DNA from: Eledone cirrhosa
Taxonomy: Eukaryota
DNA length: 64,000 nucleotides
Direction: 5' to 3'
Assembly: GCA_964016885.1 (NCBI GenBank)
Contig: OZ024744.1
Location: forward strand, 42,842,001 to 42,906,000
This document shows, piece by piece, positions 1-64,000 of this stretch. Position numbers and translations under genes: made by a program. The first letter of the stretch is position 1; the number at the start of each line of letters is the position of its first letter. The notes under the pieces were generated by a model, which was not told the DNA's origin, did no database searches, and worked only from the letters and a program-made list of their open reading frames with translations.

Positions 1-84
1 TCCTTTCTCCTTACTCTTAATTCTTCGGTGAATTGGTCTTTTGATATTTATGGTCTCTCTCTCTATATAAATAGATAGAATTGA

Positions 85-426
85 CTATATTTATATATAT
101 ATATATGCACTCATACACATTATTTTCTCTCTCCATCACACACACATATATATATATACTATACTATATATATATATATATAGTATATATATATATATAA
201 TATTTATATATAATATATATATATATGTATGTGTGTGTGATATGAGTATATGTGTGTATGCGTGTGATATGTGTATATGTGTGTGTGATGTGTGTATATA
301 TGTGTGTGTGTGATATGTGTATGTATATATATATATATATGCACTCATACACTCATTATTTTCTCTCTCTCGCTCACACACATATATATACTATACTATA
401 TATATAGTATGTATATATATAGTATT

Positions 427-479
<53 letters not shown>

Positions 480-670
480 ATGTGTATATGTGTGTGTGTG
501 TGTGATATGTGTATGTGTGTGTGATGATGTGTGTGTGATATGAGTATATATATGTATGTGTGATATGTGTATATATATGTGTGTGTGATATGTGTACGTA
601 TATATGTGTGTGTGTGATATGTGTATGTATATATATATGTATATATGGGAGTGTATATATATATCGAGAG
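85..670. repeat. Compound (TA)n/(TG)n microsatellite with internal duplications
   Basis: Visible dinucleotide runs and repeated GTGTGTGATAT motifs; gcactcatacac...attttctctctc occurs at ~107 and ~341. Confidence 0.95.
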
Positions 671-694
671 AGATATCTGAAATGTAATGTAAAA

Positions 695-970
695 GGAGTA
701 AATGGATCTCCGTCGGTTTCGATGATGTGTTCTAATTGTTCGATAAACGGAGCAAACGTGTGTCTGATTATTCCAAAGGCAAGTGTACTTTTAACGTAAT
801 ATTCTGAGAGAATATGCATGGCAGCGTGTTGTAAGACTGGACCTTAGAATTACAAGCACCGTCCAATAGACAGGCTTCCGTTATTTCCTACATCCACTTT
901 TTACGTCGAACCGATTTCAAACACAAACTTGTGTCGACCCAAAGCTATGGCAAAAGACACTTCCCCAGTA
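695..970 (-). mobile_element. tRNA-derived SINE, degraded (same family as 63460-63800)
   Basis: Body and aagacactt/gtcgacccaaagctat segment are the reverse complement of the SINE at 63460-63800. Confidence 0.6.
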
Positions 971-1003
971 TACATACACACTTACCCACACACATACACA
1001 GTT

Positions 1004-1400
1004 ATCATCATCATCGCTTAACGTCCATTCTCATTGCTTACATGGGTTGGATAATATATATATCACCATCATCATCACAGTTTAGCATTTACTAAGATAG
1101 CATGAGTTAGACGAGTCGTCCCCTTGTGAGATAAGTAAGATCAGATGACTGTCATGCTCATACAGGGTTTCTACGGCCGAATGCCCTTCCTGACGCCAAC
1201 TACATTTACAAATGTGGACAGGGTGCTTTTTATTGTAGCGCCAAAACAACTAAATGGCAGGTTGGACTGTGTACTTTATCATCGTATCACCAGCGCGACC
1301 ATACTACAGGGTGGACCAAGTGCTTTTTGTCGGGTCACCAACACGAACTCAATCGAGTGGGCTGGATGCTTTTTGTGTTGTGTTATCTACACGACCTCCT
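1004..1400 (-). mobile_element. RTE LINE 3' UTR fragment
   Basis: (CAT)n tail, atgcccttcctgacgccaac motif and ~45-bp repeats shared with other RTE 3' ends in the window. Confidence 0.8.
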
Positions 1401-1513
1401 TACAGGCAAGGCTGCCATAACTTGCTCTGTATGCAAATGAGGCTAATCAGCCGATGTACACTTAAGAAAATACTATATATTTTCAACTGTTCAACAGATT
1501 GGCATTGAATTAA

Positions 1514-1556
1514 ACAGTCCTGGTGAAGGGTAATGGCCCAGAAACATGTTGATTGT
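1514..1556 (+). ncRNA. Degenerate minimal type I hammerhead ribozyme motif (Penelope-like remnant)
   Basis: acagtc-CTGGTGA-a gggt aatg gccc a-GAAA-CATG-TT-gattgt: stems I and II pair, stem III is palindromic; the core has A>G relative to CUGAUGA. Confidence 0.5.
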
Positions 1557-1764
1557 ATCTCTATGCCAGTGTTGAACAAATGGATGATGATTGGTCATCA
1601 AGACACAGCACAGTTTTGTCGAGCCGTTTGCTTGCAAACAAATCGAATATTATCATTAATGTTTGATATACCCCATACGTACATATTTAAGTATATATAT
1701 GTGTGTGTACGTATGCATACTTACATTTATATATATGTGTATATATGTATATTCATGTATACAC

Positions 1765-2761
1765 GGGATCTCAGGAAGCTTAATTAAGAATGTAGGCTTC
1801 ACATGTAGCAGCTGTGCTGGGACAGCAAGCAGCAAACAGCCACAGGAAACAAGTACCACCAATCTCTGGGAGGGCTCTGTAGAAACAGTAGACAGCTTCT
1901 GCTACCTAGGTGACCGAATTAGCAGCGGAGGTGGGTGTTCAGAAAGTACAATAACTAGGGTAAGAACGGGATGGAAGAAGTTCAGGGAACTACTGCCACT
2001 GCTAGCTGCAAAAGGCTCCTCCCTCAAAATGAAAGGCAGATTGTATGATGCGTGTATCCGAACAGCAATATTACATGGTAGTGAGACCTGGGCGCTGAAG
2101 GTGGAAGACTTACGTAGATTAGAAAGAAACGAAGCCTGCATGCTCCAATGGATGTGTAATAGTAATATACGCGAACGGCAAAGCATAAATGAATTGAGAG
2201 AGACTGAGCATAAGAGGAATCAAATGCTGTGTGCAGGAGAGGCGGTTGTGTTGGTATGGACATGTGATGCGTATGAAGGATGACAGCTGCATAAAAAGGT
2301 CAATGGAAACCGCGGAGTGGGGAGACCCGAGAAGACTGGGATGAGGTGATAAAAACCGACGTTACCCAATTACACCTCTCAAATGCGATGACACACGACC
2401 GTGAACTCTGGTGTCACGCAGTAATACAGAGTACCCGACCTCCCACGGGTACAAGCCGAAGCATATAGACAATATGCCCCACACCCTCCCACTGCAAAGT
2501 GGTAGTGGAGGTGCCACGGCAAAAAAGCACCCAGCCCACACTGTAAAGTGGACGTGTAGGCGCCACGGAAAAAAGCACCCAGCACTCACTGTAAATGAGG
2601 TTGGTGTTAGGAAGGGCATCCAGCTGTAGAAATCAAGCCAAAATCAGTTGCTGTATGAGCAAGACATGGTCAGCCGACTGGACGCTGCCCACAACAGGAC
2701 AACCCGTCTAACCCATGCTAGCGTGGAAGAACGGACGTAAAACGATGATGATGATGATGAT
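1765..2761 (+). mobile_element. 5'-truncated RTE LINE (RT C-terminus, 3' UTR, (GAT)n tail)
   Basis: VDSFCYLGD...GWKKFRELLPLL...LHGSETWAL motifs in ORF 1663-2283; ends in gatgatgatga. Confidence 0.9.
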
Positions 2762-2789
2762 ATATATGTGTATATTCAGGTAAGTTTCA

Positions 2790-3400
2790 AGCCCACCGCT
2801 ATCAACCCACAAACATAGGACCACCACAACAAAAGTAACCGACTGTACTGTGGTCACCCCGCCATATCAAACTAACTGCAGAACTTGAAGCAATCCAACA
2901 GAACTAAGAGGATTGCCTCAATAAAAGAGATGAGCAACTTGGAGAGGCAGAAGAAACTAAAGCTTCACTTTTTGGAGCAAAGGAGGGTGAGTTACGCAGT
3001 GGTATACATATGGAAGATCCTGGAAGGGTTAGCACCAAACTTCGGCATTAAGGCAGGACCAGCCCATGAATTGGACACAACTGTGTAGTGCCAAAGGACC
3101 CATCCACTGTATCAAGAATAAGGACCACACACTGCAATAGCCTGATGGTTCAAGGGACCCCAGATTTTAATAAGTCTGCAAAATAATCTGTGAGATTTAC
3201 ATGGTGTGCATGTAGATGTTTTCAAGAGACATCTCAACATGCTATACTGATCAAGATCCCAGATGAACTCGCAAATAAGAGCAGTAGCAACAAACTCCCA
3301 TTTGCATCAATGGCCAACCAGGGAAGGCTGGCTATAGAAAGTGTATCATCAATGGCGGTGCCCCAACTAGGCCTCAGCCTGTTGGCTGGAACACATAATA
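2790..3400 (+). mobile_element. CR1/Jockey-group LINE ORF2 C-terminal fragment
   Basis: LERQKKLKLHFLEQRRVSYAVVYIWKILEGLAPN resembles the Y.ERL..L.L.SLE.RR C-terminal motif of CR1-like RTs. Confidence 0.65.
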
Positions 3401-3526
3401 GAATAATATCCATATATATATATATATATATGGATTGTTATATCCCGTTACTGTAGGTTCACTAGAGTGAGCACTCAATGCGCAGTTTCCAGTAGGTGGA
3501 GAGGTGTAGAACTAAGCAGAGTGTAA

Positions 3527-3700
3527 TACTAATAATAATCGTTTCTACTTTTGGCACAAGGCCAGCAATTACCCAGTGCATTACTGGAACTTTATTTTAT
3601 CGACCTCGGTGGAATTTGAACTCAGAATGGAAAGGGCTGTAACTCTGTGTCAAAGCATGGCGCCCAACCCTCTATCGACACTGCCAATCCACCGCCCCTG
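3527..3700 (-). mobile_element. tRNA-derived SINE (family of 46634-46817 and 60467-60650)
   Basis: Reverse complement of ttggcagt...ctgagttcaaat...ggccttgtgccaaaa-tagaaacgattatt. Confidence 0.75.
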
Positions 3701-3766
3701 TAATACTAATAATAATAAACGTAATGAAGATCTAACACTTTGTCCTTTTTATTATTATTAATTATA

Positions 3767-3800
<34 letters not shown>

Positions 3801-3830
3801 GAGATAAATAGATAGATATATAGTGTGTGT

Positions 3831-3940
3831 CATCATCATCATCATCATTTAACATCCATTTTCCATGCTAGCATGGGTTAGACAGGTGGTCCCGTTTGAG
3901 GCAAGTTGGGTCAGAGAACTGTTTCTGGCTTGGTTTCTAT
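3831..3940 (-). mobile_element. RTE 3' tail cut by the Gypsy insertion
   Basis: (CAT)n then ttaacatccattttccatgctagcatggg...ggcttggtttcta; stops where the LTR begins. Confidence 0.75.
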
Positions 3941-6810
3941 TGTAGGGAAAAACCCTGAACACCCCTGCATAACTAAAAGTGGACTAGGCAAAATGTCTAT
4001 AAATAATAACTGAAGTGAACTGTCAGAAGACTGTATACGAAGTCTCATTATAGTGATCTCGTTTGTAGTTTGAAATTACGACTGGTGAATACTTTGGTTT
4101 CCTTCGTTTGTACAGATATACTAACAGGCGTATCACCCCATTATAACAGTGTCGACAAGTTATTGAAGTTTTACGTTGGACTGATTTTTTTTTTTTTTGT
4201 AAAAACAAAAAAAACCTTCTTAATATAGATTTACTAGCTCAAGTGGTACAGTTGCAACAACTACAACAACAACAACAACAACAGTTAATAGAATTAATAC
4301 TGAAGAAAACGAAAAATACATCAAGTTTGTGCCCCTGGACGCTGTGGTGAACCCAATAGAAGAATTCGCAGATGAGGACATTACCTTTGCTTACTTTAGA
4401 AGACATGAAGAAATTCTCCAAGAAGAATGCAGTGGCTGAGAAAACGAAAAAAAAAAACACAACTTTTGTTGAGAAAGTTGGCTCCAGTCAAACATGATAA
4501 ATACTGCAACTATAAACTATCAAAGAAACCAAGTGAGATCTGTTTTGAGGAAACAGTAAATATCATGTCAAAAGTTTTTAGCGAGAAAAGATCTTTATTT
4601 AAAGCTCATTGGCAGTGTATGAATCTGGTGAAAAAAGAAGACAAAGATTTTGTCATGTATGCTGTTATCGTTAACAAGGAACTAACTCTGGACATGTTTA
4701 AATGCTTAATTTTCGTGCAAGGGTTAACTGCAAAGAAAGATGTGGAAATTCATACCAGAATTCTGACAAAATTACAGCAGAAACAGAACCGAACATTACA
4801 GGAAATATCTGAGGAATGTGAAAGAATTATAAATCTGAGACACGATATGGAAATAATCGAAGCGAGAGACTGCTCTCATATACACTCTGTGCGACCTAAA
4901 GTAAAGAATGAAAAACAGAAAATGAATCCATGTTTTGGATGTGGAGGATTATTCTTCAGATAGGATTTTCCTTTCAAAGATTTAAAGTGCTTCAAGTGTG
5001 GGAGAAAAGGACATAAAAATATCACACTGCAAAACAAAACCAAGAAAAAGGTTCAACAGGAAAAATTCTGTAAACATATTATCGGCAGGAAAAAAAAATT
5101 AACAAAACTCAAAGGAAATTTCTGTATGTAAAAATTAACAACATATATGTTAAATTGCAGTTAGATACAGGTAGCGACATTACTATAACCAATGAAGACA
5201 CGTGGAAAGCAACTGGGAAAACTTCATTAAATAAAACCTCCAAGATTGCACGTGGCGTTTCGGGGAAGAAATTATTTTTAGAAGACGAAATAGTAAGTAA
5301 CTTTGCATTTCATGGCAAGACTGTAAAAGCTAAAGCTTATGTATTAAGAAATACAACAAATCTTTTCAGTATTGACTAGATGGAGCTGTTCGACTTATAG
5401 GATTTACCCAAAAATATATTTTTTAAAAATGTAATTGGGTTGTCCGCCAGATCAAATAAAGAGTTAGAAAATTTTAAAAAAGAATTTGAAAGGTGATTCC
5501 CCTATGTCTTTTCGGATGAGTTAGGTCGTTGTACTAAAACTATAACTAAATTTCAAGTGAAAGAATATGCGACACTAGTATTTAAACCCAAACATAATGT
5601 ATGGTTTGCAGCATTAGATCAAGTCAACAAAGAATTAGATAGACTGGAAAAAATGGGATTGATTGAAAAAATTGACCACACAGACTGGGTGGCTCCAACA
5701 GTATGTAAAAACAAAAAATAATAAAATTTGTGTGTGCACAGACTTTTTGACAGGACTAAATAAATGCTTAAGACCACACAGCTACCCATTGCCAAGTCCA
5801 GAGGAAATTTTTGTGAGACTAAATGGTGGAAAATTTTTCTCAAAATTTGGCCTTTCTAAAGCTTACCTACAAATACAGGTTGAAGACGAATGTACAAAGT
5901 TGTTGACAATAAATATGCATAAAGGTTTGTACAAATTTAACCGACTTTTTGGCATTATAGTTGCTCTGGCTATATTCCAACAAGTTATGGATAAGATGCT
6001 GGCAGATTGTGATTTTGCAATTGCCTACTTGGACGACATATTAATTAAAAGTGAATCTCATGATTAGCATGTCAGGCGCGTTTTTAAAAACATAAGAGAG
6101 TATGAGTTCAAACTCAGCGATGAGAAGTGCAAATTTTTCTTGCCTAGAATAAAGTACCTAGGACAAATCATCAATAAAAATGGTTGTCAACCAGATCCGT
6201 TGAGGACTAGTGCAATTAAAAATATGCCCCTACCAAAAACCGTTACTATGTTACAAGCATTTGGGGGTTTTGCGAACTATTATCAAATATATATTCCAAA
6301 TATGCAAAATGTAAGAGCTCCACTAAATAATTTGCTAAAAAAAGACGTAAAGTGCAATTGGACTGATAAGTCTCAGAAGGTATTTGAAGAAATAAAAAAA
6401 CATATTAACATCGGACTTATCATTAGCACATTATGATCCAAAAATAGAAATTCTATTGACTTCAGATGCTAGTGAGTATGGTCTTGGAGCTGTGATTCTG
6501 CACAATTACAATGATGGTATCATGAAAGCCGTAGCTCATGCTTTGTGTTCTCTAATTCCAGCAGAAAAGAATTACAGCCAAATCGAAAAAGAGGTGTTAG
6601 CAATAATTTTTGGTGTGAAAAAATTTCAGAAGCTTATTCACGGAAGGAGTTTTTGTTTACAGACTGGTGACTGTCCTTTGTTGTCAATTTACGGATCAAA
6701 GAAGGGAAGTCCCACACATACAGCAAATAGATTACAATGCTGGGACACTATTTTATTAGATTATGATTTTAAGATGGAGTATCTACCATCTAGAAATTAG
6801 GACATGCTGA
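3941..6810 (+). mobile_element. Ty3/Gypsy LTR retrotransposon, degenerate and 3'-truncated (5' LTR ~3941-4148, gag-PR-RT-RNase H; no integrase or 3' LTR)
   Basis: TGT...ACA LTR-like ends followed by a PBS-like gtgtcgacaag; gag knuckle remnant CFKCGRKGH (~4988); protease LDTGS (5158); RT AYLDDILI; RNase H SDASEYGLGAVI...YSQIEKEVLAIIFGV; many stops and frameshifts. Confidence 0.9.
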
Positions 6811-6814
6811 GTAT

Positions 6815-7360
6815 CAGCTACATATAAAATCTACGTTCTTAGATAGCTTACCTGTGATCCCACTACATCTTTTATGTACTCATAGTTTGCATTTGGGACA
6901 TAGAATGGAATTTCTACCTACTCCTTTCCTACACACTGAGCATGGCCATTTCCCAGAGGGCACCTGTGCCCTATTCTCCTTTCTACATAGAACTTTAGTC
7001 TTAGACAAGTTAACTTTAAGGCCTTTTGATTTTAGGCCATGCTTCCATGTTTGGAATTTTTTTCTCTAGTTCGGCCAAAGATTCAGCTATGAGAGTTAGA
7101 TCATCTGCGTATAGAAGTTCCCATGGGCAGCCGGTCTTAAACTCCTCTGTTATAGCCTGAAGGGTAATAATAAACAGGGAGGGGGAGGGAAGAGCTAAAG
7201 ACAGAGCCCTGATGAACACCAATTTTACACTAAATTCTTCACTATATTCATTGTTAATTCTAACCTTGCTGACTGTTTCTTTATACATGGCTTGTATAGC
7301 TCTCACAAGCCATTCATCTACACCTAGTTTTCTAAGGGCCCACCATATAATGGAGCAGGG
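6815..7360 (-). mobile_element. RTE RT fragment (inverted arm)
   Basis: IWWALRKLGVDEWLVRAIQAMYKE...CPWELLYADDL on the minus strand. Confidence 0.9.
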
Positions 7361-7361
7361 G

Positions 7362-8888
7362 ACTATACAAGCTATGTATAAAGAAACAGTCAGCAAGGTT
7401 AGAATTAACAACGAATATAGTGAAGAGTTTAGCGTAAAAGTTGGTGTTCATCAGGGCTCCGTCCTTAGCCCCCCCCCCCCCTACTATTTATTATTGCCCT
7501 TCAGGCTATAACAGTGGAGTTCAAGACCGGCTGCCCATGGGAACACCTATACGCAGATGATCTAACGCTCATAGCTGAATCAATGGCCGAACTAGAGAAG
7601 AAATTCCAAACATGGAAGCATGGCCTAGAATCAAAAGGCCTTAAAATTAACCTGTCTAAGACTAAAGTTCTAGTTTGTAGGAAGGAAAATAGGGCACCGG
7701 TCCCATCTGGGAAATGACCATGCTCAGTGTGTAGGAAAGGAGTAGGTAGAAACTCCATTTTATGTCCCAAATGCAAAGTATGGGTGCATAAAAGATGTAA
7801 TGGGATCACAGGTAAGCTAACTAAGAACATAGATTTTATATGTGGTCGGTGCTCTGGTGCATTAAGTAGCAGCAAGTGCCCAAGAATACTAGCTCATTCC
7901 ATTGCACAGATGGTTCTATAGAAATAGTGGACAGCTTCCGTTACCTGGGTGATAAAATCAGCAGTGGGGGAGGGTGCTCTGAAAGTACAGTAGCTAGAGT
8001 CAGAACTGGATGGAAAAAGTTCACAGAGCTTATACCACTATTAGCCGTTAAAGGCCCTAAAAATGAAAGGCAGGCTGTATGATGCCTGCATATGAACAGC
8101 AATGTTACATGGCAGTGAGACCTGGGCATTGTGTGCAGAGGATATACGCAGACTGGAGAGGAACGAAGCTTGCATGCTCCGCTGGATGTGTAATAGTAAT
8201 ATACGTGAACGGCAAAGCATAAACGAACTAAGGGAAAAATTAGAAATAAGAGGGATCAGATGTTGTTTACTCGAGAGAAGACTACGTTGGTATGGTCACG
8301 TGATGCGCATGAAAGACGACAGCTGTATAAAAAAGTGCAGGGCAATAAAAATAGACGGTAGCCACGGAGTAGGCAGACCCAGAAAAACCTGGGACGACTT
8401 GATAAATTCCGACCTCACACACTTACACCTCTCCAAGACAATGTCACTCGACCGAGATCTTTGGCGCTACACAGTAATAGAGAAGACCCGCCTTACCTAA
8501 GTACAAAGTGAAACCTACTACAGTCAGTAAGCACCTCTAACAAAATACACCCCCGTCCCACTACCCCCACCCCATCCACACCACCCCTTTCAATGTAAAG
8601 TTATGTTGGTACCACAACATCCAGGTCGAAAAAAAAATGAGGTCGTGTAGGTGTCACGACAAAAAACACAGTCCACGCTATAATGTGGCCATGTAGGTAA
8701 CACGGTAAAAACCTCCCAGTTCCACACTGTAAATGTGGTTGGTGTTAGGAAGGGCATCCAGCCGTAGAAAACCCGCCAGAGAGTCCTATGCGAGCAAGAC
8801 AACCACTGTTGCCTCAAGTGGGAAAACTCCCGTCCAAACCCATGCAAGCTTGGAATATGGACGTTAAACGATGATGATGATGATGATG
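7362..8888 (+). mobile_element. 5'-truncated RTE LINE with PHD-like finger and (GAT)n tail
   Basis: GVHQGSVLSP, YADD, CSVCRKGVGRNSILCPKCKVWVHKRC...ICGRC, RLRWYGHVMR, GRPRKTW, 3' UTR and tail. Confidence 0.92.
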
Positions 8889-10860
8889 AGAGAGAGACTG
8901 TCTCCTTGAAATATACCCCTGTGATATCCTATTTTATCAGTGAAAATAGAGTCCTCCTCTGTTTTTAACTTTAGGATAGTAGCCCAAGAAGAAGACAGCT
9001 TCTCTATGGCTCTGATAATAATGTCTGGGACTTTAGCAAGTTGGAGGGCCTTTATCATCCAAGAGTGGGGAACAGAATCGAAAGCTTTCCTGTAGTCCAG
9101 CCAGACTGTCTCCATATTCCTCCTAATTGTGTCACCTCTGACATCGCAGTTTTGTTGATTAGGAGTTGTTCAGCACATCCCCAAACCCTTTACTTTCCAG
9201 CTGCTTGTTCTTCTGTGATGATGTTATTATTTTCAGTGATCATTGAGAAATAGGTTCAGGTTGGCTGTATACATCTTATACATTAGGTTCTGGCATGCAA
9301 TGGGTCGGTAGTTTATTGCCAAGTGGGTGTCTTTGTTCTTGGGGACCAGTATTATTTGTGCTAATGTCAACCATACTGGTGTACATGTATCTCCCTTGAG
9401 AGCTTGCTGGTAGAGGTTGATAAAGTACATCTGATAAAATGTTAGTTTTTGTACCAGTAGCCAACAATCATGTCTCTTCCTGGTGTTTTCTTATCTTGGA
9501 ATTTTCCTATCACAGTCTCATGGGTATCCTCATTTATTCTGTAAGTTTTTGTTGTAGTTTTTGTTGTAGCAATAGCTCTTTTGGATTTATTTTAGCCACA
9601 CTGCATCTTGGTGGAAATTCTTTTCACCCCATATTTTTCTCCAGAAGGAATCTGTCTTTCTGGGATGAAGCCTGAATTACATTTATTAATTTGCCCTTCA
9701 TATCTCTATAGACTGATGTTTGGTTTCATCTGAATCTTTTATTAATTACTTTTCTTTCATCCACCCTCTTCAGGTATCGCCGTTTCTCACCGACAGCTCT
9801 CAATTCTTGTTTGAGGGTGATCAGCTTATATTGAAGAGTTCTAGTTGTACTGTTACCAAACATCGTTTCTATTTTATTTTTCACTCTTTGTTGGTGAGGA
9901 GTGAAGTTTTTTTTTGTTTTTGTTTGCAAGTAAGGAGCATACATACATATGCTATAGTTTTTTGTAGGTCAGCAATCGTTTTTTCTATTTTAGTTATATA
10001 CTAGCAAAATTGCCCGGCGTTGCTCGGGATTTGCTCTAGGGTTCTTATATATTTGATATATATTTATCCTTATCAAACCTCGTGAAATAAATATGTTTGT
10101 TAGTATTTTGTTATTGTGTATGCAAAAATATCTACACGAATATATAATTATATATATATATATATATATTAAAATAACAGATTAAAGTTTAAGCAAAGAA
10201 TCGCTGCTTTCACCCTTAACTGGATCTTCTGAAACGAAAAAAATCAATCTGTGAATGCAGAAGAATATTTCGAAAAACGTTACTATATATATACACACAC
10301 ACACTCTATATACATATATACACACACACAGCGTCATAATGTCGTAATGCAGACAGCCAGACATACAGACAGATATTATAAGAGTGCAACGTTATATCTA
10401 TGTATCTATCTAAAATGAAAGACTAAGAATTATAGAGATAGATCGCTAAATCGCCTAATGCGGTCCCTAAGGCATTGAAAATTTGAAATTGTTTTGCTCA
10501 AAACACTCACAGGACCATAAGTATTACGTGTGTAAAGTTTGAAAACAATCGGTTGCGTGGTTCTCGAGTTTTAGTGAGTCAGAGAGACAGACAGACATTC
10601 TCTGTTTTAGATATATAGATGATGGTATTTTTGGTGGTGTTTTGTTCTTGTTAATATATCTGCTATCACCAAGATAATGCTTCACTGTCATTGCTAGGGT
10701 ATATAAACAGGCGTTGATTTGCCAAAATGTGGGGGTTTTAATTCGTCGTAAATATTCATCCCCTATTTCGTCAATAACATGTAAGATTTCATTATTTGGT
10801 TTTATTTTGTTTAATATTGTTGTTTTATTACGTTGAATAAGAGTAATGTTTATATATAAA
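8889..10860 (-). mobile_element. R4/Dong-like (restriction-like endonuclease) non-LTR retrotransposon, N-terminal to mid-RT part, interrupted by a Helitron-like insert
   Basis: NYRPIACQNLMYK, WLDYRKAFDSVPHSW, RGIFQGDSLS; the protein continues KIP(S)/ITKIEKTI across the 10000-10620 insertion. Confidence 0.8.
10000..10620. mobile_element. Non-autonomous Helitron/Helentron-like element
   Basis: Terminus ACTAG...CCCGGCGTTGCTCGGG hairpin; acagacagac microsatellite near the other end; internal blocks shared with 43471-44480. Confidence 0.7.
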
Positions 10861-10959
10861 TTACATCGTTTCTATTTTATTCTTCACTCTATGTTGGTGA
10901 GGAGTGAAGTTTTTTTGTATGTATGTATGTATGTGTGTATTATATATATTTCTCTTTCT

Positions 10960-12745
10960 CTTAACTTCGAGTACCTTTTTGACCGGCCATGTTCCTGATG
11001 GCGAGGGTGTAAAAGAAAGGAAATTGTCATCCCTTGAATCGCAAGAATGTTTTGTAAATTTTGAAGGTGCCAGCTATCACAGCCATTTGTAGTCTATGAA
11101 TTAGGGAGCTGCGCTCTTTGTCCACAAATCCTAGTTCAGTTATACTTTGGTCCAAGCAGGTTGGTATATAACCTGTAGTTCCAATAATGATGGGTATGAA
11201 GCTGAAGGTGTATCTTGGATATTGCATCTTCAAACTCCTTATCCATGGTCCCTAGATGTCCTCCTTCTCTTGTATTTTTCTTACAACATTGACATCAAGT
11301 GGGCAGCTGATCTCTACAACAGAACACGTTTTCAATGTGTGGTCCCAAACAACAATATCAGGCTGGTTGTGCTTTAATTTGGTGGCAGTTTTTATATTCA
11401 GGTTCCACCAGTATTCCTTAGTGCCATCTATCTCAACATATTCTTCATTTGTTTTTAATTTTTTTTTCCTCAGTGCGCTCCAGATGGTTCTCATAGGGAG
11501 GTAGTAGTGAGACAACATTCTTTCACAGTTGGCAACAATGTGACTAACATCTTCGATCTTTGTTTTACATAGCCTACATTTATTGTCACCTGATGGCCCT
11601 CCTCTTTTGTGTAGCAGATATTTGGTAGGGATTTCTTGTTCCTTGTATTGCATAAAGATATCCTTCAAGGTGGAGTGTCATAAACTTGTCGGAACTCCAT
11701 GCCAGGCTTTTTGAATGATTTATCCCCTCTATGGTCTGTGTTTTTCGTCTCAGGTACCCATGCACACCTTTCTCTATAAATTGGTCTATTTTTTTATCTT
11801 GTTCAAACATTGAATAGGATCTTCCAATTTCCCTGGGAGAGAGATTTATATCAGGCTTTATTCCATATCTCTCCTCCAGATCAGTAGCTATCTTAATGAT
11901 ATTATTGCCTTCATGCTCATATACATGGGCAATATGGTTGCTGACCTTTTTTTCTGCTGAAGATGTTGCTTTAGTGTTACTATTCAGGGCTCGTATGATG
12001 TTAATATGGAATTTAGACCCAGCCACCATCCTTGCGTGAGAAGTATAGCCTATCCACATCACCATTGATGTTAAAGTTACCAGTAACACTGAGTTCACTT
12101 AGTTCTTGCAATGACCTGAGGTATTCAGTTCTGGTTCTCTCTTTATTTATGAGTCCATCATATCTGACATTCTCATCCTGTCCAAGATATCTGTAGTTGT
12201 CATCTGACTGTAGGGGTTGTATTGTCTAGATTTCCAGAAGACGGCACAACCTTTCCACATTTTACTCTCAAATATGCACATTTGAACTCACCAAATTTCA
12301 TTCTGATGTCTGCAGAAAATTGTGTAATGAGGTCCAATTGTTTTTTGATATAGTTGATATTTGGCCCATACAACTTCAGGTCATCAACAAAGAAATGGTG
12401 GGAGATACTTCTGGACCCACTTCTATGACCACCTTGTTTTGTGAGCAGGTATGATAATGGGTTTGGTGAGAGGACAAAGAGCAGCACTGATAAGCTATCA
12501 CCCTGAAATATGCCTTTCTGGTAGTGTATTGTATCAGTCTCAATTTGTTCCTTCTCACCCCTAAGGATCAAATTGGTGTACCCGTTTTTTGTCGGGCGTT
12601 CAACAGCAGCTACTAGTGGTTGTGGGACTTTGGCTAACTGTAAAGCCTTAATAATCCACCCATGAGCTTCACTACCAAAAGTCTGTTGATAGTCTAGTCA
12701 CACCAAGTCATGTTCCTGCAATTCTTTGCTGTTTTTTCCTGTATC
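10960..12745 (-). mobile_element. R4/Dong-like retrotransposon, RT to RLE endonuclease and 3' end
   Basis: KGIFQGDSLS, HHFFVDDLKLY, CRLC...SHIVANC zinc finger, HNQPDIVV...VVEISCP (PD-(D/E)xK RLE), FIPIIIGTTG. Confidence 0.88.
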
Positions 12746-12750
12746 ATTTT

Positions 12751-14058
12751 ATGGCTGAACTAGAGTTGAAATTCCAAACATGGAAGCATGGCCTAGAATC
12801 AAAAGGCCTTAAAGTTAACTTGTCTAAGAGTAAAGTTCTAGTTTGTAGAAAGGAAAATAGGGCACAGGTGCCCTCTGGGAAATGGCCATGCTCAATGTGT
12901 AGGAAAGGAGTAGGTAGAAATTCCATTTTATGTCCCAAATGCAAACTATGGGTACATAAAAGATGTAGTGGGATCACAGGTAAGCTATCTAAGAACGTAG
13001 ATTTTATATGTGGCCGATGCTCAGGTTCAATAAGTAGCAAGTGCCCACAGGATACTAGCTCCTTCTATTGCCCAGATGGTTCTATAGAAATAGTGGACAC
13101 TTTCTGTTACCTGGGTGACAAAATCAGCAGTGGTGGAGGGTGCTCTGAAAGTACAGTAGCCAGAGTTAGAACGGGATGGAAAAAGTTCAGAGAGCTTATA
13201 CTGCTGTTGGCCACAAAAGGTTTCTTTCTAAAAATGAAAGGCAGATTGTATGATGCCTGCATACGAACAACAATATTATATGGCAGTGAGGCAAGGGCAT
13301 TGTGTGCAGTGGATCTGCGCAGACTGGAAAGGAACGAAGCATGCATGCTCCATTGGATGTGTAACAGCTAAACATAAATGAACTAAGTGAGAAATTAGGA
13401 ATAAGAGGGATCAGATGCCGTTTACTTGAGAGAAGATTAGGTTGGTATGGTTATGTGATGCGCATGAAAGACAACAGCCATATACAAAATTGCAGCGTGA
13501 TCAAAATTGATGGAAGTTATGGAGTAGTAGACCCAGAAAAACCTAGGAACTTAATAAATTCCGACCTTGCACACTTACACCTCTCTAAGACAATGTCACT
13601 GGATTGAGATCTTTGGCGCCACTCAGTAATACAGAAGACCCTCCTTTCCTACGTGAAGAGTTAACCTACAGTCAGTAGGTCCCTCCAAACCAAACATACG
13701 CCCAAACCCACTACCCCTACTCCATGCTTCCACTCCTGCCAAAACCACCCTTTCTCTATAAAGTTACGTTGGTACCACAACATCCAGTCCAAACTAATGA
13801 GGTTTTGTAGGTGTCACGACAAAAAAAACAAAAAAACACATTCCACTTTGTAATGTGGTCGTGTAGGTAACACGGTAAAAAGCTACCAGTCCACTGTAAA
13901 TGTGGTTGGTGTTAGGAAGGGTATCCAGCCGTAGAAAACCTGCCAGATAGTCCTATACGAGCGAGACTTGGTCACCCAACCAATCTTTCCTCAAGTGGGA
14001 CAATTCCCTTCTAACCAATGCTAGCGTGGAAGATAGATGTTAAACGATGATGATGCTG
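12751..14058 (+). mobile_element. 5'-truncated RTE LINE with PHD-like finger
   Basis: ORF 12751-13371 with KGLKVNLSKSKV, GKWPCSMC...CGRC, VDTFCYLGD; 3' UTR and gatgatgatg tail. Confidence 0.92.
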
Positions 14059-14111
14059 ATAGAATCATTTACCTCTCTTCCTTGATTAGTTTGCCTACTT
14101 TATATATATAT

Positions 14112-14304
14112 ATATAAGATCAAAAGATGGTTAAAGGAGTTCCATGTATTTTATTATGCGCATTTCAAAAACAAACATCATCATGCAATAATATTTGTGT
14201 TTTCATCAGATAATTATTGCATGATTATTGCATGATGATGTTTGTTTTTGAAATGCGCATAATAAAATACATGGAACTCCTTTAACCATCTTTTGATCTT
14301 ATAT
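14112..14304. repeat. Perfect 81-bp inverted repeat with 31-bp spacer
   Basis: 14112-14192 is the exact reverse complement of 14224-14304. Confidence 0.95.
14151..14213 (-). ncRNA. Minimal type I hammerhead ribozyme (Penelope-type)
   Basis: Minus strand reads TTAT-CTGATGA-aaacacaaatattatt gcat gatgatgtttgttttt-GAAA-TGCGCA-TA-ATAA: intact core, long stem II, palindromic stem III, 4-bp stem I. Confidence 0.65.
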
Positions 14305-14332
14305 TATGTATACTCCAGTCCTACAAACTGTA

Positions 14333-14690
14333 GAGTGCTTGCAGTCAAAAGGTTGTGAGTTCAATTCTCAGACTGGGTGAAGTTGTTTCCTTGAGCAAGA
14401 CACTTTATTTCACATTGTTCCAGTTTACTCAGCTGTAGAAATGAGATGATAGGACTGGGGTCCCTATCATTCCACTGCAAAGTGGTCGTGGAGGTGCCAC
14501 GGCAAAAAAGGACCCAGCCCACACTATAAAGTGGACGTGTAGGCGCCACGGCAAAAAAGCACCCAGCACTCACTGTAAATAAGGTTGGTGTTAGGAAGGG
14601 CATCCAGCTGTAGAAATCAAGCCAGAATCAGTTCCCGTCCCACCCTTGCAAGCAGGGAAAAGCGGACATAAAATGAAAAGATGATGATGA
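14333..14690 (+). mobile_element. tRNA-derived SINE with RTE-derived 3' end
   Basis: B-box-like gagttcaattc, ccttgagcaagacactttatttcac core, RTE 3' UTR motif, gatgatgatga tail; matches 19325-19757. Confidence 0.8.
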
Positions 14691-14789
14691 TATATAAATG
14701 TGTATCTATATATATATATATGCATCGTTTTCCTATGCATGTGGTATAAATATCTATGAAATATACTGGATTATAACCACAACCTAAAG

Positions 14790-15720
14790 GCTGTCTTGAC
14801 ATTTGAAGACTTTTGAAAAGCATTCGACAGCATCCACCGAGGACGAATGCTCCAGATCCTGAGAGCATATGATGTGCCTGAAAAGATAGTTCAAGCTATA
14901 CGTCTGATGTACGAGGGTACTCGAGCTCACGTATTGACGCTGGACGGAAACACTGATTACTTTGAGATTCTCGCAGGTGTTCTCCAAGGTGACACGCTTA
15001 CACCCTATTTGCAATTGTCGTCGATTATGCAATGAGACAGACCATTCATGGGAAGGAAGAAGACTTGGGTTTCAAATTGGATCGAAGGAGAAGCTGTCGT
15101 CATCATCCAAAAGTTGTCACTGACAGACTTCGCTGATGACATTGCCTTGATCACAGAGGAAATCAGCCAAGCTCAAGCACTGCTCACACGTGTCGAGGTT
15201 GAATCAGGTAAAATAGGACTGCATCTCAATGCAAAGAAGACCGATATCATGCACTACAATCAGGTTGATTCAGCTCCAGTTCTTGCTAAGGATGGTACAA
15301 CAATCAAAACAGTTAAGAGCTTTAAGGTCCATGGGTGCACAGCTCACGCAAAGACTTTGAAGTTAGAAAAGCATTAGCATGGTCGGTGTGCCACAAGCTA
15401 CTGAAGGTGTGGAAGTCTGACTTAAACCACAAAATCAAGGAGCACCTCTTCCTGGCAACTGTTGAATCCATCCTGCTTTACGGCAGCGAAATGTGGACTA
15501 TTGAGAAAGTGCTGTGCAAGAGACTTGACGGATGTTACACGAGGATGTTGAGAATGGCTCTCAACATTTCTTGGAAACAGAGGCTGACAAATAAAGAACT
15601 ATACAGATCACTACCACCAGTCTTAAAAAAAGTTGCCTGCAGATGAATGAAACTGGCTGGGCACTGCATTCGTCATCCAGAAGAGATAGCATCACAATTT
15701 GTGCTCTGGAAACTGGCCTG
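14790..15720 (+). mobile_element. RTE-clade LINE RT fragment, second family
   Basis: AGVLQGDTLTPYL, DFADDIALI, VESILLYGSEMW, LDGCYTRMLRMALNISW; no Cys-rich insert. Confidence 0.85.
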
Positions 15721-15869
15721 AGGTTTATCTGTAATGTAAGCCTTGACATTATCTCTCGCTCTCTCTTTCTCTGTCTAGTTCATCTGGTCATATTTGTTTA
15801 TCTTTCGTTTTCCCGTTGGAAATATTTGTTCGAAGGTCTATTTTAGACTGATTTCGTTCTGTTCATATT

Positions 15870-17140
15870 TATTGCTACCATGAACGTAGGCACTTTGAAG
15901 GGTCGATCAAATGAGGTTGTAGAGATGCTTGAATGTAAGGAAGTTGATGTTTGCCATGTTCAAGTAGGAATTATGTTAGCAGAAAAATGGGTAGATAAGG
16001 TAATTTCTGTAAATAGAGTGAACGACAATAATTAAAATAAGACTAGTTCTAAATAGAACAACTGTGTCAATAATATCTGCTTATGCACCCCAATCTGGCC
16101 TACCTGACGTTATAAAAGACAGGTTCTATGAGTCGCTAATGCTCACTACCGCACAAATAACCGATAGTGACTACATAATTATTGCTGGCGACTTTAATGG
16201 GTATGTTGGACAACATTGTGATGGTTATGATGGAATCCATGGGGGTTAATGGGCTTGAGGAAGGTTTCAGGATCCTGGAATTCTGTGATGTTAATAACCT
16301 AACTATCTGTTACACAAACTTCAAAAAGCGAAACAATCACTTGATCACATATAGATCAAAGGAGAACACCAGCCAGATAGATTTTATCCTTACTAGAAGA
16401 CGAGACAGAGTGTCTGTTGTAAACACTAAGTCCCTTCCTGGTGAAGAATGCACCTCCAAACATAGCCTAATAGTTAGTGACCATAGTCAGGGCTAGACAA
16501 ACTCGACGACAGAGGACAACCTTGAGGGGAAGAATGTGGAAGTTGAAGGACCCCACTGCCAGTAACAAATTTAAAGGTATATAAATTGATGCTTTTGACA
16601 GTAAGGAAAAACAATTAGAGACGTACAATATAGAGGAACAGTGGGAATTCCTGAAAGTTAACCTGCTGAAGGAAGCAGATGAAATCTGTGGCTGGAGCAG
16701 ATCTTTAGGGAGGAGGAGAGTGACTTGGTGGTGGAATAGTAAGGTGGAGGAGACAATTAAGGCCTAAAGATGGGTTTGGAAAGGATGGCAGGATGGGGAA
16801 GTAGAGAACACTATTAGGTGGCTAGGAGAGAAGCTAGGTGACAAGTGTACTTTGCAAGAAGGGAAGCAGAGGATAGAAAGTTCAAGCATGTTCTACAACA
16901 TGAGGACCAAAAAACGTGAGGTGTTCAGGATTGCGAGGGAATGTGTCAAGGAAAATTGTGATATTATCGGGGAGAAGTGAGCCCGTAATGATGATGGTGT
17001 ACTTGCCCTCACTGATACTGATAAGAAGGTAGCTTGGAAGTGCAATACGAGAGACTACTAAATGAAGAGAATGAATGGGATAAAGATAGTTTGCCCCAAG
17101 TTGATCCAACAGAGGGACCAGCTGTGCAAAATAACAAATT
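15870..17140 (+). mobile_element. RTE LINE AP-endonuclease and linker fragment
   Basis: TMNVGTL, IISAYAPQ, IIAGDFNG, SQIDFIL motifs. Confidence 0.85.
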
Positions 17141-17539
17141 GGGTGTTCAGCAACTTTTGGACATAAGTCTACATGTGAGAACACGTATCTGAAGCACTTC
17201 CAATTCCAGTGTTAGGATGAACATAATTGGATCATTCCTCAAGCTGATCAGCAGTGAAACATATGTAATATGTAATTAGATATGTATATGATGCAATACG
17301 GATTTTTTGTTCCCTATTTATTATTATTGATACTCTGCATCGAGTGCTCATCTTGGTATACCGCCTGTGAATGCAATCCAATTGCACCTCTACTACTACA
17401 CACACATACACACACATAAAAACTGTCTTCTCAGCTCCCATCCCAAACCATTTTCATCCTATGTGCACCACAACCAAACCTCCTCCTCTCTTTCCCCCCT
17501 GACCACTTCTTCTCTGGCCACTTACTGAAACATCATTAC

Positions 17540-17988
17540 TCCAAGACACTTACAAAAATCATCTGGACATGCACATGTATATTCCTATATACACGCACTC
17601 ACAGTCAGACATACACATACATACCCATACATGAACATACTCACACACAAACAATACAAAAAAGTTAGACACATACGTGGAGATACACATACACACATCC
17701 ATGGATAAACATATGCACACACTTATACACAAATATAAACGTATACGTATGCGTATACACACAAAAAACTACACAAAAATCCCACACATAAACATACATA
17801 CATCTTTGCTCGCATAAAAGTTCAAAAGAATTCCAACACACAAACAATATAAAAATGTCACACACACATGTGGCAATACACATACACACACTCATACATA
17901 AGCATACACACATACTCACACAAAAACATACACATATGCACCCCCCCACACACACACATGCTCATACACACACACACTTGTGTACAAC
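17540..17988. repeat. Degenerate (CA)n-rich microsatellite
   Basis: Visible CA/TA runs. Confidence 0.85.
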
Positions 17989-18760
17989 CATCATCATCAT
18001 TGCTGGGAGGCAAGTCTGGCCTGGGTTGGCCATGTTGCACCTTGCTCCGGCGTGGACTATAAATTTGGCTGGGTATTTTACAGCTGGATGCCCTTCCTAA
18101 CACCAAACACGTGTGAGGAGGGACAGGTCAGCTGGCCAGCCGAACCCGTCTCACAATGGAACCATATTTTTAGAGCCCAGCCCATCACACAGTGGGAACC
18201 ATAGTTTTGGAGCCCAAGTACTGGATGGCACTGCTATCAGAAAGGACAGGCCAGTTGGCCATGTTGAATCCATCTCACAGCGGAATCACAGATTTGGAGC
18301 CAGCACTAGTGACACCATTATGAGATGGGACAGGCCAGTTGGCTGCGCCCAACCCCTCGCACAGCGGCACACCAGTTTTGGAGTTGGGCATTCTCCATGC
18401 ATCGGACACTTCTCAATTCGAAACCAGATAACCACATGTGACTCCACCACATGACGATCCTGTCTCAGTATGAAGCCACCTTTTATGGGAAACTGGCGTT
18501 GGATGGTACCACTATGCGAAGAGGTCAGTTGGAACCCAGTACTGGATGGCACCATTATGAGTAGCCTAACCCGACTAACACTGTAGCCATAGATTTGTGG
18601 CCCAGTATGGGATGGCACCAACATCAGGAGAGACAGCTCATCTGGCTGTGCCAAACCCACCACACAGAGTAACCATAGTTGAGGGGCCCAATACTGATGC
18701 TGCTATGAGAAAGGACAAGTGCGGGACCGCAGTATGGGAGCCTGGGTCGCAGCAGGAACA
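17989..18760 (-). mobile_element. Non-autonomous RTE-tailed element with degenerate ~83-bp internal repeats
   Basis: (CAT)n tail and gctggatgcccttcctaacaccaa motif, then repeats starting ggacagg.cag.tggc at ~18121, 18244, 18328, 18632. Confidence 0.55.
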
Positions 18761-19324
18761 CATATATACACACACACACATATACATATATATATATCTC
18801 ATCATCACCGTTTAATGTCCATTTTTCCATGGGTCAGACGTCAGACGTGTCCTCCGCGTCAAGAGACAAGTCTGGCCAGGATTGACCATGCCGTTCCTTG
18901 CTCTGACGAAACTAATTTTGGATGGGATTTTTATAGCTGGATATATATAAATATATATATATATATATGTATGTGTGTGGTTGGGATTGATGCTATATTT
19001 CAAATAGTTTATTAATTAACTTACCTGAGATATTGGCTGTGTACCATCATAAGGAAACATAGTTTGACCATATTCCGAGAACTACTGCCATTATACTTCA
19101 TGAGGTTTAGCGCCATTGCTGCACACAAAAAATAAAAAAAAAACAAAGAATTCAGACTCTCAAAAACAATATAAAAAAACTCAGGCATACACATGTACAC
19201 ACACACACACTGACAGAAGAAATAATGCACACCCATGAAATGCATCCCATCTCCATTCACATAACACCCATGACCACCTTGGCCCCTACTCCTAAATGCC
19301 AGACCACTCACCTACCACACTGCC

Positions 19325-19757
19325 ATCATCATCATTTTACGTCCGCTTTTCCCTGCTTGCAAGGGTGGGACGAGAACTGATTCTGGCTTTTTTTCTACAG
19401 CTGGATGCCCTTCCTAACACCAACCTCATTTACAGTGAGTGCTGGGTGCTTTTTTTCCATGGCACCTACACATCCACTTTACAGTGTGGGCTGGGTGCTT
19501 TTTTGCCGTGGCGCCTCCACATCCACTTTACAGTGTGGGCTGGGTGCTTTTTTGCCGTGGCACCTCCACGACCACTTTACAGTGGAATGAAAGGGGCCCA
19601 AGTCCCTATCATCTCATTTCTACAGCTGAGTAAACTGGAGCAATGTGAAATAAAATGTCTTGCTCAAGGAAACAACACATCACCCGGTCTGAGAATTGAA
19701 CTCACAACCTTTCGATTGCAAGGCCAATGCTCTAACCACTAAGCCATGTGCCTCCAT
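19325..19757 (-). mobile_element. Full-length tRNA-derived SINE with RTE 3' end
   Basis: Minus strand reads ggaggcacatggcttagtggttagagc (A box)...gagttcaattctc (B box), core, ~47-bp repeats, RTE motif, (GAT)n. Confidence 0.85.
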
Positions 19758-19802
19758 GCTAACCTTCTTAAAAACATTTTCTAAACCCTGATGTTCCATC
19801 TG

Positions 19803-19803
19803 T

Positions 19804-19894
<91 letters not shown>
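19803..19894. repeat. (CT)n microsatellite
   Basis: Long pure CT run. Confidence 0.98.
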
Positions 19895-19898
<4 letters not shown>

Positions 19899-20677
19899 CT
19901 GAAAAAGGACTTATGTCCGAATTGCCTCTACTTTCTCATAAGTGTAATACTAATGAGGCTGTTCTTGCATCCCTGTGATTGTGTTGACATTCCTTTAACT
20001 ATATATATATATGCATAATGTGTGTATGTATATGTATGTATGTGCATGTATGTATGAATACGTTTATGTTTTTATATATGTGTGTGTGTATAATCCCCTC
20101 ATGTTATTAAAGCTCGATGTATTATTTAGGTCAAATCCTGTAAGTCACAAAATCCAGAGTGTATGATACTAGTAGTTGAAGACAGGAAAAATCACAGAGC
20201 ATAAATATTTCAGAGGAAGTAACTAAAGGCTTCACTCAGTTAAAACCATTTATTTCAATAAACGTTTCGATTAAGAGAGATATAATAGCAATTAACTTAA
20301 TTAATTATTCACTTAATTATATCAATGATACAAACATCTCTCAGAATCTCATTAGGAAACAGACTTATTTAGATGAGTAACTTGGTCCCATTATGTTATT
20401 GCACAACCAAGCATTCGAGAAGAAAAAGACACACAAGAAAAAGAAAAGAAAGACAACCTAGGTCAGGTACATGTTGAAAGGCACATAAATTTAAGCATTG
20501 TGGAGGAAGTAAGTTATGCAGTGAAATGAAAAATTGCTAAAGAGCACAAGTTTAGACAGAGAGACAAGTCACAATGTAAACCGAGAACAAAGATATTTAA
20601 GTTATGTTTGTTGTTATTCATTATGGTATTAGGTGTATTTAGTGAGAAACCCTTGCTAGCAGGGAAAGCAATATTAA

Positions 20678-20832
20678 CCTTTTAGCATTTACATTACTCT
20701 ATATATACTATTGTATTTTTGTGGTAAAGGCTTTACCTCACATAATTTTCTCACATAATATCGAATCTATGAGATTTTGATATTATTTATTTTGAGAACA
20801 ATACTTTAACATTAGTATGAGTGGCTGGTTAA
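20678..20832 (+). mobile_element. piggyBac-like MITE, 3'-truncated copy
   Basis: TTAA|CCTTTTAGCATTTACATTACTCTATATATAC...; single copy of the 72-bp unit sequence. Confidence 0.8.
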
Positions 20833-21689
20833 AACAACAATGATGATGTCCATGATTCCATATACATGTATACATATAATCATGTATTTACACAAACTCA
20901 TGTGAAAATGAACATCTATATAAACATTTTCTCTTTAAATTCAACCACATATTGATACATAAAAAACAGTGTTAATATAAACACAGGTTAATTAATACTA
21001 GATTACCATATACATTTTCTATATGTAGAAAATGTATAGTCTGTAGATTAAACCAACAGATTAACTGTAAAACTAGGAAGATAGTATATAGCATAAGAAT
21101 ATGGGTGCACACTAGAAAGCATTGAGATAAAAATTATATCCACACAGATGCTCTGACAGATTACTGAAGCAACAAACACAAACAAACTCTGTCCAAAACT
21201 AAGTAGAAAACACAAGTGGAATAGCAACAACCTCACAACTTAGTAACTAAGGACAATATAAAGACATACAGAGACGCAAGAACTAAACTAATAAAATAAA
21301 CAAGACACACACACAGATAGACCAACTAATGACAAGTTGGAAAGAAAAAACAAAAAAAAAAACATTAAAACAATTTAAATAATAAATAAAATGCACACAC
21401 ATACACACACACAAAACCTAGATATAACGCATGCGCAGCCCAGGTACACAGCTCCCCAAAACAAGAGCGTGTAAGACAGAACAAAATGACAACAAAAGTT
21501 TTCATTGAGGAGGCCACAGAATGTGTGACAAAAGAGCTTTGATGACAATCAACAACAACCATCTGGGAAATTATAATAATAAATTGAAGTGAAACCCAAA
21601 GGATGCATGTATTTTTTATTGGCAGCATGACCCTCCCTTGTTTTCAGATGAAAAATCTTGTAATACAAAGATAAGTATATAAATATCTA

Positions 21690-22003
21690 TGTAAAGTAGT
21701 TGTGTAGGTGTCACAACAAAAATCTCTCAGCCCACACTGTAAAGTAGTCGCATAGGAGTCACGACAAAAAGTTCCCAGTTCACACTGTAAAGTGGTCACG
21801 TAGGATCACGACAAAAAGCACGCAGCACATGCTATAAATGTGGTTGGTATTAGGAAGGGCATTGAGCCATAGAAACCTAGCCAGAAACATTTCTGTATGA
21901 GCAAGACACAGTCACCTGATCTGACTTGCCTCAGCTGGGACAACCTGTCTAACCAATGCTAGCGTGGAAAATGGACATGAAACAATGATGATTTTGATGA
22001 TGA
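21690..22003 (+). mobile_element. RTE 3' UTR fragment
   Basis: ~47-bp repeats, ggtattaggaagggcat motif, gatgatga tail. Confidence 0.8.
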
Positions 22004-22369
22004 TATATATTATATTTTAAACATAAAACAATTTATTTCATGAATATGCCAATAAAAATTGGAGCAGTGTTACTCACACGGCTGCTTCACAGTTCAAGTG
22101 CATTAGCCTTGTAGTAATTGCTGAGGGTCTTGACTTGCCACATAGACTTTCAGAAAGAAACACCAACATTCCCTATTGTTGCGTGTAATTGAGCATGTGC
22201 ATGTCTTTTCTCTCATTTTTCTTTTTAAATAATGTTCATTATATAAATATGTAACTGCGCCTGGTTTTATAATATTAAGCTGTTTATTTTAAATCGGCCA
22301 TATCCGGCCAGGATTCTCTCACTTCTTTCTGTTTAAACTGGCCATAACCAGTCCATTGTGTCGATCAGC

Positions 22370-23580
22370 AGTTGAAGGAGATAGCATCAAGTGGGTCCTT
22401 GCTATTTACTGCACCTGAGCACCGGCCATATATAAAATCTACATTCTTAGATAGCTTACCTCTGATCCCAATACATCTTTTATGTACCCATATTTTACAT
22501 TTGGGACTAGAATGGAATTTCTGCCTACTCCTTTCTTACACAGTGAGCATGGCCATTTCCCAGAGGGCACCCGTGCCCTATTTTCCTTTCTACACACTCG
22601 AACCTTAGTCTTAGAAAAGTTAACTCTAAGGCCTTTTGATTCAAAGCCATGCTTCCATGTTTGGAACTTCCTCTCTAGTTCAGCCATAGATTCAGCTATG
22701 AGAGTTAGATCATCTGCATATAGATATTCCCATGGGCAGCCAGTCTTAAACCCCTCTGTTATAGCCTGTAGGACAATAATAAACTGGAGGGGGCTAAGAA
22801 GGGAGCCCTGGTGAACCCCTACTATTAATCTAAATTCTCCAGGTCAACAAAAGCTAAGTAGAGGGGTTTACTGTTAGCTAGGTAATTGCCATACAAGGAA
22901 GAGAGCATCCGTGGTTCTTTTACTTGGCACAAACCCAAACTGCATTTCATCTAGATCAATTTGGTCTATGATCAGTTGAGTAATAACTCTTTCTGTGACT
23001 TTCATGATTTGGTCAACTAATTTAATACCTCTATAGTTTCCTCTATCCAGGGCGTCTCCTTTGTCCTTGTATAGTTGACGACGTTGCTGCTGCTACGCCA
23101 GTCATCTGGTATGACCCCATTCTGTATTATTTGGTTTACTATCCGGGTGACCATAGTATGTCCCATCATTCCAGATGTTTTCAACATTTCAGCAACTATC
23201 CCCGAAGGCCCAGCTGCCTTGCTTGTCTTCATATTTTTGATTGCCTTACTTACTACACTACCATTAACTTGCACAACTGGTCCTTCTATTGGATCGATGT
23301 GGGGCAGACTATCTTTATTCCATTCATTCTCCACATTCAGTAGTCTCTCGTAGTGACACTTCCAAGCTACCTCCTTATCTATATCAGTGATAGCAAGTAC
23401 ACCATCATCATTACAGACACACGTCTCCCCGACAATATCACAGTTCTCCTTGACACATTGCCTGGCAATCCTGAATATCTCACGTCTTTGGTCCTCCTGT
23501 TGTAGAATATGCTTGAACTTACTATCTTCTGCTTCCCTCTTTGCAAGGTATACTTGTTGTCTAGCTTCTCTCCTAGAAGC
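22370..23580 (-). mobile_element. RTE LINE internal fragment (linker, RT, PHD-like finger) with internal deletion
   Basis: KAAGPSGIVAEMLK, IPDDWRSS, HQGSLLSP, YLYADDL, GKWPCSLCKKGVGRNSI. Confidence 0.88.
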
Positions 23581-23959
23581 TGTATATATATAAATACATA
23601 TGTATATTATCATCATCACCATTTAACATGCATTTTAAATGATGATGATGATGTGCATATGTATATATTCTCCATTTTATTTTAACAATATAATTGTCTA
23701 GGAATAATTGTTGTGCTATTAAACAAAATAGATATTTAGGAAGAATTGATACAAGAACATAAAAACATCCCTACAAATCTCCAGAAATCCCCCCCCCCCC
23801 ACACACACCACCACCACTCACCTTAAAGGTCAGCATCCAATTCTTGTCCATGTCATTTGTATTAGTTATGATCATAACTGTCTAGTATTGTAATTTACTC
23901 CACTAGCATCTTTGGAATTGATTGATTATAATCCTATAATTAGTGTATTTCCATATAGA

Positions 23960-24322
23960 TAGCCCACACTGTAAAGTGGTCATGTAGGTGCCACGACAAA
24001 AAGCACCCGGTCCACACTGTAAAGTGGTTATGTAGGTGTCACGACAAAATGCACTCAGTCCACACTGTAAAGTGGTCATGTAGGTGTCACGACAAAATGC
24101 ACTCAGTCCACACTGTAAAGTGGTCATGTAGGTGTCATGACAAAAAGCACCCAGTATACACTGTAAATGAAGTTGACATTAAGAAGGGCATCCAGCTGTA
24201 GAAACCAGGCCAAAATAAGTTCTGTATGAGCAAAACATGGTCACCTAATCTGGCCTATCTCGCAATGGGACAACTCATCTAACCCAAGCTAGCATGGAAA
24301 AATGGACATTAAATGATGATGA
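23960..24322 (+). mobile_element. RTE 3' UTR with ~4.5 copies of a 47-bp repeat
   Basis: cacactgtaaagtggtcatgtaggtgtcacgacaaaa repeated, then the conserved motif and tail. Confidence 0.85.
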
Positions 24323-24618
24323 TATGGATATGTACTATAACTGTATATTTAGTGTATGCAAACATGCCTGTGTAACCTTATGGCAGATATGGGCTCTGTA
24401 ACCCACAGGGAAGGCTCTGTGTCTCTTGGAGGACAGTTACTCCAAATGAATATAAATGCACAGGTTGAGTTAGACATGGGTTCCACAAGCCTTAGCGAAG
24501 GCGACCCATCTTGGAGAGCAATCACTCTGAATAAAAACTGATATTGAGTAGAGAAAGTACTGGTAGACAACTTTTCTATTGCTGGTAGCACGATAAAATA
24601 CTCCCAGTCCACACTTAA

Positions 24619-24835
24619 CCCTTTAGCATTTAAACTGGCTGTATCCAGCCAGAATTCTCTTACCTCTTTCTGTTCAACTGGCTATAACCTGCCTCTCATA
24701 CTGATGTTAAGGTATTGTTCTCAAAATATATATCAAAATCTCATAGATTCAAAATTGTGTGAGATAATTATGTGAGGTAAAGCCTTTACTATGAAAATAC
24801 AATAGTATATATAGAGTAATGTAAATGCTAAAGGC
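24619..24835 (-). mobile_element. piggyBac-like MITE (uninterrupted, 217 bp)
   Basis: TTAA at 24615-18 and 24836-39; TIR CCCTTTAGCATTTA / TAAATGCTAAAGGC. Confidence 0.9.
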
Positions 24836-25318
24836 TTAATATTTGTTTTGATAGAAAGGACATCTAGCCAGAAAAAAAACAAAAACATGTCAATATTATT
24901 ACAAGCTCAACTTGGAATATAAACACCAACTGTTATGAAATTAAAAGCCAAACTAATTAGTCAAATTAAATGAGATGCCATTTGTTTGTGTGCCAGGAAG
25001 GAGTACCACAGATACCTTCTTCTTAGTGAGACAAGTTCCTAGCTGTTGTGATCTGAAGAGATATGCAGGTAAACGTTCAAGTCGAGGCCAGGTGATGATT
25101 GGATGTCTACGTAAGCATTAATATATATGTATGCAAAAAGTAAACGTAAACAACAAAGCAAACTATTCAGTACAATGAAGAAATATATATATACACATTC
25201 TTGTACTACCTGGTTTACTATACTAGTGACTAGCCTGTGTCCTGCTGCACTGAATAATTTAGCCATTTCTACAATAATCCCCAAAGAGCAGCTACCTTCC
25301 CTATTTTCATTTCCTTAA

Positions 25319-25526
25319 CCCTTTAACATTTAAACCAGCCGTATCCAGCCAGAATTCTCTCACCTCTTTCTGTTCAAACTGGCTGCAACCGACCACTCAT
25401 ACTGATGTTAAGGTATTGTTCTCAAAATAAATAATATCAAAATTTTATAGATTTTATATTATGTGAGATAAAGTGTTTACTTTGAAAATACAATAGTAAA
25501 TATAGAGTAATGTAAATTCTAAAGGG
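25319..25526 (-). mobile_element. piggyBac-like MITE (uninterrupted, 208 bp)
   Basis: TTAA at 25315-18 and 25527-30; CCCTTTAACATTTA / TAAATTCTAAAGGG termini. Confidence 0.9.
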
Positions 25527-25859
25527 TTAAACAGTTTATCTACCATATTACTGTCTACTATGATGGTTGACCCCTCAGCTCAGTCTATTTGAGATAGACC
25601 AAACTCTTTCATAATTTAAACAGTAATGAATATTACGTGTTCTGTTTGCTTTTCAAAAGCATGCTATTATTTTTATTTTTATTTTCTATTCTTCTGAATG
25701 TGTTAAGTATATTTTTCCCTGAAGAAATGAAGATTTTTGCTTGAGTGCCATTTAAATTCTATATTCTGGCACTACATTTATCTCCATAGAAACAAATGTA
25801 GAAGTTAAAGATGGAATTTGAATAACAACTATGGTTTTCGTTTTGTATTAACCCTTTAT

Positions 25860-26433
25860 CATTTACATTACTCTATATATACTATTGTACTTTCACTGTA
25901 ATAGCTTTATCTCACATAATATCTCACATAACATTTACATTACTCTATATATACTATTGTATTTTCACTGTAATAGCTTTACCACATATAATATCTCACA
26001 TAACATTTACATTACTCTATATATACTATTGTATTTTCACTGTAATAGCTTTACCACATATAATATCTCACATAACATTTACATTACTCTATATATACTA
26101 TTGTATTTTCACTGTAATAGCTTTACCTCACATAATATCTCACATAACATTTACATTACTCTATATATACTATTGTATTTTCACTGTAATAGCTTTACCA
26201 CATATAATATCTCACATAACATTTACATTACTCTATATATACTATTGTATTTTCACTGTAATAGCTTTACCACATATAATATCTCACATAACATTTACAT
26301 TACTCTATATATACTATTGTATTTTCACTGTAATAGCTTTACCACATATAATATCTCACATAACATTTACATTACTCTATATATACTATTGTATTTTCAC
26401 TAATAGCTTTACCTCACATAATATCTCACATAA
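25860..26433 (+). repeat. 8 tandem copies of a 72-bp unit (left array)
   Basis: Units start at 25860, 25932, 26004 ... 26364; the last has a 2-bp deletion. Confidence 0.97.
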
Positions 26434-26646
26434 CATCTCGTATACGAGAGACGTGTATTGACGTGTGTGAACAAGCTCGGCTACCGAGTTGGATTTACTT
26501 ACTCAAAAGTGAGTTTTGATTAATTTTTTTATACTGTAATATACGTTAACCCCTTGCCTTGGTCGTCAAACTTTGAGTTTATTTATTTTCGCCCCTTTTT
26601 GGGGCGAATTTTCCAGTTAAAAATTTATTACAGCAAACTAATAGAA

Positions 26647-28346
26647 ATGGACGGAATTTTCACATCTAACGAGAAAGCCACGCCCCCTAAGAAAGGTGAT
26701 ACAGAGAAGCTAGAAGCACAAGGCTCTAAGTCTTCCCTCCTCACTTCTGCAAAAGAAACATGGAACACGGAATTAAAAGAAAAATTTGTAAAAATGGGTG
26801 AAAACCCAGAAAGTCACATAAACGCAGACAAAAACAACAATGACAATAACAGCAATAGTCACAACACCAACCAAGGAAAAAATAACGATAACACCAAACA
26901 AAGCGAACCCACTACTTTGCACAGGCGGTCCAGAAAACACAGACCTGCAAGCAACTGGACATTACAACTCTGAGAGAAAAGATGAAGGAAGCAAAACAGT
27001 ATGTAACTTTCAAAGAAGGAGGAGACTTCACAATCACCTCCCCACAAGAAATCAAAAGAGACACGATACTAAGAACGATATCGTTCAGAACACTTTCCAA
27101 CATAACAAGGAAACCAGCTCAATTATCCCAAAAAGAAATTGAGCTAGTCCTAAAAAATGTGTGGAGTGATATATCGTTCATACAAAAAGGGCCACTCTAT
27201 GGGAATATAACGGTGCTAATGAAGGATCAATTGACGGCCAGGAAATACTCTGTGGCACCAATTGTTTCCAAGCTACACACATTTTTCCCCACATATTTAG
27301 GGAAAAGAACGCAGAAAATAAGGGTCTCCGGAATCCGGCCAAATGCATGCATTTCCTGGGTACTAACAGGATTTTTAGAAGACGTGGATGGAATCCTCTC
27401 AGTAGGAGAAGTCACAACAGACGTTTTCGGCGGTTTGAGCGTGGAGGTCCTGGTCCAAATGAGACCAGAACGAATAGCTAGAATACCACAGAGGGTGTCC
27501 CTCGATGGAGAAACATTTATATATATTTCAGCCGAGGGTAGGAGGCCCATATGTTACTACTGTTCAAGCAGGGGTCATCTAAGGGCTGCCTGTCCTCAAT
27601 TGACAAAAAAAAAGGCTCTTTTGCCTACACCCCACACACCACCACTGCCACCACCACCACAACAACAACAAAAACAACATGGAAAAATAACACAAGACAC
27701 GGCCCCACCCAAAACAACTCCAAAAACACACACAAACACAACAAAACCCCAAAATACACCACTACCCGACAGAACGGACGAGGACCCAGCTGAAACGGCA
27801 CCTAGTGACGAAGAGGGGGGACCCTTCCAACCTGTAAAAAGGAAAAAAAGAAAGCACCACTCGAACATAAACAAAACAAACACACAACCACCAACAAAAA
27901 CAAAACAAACAGAACAAACAAAATCCGCCCCACCCCAAAACATAACACATACAACAAAACGTAAGCACACACAAGAACAACAAACAAACACAACACAAAT
28001 AAAACAGTATACATACATTAACACAAATAACAAAGAACTAGTAAAAACAATACACAAAGACCCTTCGGTGGAAACTGAAGGGCAATTCTTTGCAAGCGCG
28101 GCCAACAAACCGCATTTAAAAATGATAAGACTCCCAATGGACACCTATGCAAAACTAAGAGAGAACTTTCCTGAGGACGTGGGGGAAACATGTACTCGAC
28201 CCTATAACCGCGTCCTCTTGAAACGTTTCCCCACCCACACCTCACCAAACACCCCCACTCCACCACAGAACAACACCCCACCAAACAACCCCTCCAATAC
28301 GCCCATGGATATTGTGCAACCTGCTCCTCAGGAGCCGAACAGGTAG
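26647..28346 (+). pseudogene. Tx1-like ORF1 (gag-like, CCHC knuckle), one frameshift at ~26916
   Basis: ATG at 26647; adding one T at ~26916 gives PTTFAQAVQK and joins ORF 26982-28346; CYYCSSRGHLRAAC; Pro/Thr/Lys-rich tail. Confidence 0.8.
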
Positions 28347-28367
28347 GTCCTTCCTCTTTTAACCAAC

Positions 28368-31300
28368 ATGGCTGATATAAGAGTTGGGTGTCTGAATGTA
28401 CGCGGCCTGGGACTGTCTTGGAAACAAGGCAAACTTTTAAACGATCTCAGGTCGCATAGAATGGATGTAAAGGCTATTTGCGAGTCCAGGATCAGCAGCG
28501 AGCACCAACTGGCGCCCCTCTTCGACGACTTTGAGATCTTCGCATCTCTCTGTCAACCGGGGAATGGGGGTGGAGTTGTTGTTCTGCTGCGAAAACACCT
28601 GGGCCTCGCCATACAGAAGGTGCACCTGGACCCGGAGGGTCGACTGGTGGTTTTAGACGTCGGCAGTAGTGAAAGTGGAGCCCTTAGACTAATAGCTGTG
28701 TACGCCCCTTTTTGGGCAGCGCGGCCGGAATACTTCCAACGTCTGGAAACTTTTCTGGGAACGTCCCGCTCCTTGCTTTTAGTGGGGGACTGGAATGGTA
28801 TCCTGGATGCACGTTGGGACTATGTAGAGGCATGTGCCAATAGAGGGGGGTGTAAAAGCCTCAAAAGGTTAATCGGCCGATTTGACCTGGCCGATAGATA
28901 TCGACTAGATTTTCCGACTGTACCATTATGGACGTGGACCAATCGCAGCGGAACATCTAGGTCGTACCTAGATAGGGTCCTAGTTAGAGAGAAGGATAGG
29001 GACACATTTAGCTGTCCAAAAATGTTCATGGTTGACTATTCGGATCACAAGTTAGTGACCTGCATAGCCAAGCTTGATAGAACCCATAGACAGGAACCCG
29101 GTTACTGGAAGCTGAACTTGTCCTTACCGACAAGCAAAGCTTACAGTAAACGGATTAGCACGTTAGTTACGCAGAGTTTGACGGGGGCAATTGTCAACAA
29201 CAGGTGGTGGAGCTCTCTTAAGAGAGCAATTAGAATAGAATCGATAGGTTTTAGTCAGGAATTAGCAAGGGATAGGAACAAGACGGAAAGGGAATTAGTA
29301 GATAGAGTAGAAGAGGCGATTAGGAGTGGCAATGTAGCCGGCGTGCTGGCATCAAGAATGGCCTTAGACCAGTTCTTTGAGGTGAAGCATGAAGGCTGCG
29401 TTGTCAGGAGTAAAATACGTGCTCTGGGTAATGAGGGAGCCAAAGCTGTTAGCTGGGCCCGAGTGACAGAGGCAAAAAGTGGGAACAAGTCCACAATTCG
29501 GTCTTTGAAGGACCAGGATGGGCGTGTGATCCTTGAACCTGGGCAGATGTGTGCGGCCTTTCAGCGACACTTTGCACGACTGTTCGAGAGGGGCGGCGCG
29601 CCGGGTGGGACTATGGATTTCAATCCATACCTCGACGGTCTGCCGCGCCTCTCGGGAGCGGAGGCGAAGTCCTGCGAAAGGACGATTTCAGCTGCTGAGA
29701 TAGGGGCGGCGCTGAGCCAATGCGGCAAACGCAAATCCCCGGGTCTCGATGGTCTACCATACGAGCTATATGTAGCGATGCCGGACTTGTTCTCCGATAT
29801 CCTCGAAGCGGTCTACTGCAGCTGGCAGCAGAACGGGAGAATTCCCAGTTCTGTAACCAAGGGCGTAGTTACGCTGGTGAGGAAGGATGAGAACAAGGGG
29901 GATGACATAAGTAACTTCAGGCCCATAACTCTGCTAAATACAGAGTTAAAGATTTTGGCCAAGGTGTTAGCGAAGAGGTTGGCGCTTGTCGTCGGAAACC
30001 TGGTGGGAGAAGCGCAGACATGCGCAATCCCGTCCAGGACCATTCACGACAATCTCCAGCTTATGCGATACATCATAGAGAGGGTAGGGAATGAACCCGG
30101 CTTTGGTGGGGCCTTGATCAACTTGGATCAATCTAAAGCTTTCGATAGGGTTGACCATCGTTACCTGGATGCGGTGCTCGCGGCGGCAGGCTTCGGACCC
30201 GTTTTCAGGGGTTGGATTGCTGCGATGCACAGCAGCAACGTCTGCTCAAGGGTCAAGGTGAACGGCCACCTCTCGGAGCCGTTCCAAATCATGCGATCCA
30301 TCCGACAGGGATGCCCTCTCTCCTCCCTTCTGTATGTGCTGGCTCTTGAGCCACTACTGCGGAAGTTGGAGCGGTTGCAGGGCATCCCTTTGGAACCGGG
30401 ATTGCAGAAAGCGGCGTCGGCCTACGCCGATGACGTGACAGTAATGGTGTCGAAAACCTCGCAAATCGGTGAGATCGGCACCTTACTGGAGGAATATGAA
30501 AGGTTTACAGGAGCCAAGCTGAACCGGGACAAGTCCGTCGGTTTTCAACTCGGAACATGGAGAGGCAAACCGATGCCCTCCAATGACGTCGTCGGATGCT
30601 GGACGGAGGGCCCGGTGAAGCTGCTTGGGGTCTGGTTCGGACCAGACCTCCAGGTGGAGAAAAACTGGAACGAGGTAACGGCCAGGGTGTTTGCACTCAC
30701 CCAGAAGTGGGCCCAGTGCAAACTATCCCTGAAAGGTCGAGCGGAGGTGGCGAATACTTATATAGCATCCGTCATCTACTACCGCTTGACCGTCGTGCCT
30801 TGCCCAGTGAAAAGACTCGCCAAAATGGAGTGCGCGCTGTTCCAATTTCTTTGGAACAAGCGGACCCCTTTGGTGAGGAGATCCATCTGCTGTCAACACC
30901 CTTCGAAAGGAGGGCTGGGGATGCCGTGGCTACAGATGCGTAAACACGCATTAAGGCTATGGCACCTCCAGGTATTCCTCACCGGTCAACCGGTGTGGGC
31001 CCCGTTTGTGAGGCGAGCCTTTCCCAGACTCGTCTCGCTCACCGAGCTGCAATCCTGGGTCAAGCAAAGACCGAGAAAAGTGGGCGACTGGCACATTGTA
31101 TGTGCCCAGGCGCTCACGGCCCTCTGGAAAGCGGACCCGGCAATCAGTGGAGACTCCACCTAGACATTCTATAGAGGGTTGGTACGCAGCAGGTGCGACG
31201 ATGCTCTCGGAGAAGCTCTAGGCATGGAGGAAGATGAACTGGCCAGTCTGTTCGGTAGGACGTTTGGCCCTGGACCGATGGACAACTTCCAAAAGTCCCT

Positions 31301-31805
31301 GGCTTGGCAGTGCTACCGAGGGGCTCTACCCGTTCGAGACAAGCTCCACAGGTATGGGAGCCTGGGTAGAGATCCTTTGAATAAGATCTGTCCGAGATGC
31401 GTGCATGATGACGAAACCGTTGCGCACGCATTCGTACACTGCCCAGGCATTGCTGACCTGTGGGGCTATGTGGAACGACTACTGTCGAGGGTGGGACCAA
31501 TCCGGTTGATCACCGAGTCCATTGTCACGATCAAACCGCCTCCCCCTTTCAAAAACGAAGGAGAGGCGGTTTTTCTCTGTGTGATAGCCATGGCTAAAGA
31601 AGTTGTATGGTGGACGAGGCTGAAAGGGCTGAGGTCAGACACCTTTCTCTCCGGCCAACAACTGGTCCCCTTTTTCAAATACCATTTTAAAAGAAGGATC
31701 AGAATGGAGAGAGAGGTGCTCTACCCCAGCAAGTTTTATGAAAGGTGGGTGAAAGTAGGGAGAATGGCCAGAGTGAATGGGTCTTCTCTCTATATCAGCC
31801 TGTAG
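28368..31805 (+). pseudogene. Tx1-like ORF2 (AP endonuclease, reverse transcriptase, zinc-binding domain), one in-frame TAG at 31161-31163
   Basis: LNVRGL, VYAP, GDWN, SYLDRV, SDH; KSPGLDG, NFRPITLLN, DQSKAFDRVDH, RQGCPLS, AYADD; ORF 31179-31805 is in the same frame with CPRC...HAFVHC. Confidence 0.92.
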
Positions 31806-32042
31806 GTGAAAGAAGAGGAAAAAGAGGAGACGAGGGAAGCACCTACTCTTTGTGCTCCTGAGGAGAAGGGTTGCACATTTTTTCCGGGGTGTGTGCGACC
31901 CATGTTAATGCCCCCTCCCTATTGAGGACTTCGTTTGTTGTTGTTATTTCATTGTTATATTTTTGTACTCGTTAATTATATGTAAACTTCCCCCCTTGTA
32001 TCTGTCCCTACCTTTTGTGCCCTAGTGGCAAATAAAGAAACC

Positions 32043-33173
32043 ACTCTATATATACTATTGTATTTTCACTGTAATTGCTTTACCACATATAATATCTCAC
32101 ATAACATTTACATTACTCTATATATACTATTGTATTTTCACTGTAATAGCTTTACCTCACATAATATCTCACATAACATTTACATTACTCTATATATACT
32201 ATTGTATTTTCACTGTAATAGCTTTACCACATATAATATCTCACATAACATTTACATTACTCTATATATACTATTGTATTTTCACTGTAATAGCTTTACC
32301 ACATATAATATCTCACATAACATTTACATTACTCTATATATACTATTGTATTTTCACTGTAATAGCTTTACCACATATAATATCTCGCATAACATTTACA
32401 TTACTCTATATATACTATTGTATTTTCACTGTAATAGCTTTACCTCACATAATATCTCGCATAACATTTACATTACTCTATATATACTATTGTATTTTCA
32501 CTGTAATAGCTTTACCACATATAATATCTCACATAACATTTACATTACTCTATATATACTATTGTATTTTCACTGTAATAGCTTTACCTCACATAATATC
32601 TCGCATAACATTTACATTACTCTATATATACTATTGTATTTTCACTGTAATAGCTTTACCTCACATAATATCTCGCATAACATTTACATTACTCTATATA
32701 TACTATTGTATTTTCACTGTAATAGCTTTACCTCACATAATATCTCGCATAACATTTACATTACTCTATATATACTATTGTATTTTCACTGTAATAGCTT
32801 TACCACATATAATATCTCACATAACATTTACATTACTCTATATATACTATTGTATTTTCACTGTAATAGCTTTACCTCACATAATATCTCGCATAACATT
32901 TACATTACTCTATATATACTATTGTATTTTCACTGTAATAGCTTTACCACATATAATATCTCACATAACATTTACATTACTCTATATATACTATTGTATT
33001 TTCACTGTAATAGCTTTACCTCACATAATATCTCGCATAACATTTACATTACTCTATATATACTATTGTATTTTCACTGTAATAGCTTTACCTCACATAA
33101 TATCTCGCATAACATTTACATTACTCTATATATACTATTGTATTTTCACTGTAATAGCTTTACCTCACATAAT
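32043..33173 (+). repeat. 72-bp tandem array (right): partial + 14 full + partial units
   Basis: Full units start at 32105, 32177 ... 33041; the last unit from 33113 runs into the MITE right arm. Confidence 0.97.
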
Positions 33174-33425
33174 ATTGAATCTATGAGATTTTGATATTAT
33201 TTATTTTGAGAACAATACTTTAACATCAGTATGAGTATCAAATTACAGCTGGTTTGAACAGAAAGTGGTGAAAGAATTCCGGTCGGATACAGCCAGTTTA
33301 AATGCTAAAGGGTTAATTATTAATGCTTTGCGGCTTACACAGTCTTCATCTACCTGTATCTTATCACATTGAGCTTGACGTACATTACCAAAATAATAGT
33401 GGATTATTCCATTATTATATATATA

Positions 33426-33950
33426 CTATATTTTTCGGAATATAGGACGCACTGGAATATAGCCCGCACTCTAAATTTAACACGAATATCCAAGAAAAAT
33501 AAAATTAAGGGGATTAACTCTATTAATGCTATTAACATTTTAATCGCTTTCAAATCTTATAAAATCATGACTACTGTCATCCTCATTGATTTCCTGGCTA
33601 TCACCCTCATCTAGTTCCTGAAATTCATCATCTTCCTCACATTCCTCGAATGTCATCAGTTTTCAGAATCACTTGTGTCGCTATCATTATACAGAAAATC
33701 ATCATATGTTTTGAAAGCTTTTATAACTGTCTCGGTTTTCACAGCGCCCCATGAGTTTTTTACCCAGTGGGTTACCTGGGAAAATGTAGGCCTCTTCATA
33801 CGTCCTGTCGGTGTCCTTTATGTTGCGGGTCCTTCATCCAATTATCCCATTCCTCTCTTATGTGTGCCTTAATGAAACATCAAGGGGTTGTAACTGAGAA
33901 GTCAGTCCACCAGGTATGACAGCTATTTCAGTATTTAAGTTCTTTACCCT
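33426..33950 (-). mobile_element. pogo/Tigger-like DNA transposon 3' fragment
   Basis: VIPGGLTSQLQPLDV (DDE_1 motif), acidic tail, TIR-like TA|ctatatttttcggaatataggacgcac. Confidence 0.75.
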
Positions 33951-34712
33951 CCTAACTGAAGAGAATGACAAAAATAAAATAAAGAAAGAAATACCAATAG
34001 AGAACGGGGAAATAACGAAAGTAGCAGACATGAATGTGTTGTAGTAACTGAGGGAAATGAGAGGAAAAGAGTTAATAACCATGGCTGAACGTAAGTTCTG
34101 AAGCCATATTAACAACAGGAGAGAGAGAAAAAACCCTCCAAAAAACGACTGGTCAGAGTGATGGTCAGTTGTAGAAAGGAGGAAAGAACGGAAGTGAATA
34201 GATGGGATGGACGAAGAGGTGGAAAGGTAGTAAAGAGCAGAAAGAGAGGGGAAGAAAGGAGATAGATAGTAAGAAAGAAGGATAGTCAGTGAAAGGAAGG
34301 TCACAGCAGTAAATTAACGTAGAATTCAAAAAAAGAGAGATAGAGAGGCTGTGTGGTTCTCAATGAATATTATTTAGAAAACATGGGTGAAAACACAAAT
34401 TCTCACCCACGTTTTCTAAATAATATTTATTGGTAACCTATAAATATTATTTCTTTCTTTATTTTATTTATCTTCTTTTTTTTTGTCATTCTCTTGATCC
34501 ATCATCCATTGTGTTTCTTCCCGAATAGCTATCCATTCTAGCTATTAACACACTGTGGTGAAAAGTCCTGTCTTTTAATGCGTTTGAAACTTCAGTGATC
34601 CACAGAAGACAGCCAATGAGTGCGAATTGTCCTTGTGTTTGTGTTTTCTCCAACATTTTCTAAATAATATTTATTGGTAACCACACAGCCTCTCTCTATT
34701 TCTTTTGAATTT
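33951..34712 (-). mobile_element. Penelope-like remnant with inverted repeats
   Basis: Degenerate ..TFHP...QNLRSAMV motif; 34323-34399 is inverted at 34403-34438 and 34638-34711. Confidence 0.5.
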
Positions 34713-34769
34713 TATAGATATATATGTATGTATGTGTGTGTGTGTATATACGTGTGTGTGTATAGAGAG

Positions 34770-35505
34770 AGTTGAAAGGCCTAAAAGTACATTTAACAAA
34801 GTCAAAAGGCCTAATAAGTAGGGAAGAAGACAAGATTGTACCATCAGGAAAGTGGCCTTGTTCAATACATCAGAAAGAGGTGGGCAGAAATTCCATAAAG
34901 TGCACTCAATGTAAGCTATGGATACGCAAGAGATGTAATGGGATTGCAGGCAGGCTAACGGAAAATATAGACTTTACATGTGGCAGATGCACTGGGGAAG
35001 TATGCACAAAGAGCACATGTGAAATAGATTCCCTCAGTTGCCAGGGAGGCTCCATAGAAGTTGTTGATAGCTTTCGCTGCCTAGGCAATCAAATTAGCTG
35101 AAAGATGATAGCTAGGATAAGGATAGGCTGGAAGAAGTTTAGAGATCTATTATCGCTGCTAACAACAAAATGCTTTTCCCTTAGAATGAAAGGTAGACTG
35201 TATGATGCCAGTGTGCAAACTGCAAGGTTATACGGCAGTGAAACGTGAGCCTTGACTGCAAATGACCTGCAGAGTCTAGAAAGAAATGAGTTGAGTATAC
35301 TCCAATGGATGTGCAATGTACATTAGTGACATAATATAAGTAAACTGAGAGAAAAACTTGGCATAAGAGGAATTGGATGTAGTGTACAAGAGAGAAGACT
35401 GCATTGGTATGGATATGTGATGTGCATGGAAGATGGTAGCTCCATAAAGAAATGCAGAGAAACCCATGGCTGGGACCTGTAGAAGAGGCAGACCCAGGAA
35501 GACAT
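34770..35505 (+). mobile_element. RTE fragment with PHD-like finger
   Basis: SGKWPCSIH...NSIKCTQCKLWIRKRC...FTCGRC, VVDSFRCLG. Confidence 0.85.
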
Positions 35506-35559
35506 CATTCCATCACTGCTGCCTTCCACACTTTATCAACTTACCCACACCACTACATA

Positions 35560-36110
35560 TCATCATCATCATCGTTTTTATGTTCGTTATTCCACGTTTG
35601 CATAGGTTGGGGTGGGGGTCCTTCTCAGCACAGTATCTCTCCACTGGCTGTGTTTCTTTGTCATCTCAGCAATTTGAGATCAGCTTTCATAACCTCTGCC
35701 TAGGTCTTTCTTGGTCAACCTCTACTGTGGCTTCCTTCCACTGGCATTTCCTGGCACTTCTTTACCCAACAATCATCATCCATGTGCATTACATGTCCAA
35801 ACTAATGCAGTCTTCTCTCCTGCACACCACCTCAAATTCCTCTTAAACCCAGCTTCTCCCTCAACTAGTCCAAGCTCTGCGTCTCTCTCACATATACATT
35901 GCACATCCAACAAAGCATGGCTGCTTCATTTCTCTCAATTCTGTGCATGTCCTCTACATCTTTTATTACCATGAAGCATTGCACTTCACTCACAGGCATC
36001 ATGCAATCGTCCTTTTGTATGTAGGGAGAAACCTTTTGTGGTCAACAGTGGGAGTAGCTCTCTAAATTTCTTCCGTATTATCCTTATTCTAGCCATTATG
36101 CTCGCAGAAT
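35560..36110 (-). mobile_element. RTE 3' fragment with (GAT)n tail
   Basis: (CAT)n at 35560; reverse complement of the RT C-terminal region. Confidence 0.8.
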
Positions 36111-36689
36111 ACCTATGGACCCTTCCTGTGACTTGAAAAGGTATATATCACTGACGCTCTTTCCCATCATCACTGTTTAACCTCTATTTTCTATGCCCAC
36201 ATACTGAGGCTAGGCTACATCCTGCTTGTATGCTCTTATTTTGGCTTGGTTTCTACAGCTGGATGTCCTTCCTAATGCCAACCACTTTACAGCATCTTCT
36301 AGAAGCACTAGTATGAATCAACCAATGAATGATTATCACATTCTTTCATTCATCCCTTCTATCTTTCTGTAATGTAAAATCCTTGGAAGTAGCTTTCTGA
36401 TCTCAGTGGACAGAATTGCAAATGCATTACTCCAAAGGTAGATGCACTGAAGGAGCCAGTCAGATCCTCAATACTCATCCTTGCAGATGGCCATTTATAT
36501 TCTGGTCACAGTAGGTAGAGAGGTAGTTTGGAAACCCAAGACAGTAGATGTTCTCACATCTAAGGGTTCAACAATATACATATCAGAGAGTATTTGGTAA
36601 TTTGACAGTTCGAAAATTTCCAGCTTGTCGGGTGATGAAATCAGAGGGTTCCATTGTTTAGGAGAACCCTGCTGATGAGGATGCAGCAT

Positions 36690-37580
36690 GAGGTTACCAA
36701 CAACAGAAACGCCGGCAAAGCCAGGGAGATTGGGGACCGGAGGCCAAGGCCGCCATCTCTGACAGGTAAAGTGGCCTGTTGCCATCCAATTCCAATGTCG
36801 TCAAACCTGACGTTGCATATCTCCTCGGCTGCCGCTCAGATACAAGTATAGAGGTCAGAGAGGAAAGATGCATGGCTGTAGTACAGAGTGCTGCGAAGGG
36901 TATAGAGGAGCTTCGGCATGGCGAAGCAGTTCCTCAACAGGAAGAGAGCTGGGTGGCCATCGATCAAGCCCAGTCAACTCATGAGGGTCAGGAGTTGTTG
37001 GAGCCTGGACCTGATGGTGGAGCGGGTAGATCGGTGACCCAAGGATGAGGACATCCTCTTTGGTGGGTCACCTGTACCTGGTGGAGAATGGACCTTACGT
37101 CCGAGACAGAGGCTGCAAAGCTCTCAGCATCATGGCTGACATTCACCACCTCCGACTTGGACGCGTTGACTCGGTGACCGATTCCTGCCAGGGCAGGAAC
37201 CACCGATTGTAGGTCATGGCAGACAGTATCTACAGGTCCGCCCAACGTAACATCATCCAGATACCAAATGTTGAGAGGGGCCGTAATACTCTGGGCAATG
37301 TGGTCTATACCAAGGGCAAACAGGAGGGGGCCCAAAGGGTCGCCCTGTTGGTCTCCAGTGGCCGAAGGTATGACCGTATCAGCAGCAAGGAGCATGCTCG
37401 GGGCTCCAAATGACAGGTAGGCAGAGGGGGCTCAGCTGAGGCAGGCATCAAGGAGATGGTCCCGGCATATGCAGTTAAAGGCATTCCTCAAGCTTGACAA
37501 TGAGGTGCCTGGACTCCCTGGATGCCGGTTCTGGTGGGTGCTGTTGAAGAACTGCCTGGTTGCATGTGCGGCCCCCTAAC
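36690..37580 (-). mobile_element. CRE-like non-LTR retrotransposon RT fragment
   Basis: QQGDPLGPLLFALGI, NIWYLDDVTLGG, ATLPVRDGGLGLRSP...ALPAF. Confidence 0.8.
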
Positions 37581-39975
37581 CTACAAAGATGATGAACACT
37601 GCCTTTATGACTAAGGAATAATGGAAAATTAAAATAATAAAAAGTTTTGTTGATTTATTTTTATGCTGCTGTCTTTTGGTAAATTCTCCAAATGAGGAAC
37701 AGCAAAATAGATAGTGTGAAGTTTTCTAGTCTGTTGGTTTACAAAGTGTTTTTTTAAATAATAACCTCTGAGACAGGGTACAAACTACTTTCAAAATATA
37801 ATGAACAGCTGTCATACAATCAGCTATTAGTGTCACTATTGACAGCTAGTGTCTATAAAGACATGATCTGGGATATTTGAGATTTATTTGTCTGTCATAG
37901 AAAGTTGTAAAGTTTCCTATGGTTTAGTGTGTACTTCCGGCATTGAATTCATGTTCATAATTTTGAAGGTTTGATCCGCAGTCCCCTCCATACTTTGTTA
38001 GTGTAAGAAACTCTCAGGAGAACTAAACAGCAGAAGGTCTTCAGAGAAGATACCCTCTCAAGCAAGTGTTTTGGCCCTTAACTTACTGTGTTGTTCTTTA
38101 TTTAGAGTTACTGTTCTCCTAGTCAGGTTGCCTTTGATTCCTAGACTTGGTGGTGTATTTTGCTCTTAAACAATAAACTCTATTTTATGCTGTTCCAGTT
38201 GACTCAGTTGAAGAAAGGTGTACCAGCATCAGCAGCAGTTGGACATTGACCATTTTGAGATGGATTGTCATCCTATCCTGTGTGTGAGTTTTGAACACAT
38301 GCAACTGGGATAAGCTTCAGCCTAATGAACCACAGCGCTGGATAAAGACTTCCATCTTTTTTAACCCAGAAAGCAGAACAAAGCATCTCTCTTTATGGAA
38401 TTGGGTTGGTGCTATCCTAGACTTTTGACACAAGACAAAATACATGAATTTGTACAATCTATATATAGATTTCTCCAATTCTGTTACAACACATAAAGAG
38501 AGAGGTGTAGTTTGACTACCTCATACTACTCCTCTATCTTTACGTCTGCTGCCTGCATGTGTGTAAAAGGAAGGAAGAGGGTGGTGAAAAATCTATCATA
38601 AAATAGTGGCTGGTGTTCCATTTGTTTTACTGTGTTTGTGTGAATGTATGTCTGTGAGTGTGTATTTTTGTAAGTGTGTCTGTGTTTGCACGTTTATATT
38701 TATATACTCATACATATAAATGTATGCACATGCATACACATACACATCAGCATGTTGAAAAAAATCCTAGTATACAATAAATTAATGTTGTAGAAAATTC
38801 CAGCTGGTTATTGATTAACCCCTTCATTGCTATATTTTTAATAAAAGAGACATGGAGAGATTTATAAAAATTATTAATTATTTCATTACTAAGATTACTG
38901 GTTATTAAATATGACCATCCCCAAATATATATATTTAATAAAATGTTGTAGTTTGCTTGAAGCATTGTCTATAATATATAACTTTGAAAGAGATAGAAGA
39001 GTAAATTAATGCAAAATGACTGTAAGATGAGGTAACGAAAAGTAAGTTACCTGATAATCTTTGTTTTGTTTTTTGTTGTTGTTGTTCTGTTTTCTGTCCA
39101 ATATTTCGGGACCTAAAATTCCCTTCTTCAGGGTGTAAGGAACTTTCAATGGATAATGTTCCAATTTCCTCTCTTTGGGATTAAATTTTGATATATATAT
39201 ATATATATATTGCCATGACTAAAATGAATTGAGATGTGTTTAGAGAAATAGATTTATAGCCCCCCCCCCCTCTCTCTCTCTCTCTGTACATGCATGTCTG
39301 TAGTGACCAATCGTAAAATCACAAACTAAACAATGAAAAGATTATTACATTTTTTGCTAAATCATTCTTTATGTTGGAAGATTTTAATTTGAATAAGAAC
39401 TCTGTAAAATGATTTATATGTATGTAAATAATTAGTTTAGTGATTGACTATTATTATATTCACTAGCAGAAAAACCACCCTTCGCGTGGTTTTCTGCTAG
39501 CATGTGTAGTGTGTATATTGATATTATATGCAGGTATATATACATGTAGATAATGATACATCAAATAAAATCGTAATTGACAATATATAATACATAGAAA
39601 TTGAATGAAGACTGTGTTACACTGTCTTATTTAATCAATAATGTAATCCATGATACATTAAAAAACGACGATATATATAAACTGCATTAGGAGAAAATTA
39701 GTATGTTTATTTAAGCGATGGCCAACCGACTGTTGACATTTCAGAAATTTTAAAGAAGTGAATCTTTAAATAAACAAAACATATTTAATCAGCAGCCACA
39801 AAATTTAGTAGATAAATTATGTAATATTCATTCATTATTTATTCAAAGTAATCCAACTTATTTTACTCATGGGATAAAAAATTATAAACCGTACGCAGTC
39901 ACGTGTTCCTTACTTTATTATAGTTTAAATTTGCATTGGGATGTACACATTTCAAATTTTCCTAATACTTTTCAA

Positions 39976-40191
39976 CCCTTTAGTTACTCATAAGTTACAT
40001 TCCTTTATATTTTCTATTGTATTTTCATGGTAATGGCTTTATCTCACATAATATCGAATCTATGAGATTTTGATTTTATTTATTTTGAGAACAATACCTT
40101 AAAATAAGTATAAGCAACTGGTTGCGGCCGGTTTGAACAGAAATAGATGAGAGAATTCTGGCTGGATACAGCCAATTTAAAGGCTAAAGGG
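39976..40191 (+). mobile_element. piggyBac-like MITE (uninterrupted, diverged)
   Basis: TCAA|CCCTTTAG ... GCTAAAGGG|TTAA; single copy of the unit region. Confidence 0.85.
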
Positions 40192-40214
40192 TTAAGTCAA
40201 CTGCTTTGTTTATT

Positions 40215-40995
40215 TATGTGTGTGTGTATAGAAAAGAAGTAGGTGCTAACTCTATATGATGTACACAATGTAAATCTTGGATATGCAAGAGGTGTAGCGG
40301 GATAGCAGGAAGACTAACAGAAAAAGTAAACATTGTATGTGACAGTTGCACAGGGATAGTTGGTAGTAAAAGCAGCAATAAAATAAACGTTTTCCAATCC
40401 CAGGAAGGCTCCATAGAAGTGGTTGATAGATTTTGCTACCTAGGGGATAGAATTAGTTGGGAAAGATTATTCACCGAGAGTATAGTAGTCAGAGAAAAAT
40501 CAGGATGAAAAAAGTTCAGGAAGCTACTACCACTGTTCATAACAAAAGGTTTCTCTCTATAAAAGAAAGACCAGCTGTATGATGCTTATGTGTGATGAGC
40601 AATGTTGCATGGTAGTGAGACATGAGCTACGAATGCAGAGGACATGTGAAGGTTAGAGAGAAATGGTGCAACCATACTTCAATGGATATCCAATATTAAT
40701 CTGCGTGACCAAAAAACCATGGATGAGCTGAGATAAAAGTTGAATATAAGAAGAGTCAGGTGTAGTGTGTAGGATAGAAGACTGCGCTGGTATGGTCATG
40801 TGATGCATATGGATGATGATCAATGCCTGAAGAAGTGCCAAAAAATCCGAGTGGAAAGAAACTTCAGTTGAGGGAGACCAAGGAAGACTTAGACAGATGT
40901 GATGACGAAGGACCTCAATAAGTGTATGCTGTGCTGGAAAAGACCGATCAAGCCCATGCAAGTATGGAAAAACGGACATAAAACAATGATGATGA
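40215..40995 (+). mobile_element. Degraded 5'-truncated RTE
   Basis: PHD remnant, VVDRFCYLGD, RLRWYGHV, short GAT tail. Confidence 0.8.
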
Positions 40996-41358
40996 TTGTA
41001 ATGTAATGGTGTATCATGTGTGTATGTATTATATATCAGTAAACCTTCTCTATGCAAAAACAATCTCTATGCAAAAAGCCTGTAATTCAAAGCTATATAT
41101 ATTTACATAAAAACCTTCTATCATAATTTTATATAAGAACCTATGTTCCAAACACCAACTTAATAATGAGAAAATTAGCAAAATTACAAAATACTTCCAA
41201 ATTCTTGAATATTGTCAAAATTAATTGAAAATCATGGGCAGTGTATTTCATTAGAAATACGGTAATGACAAGGTTGAATAAGTGAACCTTATAAGTAACT
41301 CTCATCCTTAATGATAAAGTTATATGTGTGTCTACATGCTTGTCTGTGTTTATATATA

Positions 41359-42030
41359 ACTAGCTGAAGGACCCGGCATTGCCCAAGTTTCTACTGTTCT
41401 TATTCAGATTAGTAAACAATAAATATGAAGATATATTTTTTCTTATAATTATTTCAAAATATCAAAATTGTAATGGTAATGGAATTTAGAAAAAAATCTG
41501 TCAATTTTGAAGCACCTCAGATAAACAATATTCATTGTGTCATCATATGTGTAGATGTGTGTGTGGTTAATTCTCTGTGTATCTAATTAAATATTTACGT
41601 GAAGATGTGTGTGTATGTAACTTACTAAAGCCTAACGAATGTAACAAATGCACAAACACACAGACACTCACAGGCACATACACACTCATATACAAAATGT
41701 GATGTCATCGTGTTAAAAAATGTCCGTTTATTATAGTTGACTATAGAAAGATAATTTTAGATAAAATGCTTTAATCCAAATAAAAATAAAAATTACATGT
41801 TGTTAATCCCAGCTTGTAAAATTTGATTTGATTTGGTCAAGCCATTTGAGAATGTATAAGGAAAAGACTGACAGACAAAGAATTTTGTATAGAGAGATTG
41901 CACATACATACAACACGTACATATATATTTAGCATACATACAGATACATTCACAAAACCATGAAAACACACGAATGTTTAGTTGTTTGCCAGTATTTAAA
42001 TACATTTATATAACACACCTCTATACACAC
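41359..42030. mobile_element. Possible Helitron/Helentron-like non-autonomous element
   Basis: ACTAGctgaaggACCCGGCATTGCCC terminus similar to 10000 and 43471; far boundary uncertain. Confidence 0.4.
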
Positions 42031-42389
42031 ACACATAGCCCTTTTGTTACTTCTTTGGTTTGTTATCCATAGCTGAACTTTGAAAAGTTATGCAAGCGTG
42101 GAAGATGGACGTTAAACGATGATGATGATGATGTCAACAGATGCACAGACATAAACATAAGTCTTGTCAAAAATAAAAGGATAGGGCTGCTGCTGTTTTT
42201 GTAGTGATGTTTTTTTTAATGTTATTCATTGGGACAAACCACAATCAGCAATCTATATCATCACCTCTCCAGTGGTATGGTGTGAGAATGTTCTCTGGTG
42301 CACAGAATTCCAGGTGGAAGTCACTTAATCGTCCCAGAGGATAGCAGGGAATATGCATTGATATAACCATTCCATCTTGTGGTGCTCAC

Positions 42390-43260
42390 TCAGTCTTTCT
42401 CTTCTTTACCTAGGCCTGCCTGGGGAGCATAGGCAGAGATGATTGTCAGTAGTCTCTTGCCTACAACTAATCTAAGCTTAATTATTCTATTACTAACTCT
42501 AACTACCTCTATTGTCTTATCAATCCATCTCTCAGCTAGGAAAATACCTACTCCCCCTAACCCATCATCATTACCCACCCAGAAAAGTTTATAACTAAGA
42601 TGTTTGCCTGCGATTAGTCTCGCAGAGGCACCTCTCCATCTCACCTCGTGCACGCAGCACACATCCACATACCTTCTCTCCAGCATCTCCACTATCTCAC
42701 CAAATCTACCTATTAGAGTGCCAACATTAAGTGTGGCAACTCTGAGATGCGACGTCTTCATATTCTTGTTCCTTTTCCTGTAGTGCGATTGCTTGATGAC
42801 GGTCGGGGGGTTCTCGCACATGGCCTCATCAGCCACCCCGCTACCGTGCATAGCCCTAACAAGGTTAGTGTTATTGCTGTTTACGCAGTTGTTGTACAAC
42901 TGCTTGATGACGGTTGGGGAGTTCTCGCACATGGCCTCACCAGCCACCCCACTACCATGCGCAGCCCTAACATGGTTAGTGTTATTGCTGTTGACGCAGT
43001 TGTTACAAATCTCATTTGTTGTGCTCATAGTTTTTGGCAGTAGTATATATACTGGTTGGATGCCCTTCCTAACACCAACACCACTTTACAGCATGGACTG
43101 GGTGCTTTTATTCGTGCCACCAGCACTAGAGAGGTTGTCTTACTGGACTCAGGGTCCCTCTCCACCCCCCATTTTACAGCATGGACTGAGTGCTTTTATT
43201 TGTGCCACCAGCACTAAGGAAGTTGTCTTACTGGACTTAAGGTACTTCTCTACCCTGCAC
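42390..43260 (-). mobile_element. RTE LINE 5' end (leader, ORF N-terminus, endonuclease)
   Basis: ORF from 43028: LRVATLNVGTL, VHEVRWRG, GGVGIFL, TIISAYAPQ. Confidence 0.85.
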
Positions 43261-43470
43261 CAATTTATTTTGAGTGGTAGCTCTCCTAGATGGGTTGCCT
43301 ACATTATGGCTTACGGAGCCTCCTTCCACCCCTTGTCTGTTCTATGATATATTCACGAGGGAGTGGTTAGAATACAGCGTCAGGCATGTATACCGAATGT
43401 GGTGGTGGTGGGGTGGGTGGGTTTGAAGTGAGAACCATAATGGCTTACACAAAATAATATATATATATAT

Positions 43471-44480
43471 ACTAGCAGTGTATCCCGGCGTTGCACGGGT
43501 AAGAACATTGGTAATAGCACCTCCAATGAGAAACGTTTATTTGTTTATTTATGCCTGTTAAAAACTCACGAAAATATACCGACAGGAAACTTGTTTTATT
43601 TGGAGAAAATTAAGAAGTTGAAAGTACAGTTTAGCTGTCTACGTGCATTGTTCATAGAAATATTGTTGAGCCCCTTTTCATACTCCTCTGTTTTGGCCTA
43701 TTGGAGTAAATGTGAAAGAGAAAGTCACAGGTTAAGTTGGCAGAAGGTTCCATAGCAGTAAGGCGTAGGCTACTTACCTTAAAAGTTAATTCGCACTCTT
43801 TCAACTAAGTTACTCTTTCTCTCTATCCCTCTCGGTGCAGTCCCTTGCGAATTTCTCACGTAGGCCTGGTGTAGATTTGCACCCGATCCATCTACCCGAT
43901 GCACATGTTCGCTTTGTACGGCTTTTGGAGGAAGGAGTGACCAGCAGTACGTTGTTCGGTATTATTATGAAAATGTGTAGCAGAGAATCCGGCGTGAACT
44001 ATCAGCCCGGGAGGAAACTGCTTACCTCAAAGATTCATTCGCCATTAAGATAACAGATTAAAGTTTAAGCAAAGAATTGCTGCTTTCACTCTTAACGGGA
44101 TCTTCTGAAACTAAAAAAAATCAATCTGTGAACGCAGAAGTAAATATTTCGAAAAATGTTGCAACCGAAGGAAAACAGGAAGACGATACTTTGGTTCGTG
44201 AAGACATTCCCTGTCAAAGAACGGAAAATAGTGAACATAATACGTCATCAATGTTCGTCAGAATGTCGTAATGCAGACAGCCAGACATACAGACAGATAT
44301 TATAAGGGCGCGACGGAGATTGATAACCGGCGCCTAACACCCCTTTAACAACAGAAAATTGAAAAATAAAAGCTGCAGTTAATATCTTTAGACCGCAAGG
44401 AATATATAAATGCAAGTTTGAAGATGTGGATTTGTATAGACTTTGCAAAAATGAGGACACACACAGATAACTACAGTTTT
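43471..44480. mobile_element. Non-autonomous Helitron/Helentron-like element
   Basis: ACTAG...CCCGGCGTTGCACGGG; shares aacagattaaagtttaagcaaag and gcagacagccagacatacagacag blocks with 10000-10620. Confidence 0.7.
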
Positions 44481-44483
44481 ATA

Positions 44484-44517
<34 letters not shown>

Positions 44518-45399
44518 CTAGATGAGGTACCCAGCTTTGCTCAGGTGAACAGTTGATAAGAGATGACTGGTAGAAGAGAAAACAACTCTATTAGATGTGT
44601 TGTCTGGTTTACAGTATGAGGCAAGACTGTGGTGTGTGTCTGTGTGATAAATAGTTCTGGGCCTTTATCAGGATCGGGCAATTCAGCGCTTATGATTTTA
44701 TCAATTTGATCTGAAACTTTTAGTCTGGTGTAAAATGACTTGATATTGTTAAACCTTCGACTGGTTTAAGACAATTCTAGACTTCACTGAAACAAACATA
44801 CAGCATCTGTTTCACTTTCTCTGCGTGAATATACCTCTATTTTTTCTAAAATAATTTTTTTTTGCGTTTCTGCCACTACCCCCACTTCAATCTATTTATT
44901 TCTTCTTTAATTTCTCATTTTATTTTCTGATAAAGGACTAGCATCTGAAACATTGAGACTCTTTTCCAACTATATCAAGAGTTATAATTAATAATATATT
45001 TCTTCATTGTACTATGTAGTTTGCTTTGTTATTTCTGTTTGCCTTTTGCATGCACACATACACACACATGCATATATATTTATATATATCATCATCATCA
45101 TCATATATATGAGCTTCTAACCTGTTTCCATGTACAAAATTTCACTTACAAGGCATTGGTCAACCTAAAGCTATTGTAGATGATAATTGTCTCAGATACC
45201 TCAGCCATACCTGTATAGCAATGCTATAAAAAAATATAGATATTACTCATCATCAGCTCTAACCACCACTGCCAAGGTCTATCATAGTCTTCAGCTATTG
45301 CAGCTTTCTTACTCTTGGATCTTATGATTCTTCTTCACCCAACAATTATTAGCCACATGCAACATGTACCAACACAGTCTTCTATGATTCATGATATAA

Positions 45400-45612
45400 T
45401 AGATTATCACCATCATTACTACAACCACCACCGTCAATATCATATCCACCATCATCTGCTTCTTCATCATCATAATCACCTTCTGCATTATCGTCATCAC
45501 CATCATCATCATCACCACCATCACCTGCTTCTTCATCTCCATCTTTATTCTCATCTTCTCCATCATCACCATCACACCCTCCATTATCAACATCATCATC
45601 ACATAACCATCA
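45400..45612. repeat. Degenerate (CAT/CAC)n microsatellite
   Basis: Trinucleotide runs; explains the poly-His and poly-Met ORFs. Confidence 0.9.
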
Positions 45613-46429
45613 ATAATATATTTATATTGTGATATATTTTCCATTTAGCAGTATGTCTCCAAAACGTTGCTCTCTAACAATCATGTGTGGTGGTGGGGTG
45701 GGGGGTCTATTTTGTTTGTATTCTCTCACAATTGAAGCCCAACCTTAAATTTCAATAGTTTTCATCCTGTTTGTTTAGAAATTTAAGGAAATATTGATTA
45801 TCTCTATCTTTACATCTATCTCTTCCTCTATTTGCTCTTTCTCCCCTCTTTCCCTGTCCTTCTTCTCCCTTGTCCCCCTCCCTCCTCTCTTTCTGTCTCT
45901 GACTTTCACACTTTATCTCTCACCCTCCCCATCTGCATTTGCTCATTTGGGATTGATTGTGCTAATACTTAACACATTTAAACCTGTTTAGTGTGTATAG
46001 CTCCTACTGTTAGAGTTGATGATGTCCTTACTGACCCCATCCTCCCTAGTATGCGATGCAACTGGGATGACATCAATTGCAACTCAACCTGCATGTGCAT
46101 CAAGTCTTTTTCGGACCAACATCATTCTCACCTGCTTCCTTTTTGCCTCGCAGCCTGAATACCATGTGACTCAATTTGGTGCCCTCCTCATCAATCGGTA
46201 TCCTTCTTGATGATGAATGGACCCACATTGGTCAACCAAAGGCTATAGTAGAAGACTGCTGCTCTCCTCCAGCAAATTGAGATAAGGGTATTGTGCCTGA
46301 AGATGGAGCCATATTCTTTGTGCCAACAATTTTGCCATAGTATCTACGGATTAAAGTTGAGACATGGATTGGGGGGGGGGGGGGGGTCACTGTGTATATG
46401 TGAAAAACAAATATAGCAGAAATGTAAGA

Positions 46430-46570
46430 AATGGTTGTGTGGTTAAAGAGCTTACTTTGCAACCATGTGGTTTCATGTTCAGTTCCACTTGGACAAATGT
46501 CATTTACTATAGCCTCTGGCTGACTAATGCTCTGTCAATGTAATCAGGTAGACAAAACCAGCAGAAACCT
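46430..46570 (+). mobile_element. tRNA-derived SINE head
   Basis: tggttgtgtggttaaagagcttactttgcaaccatgtggtttcatgttcagttcca, similar to the head at 63460. Confidence 0.6.
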
Positions 46571-46633
46571 ATTGTGTGTGTGTATGTGTGGTTAGCATGT
46601 TGTACTTAGCAATTGAAAGACATTATTTTCAGA

Positions 46634-46817
46634 TTGGCAGTATCGGTAGAGAGTCGGACACCATGCTTTGAAGCATAGAGTTACGTCCCTTTATGATCTG
46701 AGTTCAAATCCTGCCGAGGTTAACTTTGCCTTTCATCCTTACGGGGGTTGATAAAATAAAGTACCAATAATATACTGGGTAATTGCTGGCCTTGTGCCAA
46801 AAATAGAAACAATTATT
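46634..46817 (+). mobile_element. tRNA-derived SINE
   Basis: Close match to 60467-60650 and reverse of 3527-3700. Confidence 0.8.
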
Positions 46818-47150
46818 TTCATGGTCTAATTTGACAATCACCATCTTTCCTTCCAGCACACACACACATACACTCATTGACATCATTAGAAAGTGCTTTG
46901 ATGATGTTGATTTCCCATCATAACTAGCCTAGCCTGACCAGTCTTCTTACAGACCATGACAACCCTTCCAACCCATGCAAACATGGAAAGCAGATGTAAA
47001 ATAGTGAAGATGATATTTATATAAATACGGCCATCAGCTAAGTTATATAACCAAACATCCATTGGCCAACATGGAGAAATTTTATCCCAATAGGATTTTT
47101 TTCAACACGCTAATGTGTGTGTGTATGTGCATATTCATACATTTAGAAGT

Positions 47151-47652
47151 ATCATCATCATCATCATCATCATCACCGTTTTACGTCCGTTCTTCCATGC
47201 TAGCATGGGTTAGACGGGTTGTCCTGTTGAGGGCAGTGTCTGGTCGACTGACCATGCCTTGCTCATACAGGAACTGATTTTGGCTTGATTTCTACAGCTG
47301 GATGCCCTTCCTAACGCCAACCTCATTTACAGTGAGTGCTGGGTGCTTTTTTTCCGTGGCGTCTACATGTCCACTTTACAGTGTGGGCTGGGTGCTTTTT
47401 TGCCATGGCACCTCCACGACCACTTTGCAGTGGAAGGGTGTGGGGGCATATTATTGTCTATATGCTTCAGCTTGTACCCATGGGAGGTCGGGAACTCAGT
47501 ATTACTCGTGATGCCGAAGGGCACGGTCATGTGTCATTGCCTTTGAGAGGTGTAATTGGGTAAGGTCGGCTTTTATCACCTCATCCCAGGTCATCTTGGG
47601 TCAACCCACTCCGCGGTTTCCATTGATTTCTAGTGCTTTGCACCTTTTTATC
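47151..47652 (-). mobile_element. 5'-truncated RTE (3' end), abutting the satellite
   Basis: Reverse complement closely matches 2290-2761; (CAT)n tail. Confidence 0.9.
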
Positions 47653-47654
47653 AT

Positions 47655-50600
47655 TATGTGATGTGATGTGGAGAAAGACAGGTGTGTTAGGTAAGACACA
47701 GTGTGATGTGATGTGGAAAGACAGGTGTGTTAGGTGAGACACAGTGTGATGTGAAGTGAGACAGGTGTGTTAGGTAAGACACAATGTCATGTAAAGAGAG
47801 ACATGTGTGTTAGGTGAGACACAGTGTGATGTGGTGTGAAGAGAGACAGGTGTGTTAGGTGAGACAGAGTGTGATGTGAAGAGAGACAGATGTGTTAGGT
47901 AAGATACAGTGTCATGTAAAGAGAGACATGTGTGTTAGGTGAGACACAGTGTGATGTGATGAGAAGAGAGACAGGTGTGTTAGGTGAGACACAGTGTGAT
48001 GTGGTGTGAAGAGAGACAGGTGTGTTAGGTGAGACAGAGTGTGATGTGAAGAGAGACAGGTGTGTGAGGTGATACAGTGTGATGTGAAGAGAGACAGGTG
48101 TGGTAGGTGAGACACTGATGTGAAGAGAGACAGGTGTGTTAGGTAAGACACAGTGTGATGTGAAGTGAGACAGGTGTGTTAGGTAAGACACAGTGTGGTG
48201 TGGAGAGAGACAGGTGTGTCAGGTGAGACACAGTGTGATGTGAAGAGAGACAGGTTTGTTAGGTGAGACACATTGTGATGTGGAGAGAGACAGGTGTGTT
48301 AGGTGAGACACAGTGTGATGTGGTGTGAAGAGAGACAGGTGTGTTAGGTGAGACACTGATGTGAAGAGAGACAGGTGTGTTAGGTAAGACACAGTGTGAT
48401 GTGAAGTGAGACAGGTGTGATGTGAAGAAAGACAGGTGTGTTAGGTAAGACATAGTGTGATGTGGAAAGACAGGTGTGTTAGCTGAGACACTGTGATGTG
48501 AAAAGAGACAGGTGTGATGTGGTGTGAAGAGAGACAGGTGTGATAAGGTGAGACACAGTGTGATGTGGTGTGAAGAGAGACAGGTGTGTTAGGTGAGACA
48601 CAGTGTGATGTGAAAAGAGACAAGTGTGTTAGGTAAGACACAGTGTGATGTGAAGAGAGACAGGTGTGTACGGGTGAGACACTGTAATCTGAAGAGAGAC
48701 AGGTGTGTTAGGGTGAGACACTGTCATGTGAAGACAGACATGTGTGAAAGGTAAGACAGTGTGATGTGAAGAGAGAAAGCTGTGTTAGGTAAGACATCGT
48801 GTGATGTGGAGAGAGACAGCTTTGTTAGGTGAGACACAGTGTGATGTGGAGAGAGACAGGTGTGTTAGGTGAGACACAGTGTGGTGTTGAGAGAGACACA
48901 GTGTGATGTGAAGAGAGACAGCTTTGTTAGGTAAGACACAGTGTGATGTGGAGAGAGACAGGTGTGTTAGGTGAGACACAGTGTGGTGTTGAGAGAGACA
49001 CAGTGTGATGTGAAGAGAGACAGCTTTGTTAGGTAAGACACAGTGTGATGTGGAGAGAGACAGGTGTGTTAGGTGAGACACAGTGTGATGTGAAGAGAGA
49101 CAGCTTTGTTAGGTGAGACACTGTGATGTTGAGAGAGACACAGTGTGATGTGAAGAGAGACAACTTTGTTAGGTAAGACACAGTGTAATGTGGAGAGAGT
49201 CAGGTGTGTTAGATGAGACCTAATGTGATGTGAAGAGAGACAGGTGTGTTAGGTAAGACACAGTGTGATGTGGAGAGATACAGGTGTGTTAGGTGAGACA
49301 AAGTGTGATGTGAAGAGAGACAGGTGTGTTAGGTAAGACACAGTCTGATGTGAAGATAGACTGGTGTGTTAGGTAAGACAGTGTGATGTGAAGAGAGACA
49401 GGTTTGTTAGGTAAGACACTGTGATGGGGAGAGAGAGACAGGTGTGTTAGGTGAGACACAGTGTGATGTGAAGAGAGACCGGTGTGTTAGGTGAGACACA
49501 GTGTGATGTGAAGAGAGACATGTGAGTTAGGTAAGACACAGTGTGATGTGGAGAGAGACAGGTGTGTTAGGTGAGACACAGTGATGTGAAGAGAGACAGG
49601 TGTGTTAGGTAAGACACTGTGATGTGGAGAGAGAGACAGGTGTGTTAGGTGAGACACAGTGTGATGTGATGTGAAGATAGACTGGTGTGTTAGATGAGAC
49701 ACTGTCATGTGAAGAGAGACAGGTGTGTTAGGTAAGACACAGTGTGATGTGACGAGAGACAGTTGTGTTAGGTGAGACACAGTGTGATGTGAAGAGAGAC
49801 AGGTGCCTTAGGTGAGCCACAGTGTGGTGTGATGTGAAGAGAGACAGGTGCCTTAGGTGAGCCACAGTGTGATGTGATGTGAAGGCAGACAGGTGTGTTA
49901 GTTAAGACACAGTATGATGTTGAGAGAGACAGGTGTGTTAGGGGAGACAACAATGTGATGTGATTTGGAAAGACACGTGTGTTAGGTGAAACAGTGTGAT
50001 GTTGAGAGAGACAGTTGTGTTAGGTGAGACACAGTGCGATGTGTAGAGAGACAGGTGTGTTAGGTAAGACACAGTGTGATGTGAAGAGAGACAGGTGTGT
50101 TAGGTGAGACACTGTGATGTGGAGAGAGTCAGGTGTGTTAGATGAGTCACTGTGATGTGAAGAGAGACAGGTGTGTTAGGTAAGACAGTGTGACGTGATT
50201 TGGAAAGAGAGGTGTGTTAGATTAGACATAGTGTGATGTGAAGAGAGACAGGTGTGTTAGGTGAGACACAGTGTGATGTGAAGAGAGAAAGGTGTGTCAG
50301 GTAAGACACAGTGTGATGTGAAGAGAGACAGGTGTGTTAGGTGAGATACAGTGTGGTGTGGAGAGAGACAGGTGTGTTAGGTGAGACACAATGTGATGTG
50401 ATTTGGAAAGACAGGTGTGTTAGGTGAGACTGTGATTTGATATGAAGAGAGACAGGTGTGTTAGGTAGGGCACAGTGTGATGTGATGTAAAGAGACACAG
50501 GTGTGTTAGGTGAGACAAGGTGTGATGTGAAGAGAGACAGGTGTGTTAGGTGAGACACAGTGTGATGTGAAAAGAGACAGGTGTGTTAGGTAAGACAGTG

Positions 50601-53600
50601 TGATGGGAAGAGAGACAGGTGTGTTAGGTAAAACACAGTGTGATATTATGGGAAGAGAGACAGGTGTGTTAGGTGAGCCTCAGTGTGATGTGGAGAGACA
50701 GGTGTGTTAGATGAGACAGGTGTGTTAGTTAAAACAGTGTGATGTGAAGAGAGACAGGTGTGTTAGGTGAGCCACAGTGTGATGTGAAGAGAGACAGGTG
50801 TGTTAGGTAGGACAGTGTGATGTGAAGAGAGACAGGTGTGTTAGGTAAAACACAGTGTGAAATTATGGGAAGAGAGACAGGTGTGTTAGGTGAGACAGTG
50901 TGATGTGAAGAGAGACAGGTGTGTTAGGTAAGACAGTGTGATGTGAAGAGAGACAGGTGTGTTAGGTGAGCCACAGTGTGATGTGAAGAGAGACAGGTGT
51001 GTTAGATGAGACAGTGTGATGTGAAGAGAGACAGGTGTGTTAGGTAAGACAGTGTGATGTGAAGAGAGACAGGTGTGTTAGGTGAGCCACAGTGTGATGT
51101 GAAGAGAGACAGGTGTGTTAGGTAAGACAGTGTGATCTGAAGAGAGACAGGTGTGTTAGGTAAGACACAGTGTGATGTGGAAAGACAGGTCTATTAGGTG
51201 AGACACAGTGTGATATGAAGAGAGACGGGTGTGTTAGGTAAGACACTGTCATGTGAAGAGAGACAGGTGTGTTAGATGAGACACAGTGTGATGTGATGTG
51301 AAATGAGACAGGTGTGTTAGGTGAGACACAGTGTGATGTGGAGAGAGATGTGTTAGGTGAGACACAGTGTAATGTAAAGAGAGACATGTGTGTCATGTGT
51401 GACACAGTGTGATGTGAAGTGAGACAGGTGTGTTAGGTAAGACACAGTGTCATGTGAAGAGAGACAGGTGTGTTACGTGACACACAGTCTGATGTGAAGA
51501 GAGACAGGTGTGTTAGGTGAGACATAGTGTGATGTGATGTGAAGAGAGACAGGTGTGTTAGGTAAGATACAGTATGATGTTGAGAGAGACAGTTGTGTTA
51601 GGTGAGACACAGTGTGATGTGGAGAGAGACAGGTATGTTAGATGAGACCTAGTGTGATGTGAAGAGAGACAGGTGTGTTAGGTGAGACACAGTGTGATGT
51701 GTAAAGAGACAGGTGTGTTAGGTGAGACAGCGAGATTTGATATAAAGAGAGACAGGTGTGTTATTTAGGACACGATGTGATGTGAAGAGAGAATGGTGTG
51801 TTAGGTGAGACACAGTGTGATGTGAAGTGAGACAGTTGTGTTAGGTAAGACACAGTGTCATGTGAAGAGAGACAGGTGTGTTAGGTGAGACACAGTGTCA
51901 TGTGAAGAGAGACAGGTGTGTAAGGTGAGACACAGTGTGATGTGAAGAGAGACAGGTGTGTTAGGTAAGACACAGTGTGATGTGACGAGAGACAGGTGTG
52001 TTAGGTGAGATACAGTGTGATGTGAAGAGAGACAGGTGTGTTAGGTGAGACACGTTGTGATGTGATGTGAAGAGAGACAGGTGTGTTAGGTAAGATAAAG
52101 TGTGATGTGGTGTTAAGAGAGAGGTGTGTTGGGTAAAACACTGTAAAACACTGTGATGTTATGTGAAGAGAGACAGGTGTGTTAGGTGAGACACAGTGTG
52201 ATGTGAAGAGAGACAGGTGTGTTAGGTGAGACATAGTGTGATATGAAGAGACAGTGTGTTAGGTAAGACACAGTGTGATGTGAAGAGAGACAGGTGTGTT
52301 AGGTGAGACACAGTGTGATGTGAAGAGAGACAGGTGCCTTAGGTGAGACAGTGTGATGTGATGTGAAGACAGACAGGTGTGTTAGGTAAGACACAGTATG
52401 ATGTTGAGAGAGACAGGTGTGTTGGGGGAGACAACAATGTGATGTGATTTGGAAAGACACGTGTGTTAGGTGAGACAGTGTGATGTTGAGAGAGACAGTT
52501 GTGTTAGGTGAGACACAGTGTGATGTGAAGAGAGACAGGTGTGTTAGGTGAGACACTGTGATGTGGAGAGAGTCAGGTGTGTTAGATGAGACACTGTGAT
52601 GTGAAGAGAGACAGGTGTGTTAGGTAAGACAGTGTGATGTGATTTGGAAAGACAGGTGTGTTAGATGAGACAGTGTGATGTGAAGAGAGACAGGTGTGTT
52701 AGGTGAGACACAGTGTGATGTGAAGAGAGAAAGGTGTGTCAGGTATGACACAGTGTGATGAGAAGAGAGAAAGGTGTGTCAGGTAAGACACAGTGTGATG
52801 TGAAGAGAGACAGGTGTGTTAGGTGAGACACAGTGTGGTGTGGAGAGAGATAGGTGTGTTAGGTGAGACACAACGTGATGTGATTTGGAAAGACAGGTGT
52901 GTTAGGTGAGACAGTGTGATTTGATATGAAGAGAGACAGGTGTGTTAGGTAGGGCACAGTGTGATGTGATGTAAAGAGAGACAGGTGTGTTAGGTGAGAC
53001 ACAGTGTGATGTGAAGAGAGACAGGTGTGTTAGATAAGACAGTGTGATGTGAAGAGAGACAGGTATGTTAGATGAGACCTAGTGTGATGTGAAGAGAGAC
53101 AGGTGTGTTAGGTGAGCCTCAGTGTGATGTGGAGAGACAGGTGTGTTAGGTGAGACAGTGTGATGTGAAGAGAGACAGGTGTTTTAGGTAAGACACTGAT
53201 GTGGAGAGAGACAGGTGTGGTGTGATGTAAAGAGAGACAGGTGTGTTAGGTAAAACATTGTGATGTGAAGAGAGACAGGTGTGTTAGGTGAGACACGGTG
53301 TGATGTGAAGAGAGACAGGTGTGTTAGGTAAGACAGTGTGATCTGAAGAGACACAGGTGTGTTAGGTAAAACACAGTGTGATGTGATGTGAAGAGAGACA
53401 GGTGTGTTAGGTAAGACACAGTGTGATGTGGAAAGACAGGTCTATTAGGTGAGACACAGTGTGATATGAAGAGAGACAGGTGTGTTAGGTAAGACACAGT
53501 GTCATGTGAAGAGAGACAGGTGTGTTAGATGAGACACAGTGTGATGTGAAGTGAGACAGGTGTGTTAGGTAAGATACAGTGTGATGTGAAGAGAGATGTG

Positions 53601-56600
53601 TGTTAGGTGAGACACAGTGTAATGTAAAGAGAGACATGTGTGTCATGTGTGACACAGTGTGATGTGAAGAGAGACAGGTGTGTTAGGTAAGACACAGTGT
53701 CATGTGAAGAGAGACAGGTGTGTTACGTGAGACACAGTCTGATGTGAAGATAGACTGGTGTGTTAGGTAAGACAGTGTGATGTGAAGAGAGACAGGTGTG
53801 TTAGGTAAGACACAGTGTGATGTGAAGAGAGACAGGTGTGTTAGGTGAGACACAGTGTGATGTGAAGAGAGACAGGTGTGTTAGGTGAGACACAGTGTGA
53901 TGTGATGTGAAGAGAGACAGGTGTGTTAGGTAAGATACAGTATGATGTTGAGAGAGACAGTTGTGTTAGGTGAGACACAGTGTGATGTGGAGAGAGACAG
54001 GTATGTTAGATGAGACCTAGTGTGATGTGAAGAGAGACAGGTGTGTTAGGTGAGACACAGTGTGATGTGTAAAGAGACAGGTGTGTTACGTGAGACATAT
54101 AGTGATGTGAAGAGAGACAGGCGTGTTAGGGGAGATAACAATGTTGATGTGATTTGGAAAGACAGGTGTGTTAGGTGAGACAGCGAGATTTGATAAGAAG
54201 AGAGACAGGTGTGTTATTTAGGACACAGTGTGATGTGATGTGAAGAGAGAATGGTGTGTTAGGTGAGACACAGTGTGATGTGAAGCGAGACAGGTGTGTT
54301 AGGTAAGACACAGTGCGCTGTGAAGAGAGACAGTTGTGTTAGGTAAGACACAGTGTCATGTGAAGAGAGACAGGTGTGTAAGGTGAGACACTGTGTGATG
54401 TGATGGGAAGAGAGACAGGTGTGTTAGGTAAGACACAGTGTGATGTGAAGAGAGACAGGTGTGTTAGGTGAGACACAGTGTGATGTGGAGAGACAGGTGT
54501 GTTAGGTAAAACACAGTGTGATGTGATGTGAAGAGAGACAGGTGTGTTAGGTGAGACACAGTGTGATGTGGAGAGAAACTGGTGTGTTAGGTAAGATACA
54601 GTGTGATGTGAAGAGAGATGTGTGTTAGGTGAGACATAGTGTAATGTAAAGAGAGAGACATGTGTGTTATGTGTGACACAGTGTGATGTGAAGAGAGACA
54701 GGTGTGTTAGGTAAGACACAGTGTCATGTGAAGAGAGACGGGTGTGTTACGTGAGACACAGTCTGATGTGAAGATAGACTGGTGTGTTAGGTGAGACACA
54801 GTGTGATGTGAAGAGAGACAGGTGTGTTAGGTGAGACACAGTGTGATGTGAAGAGAAACAGGTGTGTTAGGTAAGATACAGTATGATGTTGAGAGAGACA
54901 GTTGTGTTAGGTGAGACACAGTGTGATGTGGAGAGAGACAGGTGTGTTAGGTGAGACACAGTGTGATGTGTAAAGAGACAGGTGTGTTAGGTGAGACATA
55001 TAGTGATGTGAAGAGAGACAGGCGTGTTAGGGGAGACAACAATGTTGATGTGATTTGGAAAGACAGGTGTGTTATTTAGGACACAGTGTGATGTGATGTG
55101 AAGAGAGAACGGTGTGTTAGGTGAGACACAGTGTGATGTAAAGCGAGACAGGTGTGTTAGGTAAGACACAGTGCACTGTGAAGAGAGACAGTTGTGTTAG
55201 GTAAGACACAGTGTCATGTGAAGAGAGACAGGTGTGTTAGGTGAGACACCGTGTGATGTGAAGAGAGACAGGTGTGTTAGGTGAGACACAGTGTGATGTG
55301 AAGAGAGACAGGTGTGTTAGGTGAGACACAGTGTGATGTGATGTGAAGAGAGACAGGTGTGTTAGGTAAGACACAGTATGATGTTGAGAGAGACAGGTGT
55401 GTTAGGTAAGATAAGGTGTGGTGTGGTGTTAAGAGAGACAGGTGTGTTGGGTAAAACACAGTGTGATGTTATGTGAAGAGAGACAGGTGTGTTAGGTGAG
55501 ACACAGTGTGATGTGGAAAGACAGGTGTGTTAGGTGAGACAGTGTGATGTGAAGAGAGACAGATGTGTTAGGTAAGACAGTGTGATTTGAAGAGAGACAG
55601 GTGTGTTAGGTAAAACACAGTATGATGTGATGTGAAGAGAGACAGGTGTGTTAGATGAGACACTGATGTGGAGAGACAGGTATGTTAGGTAAGACACAGT
55701 ATGATGTGATGTGGAAAGACAGGTCTATTAGGTGAGACACAGTGTGATATGAAGAGAGACAGGTGTGTTAGGTAAGACACAGTGTCATGTGAAGAGAGAC
55801 AGGTGTGTTAGATGAGACACAGTGTGATGTGAAGAGAGACAGGTGTGTTAGGTGAGACACAGTGTGATGTGGAGAGAGACAGGTGTGTTAGGTAAGATAC
55901 AGTGTGATGTGAAGAGAGATGTGTGTTAGGTGAGATACAGTGTAATGTAAAGAGAGACAGGTGTGTCAGGTGTGACACAGTGTGATGTGAAGAAAGACAG
56001 GTGTGTTAGGTAAGACACAGTGTCATGTGAAGAGAGACAGGTGTGTTAGGGGAGACAACAATGTTGATGTGATTTGGAAAGACAGGTGTGTTATTTAGGA
56101 CAGAGTGTGATGTGAAGAGAGAATGGTGTGTTAGGTGAGACACAGTGTGATGTGAAGCGAGACAGGTGTGTTAGGTAAGACACAGTGCACTGTGAAGAGA
56201 GACAGTTGTGTTAGGTAAGACACAGTGTGATGTGAAGAGAGATGTGTGTTAGGTGAGATACAGTGTAATGTAAAGAGAGACAGGTGTGTCAGGTGTGACA
56301 CAGTGTGATGTGAAGAAAGACAGGTGTGTTAGGTAAGACACAGTGTCATGTGAAGAGAGACAGGTGTGTTAGGGGAGACAACAATGTTGATGTGATTTGG
56401 AAAGACAGGTGTGTTATTTAGGACACAGTGTGATGTGAAGAGAGACAGGTGTGTTAGGTGAGACACAGTGTGATGTGAAGAGAGACAGGTGTGTAAGGTG
56501 AGACACAGTGTGATGTGATGTGAAGAGAGACAGGTGTGATAGGTGAGACACAGTGTGATGTGGAAAGACAGGTGTGTTAGGTGAGACAGTGTGATGTGAA

Positions 56601-58872
56601 GAGAGACAGATGTGTTAGGTAAGACAGTGTGATTTGAAGAGAGACAGGTGTGTTAGGTAAAACACAGTATGATGTGATGTGAAGAGAGACAGGTGTGTTA
56701 GATGAGACACTGATGTGGAGAGACAGGTGTGTTAGGTAAGACACAGTATGATGTGATGTGGAAAGACAGGTCTATTAGGTGAGACACAGTGTGATATGAA
56801 GAGAGACAGGTGTGTTAGGTAAGACACAGTGTCATGTGAAGAGAGACAGGTGTGTTAGATGAGACACAGTGTGATGTGAAGAGAGACAGGTGTGTTAGGT
56901 GAGACACAGTGTGATGTGGAGAGAGACAGGTGTGTTAGGTAAGATACAGTGTGATGTGAAGAGAGATGTGTGTTAGGTGAGATACAGTGTAATGTAAAGA
57001 GAGACAGGTGTGTCAGGTGTGACACAGTGTGATGTGAAGAGAGACAGGTGTGTTAGGTAAGACACAGTGTCATGTGAAGAGAGACACAGTGTGATATGAT
57101 GTGAAGAGAGAAAGGTGTGTTAGGGGAGACAACAATGTTGATGTGATTTGGAAAGACAGGTGTGTTATTTAGGACACAGTGTGATGTGAAGAGAGAATGG
57201 TGTGTTAGGTGAGACACAGTGTCATGTGAAGAGAGACAGGTGTGTTAGGTGAAACACAGTGTGATGTGAAGAGAGACAGGTGTGTAAGGTGAGACACAGT
57301 GTGATGTGATGTGAAGAGAGACAGGTGGGTTAGGTAAGACACCGTGTGATGTGAAGAGAGACAGGTGTGTTAGGTGAGACACAGTGTGATGTGGAAAGAC
57401 AGGTGTGTTAGGTGAGACACAGTGTGATGTGAAGAGAGACAGATGTGTTAGGTAAGACAGTGTGATTTGAAGAGAGACAGGTGTGTTAGGTAAAACACAG
57501 TATGATGTGATGTGAAGAGAGACAGGTGTGTTAGATGAGACACAGTGTGATATGAAGAGAGACAGGTGTGTTAGGTAAGACACAGTGTCATGTGAAGAGA
57601 GACAGGTGTGTTAGATGAGACACAGTGTGATGTGATGTGAAGAGAGACAGGTGTGTTAGGTGAGACACAGTGTGATGTGGAGAGAGACAGGTGTGTTAGG
57701 TAAGATACAGTGTGATGTGAAGAGAGATGTGTGTTAGGTGAGACACATTTTAATGTAAAGAGAGACGTGTGTCAGGTGTGACACAGTGTGATGTGAAGAG
57801 AGACAGGTGTGTTAGGTAAGACACAGTGTCATGTGAAGAGAGACAGGTGTGTTAGGTGAGACACAGTGTGATGTGATGTGAAGAGAGACAGGTGTGTTAG
57901 GGAAGATACAGTATGATGTTGAGAGAGACAGTTGTGTTAGGTGAGACACAGTATGATATTGAGAGAGACAGTTGTGTTAGATGAGACCTAGTGTGATGTG
58001 AAGAGAGACAGGTGTGTTAGGTGAGACACAGTGTGATGTGGAAAGAGACAGGTGTGTTACGTGAGACATATAGTGATGTGAAGAGAGACAGGCGTGTTAG
58101 GGGAGACAACAATGTTGATGTGATTTGGAAAGACAGGTGTGTTAGGTGAGACAGCGAGATTTGATATGAAGAGAAACATGTGTGTTATGTAGGACACAGT
58201 GTGATGTGATGTGAAGAGAGAATGGTGTGTTAGGTGAGACACAGTGTGATGTGAAGAGAGACAGGTGTGTTAGGTGAGACACAGTGTGATGTGAAGAGAG
58301 ACAGTTGTGTTAGGTAAGACACAGTGTCATGTGAAGAGAGACAGGTGTGTAAGGTGAGACACAGTGTGATGTGATGTGAAGAGAGACAGGTGTGTTAGGT
58401 GAGACACAGTGTGATGTGAAGAGAGACAGGTGTGTTACGTAAGACAGAGTGTGATGTGAAGAGAGACAGGTGTGTAAGGTGAGACACTGTGATGTGATGT
58501 GAAGAGAGACAGGTGTGTTAGGTGAGACACAGTGTGATGTGAAGAGAGACAGGTGTGTTACGTAAGACAGTGTGATGTGAAGAGAGACAGGTGTGTTAGG
58601 TGAGACACAGTGTGATGTGGTGTGAAGAGAGACAGGTGTGATAGGTGAGACACAGTGTGATGTGAAGAGAGACAGTTGTGTTAGGTAAGACACAGTGTGA
58701 CGTGAAGTGAGACAGGTGTGTTAGGTGAGACACAGTGTGATTTGATGTGAAGAGAAACAGGTGTGTTAGGTGAGACAGTGTGATGTGAAGAGAGACAGGT
58801 GTGTTAGGTGAGACACAGTGTGATGTGATGTGAAGAGAAACAGGTGTGTTAGGTGAGACACAGTGTGATGTG
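47655..58872. repeat. ~11.2-kb satellite, ~40-bp unit (gtgtgatgtgaagagagacaggtgtgttaggt(g/a)agacaca)
   Basis: Continuous tandem array with 2-5-bp indel variants; about 280 units by length. Confidence 0.98.
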
Positions 58873-59110
58873 GAGAATAGAGGTATGACTTGTAGGTTTA
58901 GATAGGGGAGGTCTGTAGCTACCTAGTTCAGGAAAGCAGAAGCTGTTGAAGTAGTGGTAGATCAGACGGAGAGAAGCCACAGTATGTGTTTCACAAGTTG
59001 TAGTATGTTGTTAATTGTGACCATTTGAATCAGTCAGATTACCTTCTATTGGTTGTGGTCAAGGATGTGTATTTGTTTGTTACAGCATTTCCATTCTAGA
59101 TATAGGCAAC
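58873..59110 (-). mobile_element. Jockey/CR1-group LINE C-terminal fragment
   Basis: Minus-strand translation VASLRLIYHYFNSFCFPELGSYRPP resembles the HRR.VASL..FY.Y...CS.EL...PP motif. Confidence 0.55.
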
Positions 59111-59509
59111 AGTACTCCATTGTGATTCTTATTTTAACTTTGTAGAGGATCAGGAGCTGAAGTATTTTCTAGTCATGGTGATAAAAGATAATCTTTGGTT
59201 GGCACTTTTTGCTATATTAATAAAACCAGCAATACTGGGTTTAAATCAATCAACTATAATTGATTCCTCAGAAAACTTTAAATAAAAACATGCACATTAC
59301 ACACACTCACTCATACACACAGTTATGCTCATTTTCTCTACCCCAACTCCCTTTTCTGTACTCATTTACCTCTTCCAGCCCACAGGTCATGGTCATACTG
59401 GGGCACTGCCAACATTTACTTATATATATATATTTATTTATATATTTTATTTATTTTAATAGCCCAAAATAAATATTCAGTTAGCAAGTTCTACGATCTC
59501 CTGTTTCAG

Positions 59510-59720
59510 GAAACATAAAGAGTCAGTGAGTGAAAATCAGAAAATGCAGCCTCTCTCCTGTGGGAAACCAGTTAATTACACTATATATGACGACTTGAAA
59601 GGACTTCATCACAGACATAGTCATCCACAGATTGCAGAACCAGAAGTTGCCATATTTCTCCCTAAAAAAATTTCGGACCATAAAAAATTTGAAAATAAAC
59701 TACTAAAAGCTAGAAAAGAA
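59510..59720 (+). CDS. Candidate internal coding exon of an unidentified host gene
   Basis: ctcctgtttcag|G acceptor, open frame KHKESVSENQK...KKFENKLLKARKE, AA|gtatgc donor; non-repetitive sequence. Confidence 0.45.
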
Positions 59721-59759
59721 GTATGCAAAACTTCTATTGAATTTTTTTTTTTTTTTTTA

Positions 59760-60741
59760 CCGTATTTTTTGGGTTATAAGACACACTTGTCTATACTATA
59801 ATAAACACTTGTGTTTAAGACACACTGGTGTATAAAATAATAGATACTTGCATATATGATAAACTAGTGTATATTATGATATGCACTTGTATATAAGATA
59901 CACTGGTGTATAATATAAGACACTTGTATATGAAATGCACAGATGTATAACATGCACAGCTATATGACACATTGGTGTGTAATATGATAGACACTTGTGT
60001 ATAAGATATACAGATGCGTAAGATGCACACCCTTATTTTGAAGAAAAATGTTCGGGGGAAAATGTTATAGGAATATTTAAGACTTTTTTTTGTTGACCAA
60101 AAGTTCAACCTAATATTTTTTTTTAAAATGCATTATTCCAAAGACAAAAGTGCTTTTCAACAGAGATTACTATATATTTACAATTGCTTTCACCTGTATC
60201 TGCTACCTCTAATTCAATTCATTTGGGGGATCTTTTCATGAATTGGGTTGTAATGTAAATGGCTAAATTTTTTAGAATCAAAATATCAATATTAGTATGA
60301 ATTAGGTATCGAAATAAACTGAACTGTCTATATAAATATATATACAGCTATACATGGATTGGATTATGTATACCATATATATAAAATTTGGAATGAGGTC
60401 AATTTAATTGACGTTTCCCTTTTGCTAAATTGTTGGACTTGTATCTCAATTAGAAGCCATTATTAATTGGCAGTATCGGTAGAGGGTCCGACGCCACGCT
60501 TTGCAGCATAGAGTTACGGCCCTTTATGGTCTGAGATCAAATCCCGCCGAGGTTAACTTTGCCTTTCATCCTTACGGGGTCGATAAAATAAAGTACCAGT
60601 ATTACACTGGGATAATTGGCCTTGTGCTAAAAGTAGAAACGATTATTATTATATTCATAACTTTGGTGTAGAAGACACGGGGATATTTTGGCATCAAATT
60701 TTGGGGGTAAAAATGTGTGTCTTATACACTGGAAAATTCGG
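59760..60741. mobile_element. pogo/Tc1-like non-autonomous DNA transposon with subterminal tandem repeats, interrupted by a SINE
   Basis: TA|CCGTATTTTT...TATAAGACACAC and GTGTGTCTTATAC...AAAATTCGG|TA; acac(t)tgt(g/a)tataa repeats at 59780-60030. Confidence 0.75.
60467..60650 (+). mobile_element. tRNA-derived SINE
   Basis: Same family as 46634-46817; (ATT)n tail. Confidence 0.8.
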
Positions 60742-60929
60742 TAATATTTCATTTATTCATTCAATATTTCTTGAAATCGATTATAGTATTTAAAATAACA
60801 TCTATTTCAGCTGATAATTTGGTATTTATGCATCCATTATTTAAAAAAATAGATTTTGATGATACTCTATTTACTATATTGCAAATTGTAAGACATCTTG
60901 AAAGAGAGATTGAAAAGATATGTAGGCAT

Positions 60930-60980
<51 letters not shown>

Positions 60981-60985
<5 letters not shown>

Positions 60986-61322
60986 AAGGGTAAAGACCCC
61001 TTTCGGTCACGAATGACCATCGGATTTTCCCATAGAAAGTTCCCCTCTGAGGCACAAGTCTGGGCAAGGTTGTTTGTGGAAGACCAGCAGTCACCCATAC
61101 CAGTCTCCCCTTTCCATGTCACAGATGTTGTCCAAGGGAAAGATAATGGCCGATACGACTTGGCACCAGTGACATCACAACGCCTTTCTACAACTTAGTA
61201 AACTGAAGCAACATGAAATAAAACATCATGCTCAAGGACACAACACATGACCCAGTCCAGGAAGCAAACTCACAACCTCACGATTGCAAGCCTAATGTTT
61301 TAACCACTAAGCCATGTGCCTT
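60981..61322 (-). mobile_element. tRNA-derived SINE with a different (Ceph-SINE-like) body
   Basis: Head ggcacatggcttagtggtt...ttgagca as at 19757; body ends in (tttaccc)2. Confidence 0.7.
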
Positions 61323-61339
61323 TACAAACACGCACATAC

Positions 61340-61422
<83 letters not shown>

Positions 61423-61794
61423 AAATATAAACGAGACAAATACAGTGCTGCAAAAACACAGTCTTAGGTTCATGCTTGGGAATGAAGATAAAGAAAAAGT
61501 AAGCAAATGGGCACCCTCACCACTGAGCCACAAGCACCCATTATATTAAATAAGCTTTGTATAATTGTGTTTTGTTAAGTTATATCACTGGGCTCATATC
61601 CTCTTGTGAGTTTGTTGAAGCTCTACCCTTTACTCTGTTATGCTTTTAGTTGTTTTAGTCATTGAAGTGTAACCCTACTGTGGCACCACCTTGTTTCTAT
61701 TTTTTAAAGTTTGGTACTTATTTTATTTGTTTCTGTTTGTCAAACCACTAAGTTGCAGGTCATAAACAAATAATAAACATAAACATGGAAATGG

Positions 61795-61828
<34 letters not shown>

Positions 61829-61831
61829 TCA

Positions 61832-61930
61832 CAGGGTGTCCAAAAAATGTATACACACTTTGATTACCTATACAAGCAATATGTATTAGGATGCTGTTGA
61901 AGTGTGTATACATTTTTGGGGGACACTCTG
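61832..61930. mobile_element. ~100-bp Tc1/mariner-like MITE
   Basis: CAGGGTGTCCAAAAAATGTATACACACTT inverted as AAGTGTGTATACATTTTTGGGGGACACTCTG|TA. Confidence 0.8.
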
Positions 61931-62384
61931 TATATATATATATATATATATATATTGATATTACACTGTTTTTGTCTACCAAATTTCATTCACAAGGAAT
62001 TGGTCGACCCAGCTCTATAGTAGTTGTAGAAGACACCAATGAATTTTGGGACAAATGTGTCTTACTAGCTTCGCTCTGGTTCTATTTTAAAATGTTCATA
62101 TTCAATCTAAAATTGTCCACCCTAATTTTATCTCAGAATATTTTATAAAGGCATGTTCCAAACACTGGTTTTACTAATAACAAAGTTATTTTATTAAATC
62201 TCTCTAACTTATTTTGACTTACAAATATTAATTTGAAAGCATAGATATAGTATCTCTGATGAGATATGTTAATTAAGATAAATAAAGAGTACAAACCCTC
62301 AAAATAAGAGTATAACTTGAGTGATGGTGTGATTGTGGATATATGTAAGGAGTTTTAACAATATACTGTTGTTATTGCTGATAG

Positions 62385-62668
62385 ACCTCCATCAGTTCCA
62401 ATGAGTGTTCCAGTTATTTGATCACTCCACAAGTATGTGTACCCTTAACATAATTCTCAATGAGATTCAGCATGACACAGTGTGTGACAAGGCTGGCATT
62501 TTGAATTACATGTAGATACAATTCATTTTCTTTTTCAGCTGAGTGGATTTTGAGCAACGTGAAATAAAGTGTCTTGCTCTTGGGCATATTACTTTGCCAG
62601 GAAATCGAGTTTATGACCTTATAATCATGAGCCAAATACCCTAACTTCTACTAAGCCATGTGCCTTCA
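62385..62668 (-). mobile_element. tRNA-derived SINE (head as at 19757, body as at 63640-63800)
   Basis: actaagccatgtgcct head, gaaataaagtgtcttgctc core, cagcatgacacagtgtgtgacaaggctggc body. Confidence 0.7.
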
Positions 62669-62724
62669 CAATTGTAGATGTAAGGAGAAATTATCAATAA
62701 TAGGTAAAACAATATAGCTGTGTG

Positions 62725-62914
62725 CAGACCTGCCAACCTCTAAAAACCCAAACGGAGAGTACCATGAAAAAAGTGCCCCAAAACGGATAGAAATGAGGCT
62801 AAAATGGGGAGATTTTACATAAGAGCTATACCCATTTTCACAAAAGAAGACATCTCTCACTCACCCCAAAGGCTATTGCAAATCTCCCCATTGGATGGAG
62901 AGTCGACAGGTCTG
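62725..62914. mobile_element. Short MITE with CAG termini (hAT-like?)
   Basis: CAGACCTGCCAACCTCT ... AGAGTCGACAGGTCTG imperfect TIRs; no clear TSD. Confidence 0.5.
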
Positions 62915-63459
62915 TGATGTAAGAGGTTAATCACTGTATAGTCATAGTTGTATTGAATGCATTAAGTCATGCTTGTACCAACAATTGCGTAGGTAGCAAT
63001 AGTTTCTGCAGCTATTAGGGGAAGAAAAAAAATAACTATCTTTTGCCATGATCTTTAACTCTTAACTTACTGTGATGATATAGCAGAAAATATCTAAGTG
63101 TTTTGTTCTTTTAATTCAAATGTTAATAGTATCTTTATTGGTGGACAAATCTTTATGAAAAATTGCAGGATTAAAGTAAAGACTTCAATTTTTAGTGTAG
63201 TGCAGTCATAGTGTTTTATACTTTTTGTGCCTTGCTAATGTAGTTTCATGTGGTATAGGATATTAAAAGTTAAAGAAATTTCATATAAAATCTGTTGGTT
63301 TTATTTTTAACACAGTGACTTCCAACAATTTTCAGTTTCCCAAAACATTTTAAATACACTATTCTTTTAGCTGCACATTCCAATACCTGTGTCTCCTTCT
63401 TATAGCATTATTCAGGAAAGGGATTCACATGACATTTATTAAAGATAACATGGATGCAA

Positions 63460-63800
63460 GTATAGCCAAATGGTTAAAAAGTTTGCTTCACAATCATATA
63501 GTTCTAGGTTTGATTCTACTACGTAATATCTTGGGCAGGTGTCATTTACCATACTATACTTTAGATTAACTAATACCTTGTAAATAAAATTGGGTAAATG
63601 GAAACTGTCTAGAAATCCATCAAATGCACGGTACCCATACTTCAAAGAGCTAGCTTTGTCACATATTGTGTCATGCTGATTTGGCCTGGGAATTAGATTA
63701 ATGATGAGCATGTCTGTGGAATACTCAACCATTTGCATGTTAATTTCATGAGTAGGCTGCCCCATTAATCAAACAACTGGAACATTTATTGTCAAAATGA
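63460..63800 (+). mobile_element. tRNA-derived SINE, degraded
   Basis: tagccaaatggttaaaaagtttgcttc...ggtttgattc head, cttgggcaggtgtc core, body homologous to 695-860 and 62385-62520. Confidence 0.7.
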
Positions 63801-64000
63801 TAGCAGTTCATTTAGCTTTTTCCTTATTTTCATAAAAGATAATAACAGCAGAAATTTCAGAGGTATTTTAATAAATCCAATATATATATTATTGAAAGAA
63901 TATGTATTTAATATTTTTATTCACACCACATTAAGTAAATTTACTGCTTATTGGTGGTAAGTTATTTTAATTTAGACAGTCTACTGGATTTTCGGGTAAA

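Follow-up and report, generated by a model that had tools for sequence, protein, structure and literature searches.

A LINE nested in the tandem array of a piggyBac MITE

The window, i.e., the whole 64,000-nucleotide stretch of Eledone cirrhosa DNA that was analysed (GCA_964016885.1 OZ024744.1:42842001-42906000), contains a 220-bp piggyBac MITE hosting a LINE with two ORFs, flanked on both sides by tandem arrays of 72-bp units. The features of the locus and of the neighbouring MITE copies are the following:

25848..25851, + strand, left TTAA, duplicated on insertion of the MITE
25852..25869, + strand, MITE left end, a 14-bp TIR plus 4 nt
25860..26436, + strand, left array of 72-bp units (8.0 copies, 97% matches)
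26408..26436, + strand, target-derived leader of 25-29 nt, near-invariant ahead of full-length LINE copies
26437..32042, + strand, LINE body, 5,606 bp, no poly(A), about 98% identity to other copies
26647..28346, + strand, ORF1, with a CCHC knuckle and about 578 aa long where intact; disrupted early by a frameshift in the window copy
28368..31805, + strand, ORF2, 1,145 aa in intact copies, with APE endonuclease, RT and C-terminal Cys/His
31806..32042, + strand, LINE 3' UTR, with AATAAA at 32031-32036, 6 nt ahead of the 3' junction
32043..33175, + strand, right array, 15.7 units of 72 bp
33176..33316, + strand, MITE right arm, including the right TIR (33299-33312) and TTAA (33313-33316)
24615..24839, - strand, single-unit MITE, complete
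25315..25530, - strand, single-unit MITE, complete
20674..20830, + strand, single-unit MITE, right ~70 bp missing
39967..40195, + strand, single-unit MITE, left end degenerate

Coordinates and domains agree with the nested layout proposed in the preliminary description (a MITE containing 8 x 72 bp, a 5.6-kb two-ORF APE/RT LINE and then about 15.7 x 72 bp). The four MITE copies given there as uninterrupted do carry a single unit each, but those at 20674 and 39967 are not complete, the right end being lost in the former and the left one degenerate in the latter. The window copy of the LINE is defective, with a frameshift in ORF1 between 26892 and 26973 and a stop codon in ORF2 (31161-31163). In the right array, a 12-bp subrepeat is present in the internal units and absent from the last one.

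The MITE shows the hallmarks of piggyBac, namely a TTAA duplication and TIRs beginning with CCC, and 11,333 exact left ends were counted in the 3.0-Gb genome. An autonomous piggyBac of 2,575 bp, with a 561-aa DDE_Tnp_1_7 frame, was also found, nine compared copies being 96.9-100% alike. Typical MITE ends are identical to it at 17/18 nt on the left and in the first 9 nt on the right, and the LINE target is absent from this autonomous element.

The LINE is young and present in about 300 copies. Both ends were present in 58 of the loci sampled (60 picked on the 3' junction plus two more), while three were 5'-truncated and one gave no alignment. Mean pairwise distance was 1.3-1.4%, with the closest pairs 0.02-0.1% apart, and copies often lie head to tail, 1-20 units from each other, with six complete ones at C1:4.22-4.26 Mb. 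Among 59 copies, window copy included, the reading frame is intact for ORF1 in 21, for ORF2 in 18 and for both in 10. With both frames preserved in 10/59 copies and the closest pairs near-identical, the element is probably still active, and it adds a clear case of a LINE targeting another transposon.

Three Pfam domains, Exo_endo_phos, RVT_1 and zf-RVT (PF03372, PF00078, PF13966), were recognized in ORF2, whose best solved relative is L1 ORF2p (E=1.5e-53; 8e-24 for R2). ORF1 contains one CX2CX4HX4C knuckle, scored by Pfam as zf-CCHC with E=0.0055, under the family cut-off; a CCHC zinc knuckle in ORF1 is a feature of the Tx1 clade. Three characters of this clade, namely an ORF2 with N-terminal APE, RT and C-terminal Cys/His, the ORF1 knuckle and a target preference, are found in the predicted products and insertions of the Eledone LINE, a candidate member of the group that includes Tx1L, Keno, Kibi and Koshi. 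A database protein named Tx1-like is 30% identical to it and falls on a long branch whose node is left open in the FastTree analysis.

Target specificity and the target-derived leader

LINE 3' ends were counted as exact 21-mers (n=359 genome-wide), and in 279 of them the LINE is followed by two bases and then by ACTCTAT, the MITE target; the site lies directly after position 18 of the MITE left end. On the other side, 296/306 exact 5' ends are directly preceded by one 10-mer, CACATAACAT. Reversed control patterns gave 0 matches, versus 33,740 array junctions and 306 and 359 LINE ends. Among the first 30 LINE 3' ends by position, all the copies with at least 97.6% identity were on target (21/21); the remaining nine belong to sisters 74-86% identical, eight of them within TATC repeats. 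A TATC-type repeat was found at the end of 19/20 fetched off-target loci, five of which are common to the first-30 sample. Out of the best 30 LINE 3' hits, 29 run on into the 72-bp unit, and L009 does so with the unit's first 9 nt alone.

Sister-family ORF2 is 80% identical overall to that of the MITE-targeting LINE (71% in the endonuclease and 88% in the RT), and the two group side by side in a 40-protein FastTree. Judged from these comparisons, the sampled off-target 3' ends are those of sister families targeting (TATC)n. As to the LINE itself, insertion into the MITE is base-exact and clearly not due to chance. The search of the genome with both LINE ends and tabulation of their flanks, as suggested by the preliminary description, thus returned one fixed junction at each end, in line with its proposal of a sequence-specific Tx1-like LINE for which the MITE is both target and dispersed landing site (296/306 5' ends, 279/359 3' ends). 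Its further suggestion that the LINE might move together with the MITE found no support: no pair within 3% was observed among 37 LINE-bearing right arms (about 1/8 of the copies), and a set of 105 arm-flank records yielded none at 6 mismatches or fewer.

A peculiar conservation was observed just upstream of the LINE. Across 49 full-length copies, 1 of 1,225 positions mismatched in the final 25 nt of the unit ahead of the LINE, versus 78/3,350 in the neighbouring units (p=6e-10, the units not being independent), and the first 36 nt of the same unit were as variable as other units. A near-invariant tail following a variable first 36 nt indicates that the LINE carries along 25-29 nt of its target. 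Base pairing is predicted between the two CACAUA repeats of this leader and two GUGUG repeats in the LINE 5' UTR (L139, z=-3.3, 0/200 shuffles; window copy, z=-2.3). A target-derived leader of the R2 kind would appear to be new for an element with an APE endonuclease.

Full-length LINE junctions uniformly lack 7 bp of target, which are retained by the truncated copies; in these, the target was found duplicated over 9, 6 and 9 bp, or shortened by 2 bp. In L138, a 51-bp duplication with private variants is followed by the leader tail. A uniform 65-bp target duplication was considered and rejected, as flanking units differ from each other as array neighbours do and truncated copies show 6-9 bp; LINE excision as the origin of the junction was discarded by reasoning, the missing 7 bp not being restorable in that way. 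A search for an HDV-like ribozyme gave no Rfam match near threshold and 0 hits with our own descriptor, which hit 3/30 shuffles (a rough check, made with a single copy each). Three unclassified runs gave contigs that span the LINE and the MITE junction, the RNA ends not being visible in contigs. As a separate observation, the base ahead of the upstream 10-mer is G in 41/56 single-unit MITEs versus 10/27 LINE-bearing ones (p=0.003, in sets that were sampled differently).

Arrays with and without the LINE, and the source of their units

Genome-wide, at least 33,740 exact 72-bp array junctions were counted, corresponding to about 2.4 Mb. On C1, the LINE is absent from 10 of the 13 array clusters that come first by position. 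A second set, the 70 MITE left ends that come first, comprises 56 with one unit and 14 with an array; among the latter, the LINE is present in three, the right arm is reached without a LINE in eight, and three were left unresolved, so that 8/11 resolved arrays are LINE-free. The two samples have three loci in common, and the proportions of single-unit and array MITEs come from positional samples, biased to distal C1. In addition, 30 loci were taken from the 79 arrays whose first unit is perfect: no LINE was seen in 23, a full one in two and a remnant of 50-130 nt in three, with two unresolved. The statement that arrays occur only in the occupied MITE copy is therefore valid inside the window and does not extend to the genome, where 10/13 and 23/30 sampled arrays are LINE-free; array-bearing MITEs devoid of the LINE, indicated beforehand as evidence against such an association, turned out to be common, chance insertion being still excluded.

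MITEs bearing an array are not a closely related group. Pairwise divergence of the right arms was 14.6% for single-unit MITEs (54), 14.8% for array-only (10) and 17.6% for LINE-bearing ones (37), with 16.6% among 22 further array arms; the tails of the array units are instead 1.8-2.6% off one majority sequence. That units in unrelated MITE copies share such a young tail points to import in trans rather than to local duplication. A 13-bp subrepeat occurs in 31/54 single-unit MITEs, in 0/206 internal units 3' of LINEs and in 3/101 units of LINE-free arrays, and at the loci where the last unit is free of the subrepeat, internal units are 72 bp long in 14/14 cases, the window among them. One dominant unit junction accounts for 95/101 junctions in LINE-free arrays and 182/206 junctions 3' of LINEs, although the typical MITE offers it no microhomology; a private upstream 10-mer was never copied into any junction at 7 of the 10 loci having one. 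The imported unit tail is the LINE leader sequence, and the unit boundary coincides with the LINE insertion base. As far as these sequences tell, neither local slippage nor a single transposed array subfamily can account for the units, and the import of units in trans into unrelated MITEs would appear to be new.

Import does not seem to be one-sided, donor-type heads being found in 29/54 first units versus 31/57 last units (p=1.0). Similarly, unit variants compared with LINE relatedness did not support a transduction of multiple units with full-length LINEs (p=0.25 for the unit next to the LINE on its 5' side, p~0.045 for the first two on the 3' side, in six uncorrected tests), and near-identical LINEs (0.02-0.12% apart) differ in flanking units and unit counts. 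Array tails also look older (1.8-2.6% from the majority) than the sampled LINEs (0.8%).

Possible origin of the arrays and relation to known systems

Taken together, the junctions make it likely, though far from certain, that a site-specific LINE carrying a leader seeds the 72-bp arrays in unrelated MITEs through its own endonuclease and RT. Two nicks by the endonuclease are envisaged, one in the bottom strand at the site and one in the top strand some 6-9 nt further downstream. The LINE RNA would run on past AATAAA into the target units, priming by annealing, with the expected consequence that no poly(A) is added; an AATAAA 6 nt from the LINE end together with the lack of poly(A) is indeed suggestive of a read-through RNA. 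For a full-length LINE, leader cDNA would then anneal to a unit tail, either upstream within an array, leading to the uniform 7-bp target loss, or downstream in a single-unit MITE, leading to a duplication of about 50 bp as in L138. Reverse transcription aborted inside the read-through units would insert units without the LINE, and the three truncated copies with 50-130 nt of LINE indicate that very early aborts do occur. Slippage and unequal exchange might afterwards lengthen the arrays and remove LINEs, every unit added being a new target. Arrays contain much of the total pool of target sites, so that their enrichment in LINEs requires no causal relation.

A wider reading, which we put slightly below an even chance, is that of a LINE building its own habitat, having shifted from (TATC)n to the MITE, taken the leader into the 5' structure of its RNA and written units into thousands of old MITEs by abortive insertions. 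If so, the result would be a dispersed minisatellite in which every junction is a fresh landing site, produced by a telomerase-like addition of repeats at internal sites.

The explanation that best competes with LINE-templated seeding, and that we consider possible albeit with less conviction, is that arrays spread among MITEs at the DNA level, through ectopic gene conversion or unequal exchange, maybe triggered by endonuclease nicks, without reverse transcription; the LINE would then be a specialist that took its leader once from an array junction. The absence of import polarity (29/54 versus 31/57), the weak or null co-inheritance of units with LINEs, the prevalence of LINE-free arrays in the samples and the greater age of array tails than of LINEs are all consistent with it. 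The same holds for the mosaic ages of units and arms: in a young MITE subfamily (8/123 arms), divergence is 8.4% in the unit region versus 3.3% in the arm, which exchange would explain equally well. Moreover, the 7-bp loss is most simply understood if the junction predates the first insertion, and a 7-bp deletion is reported for springtail R2 in the available text of PMC3774820. Against conversion speak the coincidence of the unit boundary with the LINE insertion base and of the imported tail with the leader, the L138 insertion, which itself bears the 51-bp local duplication and leader tail, and the 50-130-nt LINE remnants at junctions, which show near-empty insertions. In the sampled part of distal C1, both arrays and 5' ends of the LINE are frequent, an observation that does not discriminate between the conversion and LINE-templated models.

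That the array originated a single time in one MITE subfamily, or several times through local slippage, and was dispersed by piggyBac transposition before the LINE arrived is improbable, in spite of the young autonomous piggyBac, of the array members (5/8) in the young MITE subfamily, of certain arrays showing local heads throughout, and of the models reviewed in the accessible part of PMC12628747. The arms of array MITEs match those of single-unit MITEs in diversity, in 34/69 cases an array or LINE arm has a single-unit one as its closest neighbour, internal tails mismatch the local last unit, and the dominant junction lacks microhomology and ignores local variants at 7/10 loci; the young subfamily itself, with one LINE carrier, contains two single-unit members too. 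Dispersal of one array subfamily by piggyBac thus appears largely refuted. A non-specific LINE that landed in a satellite by chance is hardly conceivable, since, plentiful as the arrays are (33,740 exact junctions), the LINE junctions are base-exact across hundreds of copies.

The Xenopus transposon Tx1D contains internal tandem repeats, and a fixed duplication of about 23 bp belongs to the Xenopus arrangement. Tx1L in Tx1D and Tx2L in Tx2D of X. laevis are described, in the available text of PMC4494074, PMC1950540 and PMC6719617, as APE-type LINEs with a specific target in a non-autonomous piggyBac, an arrangement shared by the Eledone LINE. Unlike in Tx1L/Tx1D, the Eledone array is polymorphic (56/70 sampled MITEs are single-unit) and imported into unrelated copies, and full-length insertions are accompanied by a 7-bp loss and a target-derived leader, truncated ones by 6-9-bp duplications. 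The Eledone pair is a variant of the Tx1L/Tx1D arrangement, the additions being an element-borne leader and arrays imported in trans. Tx1-clade families are also found to target DNA transposons or microsatellites, such as the crocodilian Tx1-Mar in Mariner-N4_AMi and Kibi and Koshi in (TC)n and (TTC)n (PMC4494074, in the part available), as the Eledone LINE and its 80%-identical sisters in (TATC)n are. In that part of PMC4494074, these families show a preference and no target arrays are described, whereas the Eledone LINE inserts base-exactly.

The leader has its closest parallel in R2, whose RNA starts 9-36 nt upstream in 28S rRNA and whose 5' junction is uniform and marked by a small deletion of fixed size; tandem duplications arise there now and then, and the target strand pairs with the element RNA; in the model proposed, RNA-borne target sequence anneals to the target and propagates the fixed deletion (PMC3774820, available text). 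Leader, 7-bp loss and L138 duplication fit this model, the putative RNA leader being conserved with the element in DNA. R2 differs in its restriction-like endonuclease and HDV-like ribozyme, the Eledone LINE being APE-type with no HDV-like fold found, and in duplications of one or few copies as opposed to dispersed arrays. Precedents for the RNA read-through and annealing steps are given for R2, R1 and SART1, and R1Bm is stated to require read-through RNA (PMC3774820 and PMC7265360 for the former, PMC7265360 for the latter, as far as their available text goes).

Variable tandem arrays within non-autonomous DNA transposons are also known as the MITE-internal satellites Xstir, miDNA4, DTC84 and Tetris, for which replication slippage, stem-loop excision and rolling circle are invoked in the accessible part of PMC12628747 and, unlike in our proposal, no site-specific LINE. 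For an octopus, active L1-Tx1 and piggyBac families are listed, with targets not given in the available text of PMC13282606. Among the titles and abstracts returned by the literature searches, no site-specific LINE seeding arrays of its own target in dispersed MITEs was found, and Repbase may already contain the LINE family. If the LINE does write the arrays, this would be a route to dispersed satellite DNA undescribed in the literature compared, in the portions available. MITE and (TATC)n targets are used in Eledone by close sisters in one genome, and sister families with 71%-identical endonucleases on different targets make the evolution of targeting testable.

Distribution of the LINE and of its sister families

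In the genome G000, both the MITE-targeting LINE (the 5.6-kb Tx1-like APE/RT element) and the arrays of perfect 72-bp units were found concentrated towards the ends of large contigs, as well as on small contigs, as follows:

G000, ends of contigs C1-C3: clustered LINEs and perfect-unit arrays
G000, contigs C8, C10 and C19-C27: clustered LINEs and perfect-unit arrays

A search of G000 for LINE 5' ends retrieved none of the MITE-targeting LINE in the stretch of C1 from 31 to 423 Mb. This family is absent from the interiors of large contigs, where sister LINEs sitting in (TATC)n are present. At least two such sister families were detected within (TATC)n (loci L238-L257), with copies frequently stacked head-to-tail and some of them retaining full ORF2 frames.

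Interrupted units and piggyBac relatives

The 72-bp unit is interrupted by other elements at recurring places, with one inserted sequence common to loci L003 and L179 and another common to L127 and L208. At L142, position 3830 of the LINE body directly abuts the leader, the target-derived 25-29 nt that directly precede full-length bodies.

In a young MITE subfamily (L311, L314, L290, L296, L298, L235, L170 and L159), the variability of the target region is 2.5 times that of the arm. A young autonomous piggyBac of 2,575 bp, having a 561-aa frame, was also identified (L259-L267); two copies are 100% alike, and the element is probably active.

G000:C1:205014261-205018313: autonomous piggyBac, example copy

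Other repeats in the window

Three further repeats were observed: an 11-kb satellite built on a 40-bp period, in which higher-order variants of 80/85 bp occur, a dispersed repeat containing two to four internal tandem units of 48-49 bp and occurring in both orientations, and an interspersed repeat whose five copies are 60-88% alike.

47662-58872: satellite
2490-2595, 14479-14579, 19429-19584, 21690-21826, 23964-24167, 47326-47432: dispersed repeat with 48-49-bp units
1765-2160, 7883-8372, 12970-13527, 35108-35489, 40299-40872: interspersed repeat

Follow-up and report, generated by a model that had tools for sequence, protein, structure and literature searches.

The locus studied here raises the question of how a LINE came to lie within a tandem array that itself lies within a MITE, and whether reverse transcription had any part in making the array. 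The window is the whole stretch of DNA that was analysed, 64,000 nt in length. It holds a TTAA-flanked MITE copy (25852..33312, on the plus strand like all features given below), delimited from the sequence and by alignment with the other copies. TTAA is found at 25848-25851 and 33313-33316. Terminal inverted repeats beginning with CCC are a hallmark of piggyBac-type elements, and the MITE has both such repeats and the TTAA target duplication. When empty it measures about 210-220 bp. This copy instead contains an array of 24 units of 72 bp and, seated in that array, a LINE of 5.6 kb. The array unit corresponds to MITE positions 9-80, so that its start falls inside the terminal inverted repeat. 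Eight units lie to the left of the LINE (25860..26433), the eighth with a 2-bp deletion. The right array (32043..33172) comprises a first unit of 62 bp starting at position 11, 14 full units and a last unit of 60 bp.

The LINE (26434..32036) is of the Tx1/L1 type, apparently full length and inactivated, and terminates in AATAAA as do its relatives. ORF1 (26647..28346) consists of two frames, 26647-26973 and 26892-28346, which we infer to be joined by a frameshift. Tx1-clade ORF1 proteins combine one or more RNA-binding domains with a CCHC knuckle, and one CX2CX4HX4C knuckle could be read straight off the ORF1 sequence. Pfam gave no match to ORF1 and no homologue was found among 4729 candidates; look-alikes in the Atlas bear zf-CCHC and RRM families (0.89-0.92), which we treat as a lead only. 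ORF2 (28368..31805) encodes an APE endonuclease (Pfam: PF03372), a reverse transcriptase (Pfam: PF00078) and, as the C-terminal zinc-binding domain, zf-RVT (Pfam: PF13966), as in the Tx1 clade. It is interrupted by a premature stop at 31161-31163, where the relative P0003 is open. The closest solved relative is L1 ORF2p, with an E-value of 1.5e-53 versus 8e-24 for R2, and a search of ORF2 against plasmids gave no match. In a quick tree of 33 rows, none of them a curated reference for Tx1 or L1, the one row named TX1 (P0078) forms a long branch outside the clade of 13 rows discussed below. ORF1 and ORF2 are separated by a 21-nt spacer. The 3' terminus (31990..32036) is laid out in the alignment as in relatives, with a pyrimidine tract, a short hairpin and AATAAA; the hairpin is weak compared to shuffles (z +0.3). 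The rest of the window contains neither another copy nor a fragment of the LINE, which leaves one copy of the family, and neither the MITE, the array unit nor the LINE UTR had a match in the 41 relative loci. Rfam had no match in the locus at E-values up to 1 nor in the window at the gathering score, and therefore no known ribozyme. Among the relatives, it had none in 8 further loci and, among 5 loci, only U1 in L037.

At the 5' junction (26434..26449), the LINE adjoins the end of unit 8 at 26433. Three bases are common with unit positions 1-3 and are followed by a 14-bp palindrome (26436-26449), which is possibly junction filler and whose hairpin is ordinary compared to shuffles (z -1.2). Given the three common bases, the junction lies at unit phase 0-3. 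The first-pass annotation had placed the 5' end on the unit boundary, which is right as to position; the coincidence is weak and no more than chance could give, with p = 4/72 = 0.056, or 0.069 as a post hoc chance of a boundary coincidence at either junction with an ambiguity of four phases. The array exit tatcgaat, also given there, stems from other MITE copies, and the array-bearing copy exits after one sub-repeat. The first 11 bases of the LINE might conceivably be a copy of a unit sub-repeat. At the 3' junction the sequence agrees with the earlier description: AATAAA at 32031-32036 is followed by six non-unit bases (32037-32042) and by unit position 11 from 32043, and there is no poly(A) tail or other A-tract. 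The six bases have no match near the 5' junction and are absent from 25800-26700, therefore they do not yield a short TSD. The simplest reading is the deletion of 7-10 bp of target, as had been proposed, and target site truncation is a described outcome elsewhere (PMC4494074). Taken alone, this junction geometry is ordinary: there is close precedent for the insertion of a Tx1-type LINE into a TTAA MITE at the cost of a little target.

The ends of relatives, which share 42% ORF2 identity with the window LINE, were used for comparison. None of 61 motif-defined ends on 16 contigs has A8 within 25 nt of the end; the 61 ends are non-independent (about 10 target classes), and the motif used to pick them would overlook ends of dissimilar sequence. 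The window LINE aligns with these AATAAA ends. Because relatives at 42% identity also end at AATAAA without a tail, the missing poly(A) is therefore a trait of the lineage; the canonical 3' poly(A) tail of L1 is absent from the window LINE and from 61/61 ends of relatives. A single filler, of 24 nt, follows AATAAA among the 61 ends, and save for it no donor flank was seen behind AATAAA at about 10 target sequences. Three loci have both ends, with TSDs of 13 bp (L041), 18 bp with 2 mismatches (L016) and 16 bp (L019), the last lying within a tandem repeat of about 454 bp. In relatives, whole elements of 6.4-6.9 kb each are stacked head to tail around one short TSD.

The units flanking the LINE had been said not to form a simple TSD. 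Unit 8 is of C type and has the 2-bp deletion, whereas unit 9 is of A type and has A44T, therefore a one-unit TSD of 62-65 bp is unsupported and the statement is correct for one unit. It does not extend to two-unit and six-unit duplications centred on the LINE, which match by unit type. The duplication made on insertion might thus have spanned one, two or six units minus 7-10 bp, with the copies later diverging by mutation or conversion, and the same top-strand cut site may even have seeded the first unit duplication. The matches at k = 2 and k = 6 favour such a long duplication (p 0.02 for k ≥ 6), as do a 159-bp duplication in a U1 gene at the distant relative L037 and a 126-bp stagger cited for R9 (PMC6895275). 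However, units of the array match at a lag of six in 14/18 cases (p 0.0098, or 0.045 when corrected for 10 lags). Six-unit squares are found at the unit junctions 8|9, 9|10, 10|11 and 18|19, so that the period extends two units past the LINE and recurs far from it. Close relatives have TSDs of only 13-18 bp, even within a tandem repeat, and k = 1 requires four differences in 62 bp. We therefore consider a long target duplication unlikely.

The first-pass annotation offered a different origin for the array. Read-through RNA carrying whole units would prime in register at a fixed nick and add units at each round, which makes the array a by-product of reverse transcription. Since AATAAA is missing from the sense strand of the units, a transcript that escaped could continue through them, and annealing in register would be scarless. 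Read-through RNA that anneals to the target helps R2Ol (PMC6530143). The array is present only in the LINE-bearing MITE, while 4 other sizeable copies have neither array nor LINE, and re-insertion at the same site does occur in relatives. Priming again and again at one nick, as the first-pass annotation proposed, thus fits the relatives, but what it stacks there is whole elements. The eight left units stay unexplained, being upstream of the 5' end and out of reach of 3' read-through. The blocks expected to the right are absent too: no duplicated block starts at unit 9, the first right-hand unit, for k = 1-8. Relatives, as seen above, arrive at new sites without any 3' flank of the donor except for the one filler, and MITEs with internal arrays are described that lack any LINE (PMC3879986). 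An origin by read-through is thus very improbable, and the array is probably no product of reverse transcription.

We favour, by some distance though short of confidence, a combined account in which the junctions reflect a DNA-level array and a tail-less LINE insertion, and the RNA an ORF2-closing duplex. Amplification at the DNA level would have turned a 72-bp piece of the MITE into a tandem array, into which the LINE would then have inserted with the loss of 7-10 bp of target. The six extra bases may be filler, the start of a TSD of the donor site or the family's own last bases. Slight turnover of the array would have continued after the insertion. The order array, insertion, turnover is probable. 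The order of unit types continues across the LINE; the G67 variant is found in 8/15 scorable right units versus 0/8 left units, and 3/3 private changes are in edge units (p about 0.005). Nick positions are inferred. The window offers one copy of the family, too few to reveal a junction habit of its own, and the relatives are only 42% identical.

The second part of this account concerns the RNA. The region of the ORF1 stop and the ORF2 start is complementary to the end of ORF2, with 71 predicted pairs between arms 3.4 kb apart. The predicted 5' arm (28307..28389) covers the ORF1 end and stop, the spacer, and the ORF2 AUG with its first codons. The predicted 3' arm (31780..31885) covers the last ORF2 codons, the ORF2 stop and the first 80 nt of the 3' UTR, and is thus mostly non-coding in the window LINE. 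Its alignment score of 47 was reached by 0/1000 UTR shuffles and 0/60 whole-element shuffles. The long arm ranks first of 31-35 peaks in the window, in c12 and in 4/4 intact representatives of the P0004 family. The same pairing is found in all three branches of the clade with DNA, and these three duplex families are the three deepest branches of the 13-row clade (SH-aLRT 100, quick tree). Arms from the same family pair at -62 to -88 kcal/mol, compared to -32 to -48 kcal/mol across families. In a codon-anchored register c11 and c12 each pair 9/9, with both partners changed in 5/9 core pairs, compared to 0-2 pairs in 12 registers slid from it, where register and 9-bp core length were picked after looking. 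The window LINE pairs 6/9 in this register and 7/9 at +2. Within the P0004 family, both-sided changes occur in 2/40 inter-arm pairs.

Tested against 3' UTRs alone, the duplex was negative in 14/14 relatives, because their 3' arm lies inside ORF2. With the ORF2 end added, it ranks first in 9/12 representatives of the P0004 family, and in 2 more the top window lies just past the cut; c12 ranks 9 at coarse steps. In the degenerate copy L041 the duplex ranks second to third, and 37 with the ORF2 end added. A free protein-only search was powerless (0/15 below p 0.05 including the positive control; 7 proteins without an anchor). We consider it probable, from sequence comparison, that the duplex forms in vivo.

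The complementarity might nevertheless be functionless, either as the remnant of an ancient inverted duplication or because conserved residues happen to fit. Amino acids alone do shift the null energy (-11 to -15 versus -8 to -10 kcal/mol in other windows). The synonymous-codon nulls give p 0.008-0.09, with 2/6 representatives at p of 0.05 or more, and the protein-only test gives p 0.01 and 0.03 in two families and 0.21-0.71 in four. In distant L037 the duplex was not seen (rank 7th of 64 and 16th of 31). On the other hand, the 3' arms share just 5-7/18 bases between families, yet the best partner of each is its own 5' arm, and the window 3' arm is largely non-coding. A functionless match is therefore improbable.

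If the duplex forms, pairing of the ORF1 stop/ORF2 AUG region with the ORF2 end would loop out about 3.4 kb of ORF2. The helix could hide the ORF2 AUG until it is unwound by a ribosome that completes ORF1 and then reinitiates, which would keep ORF2 protein low and coupled to ORF1 translation. Such a gate on ORF2 translation is conceivable, and we rate it a little below an even chance. An overlapping stop-start (TAATG) in c12 and spacers of 14 and 21 nt in the other families are as expected under termination-reinitiation, known from SART1 and L1 (PMC5972666). Stop-codon read-through was rejected as a general role because the frames differ among families, ORF1 and ORF2 being in frame only in the window LINE. 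Alternatively, the duplex might govern splicing: by masking a donor site located at the ORF1 stop, it would preserve full-length RNA over an ORF1-only message. The window and 6/6 P0004-family representatives have donor-like motifs at the ORF1 stop, and such motifs follow the ORF2 stop in 8/8 tested (weak in the window); a pyrimidine tract lies close to the LINE 3' end. But in c12, which has the duplex, the ORF1 stop lacks a donor motif. Copies without ORF2 were absent from the loci, whose retrieval by ORF2 would miss them. We give little credence to the splicing role. Returning to the gate, a broader proposal, more tentative still, is that the whole clade loops ORF2 by start-end pairing, either as a gate that admits to ORF2 only those ribosomes which complete ORF1 on an intact RNA, or by returning ORF2 ribosomes to the AUG. 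Its tail-less RNAs would re-home to their own TSD by a short read-through tail, building arrays of elements.

For L1, translation of ORF2 from the bicistronic RNA is still described as unresolved in accounts of it (PMC5972666, PMC5009743). A helix that covaries and spans the ORF1 stop and the ORF2 AUG offers a defined element for disruption and repair in a reporter. No report of an ORF2-closing duplex in LINEs was found in searches of open-licence full texts, which do not take in Repbase Reports or most subscription journals. Moreover, tail-less ends, precise start points of reverse transcription and stacking at one site inform the choice of template end and target by APE-type LINEs.

Among known systems, plus-strand RNA viruses have 3'-proximal RNA that pairs kilobases upstream and controls decoding near a stop codon, and the long-range pairing predicted here is likened to theirs, the precedent being viral only. 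SART1 and mammalian L1 use a bicistronic RNA and termination-reinitiation, in SART1 with an overlapping stop-start and RNA structure downstream of it (PMC5972666). In contrast, the predicted partner of the window ORF2 start is the far ORF2 end; the 21-nt spacer excludes an overlapping stop-start, which only the relative c12 has. In R1Bm, priming by read-through is similar to that in R2. In R2Ol, a short stretch of RNA past the 3' end matches the target and base-pairs with the nicked primer, which makes the junction exact; multiplication of target repeats is not part of that description (PMC6530143). The DTC84 and pearl MITEs have ordered internal repeat variants changed by duplication and deletion. 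Their target is AA and their units, each about 160 bp long, number about 5-6 at most, unlike the 24 x 72 bp and TTAA of the window (PMC3879986). The crocodilian Tx1-Mar, Tx1-9_AMi and SINEU-3 prefer DNA transposons and leave a TSD or target truncation, and crocodilian Tx1 families form tandem insertions that sandwich a TSD (PMC4494074). The window LINE, with its target truncation of 7-10 bp on the simplest reading, and its relatives, with TSDs of 13-18 bp, resemble the Tx1 clade in this respect. Whereas SINEU has poly(A) tails, elements of this lineage end at AATAAA, and unlike in crocodilian Tx1 the arrays of relatives are built of whole elements. Tx1D of Xenopus has internal tandem repeats and TTAA ends, and Tx1L duplicates about 23 bp of target. 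Tx1L is a Tx1-clade LINE within the non-autonomous piggyBac element Tx1D (PMC4494074). The window LINE differs in its truncated target, in having one copy in the window where site specificity was shown for Tx1L, and in a 72-bp repeat derived from the MITE end. In Tx1D as in the window, a Tx1-type LINE lies within the internal repeats of a TTAA-flanked, non-autonomous element of the piggyBac type.

The 5.6-kb LINE is flanked by eight units of a 72-bp array on the left and 16 on the right, and array and LINE together lie in a TTAA-flanked MITE (25852-33312), the array unit being MITE positions 9-80. Four other sizeable MITE copies, three near full length and one partial (24616-24840, 25316-25531, 39995-40194 and 20673-20831), and one short fragment were found in the window, none of them with array or LINE. 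A 12-13 bp sub-repeat of the MITE is doubled in two other copies and single in two. Broken RTE-like LINEs are abundant in the animal DNA of the window, where a SINE motif may point to an octopus. The window also holds an 11-kb satellite with a 40-bp repeat and strong GC skew (47662-58876), and at six sites (2490-2595, 14479-14579, 19429-19584, 21690-21826, 23964-24167 and 47326-47432) a single SINE-like family is present as short tandem repeats of 48-49 bp.

ORF2 of the LINE encodes APE, RT and zf-RVT domains and is interrupted by a premature stop, which is absent from the relative P0003 (70% identical). ORF1 has a CCHC knuckle and is spread over two frames. The element is likely Tx1 rather than L1, on a tree that had no curated reference. 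A Tx1 element within a non-autonomous piggyBac is described as the founding case of the clade (PMC4494074), and a table in PMC13282606 lists L1-Tx1 and piggyBac among the families with recent activity in Octopus vulgaris.

Relatives were found at 41 loci in a single scan of genome contigs; 38 of these loci belong to one MAG record, on contigs that look eukaryotic, and three come from elsewhere. Most are whole elements in head-to-tail arrays with a spacing of 6.4-6.9 kb. The CAXXMW01 series (L001-L036, L039 and L040) is filed under a bacterial MAG and consists largely of such LINE arrays, and its contigs look like host DNA. Its copies have an ORF2 92-98% identical to the protein P0004 and differ strongly in ORF1 and 5' UTR, even inside a single array. 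On 16 contigs, 61 3' ends were defined by motif, and all of them terminate at a hairpin and AATAAA; eight A within 25 nt of the end were found in none of the 61, and a 24-nt filler in one. The 3' end of the window LINE shares this layout, so the absent poly(A) tail is a trait of the lineage. The bases 3' of AATAAA are locus-specific (about 10 classes, L041 included). At loci seen at both ends they are the TSD (13 bp at L041, 18 bp at L016, 16 bp at L019), and they are retained before 5'-truncated copies (three junctions) and at array ends (three junctions). The six bases after AATAAA in the window represent either filler, the TSD of a donor site or an end peculiar to this family.

The best comparison is L019, which lies within a tandem repeat of ~454 bp, yet has a short TSD. 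At its 5' end (L019:690-780) the first array copy has a duplicated filler together with sequence that agrees with the TSD found on contigs c5 and c9, suggesting that 5' sequence was carried along from a donor array. Long duplications do occur: L037, a distant Tx1-like element with 29% identity that sits in a U1 snRNA gene (L037:3036-3228 and 10008-10166), is accompanied by one of 159 bp and ends in a short A tail; a complete U1 gene lies upstream.

The junction sequences reported in the first-pass annotation were correct on re-reading, and for this lineage such a junction geometry is nothing unusual. The 5' end, which had been placed on the unit boundary, is compatible with unit phase 0-3, and this coincidence (chance 0.056, or 0.069 for either junction) is suggestive at most. 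The flanking units were rightly described as no one-unit TSD, which is unlikely because four differences in 62 bp would be required. Target truncation is an outcome already described (PMC4494074, PMC6895275). Private changes at 26402 (unit 8) and 32076 (unit 9) each lie ~33 bp from their own junction, a symmetrical arrangement. A short palindrome at the 5' junction of L006 (L006:14479-14500), made from the TSD end and possibly snap-back filler, resembles a 14-bp palindrome at window 26436-26449.

Cleavage is expected 10-30 nt downstream of AATAAA. Since this signal stands at the extreme terminus of the LINE, cleavage would fall inside the target; unit positions 24-34 are a T/G-rich stretch. 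A short target-matching tail behind AATAAA could then pair with the nicked primer, a step demonstrated for R2Ol (PMC6530143), and by analogy yield junctions that are exact and tail-less and allow the element to insert again at the same TSD. Such a tail would retain part of the earlier idea of repeated priming, with elements rather than units being multiplied.

That the array itself was produced by reverse transcription, as had also been proposed, is very improbable. Scoring the units as A or C type, with small counts and post hoc tests, gave a lag-6 match in 14 of 18 comparisons (p 0.0098; 0.045 over 10 lags) and six-unit squares centred on junctions 8/9, 9/10, 10/11 and 18/19. Squares starting at unit 9, the trace expected of 3' read-through into a similar array, are absent for k = 1-8. 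The unit order therefore continues across the LINE, the expectation if the array preceded it. Six units may have been duplicated at LINE insertion (p 0.02). All three private changes are in the edge units 1, 8 and 9 (p ~0.005), and the variant base G67 occurs only on the right (8/15 units, 0/8 on the left), which points to some later DNA-level turnover or to integration errors.

The part of the finding worth following is a predicted duplex that closes ORF2. The strongest inverted repeat of the window LINE joins the ORF1 end with the 3' UTR start and outscores 1000/1000 UTR shuffles and 60/60 whole-element shuffles; extended, the predicted duplex has 71 pairs (28307-28389 with 31780-31885) and spans the ORF1 stop and the ORF2 AUG. 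A test of 14 relatives confined to the 3' UTR was negative, and the same pairing emerged once the ORF2 end was included. When finer steps were used, the window, the relative c12 and four of four intact P0004-family representatives all had the long arm in first place; in five of these six the core also came first, and in the remaining one it tied. The degenerate L041 had rank 2-3, and nothing was found in the distant L037. Each family's arms pair best with their own partner. Anchored on conserved codons, in a register chosen after looking, the core helix has 9/9 pairs in c12, c11, c7 and c17, 8/9 in c8, c5 and c13 and 6/9 in the window. Between c11 and c12 five core pairs changed on both sides (slid registers 0-2); within the P0004 family alone (16 distinct rows) only 2/40 pairs covary. 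Synonymous nulls reached 15-181 of 2000, and a protein-only test gave support in two of six further families, one close to c12. A quick tree puts each of the three families with DNA on one of the three deepest branches of a clade of 13 rows, and the predicted pairing therefore looks ancestral to this clade. A 13-nt stretch in L019:7660-7700 identical to the window ORF1 end (28320-28332) is probably chance. The open-licence full texts searched yielded no report of a LINE whose ORF2 start pairs with its ORF2 end.

The constant feature is a predicted helix that covers or adjoins the ORF2 AUG, 8-21 nt downstream of the ORF1 stop. As less probable rivals to a role in translation, the duplex may hide a splice donor at this stop or may have no function; a donor motif occurs there both in the window and in the P0004 family, but c12 lacks it. 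Motifs resembling splice donors are found repeatedly in the window and its relatives, namely in the 5' UTR (26505-26515 in the window), at the ORF1 stop (28340-28349) and behind the ORF2 stop (31803-31811); in L041 the last of these donors has a complementary 10-nt stretch ~100 nt downstream. As a tentative reading, possible rather than probable, ribosomes finishing ORF1 would open the helix and reinitiate at ORF2, so that ORF2 output would be low and coupled to ORF1 translation. An overlapping stop-start is found in c12 as it is described for SART1 (PMC5972666).
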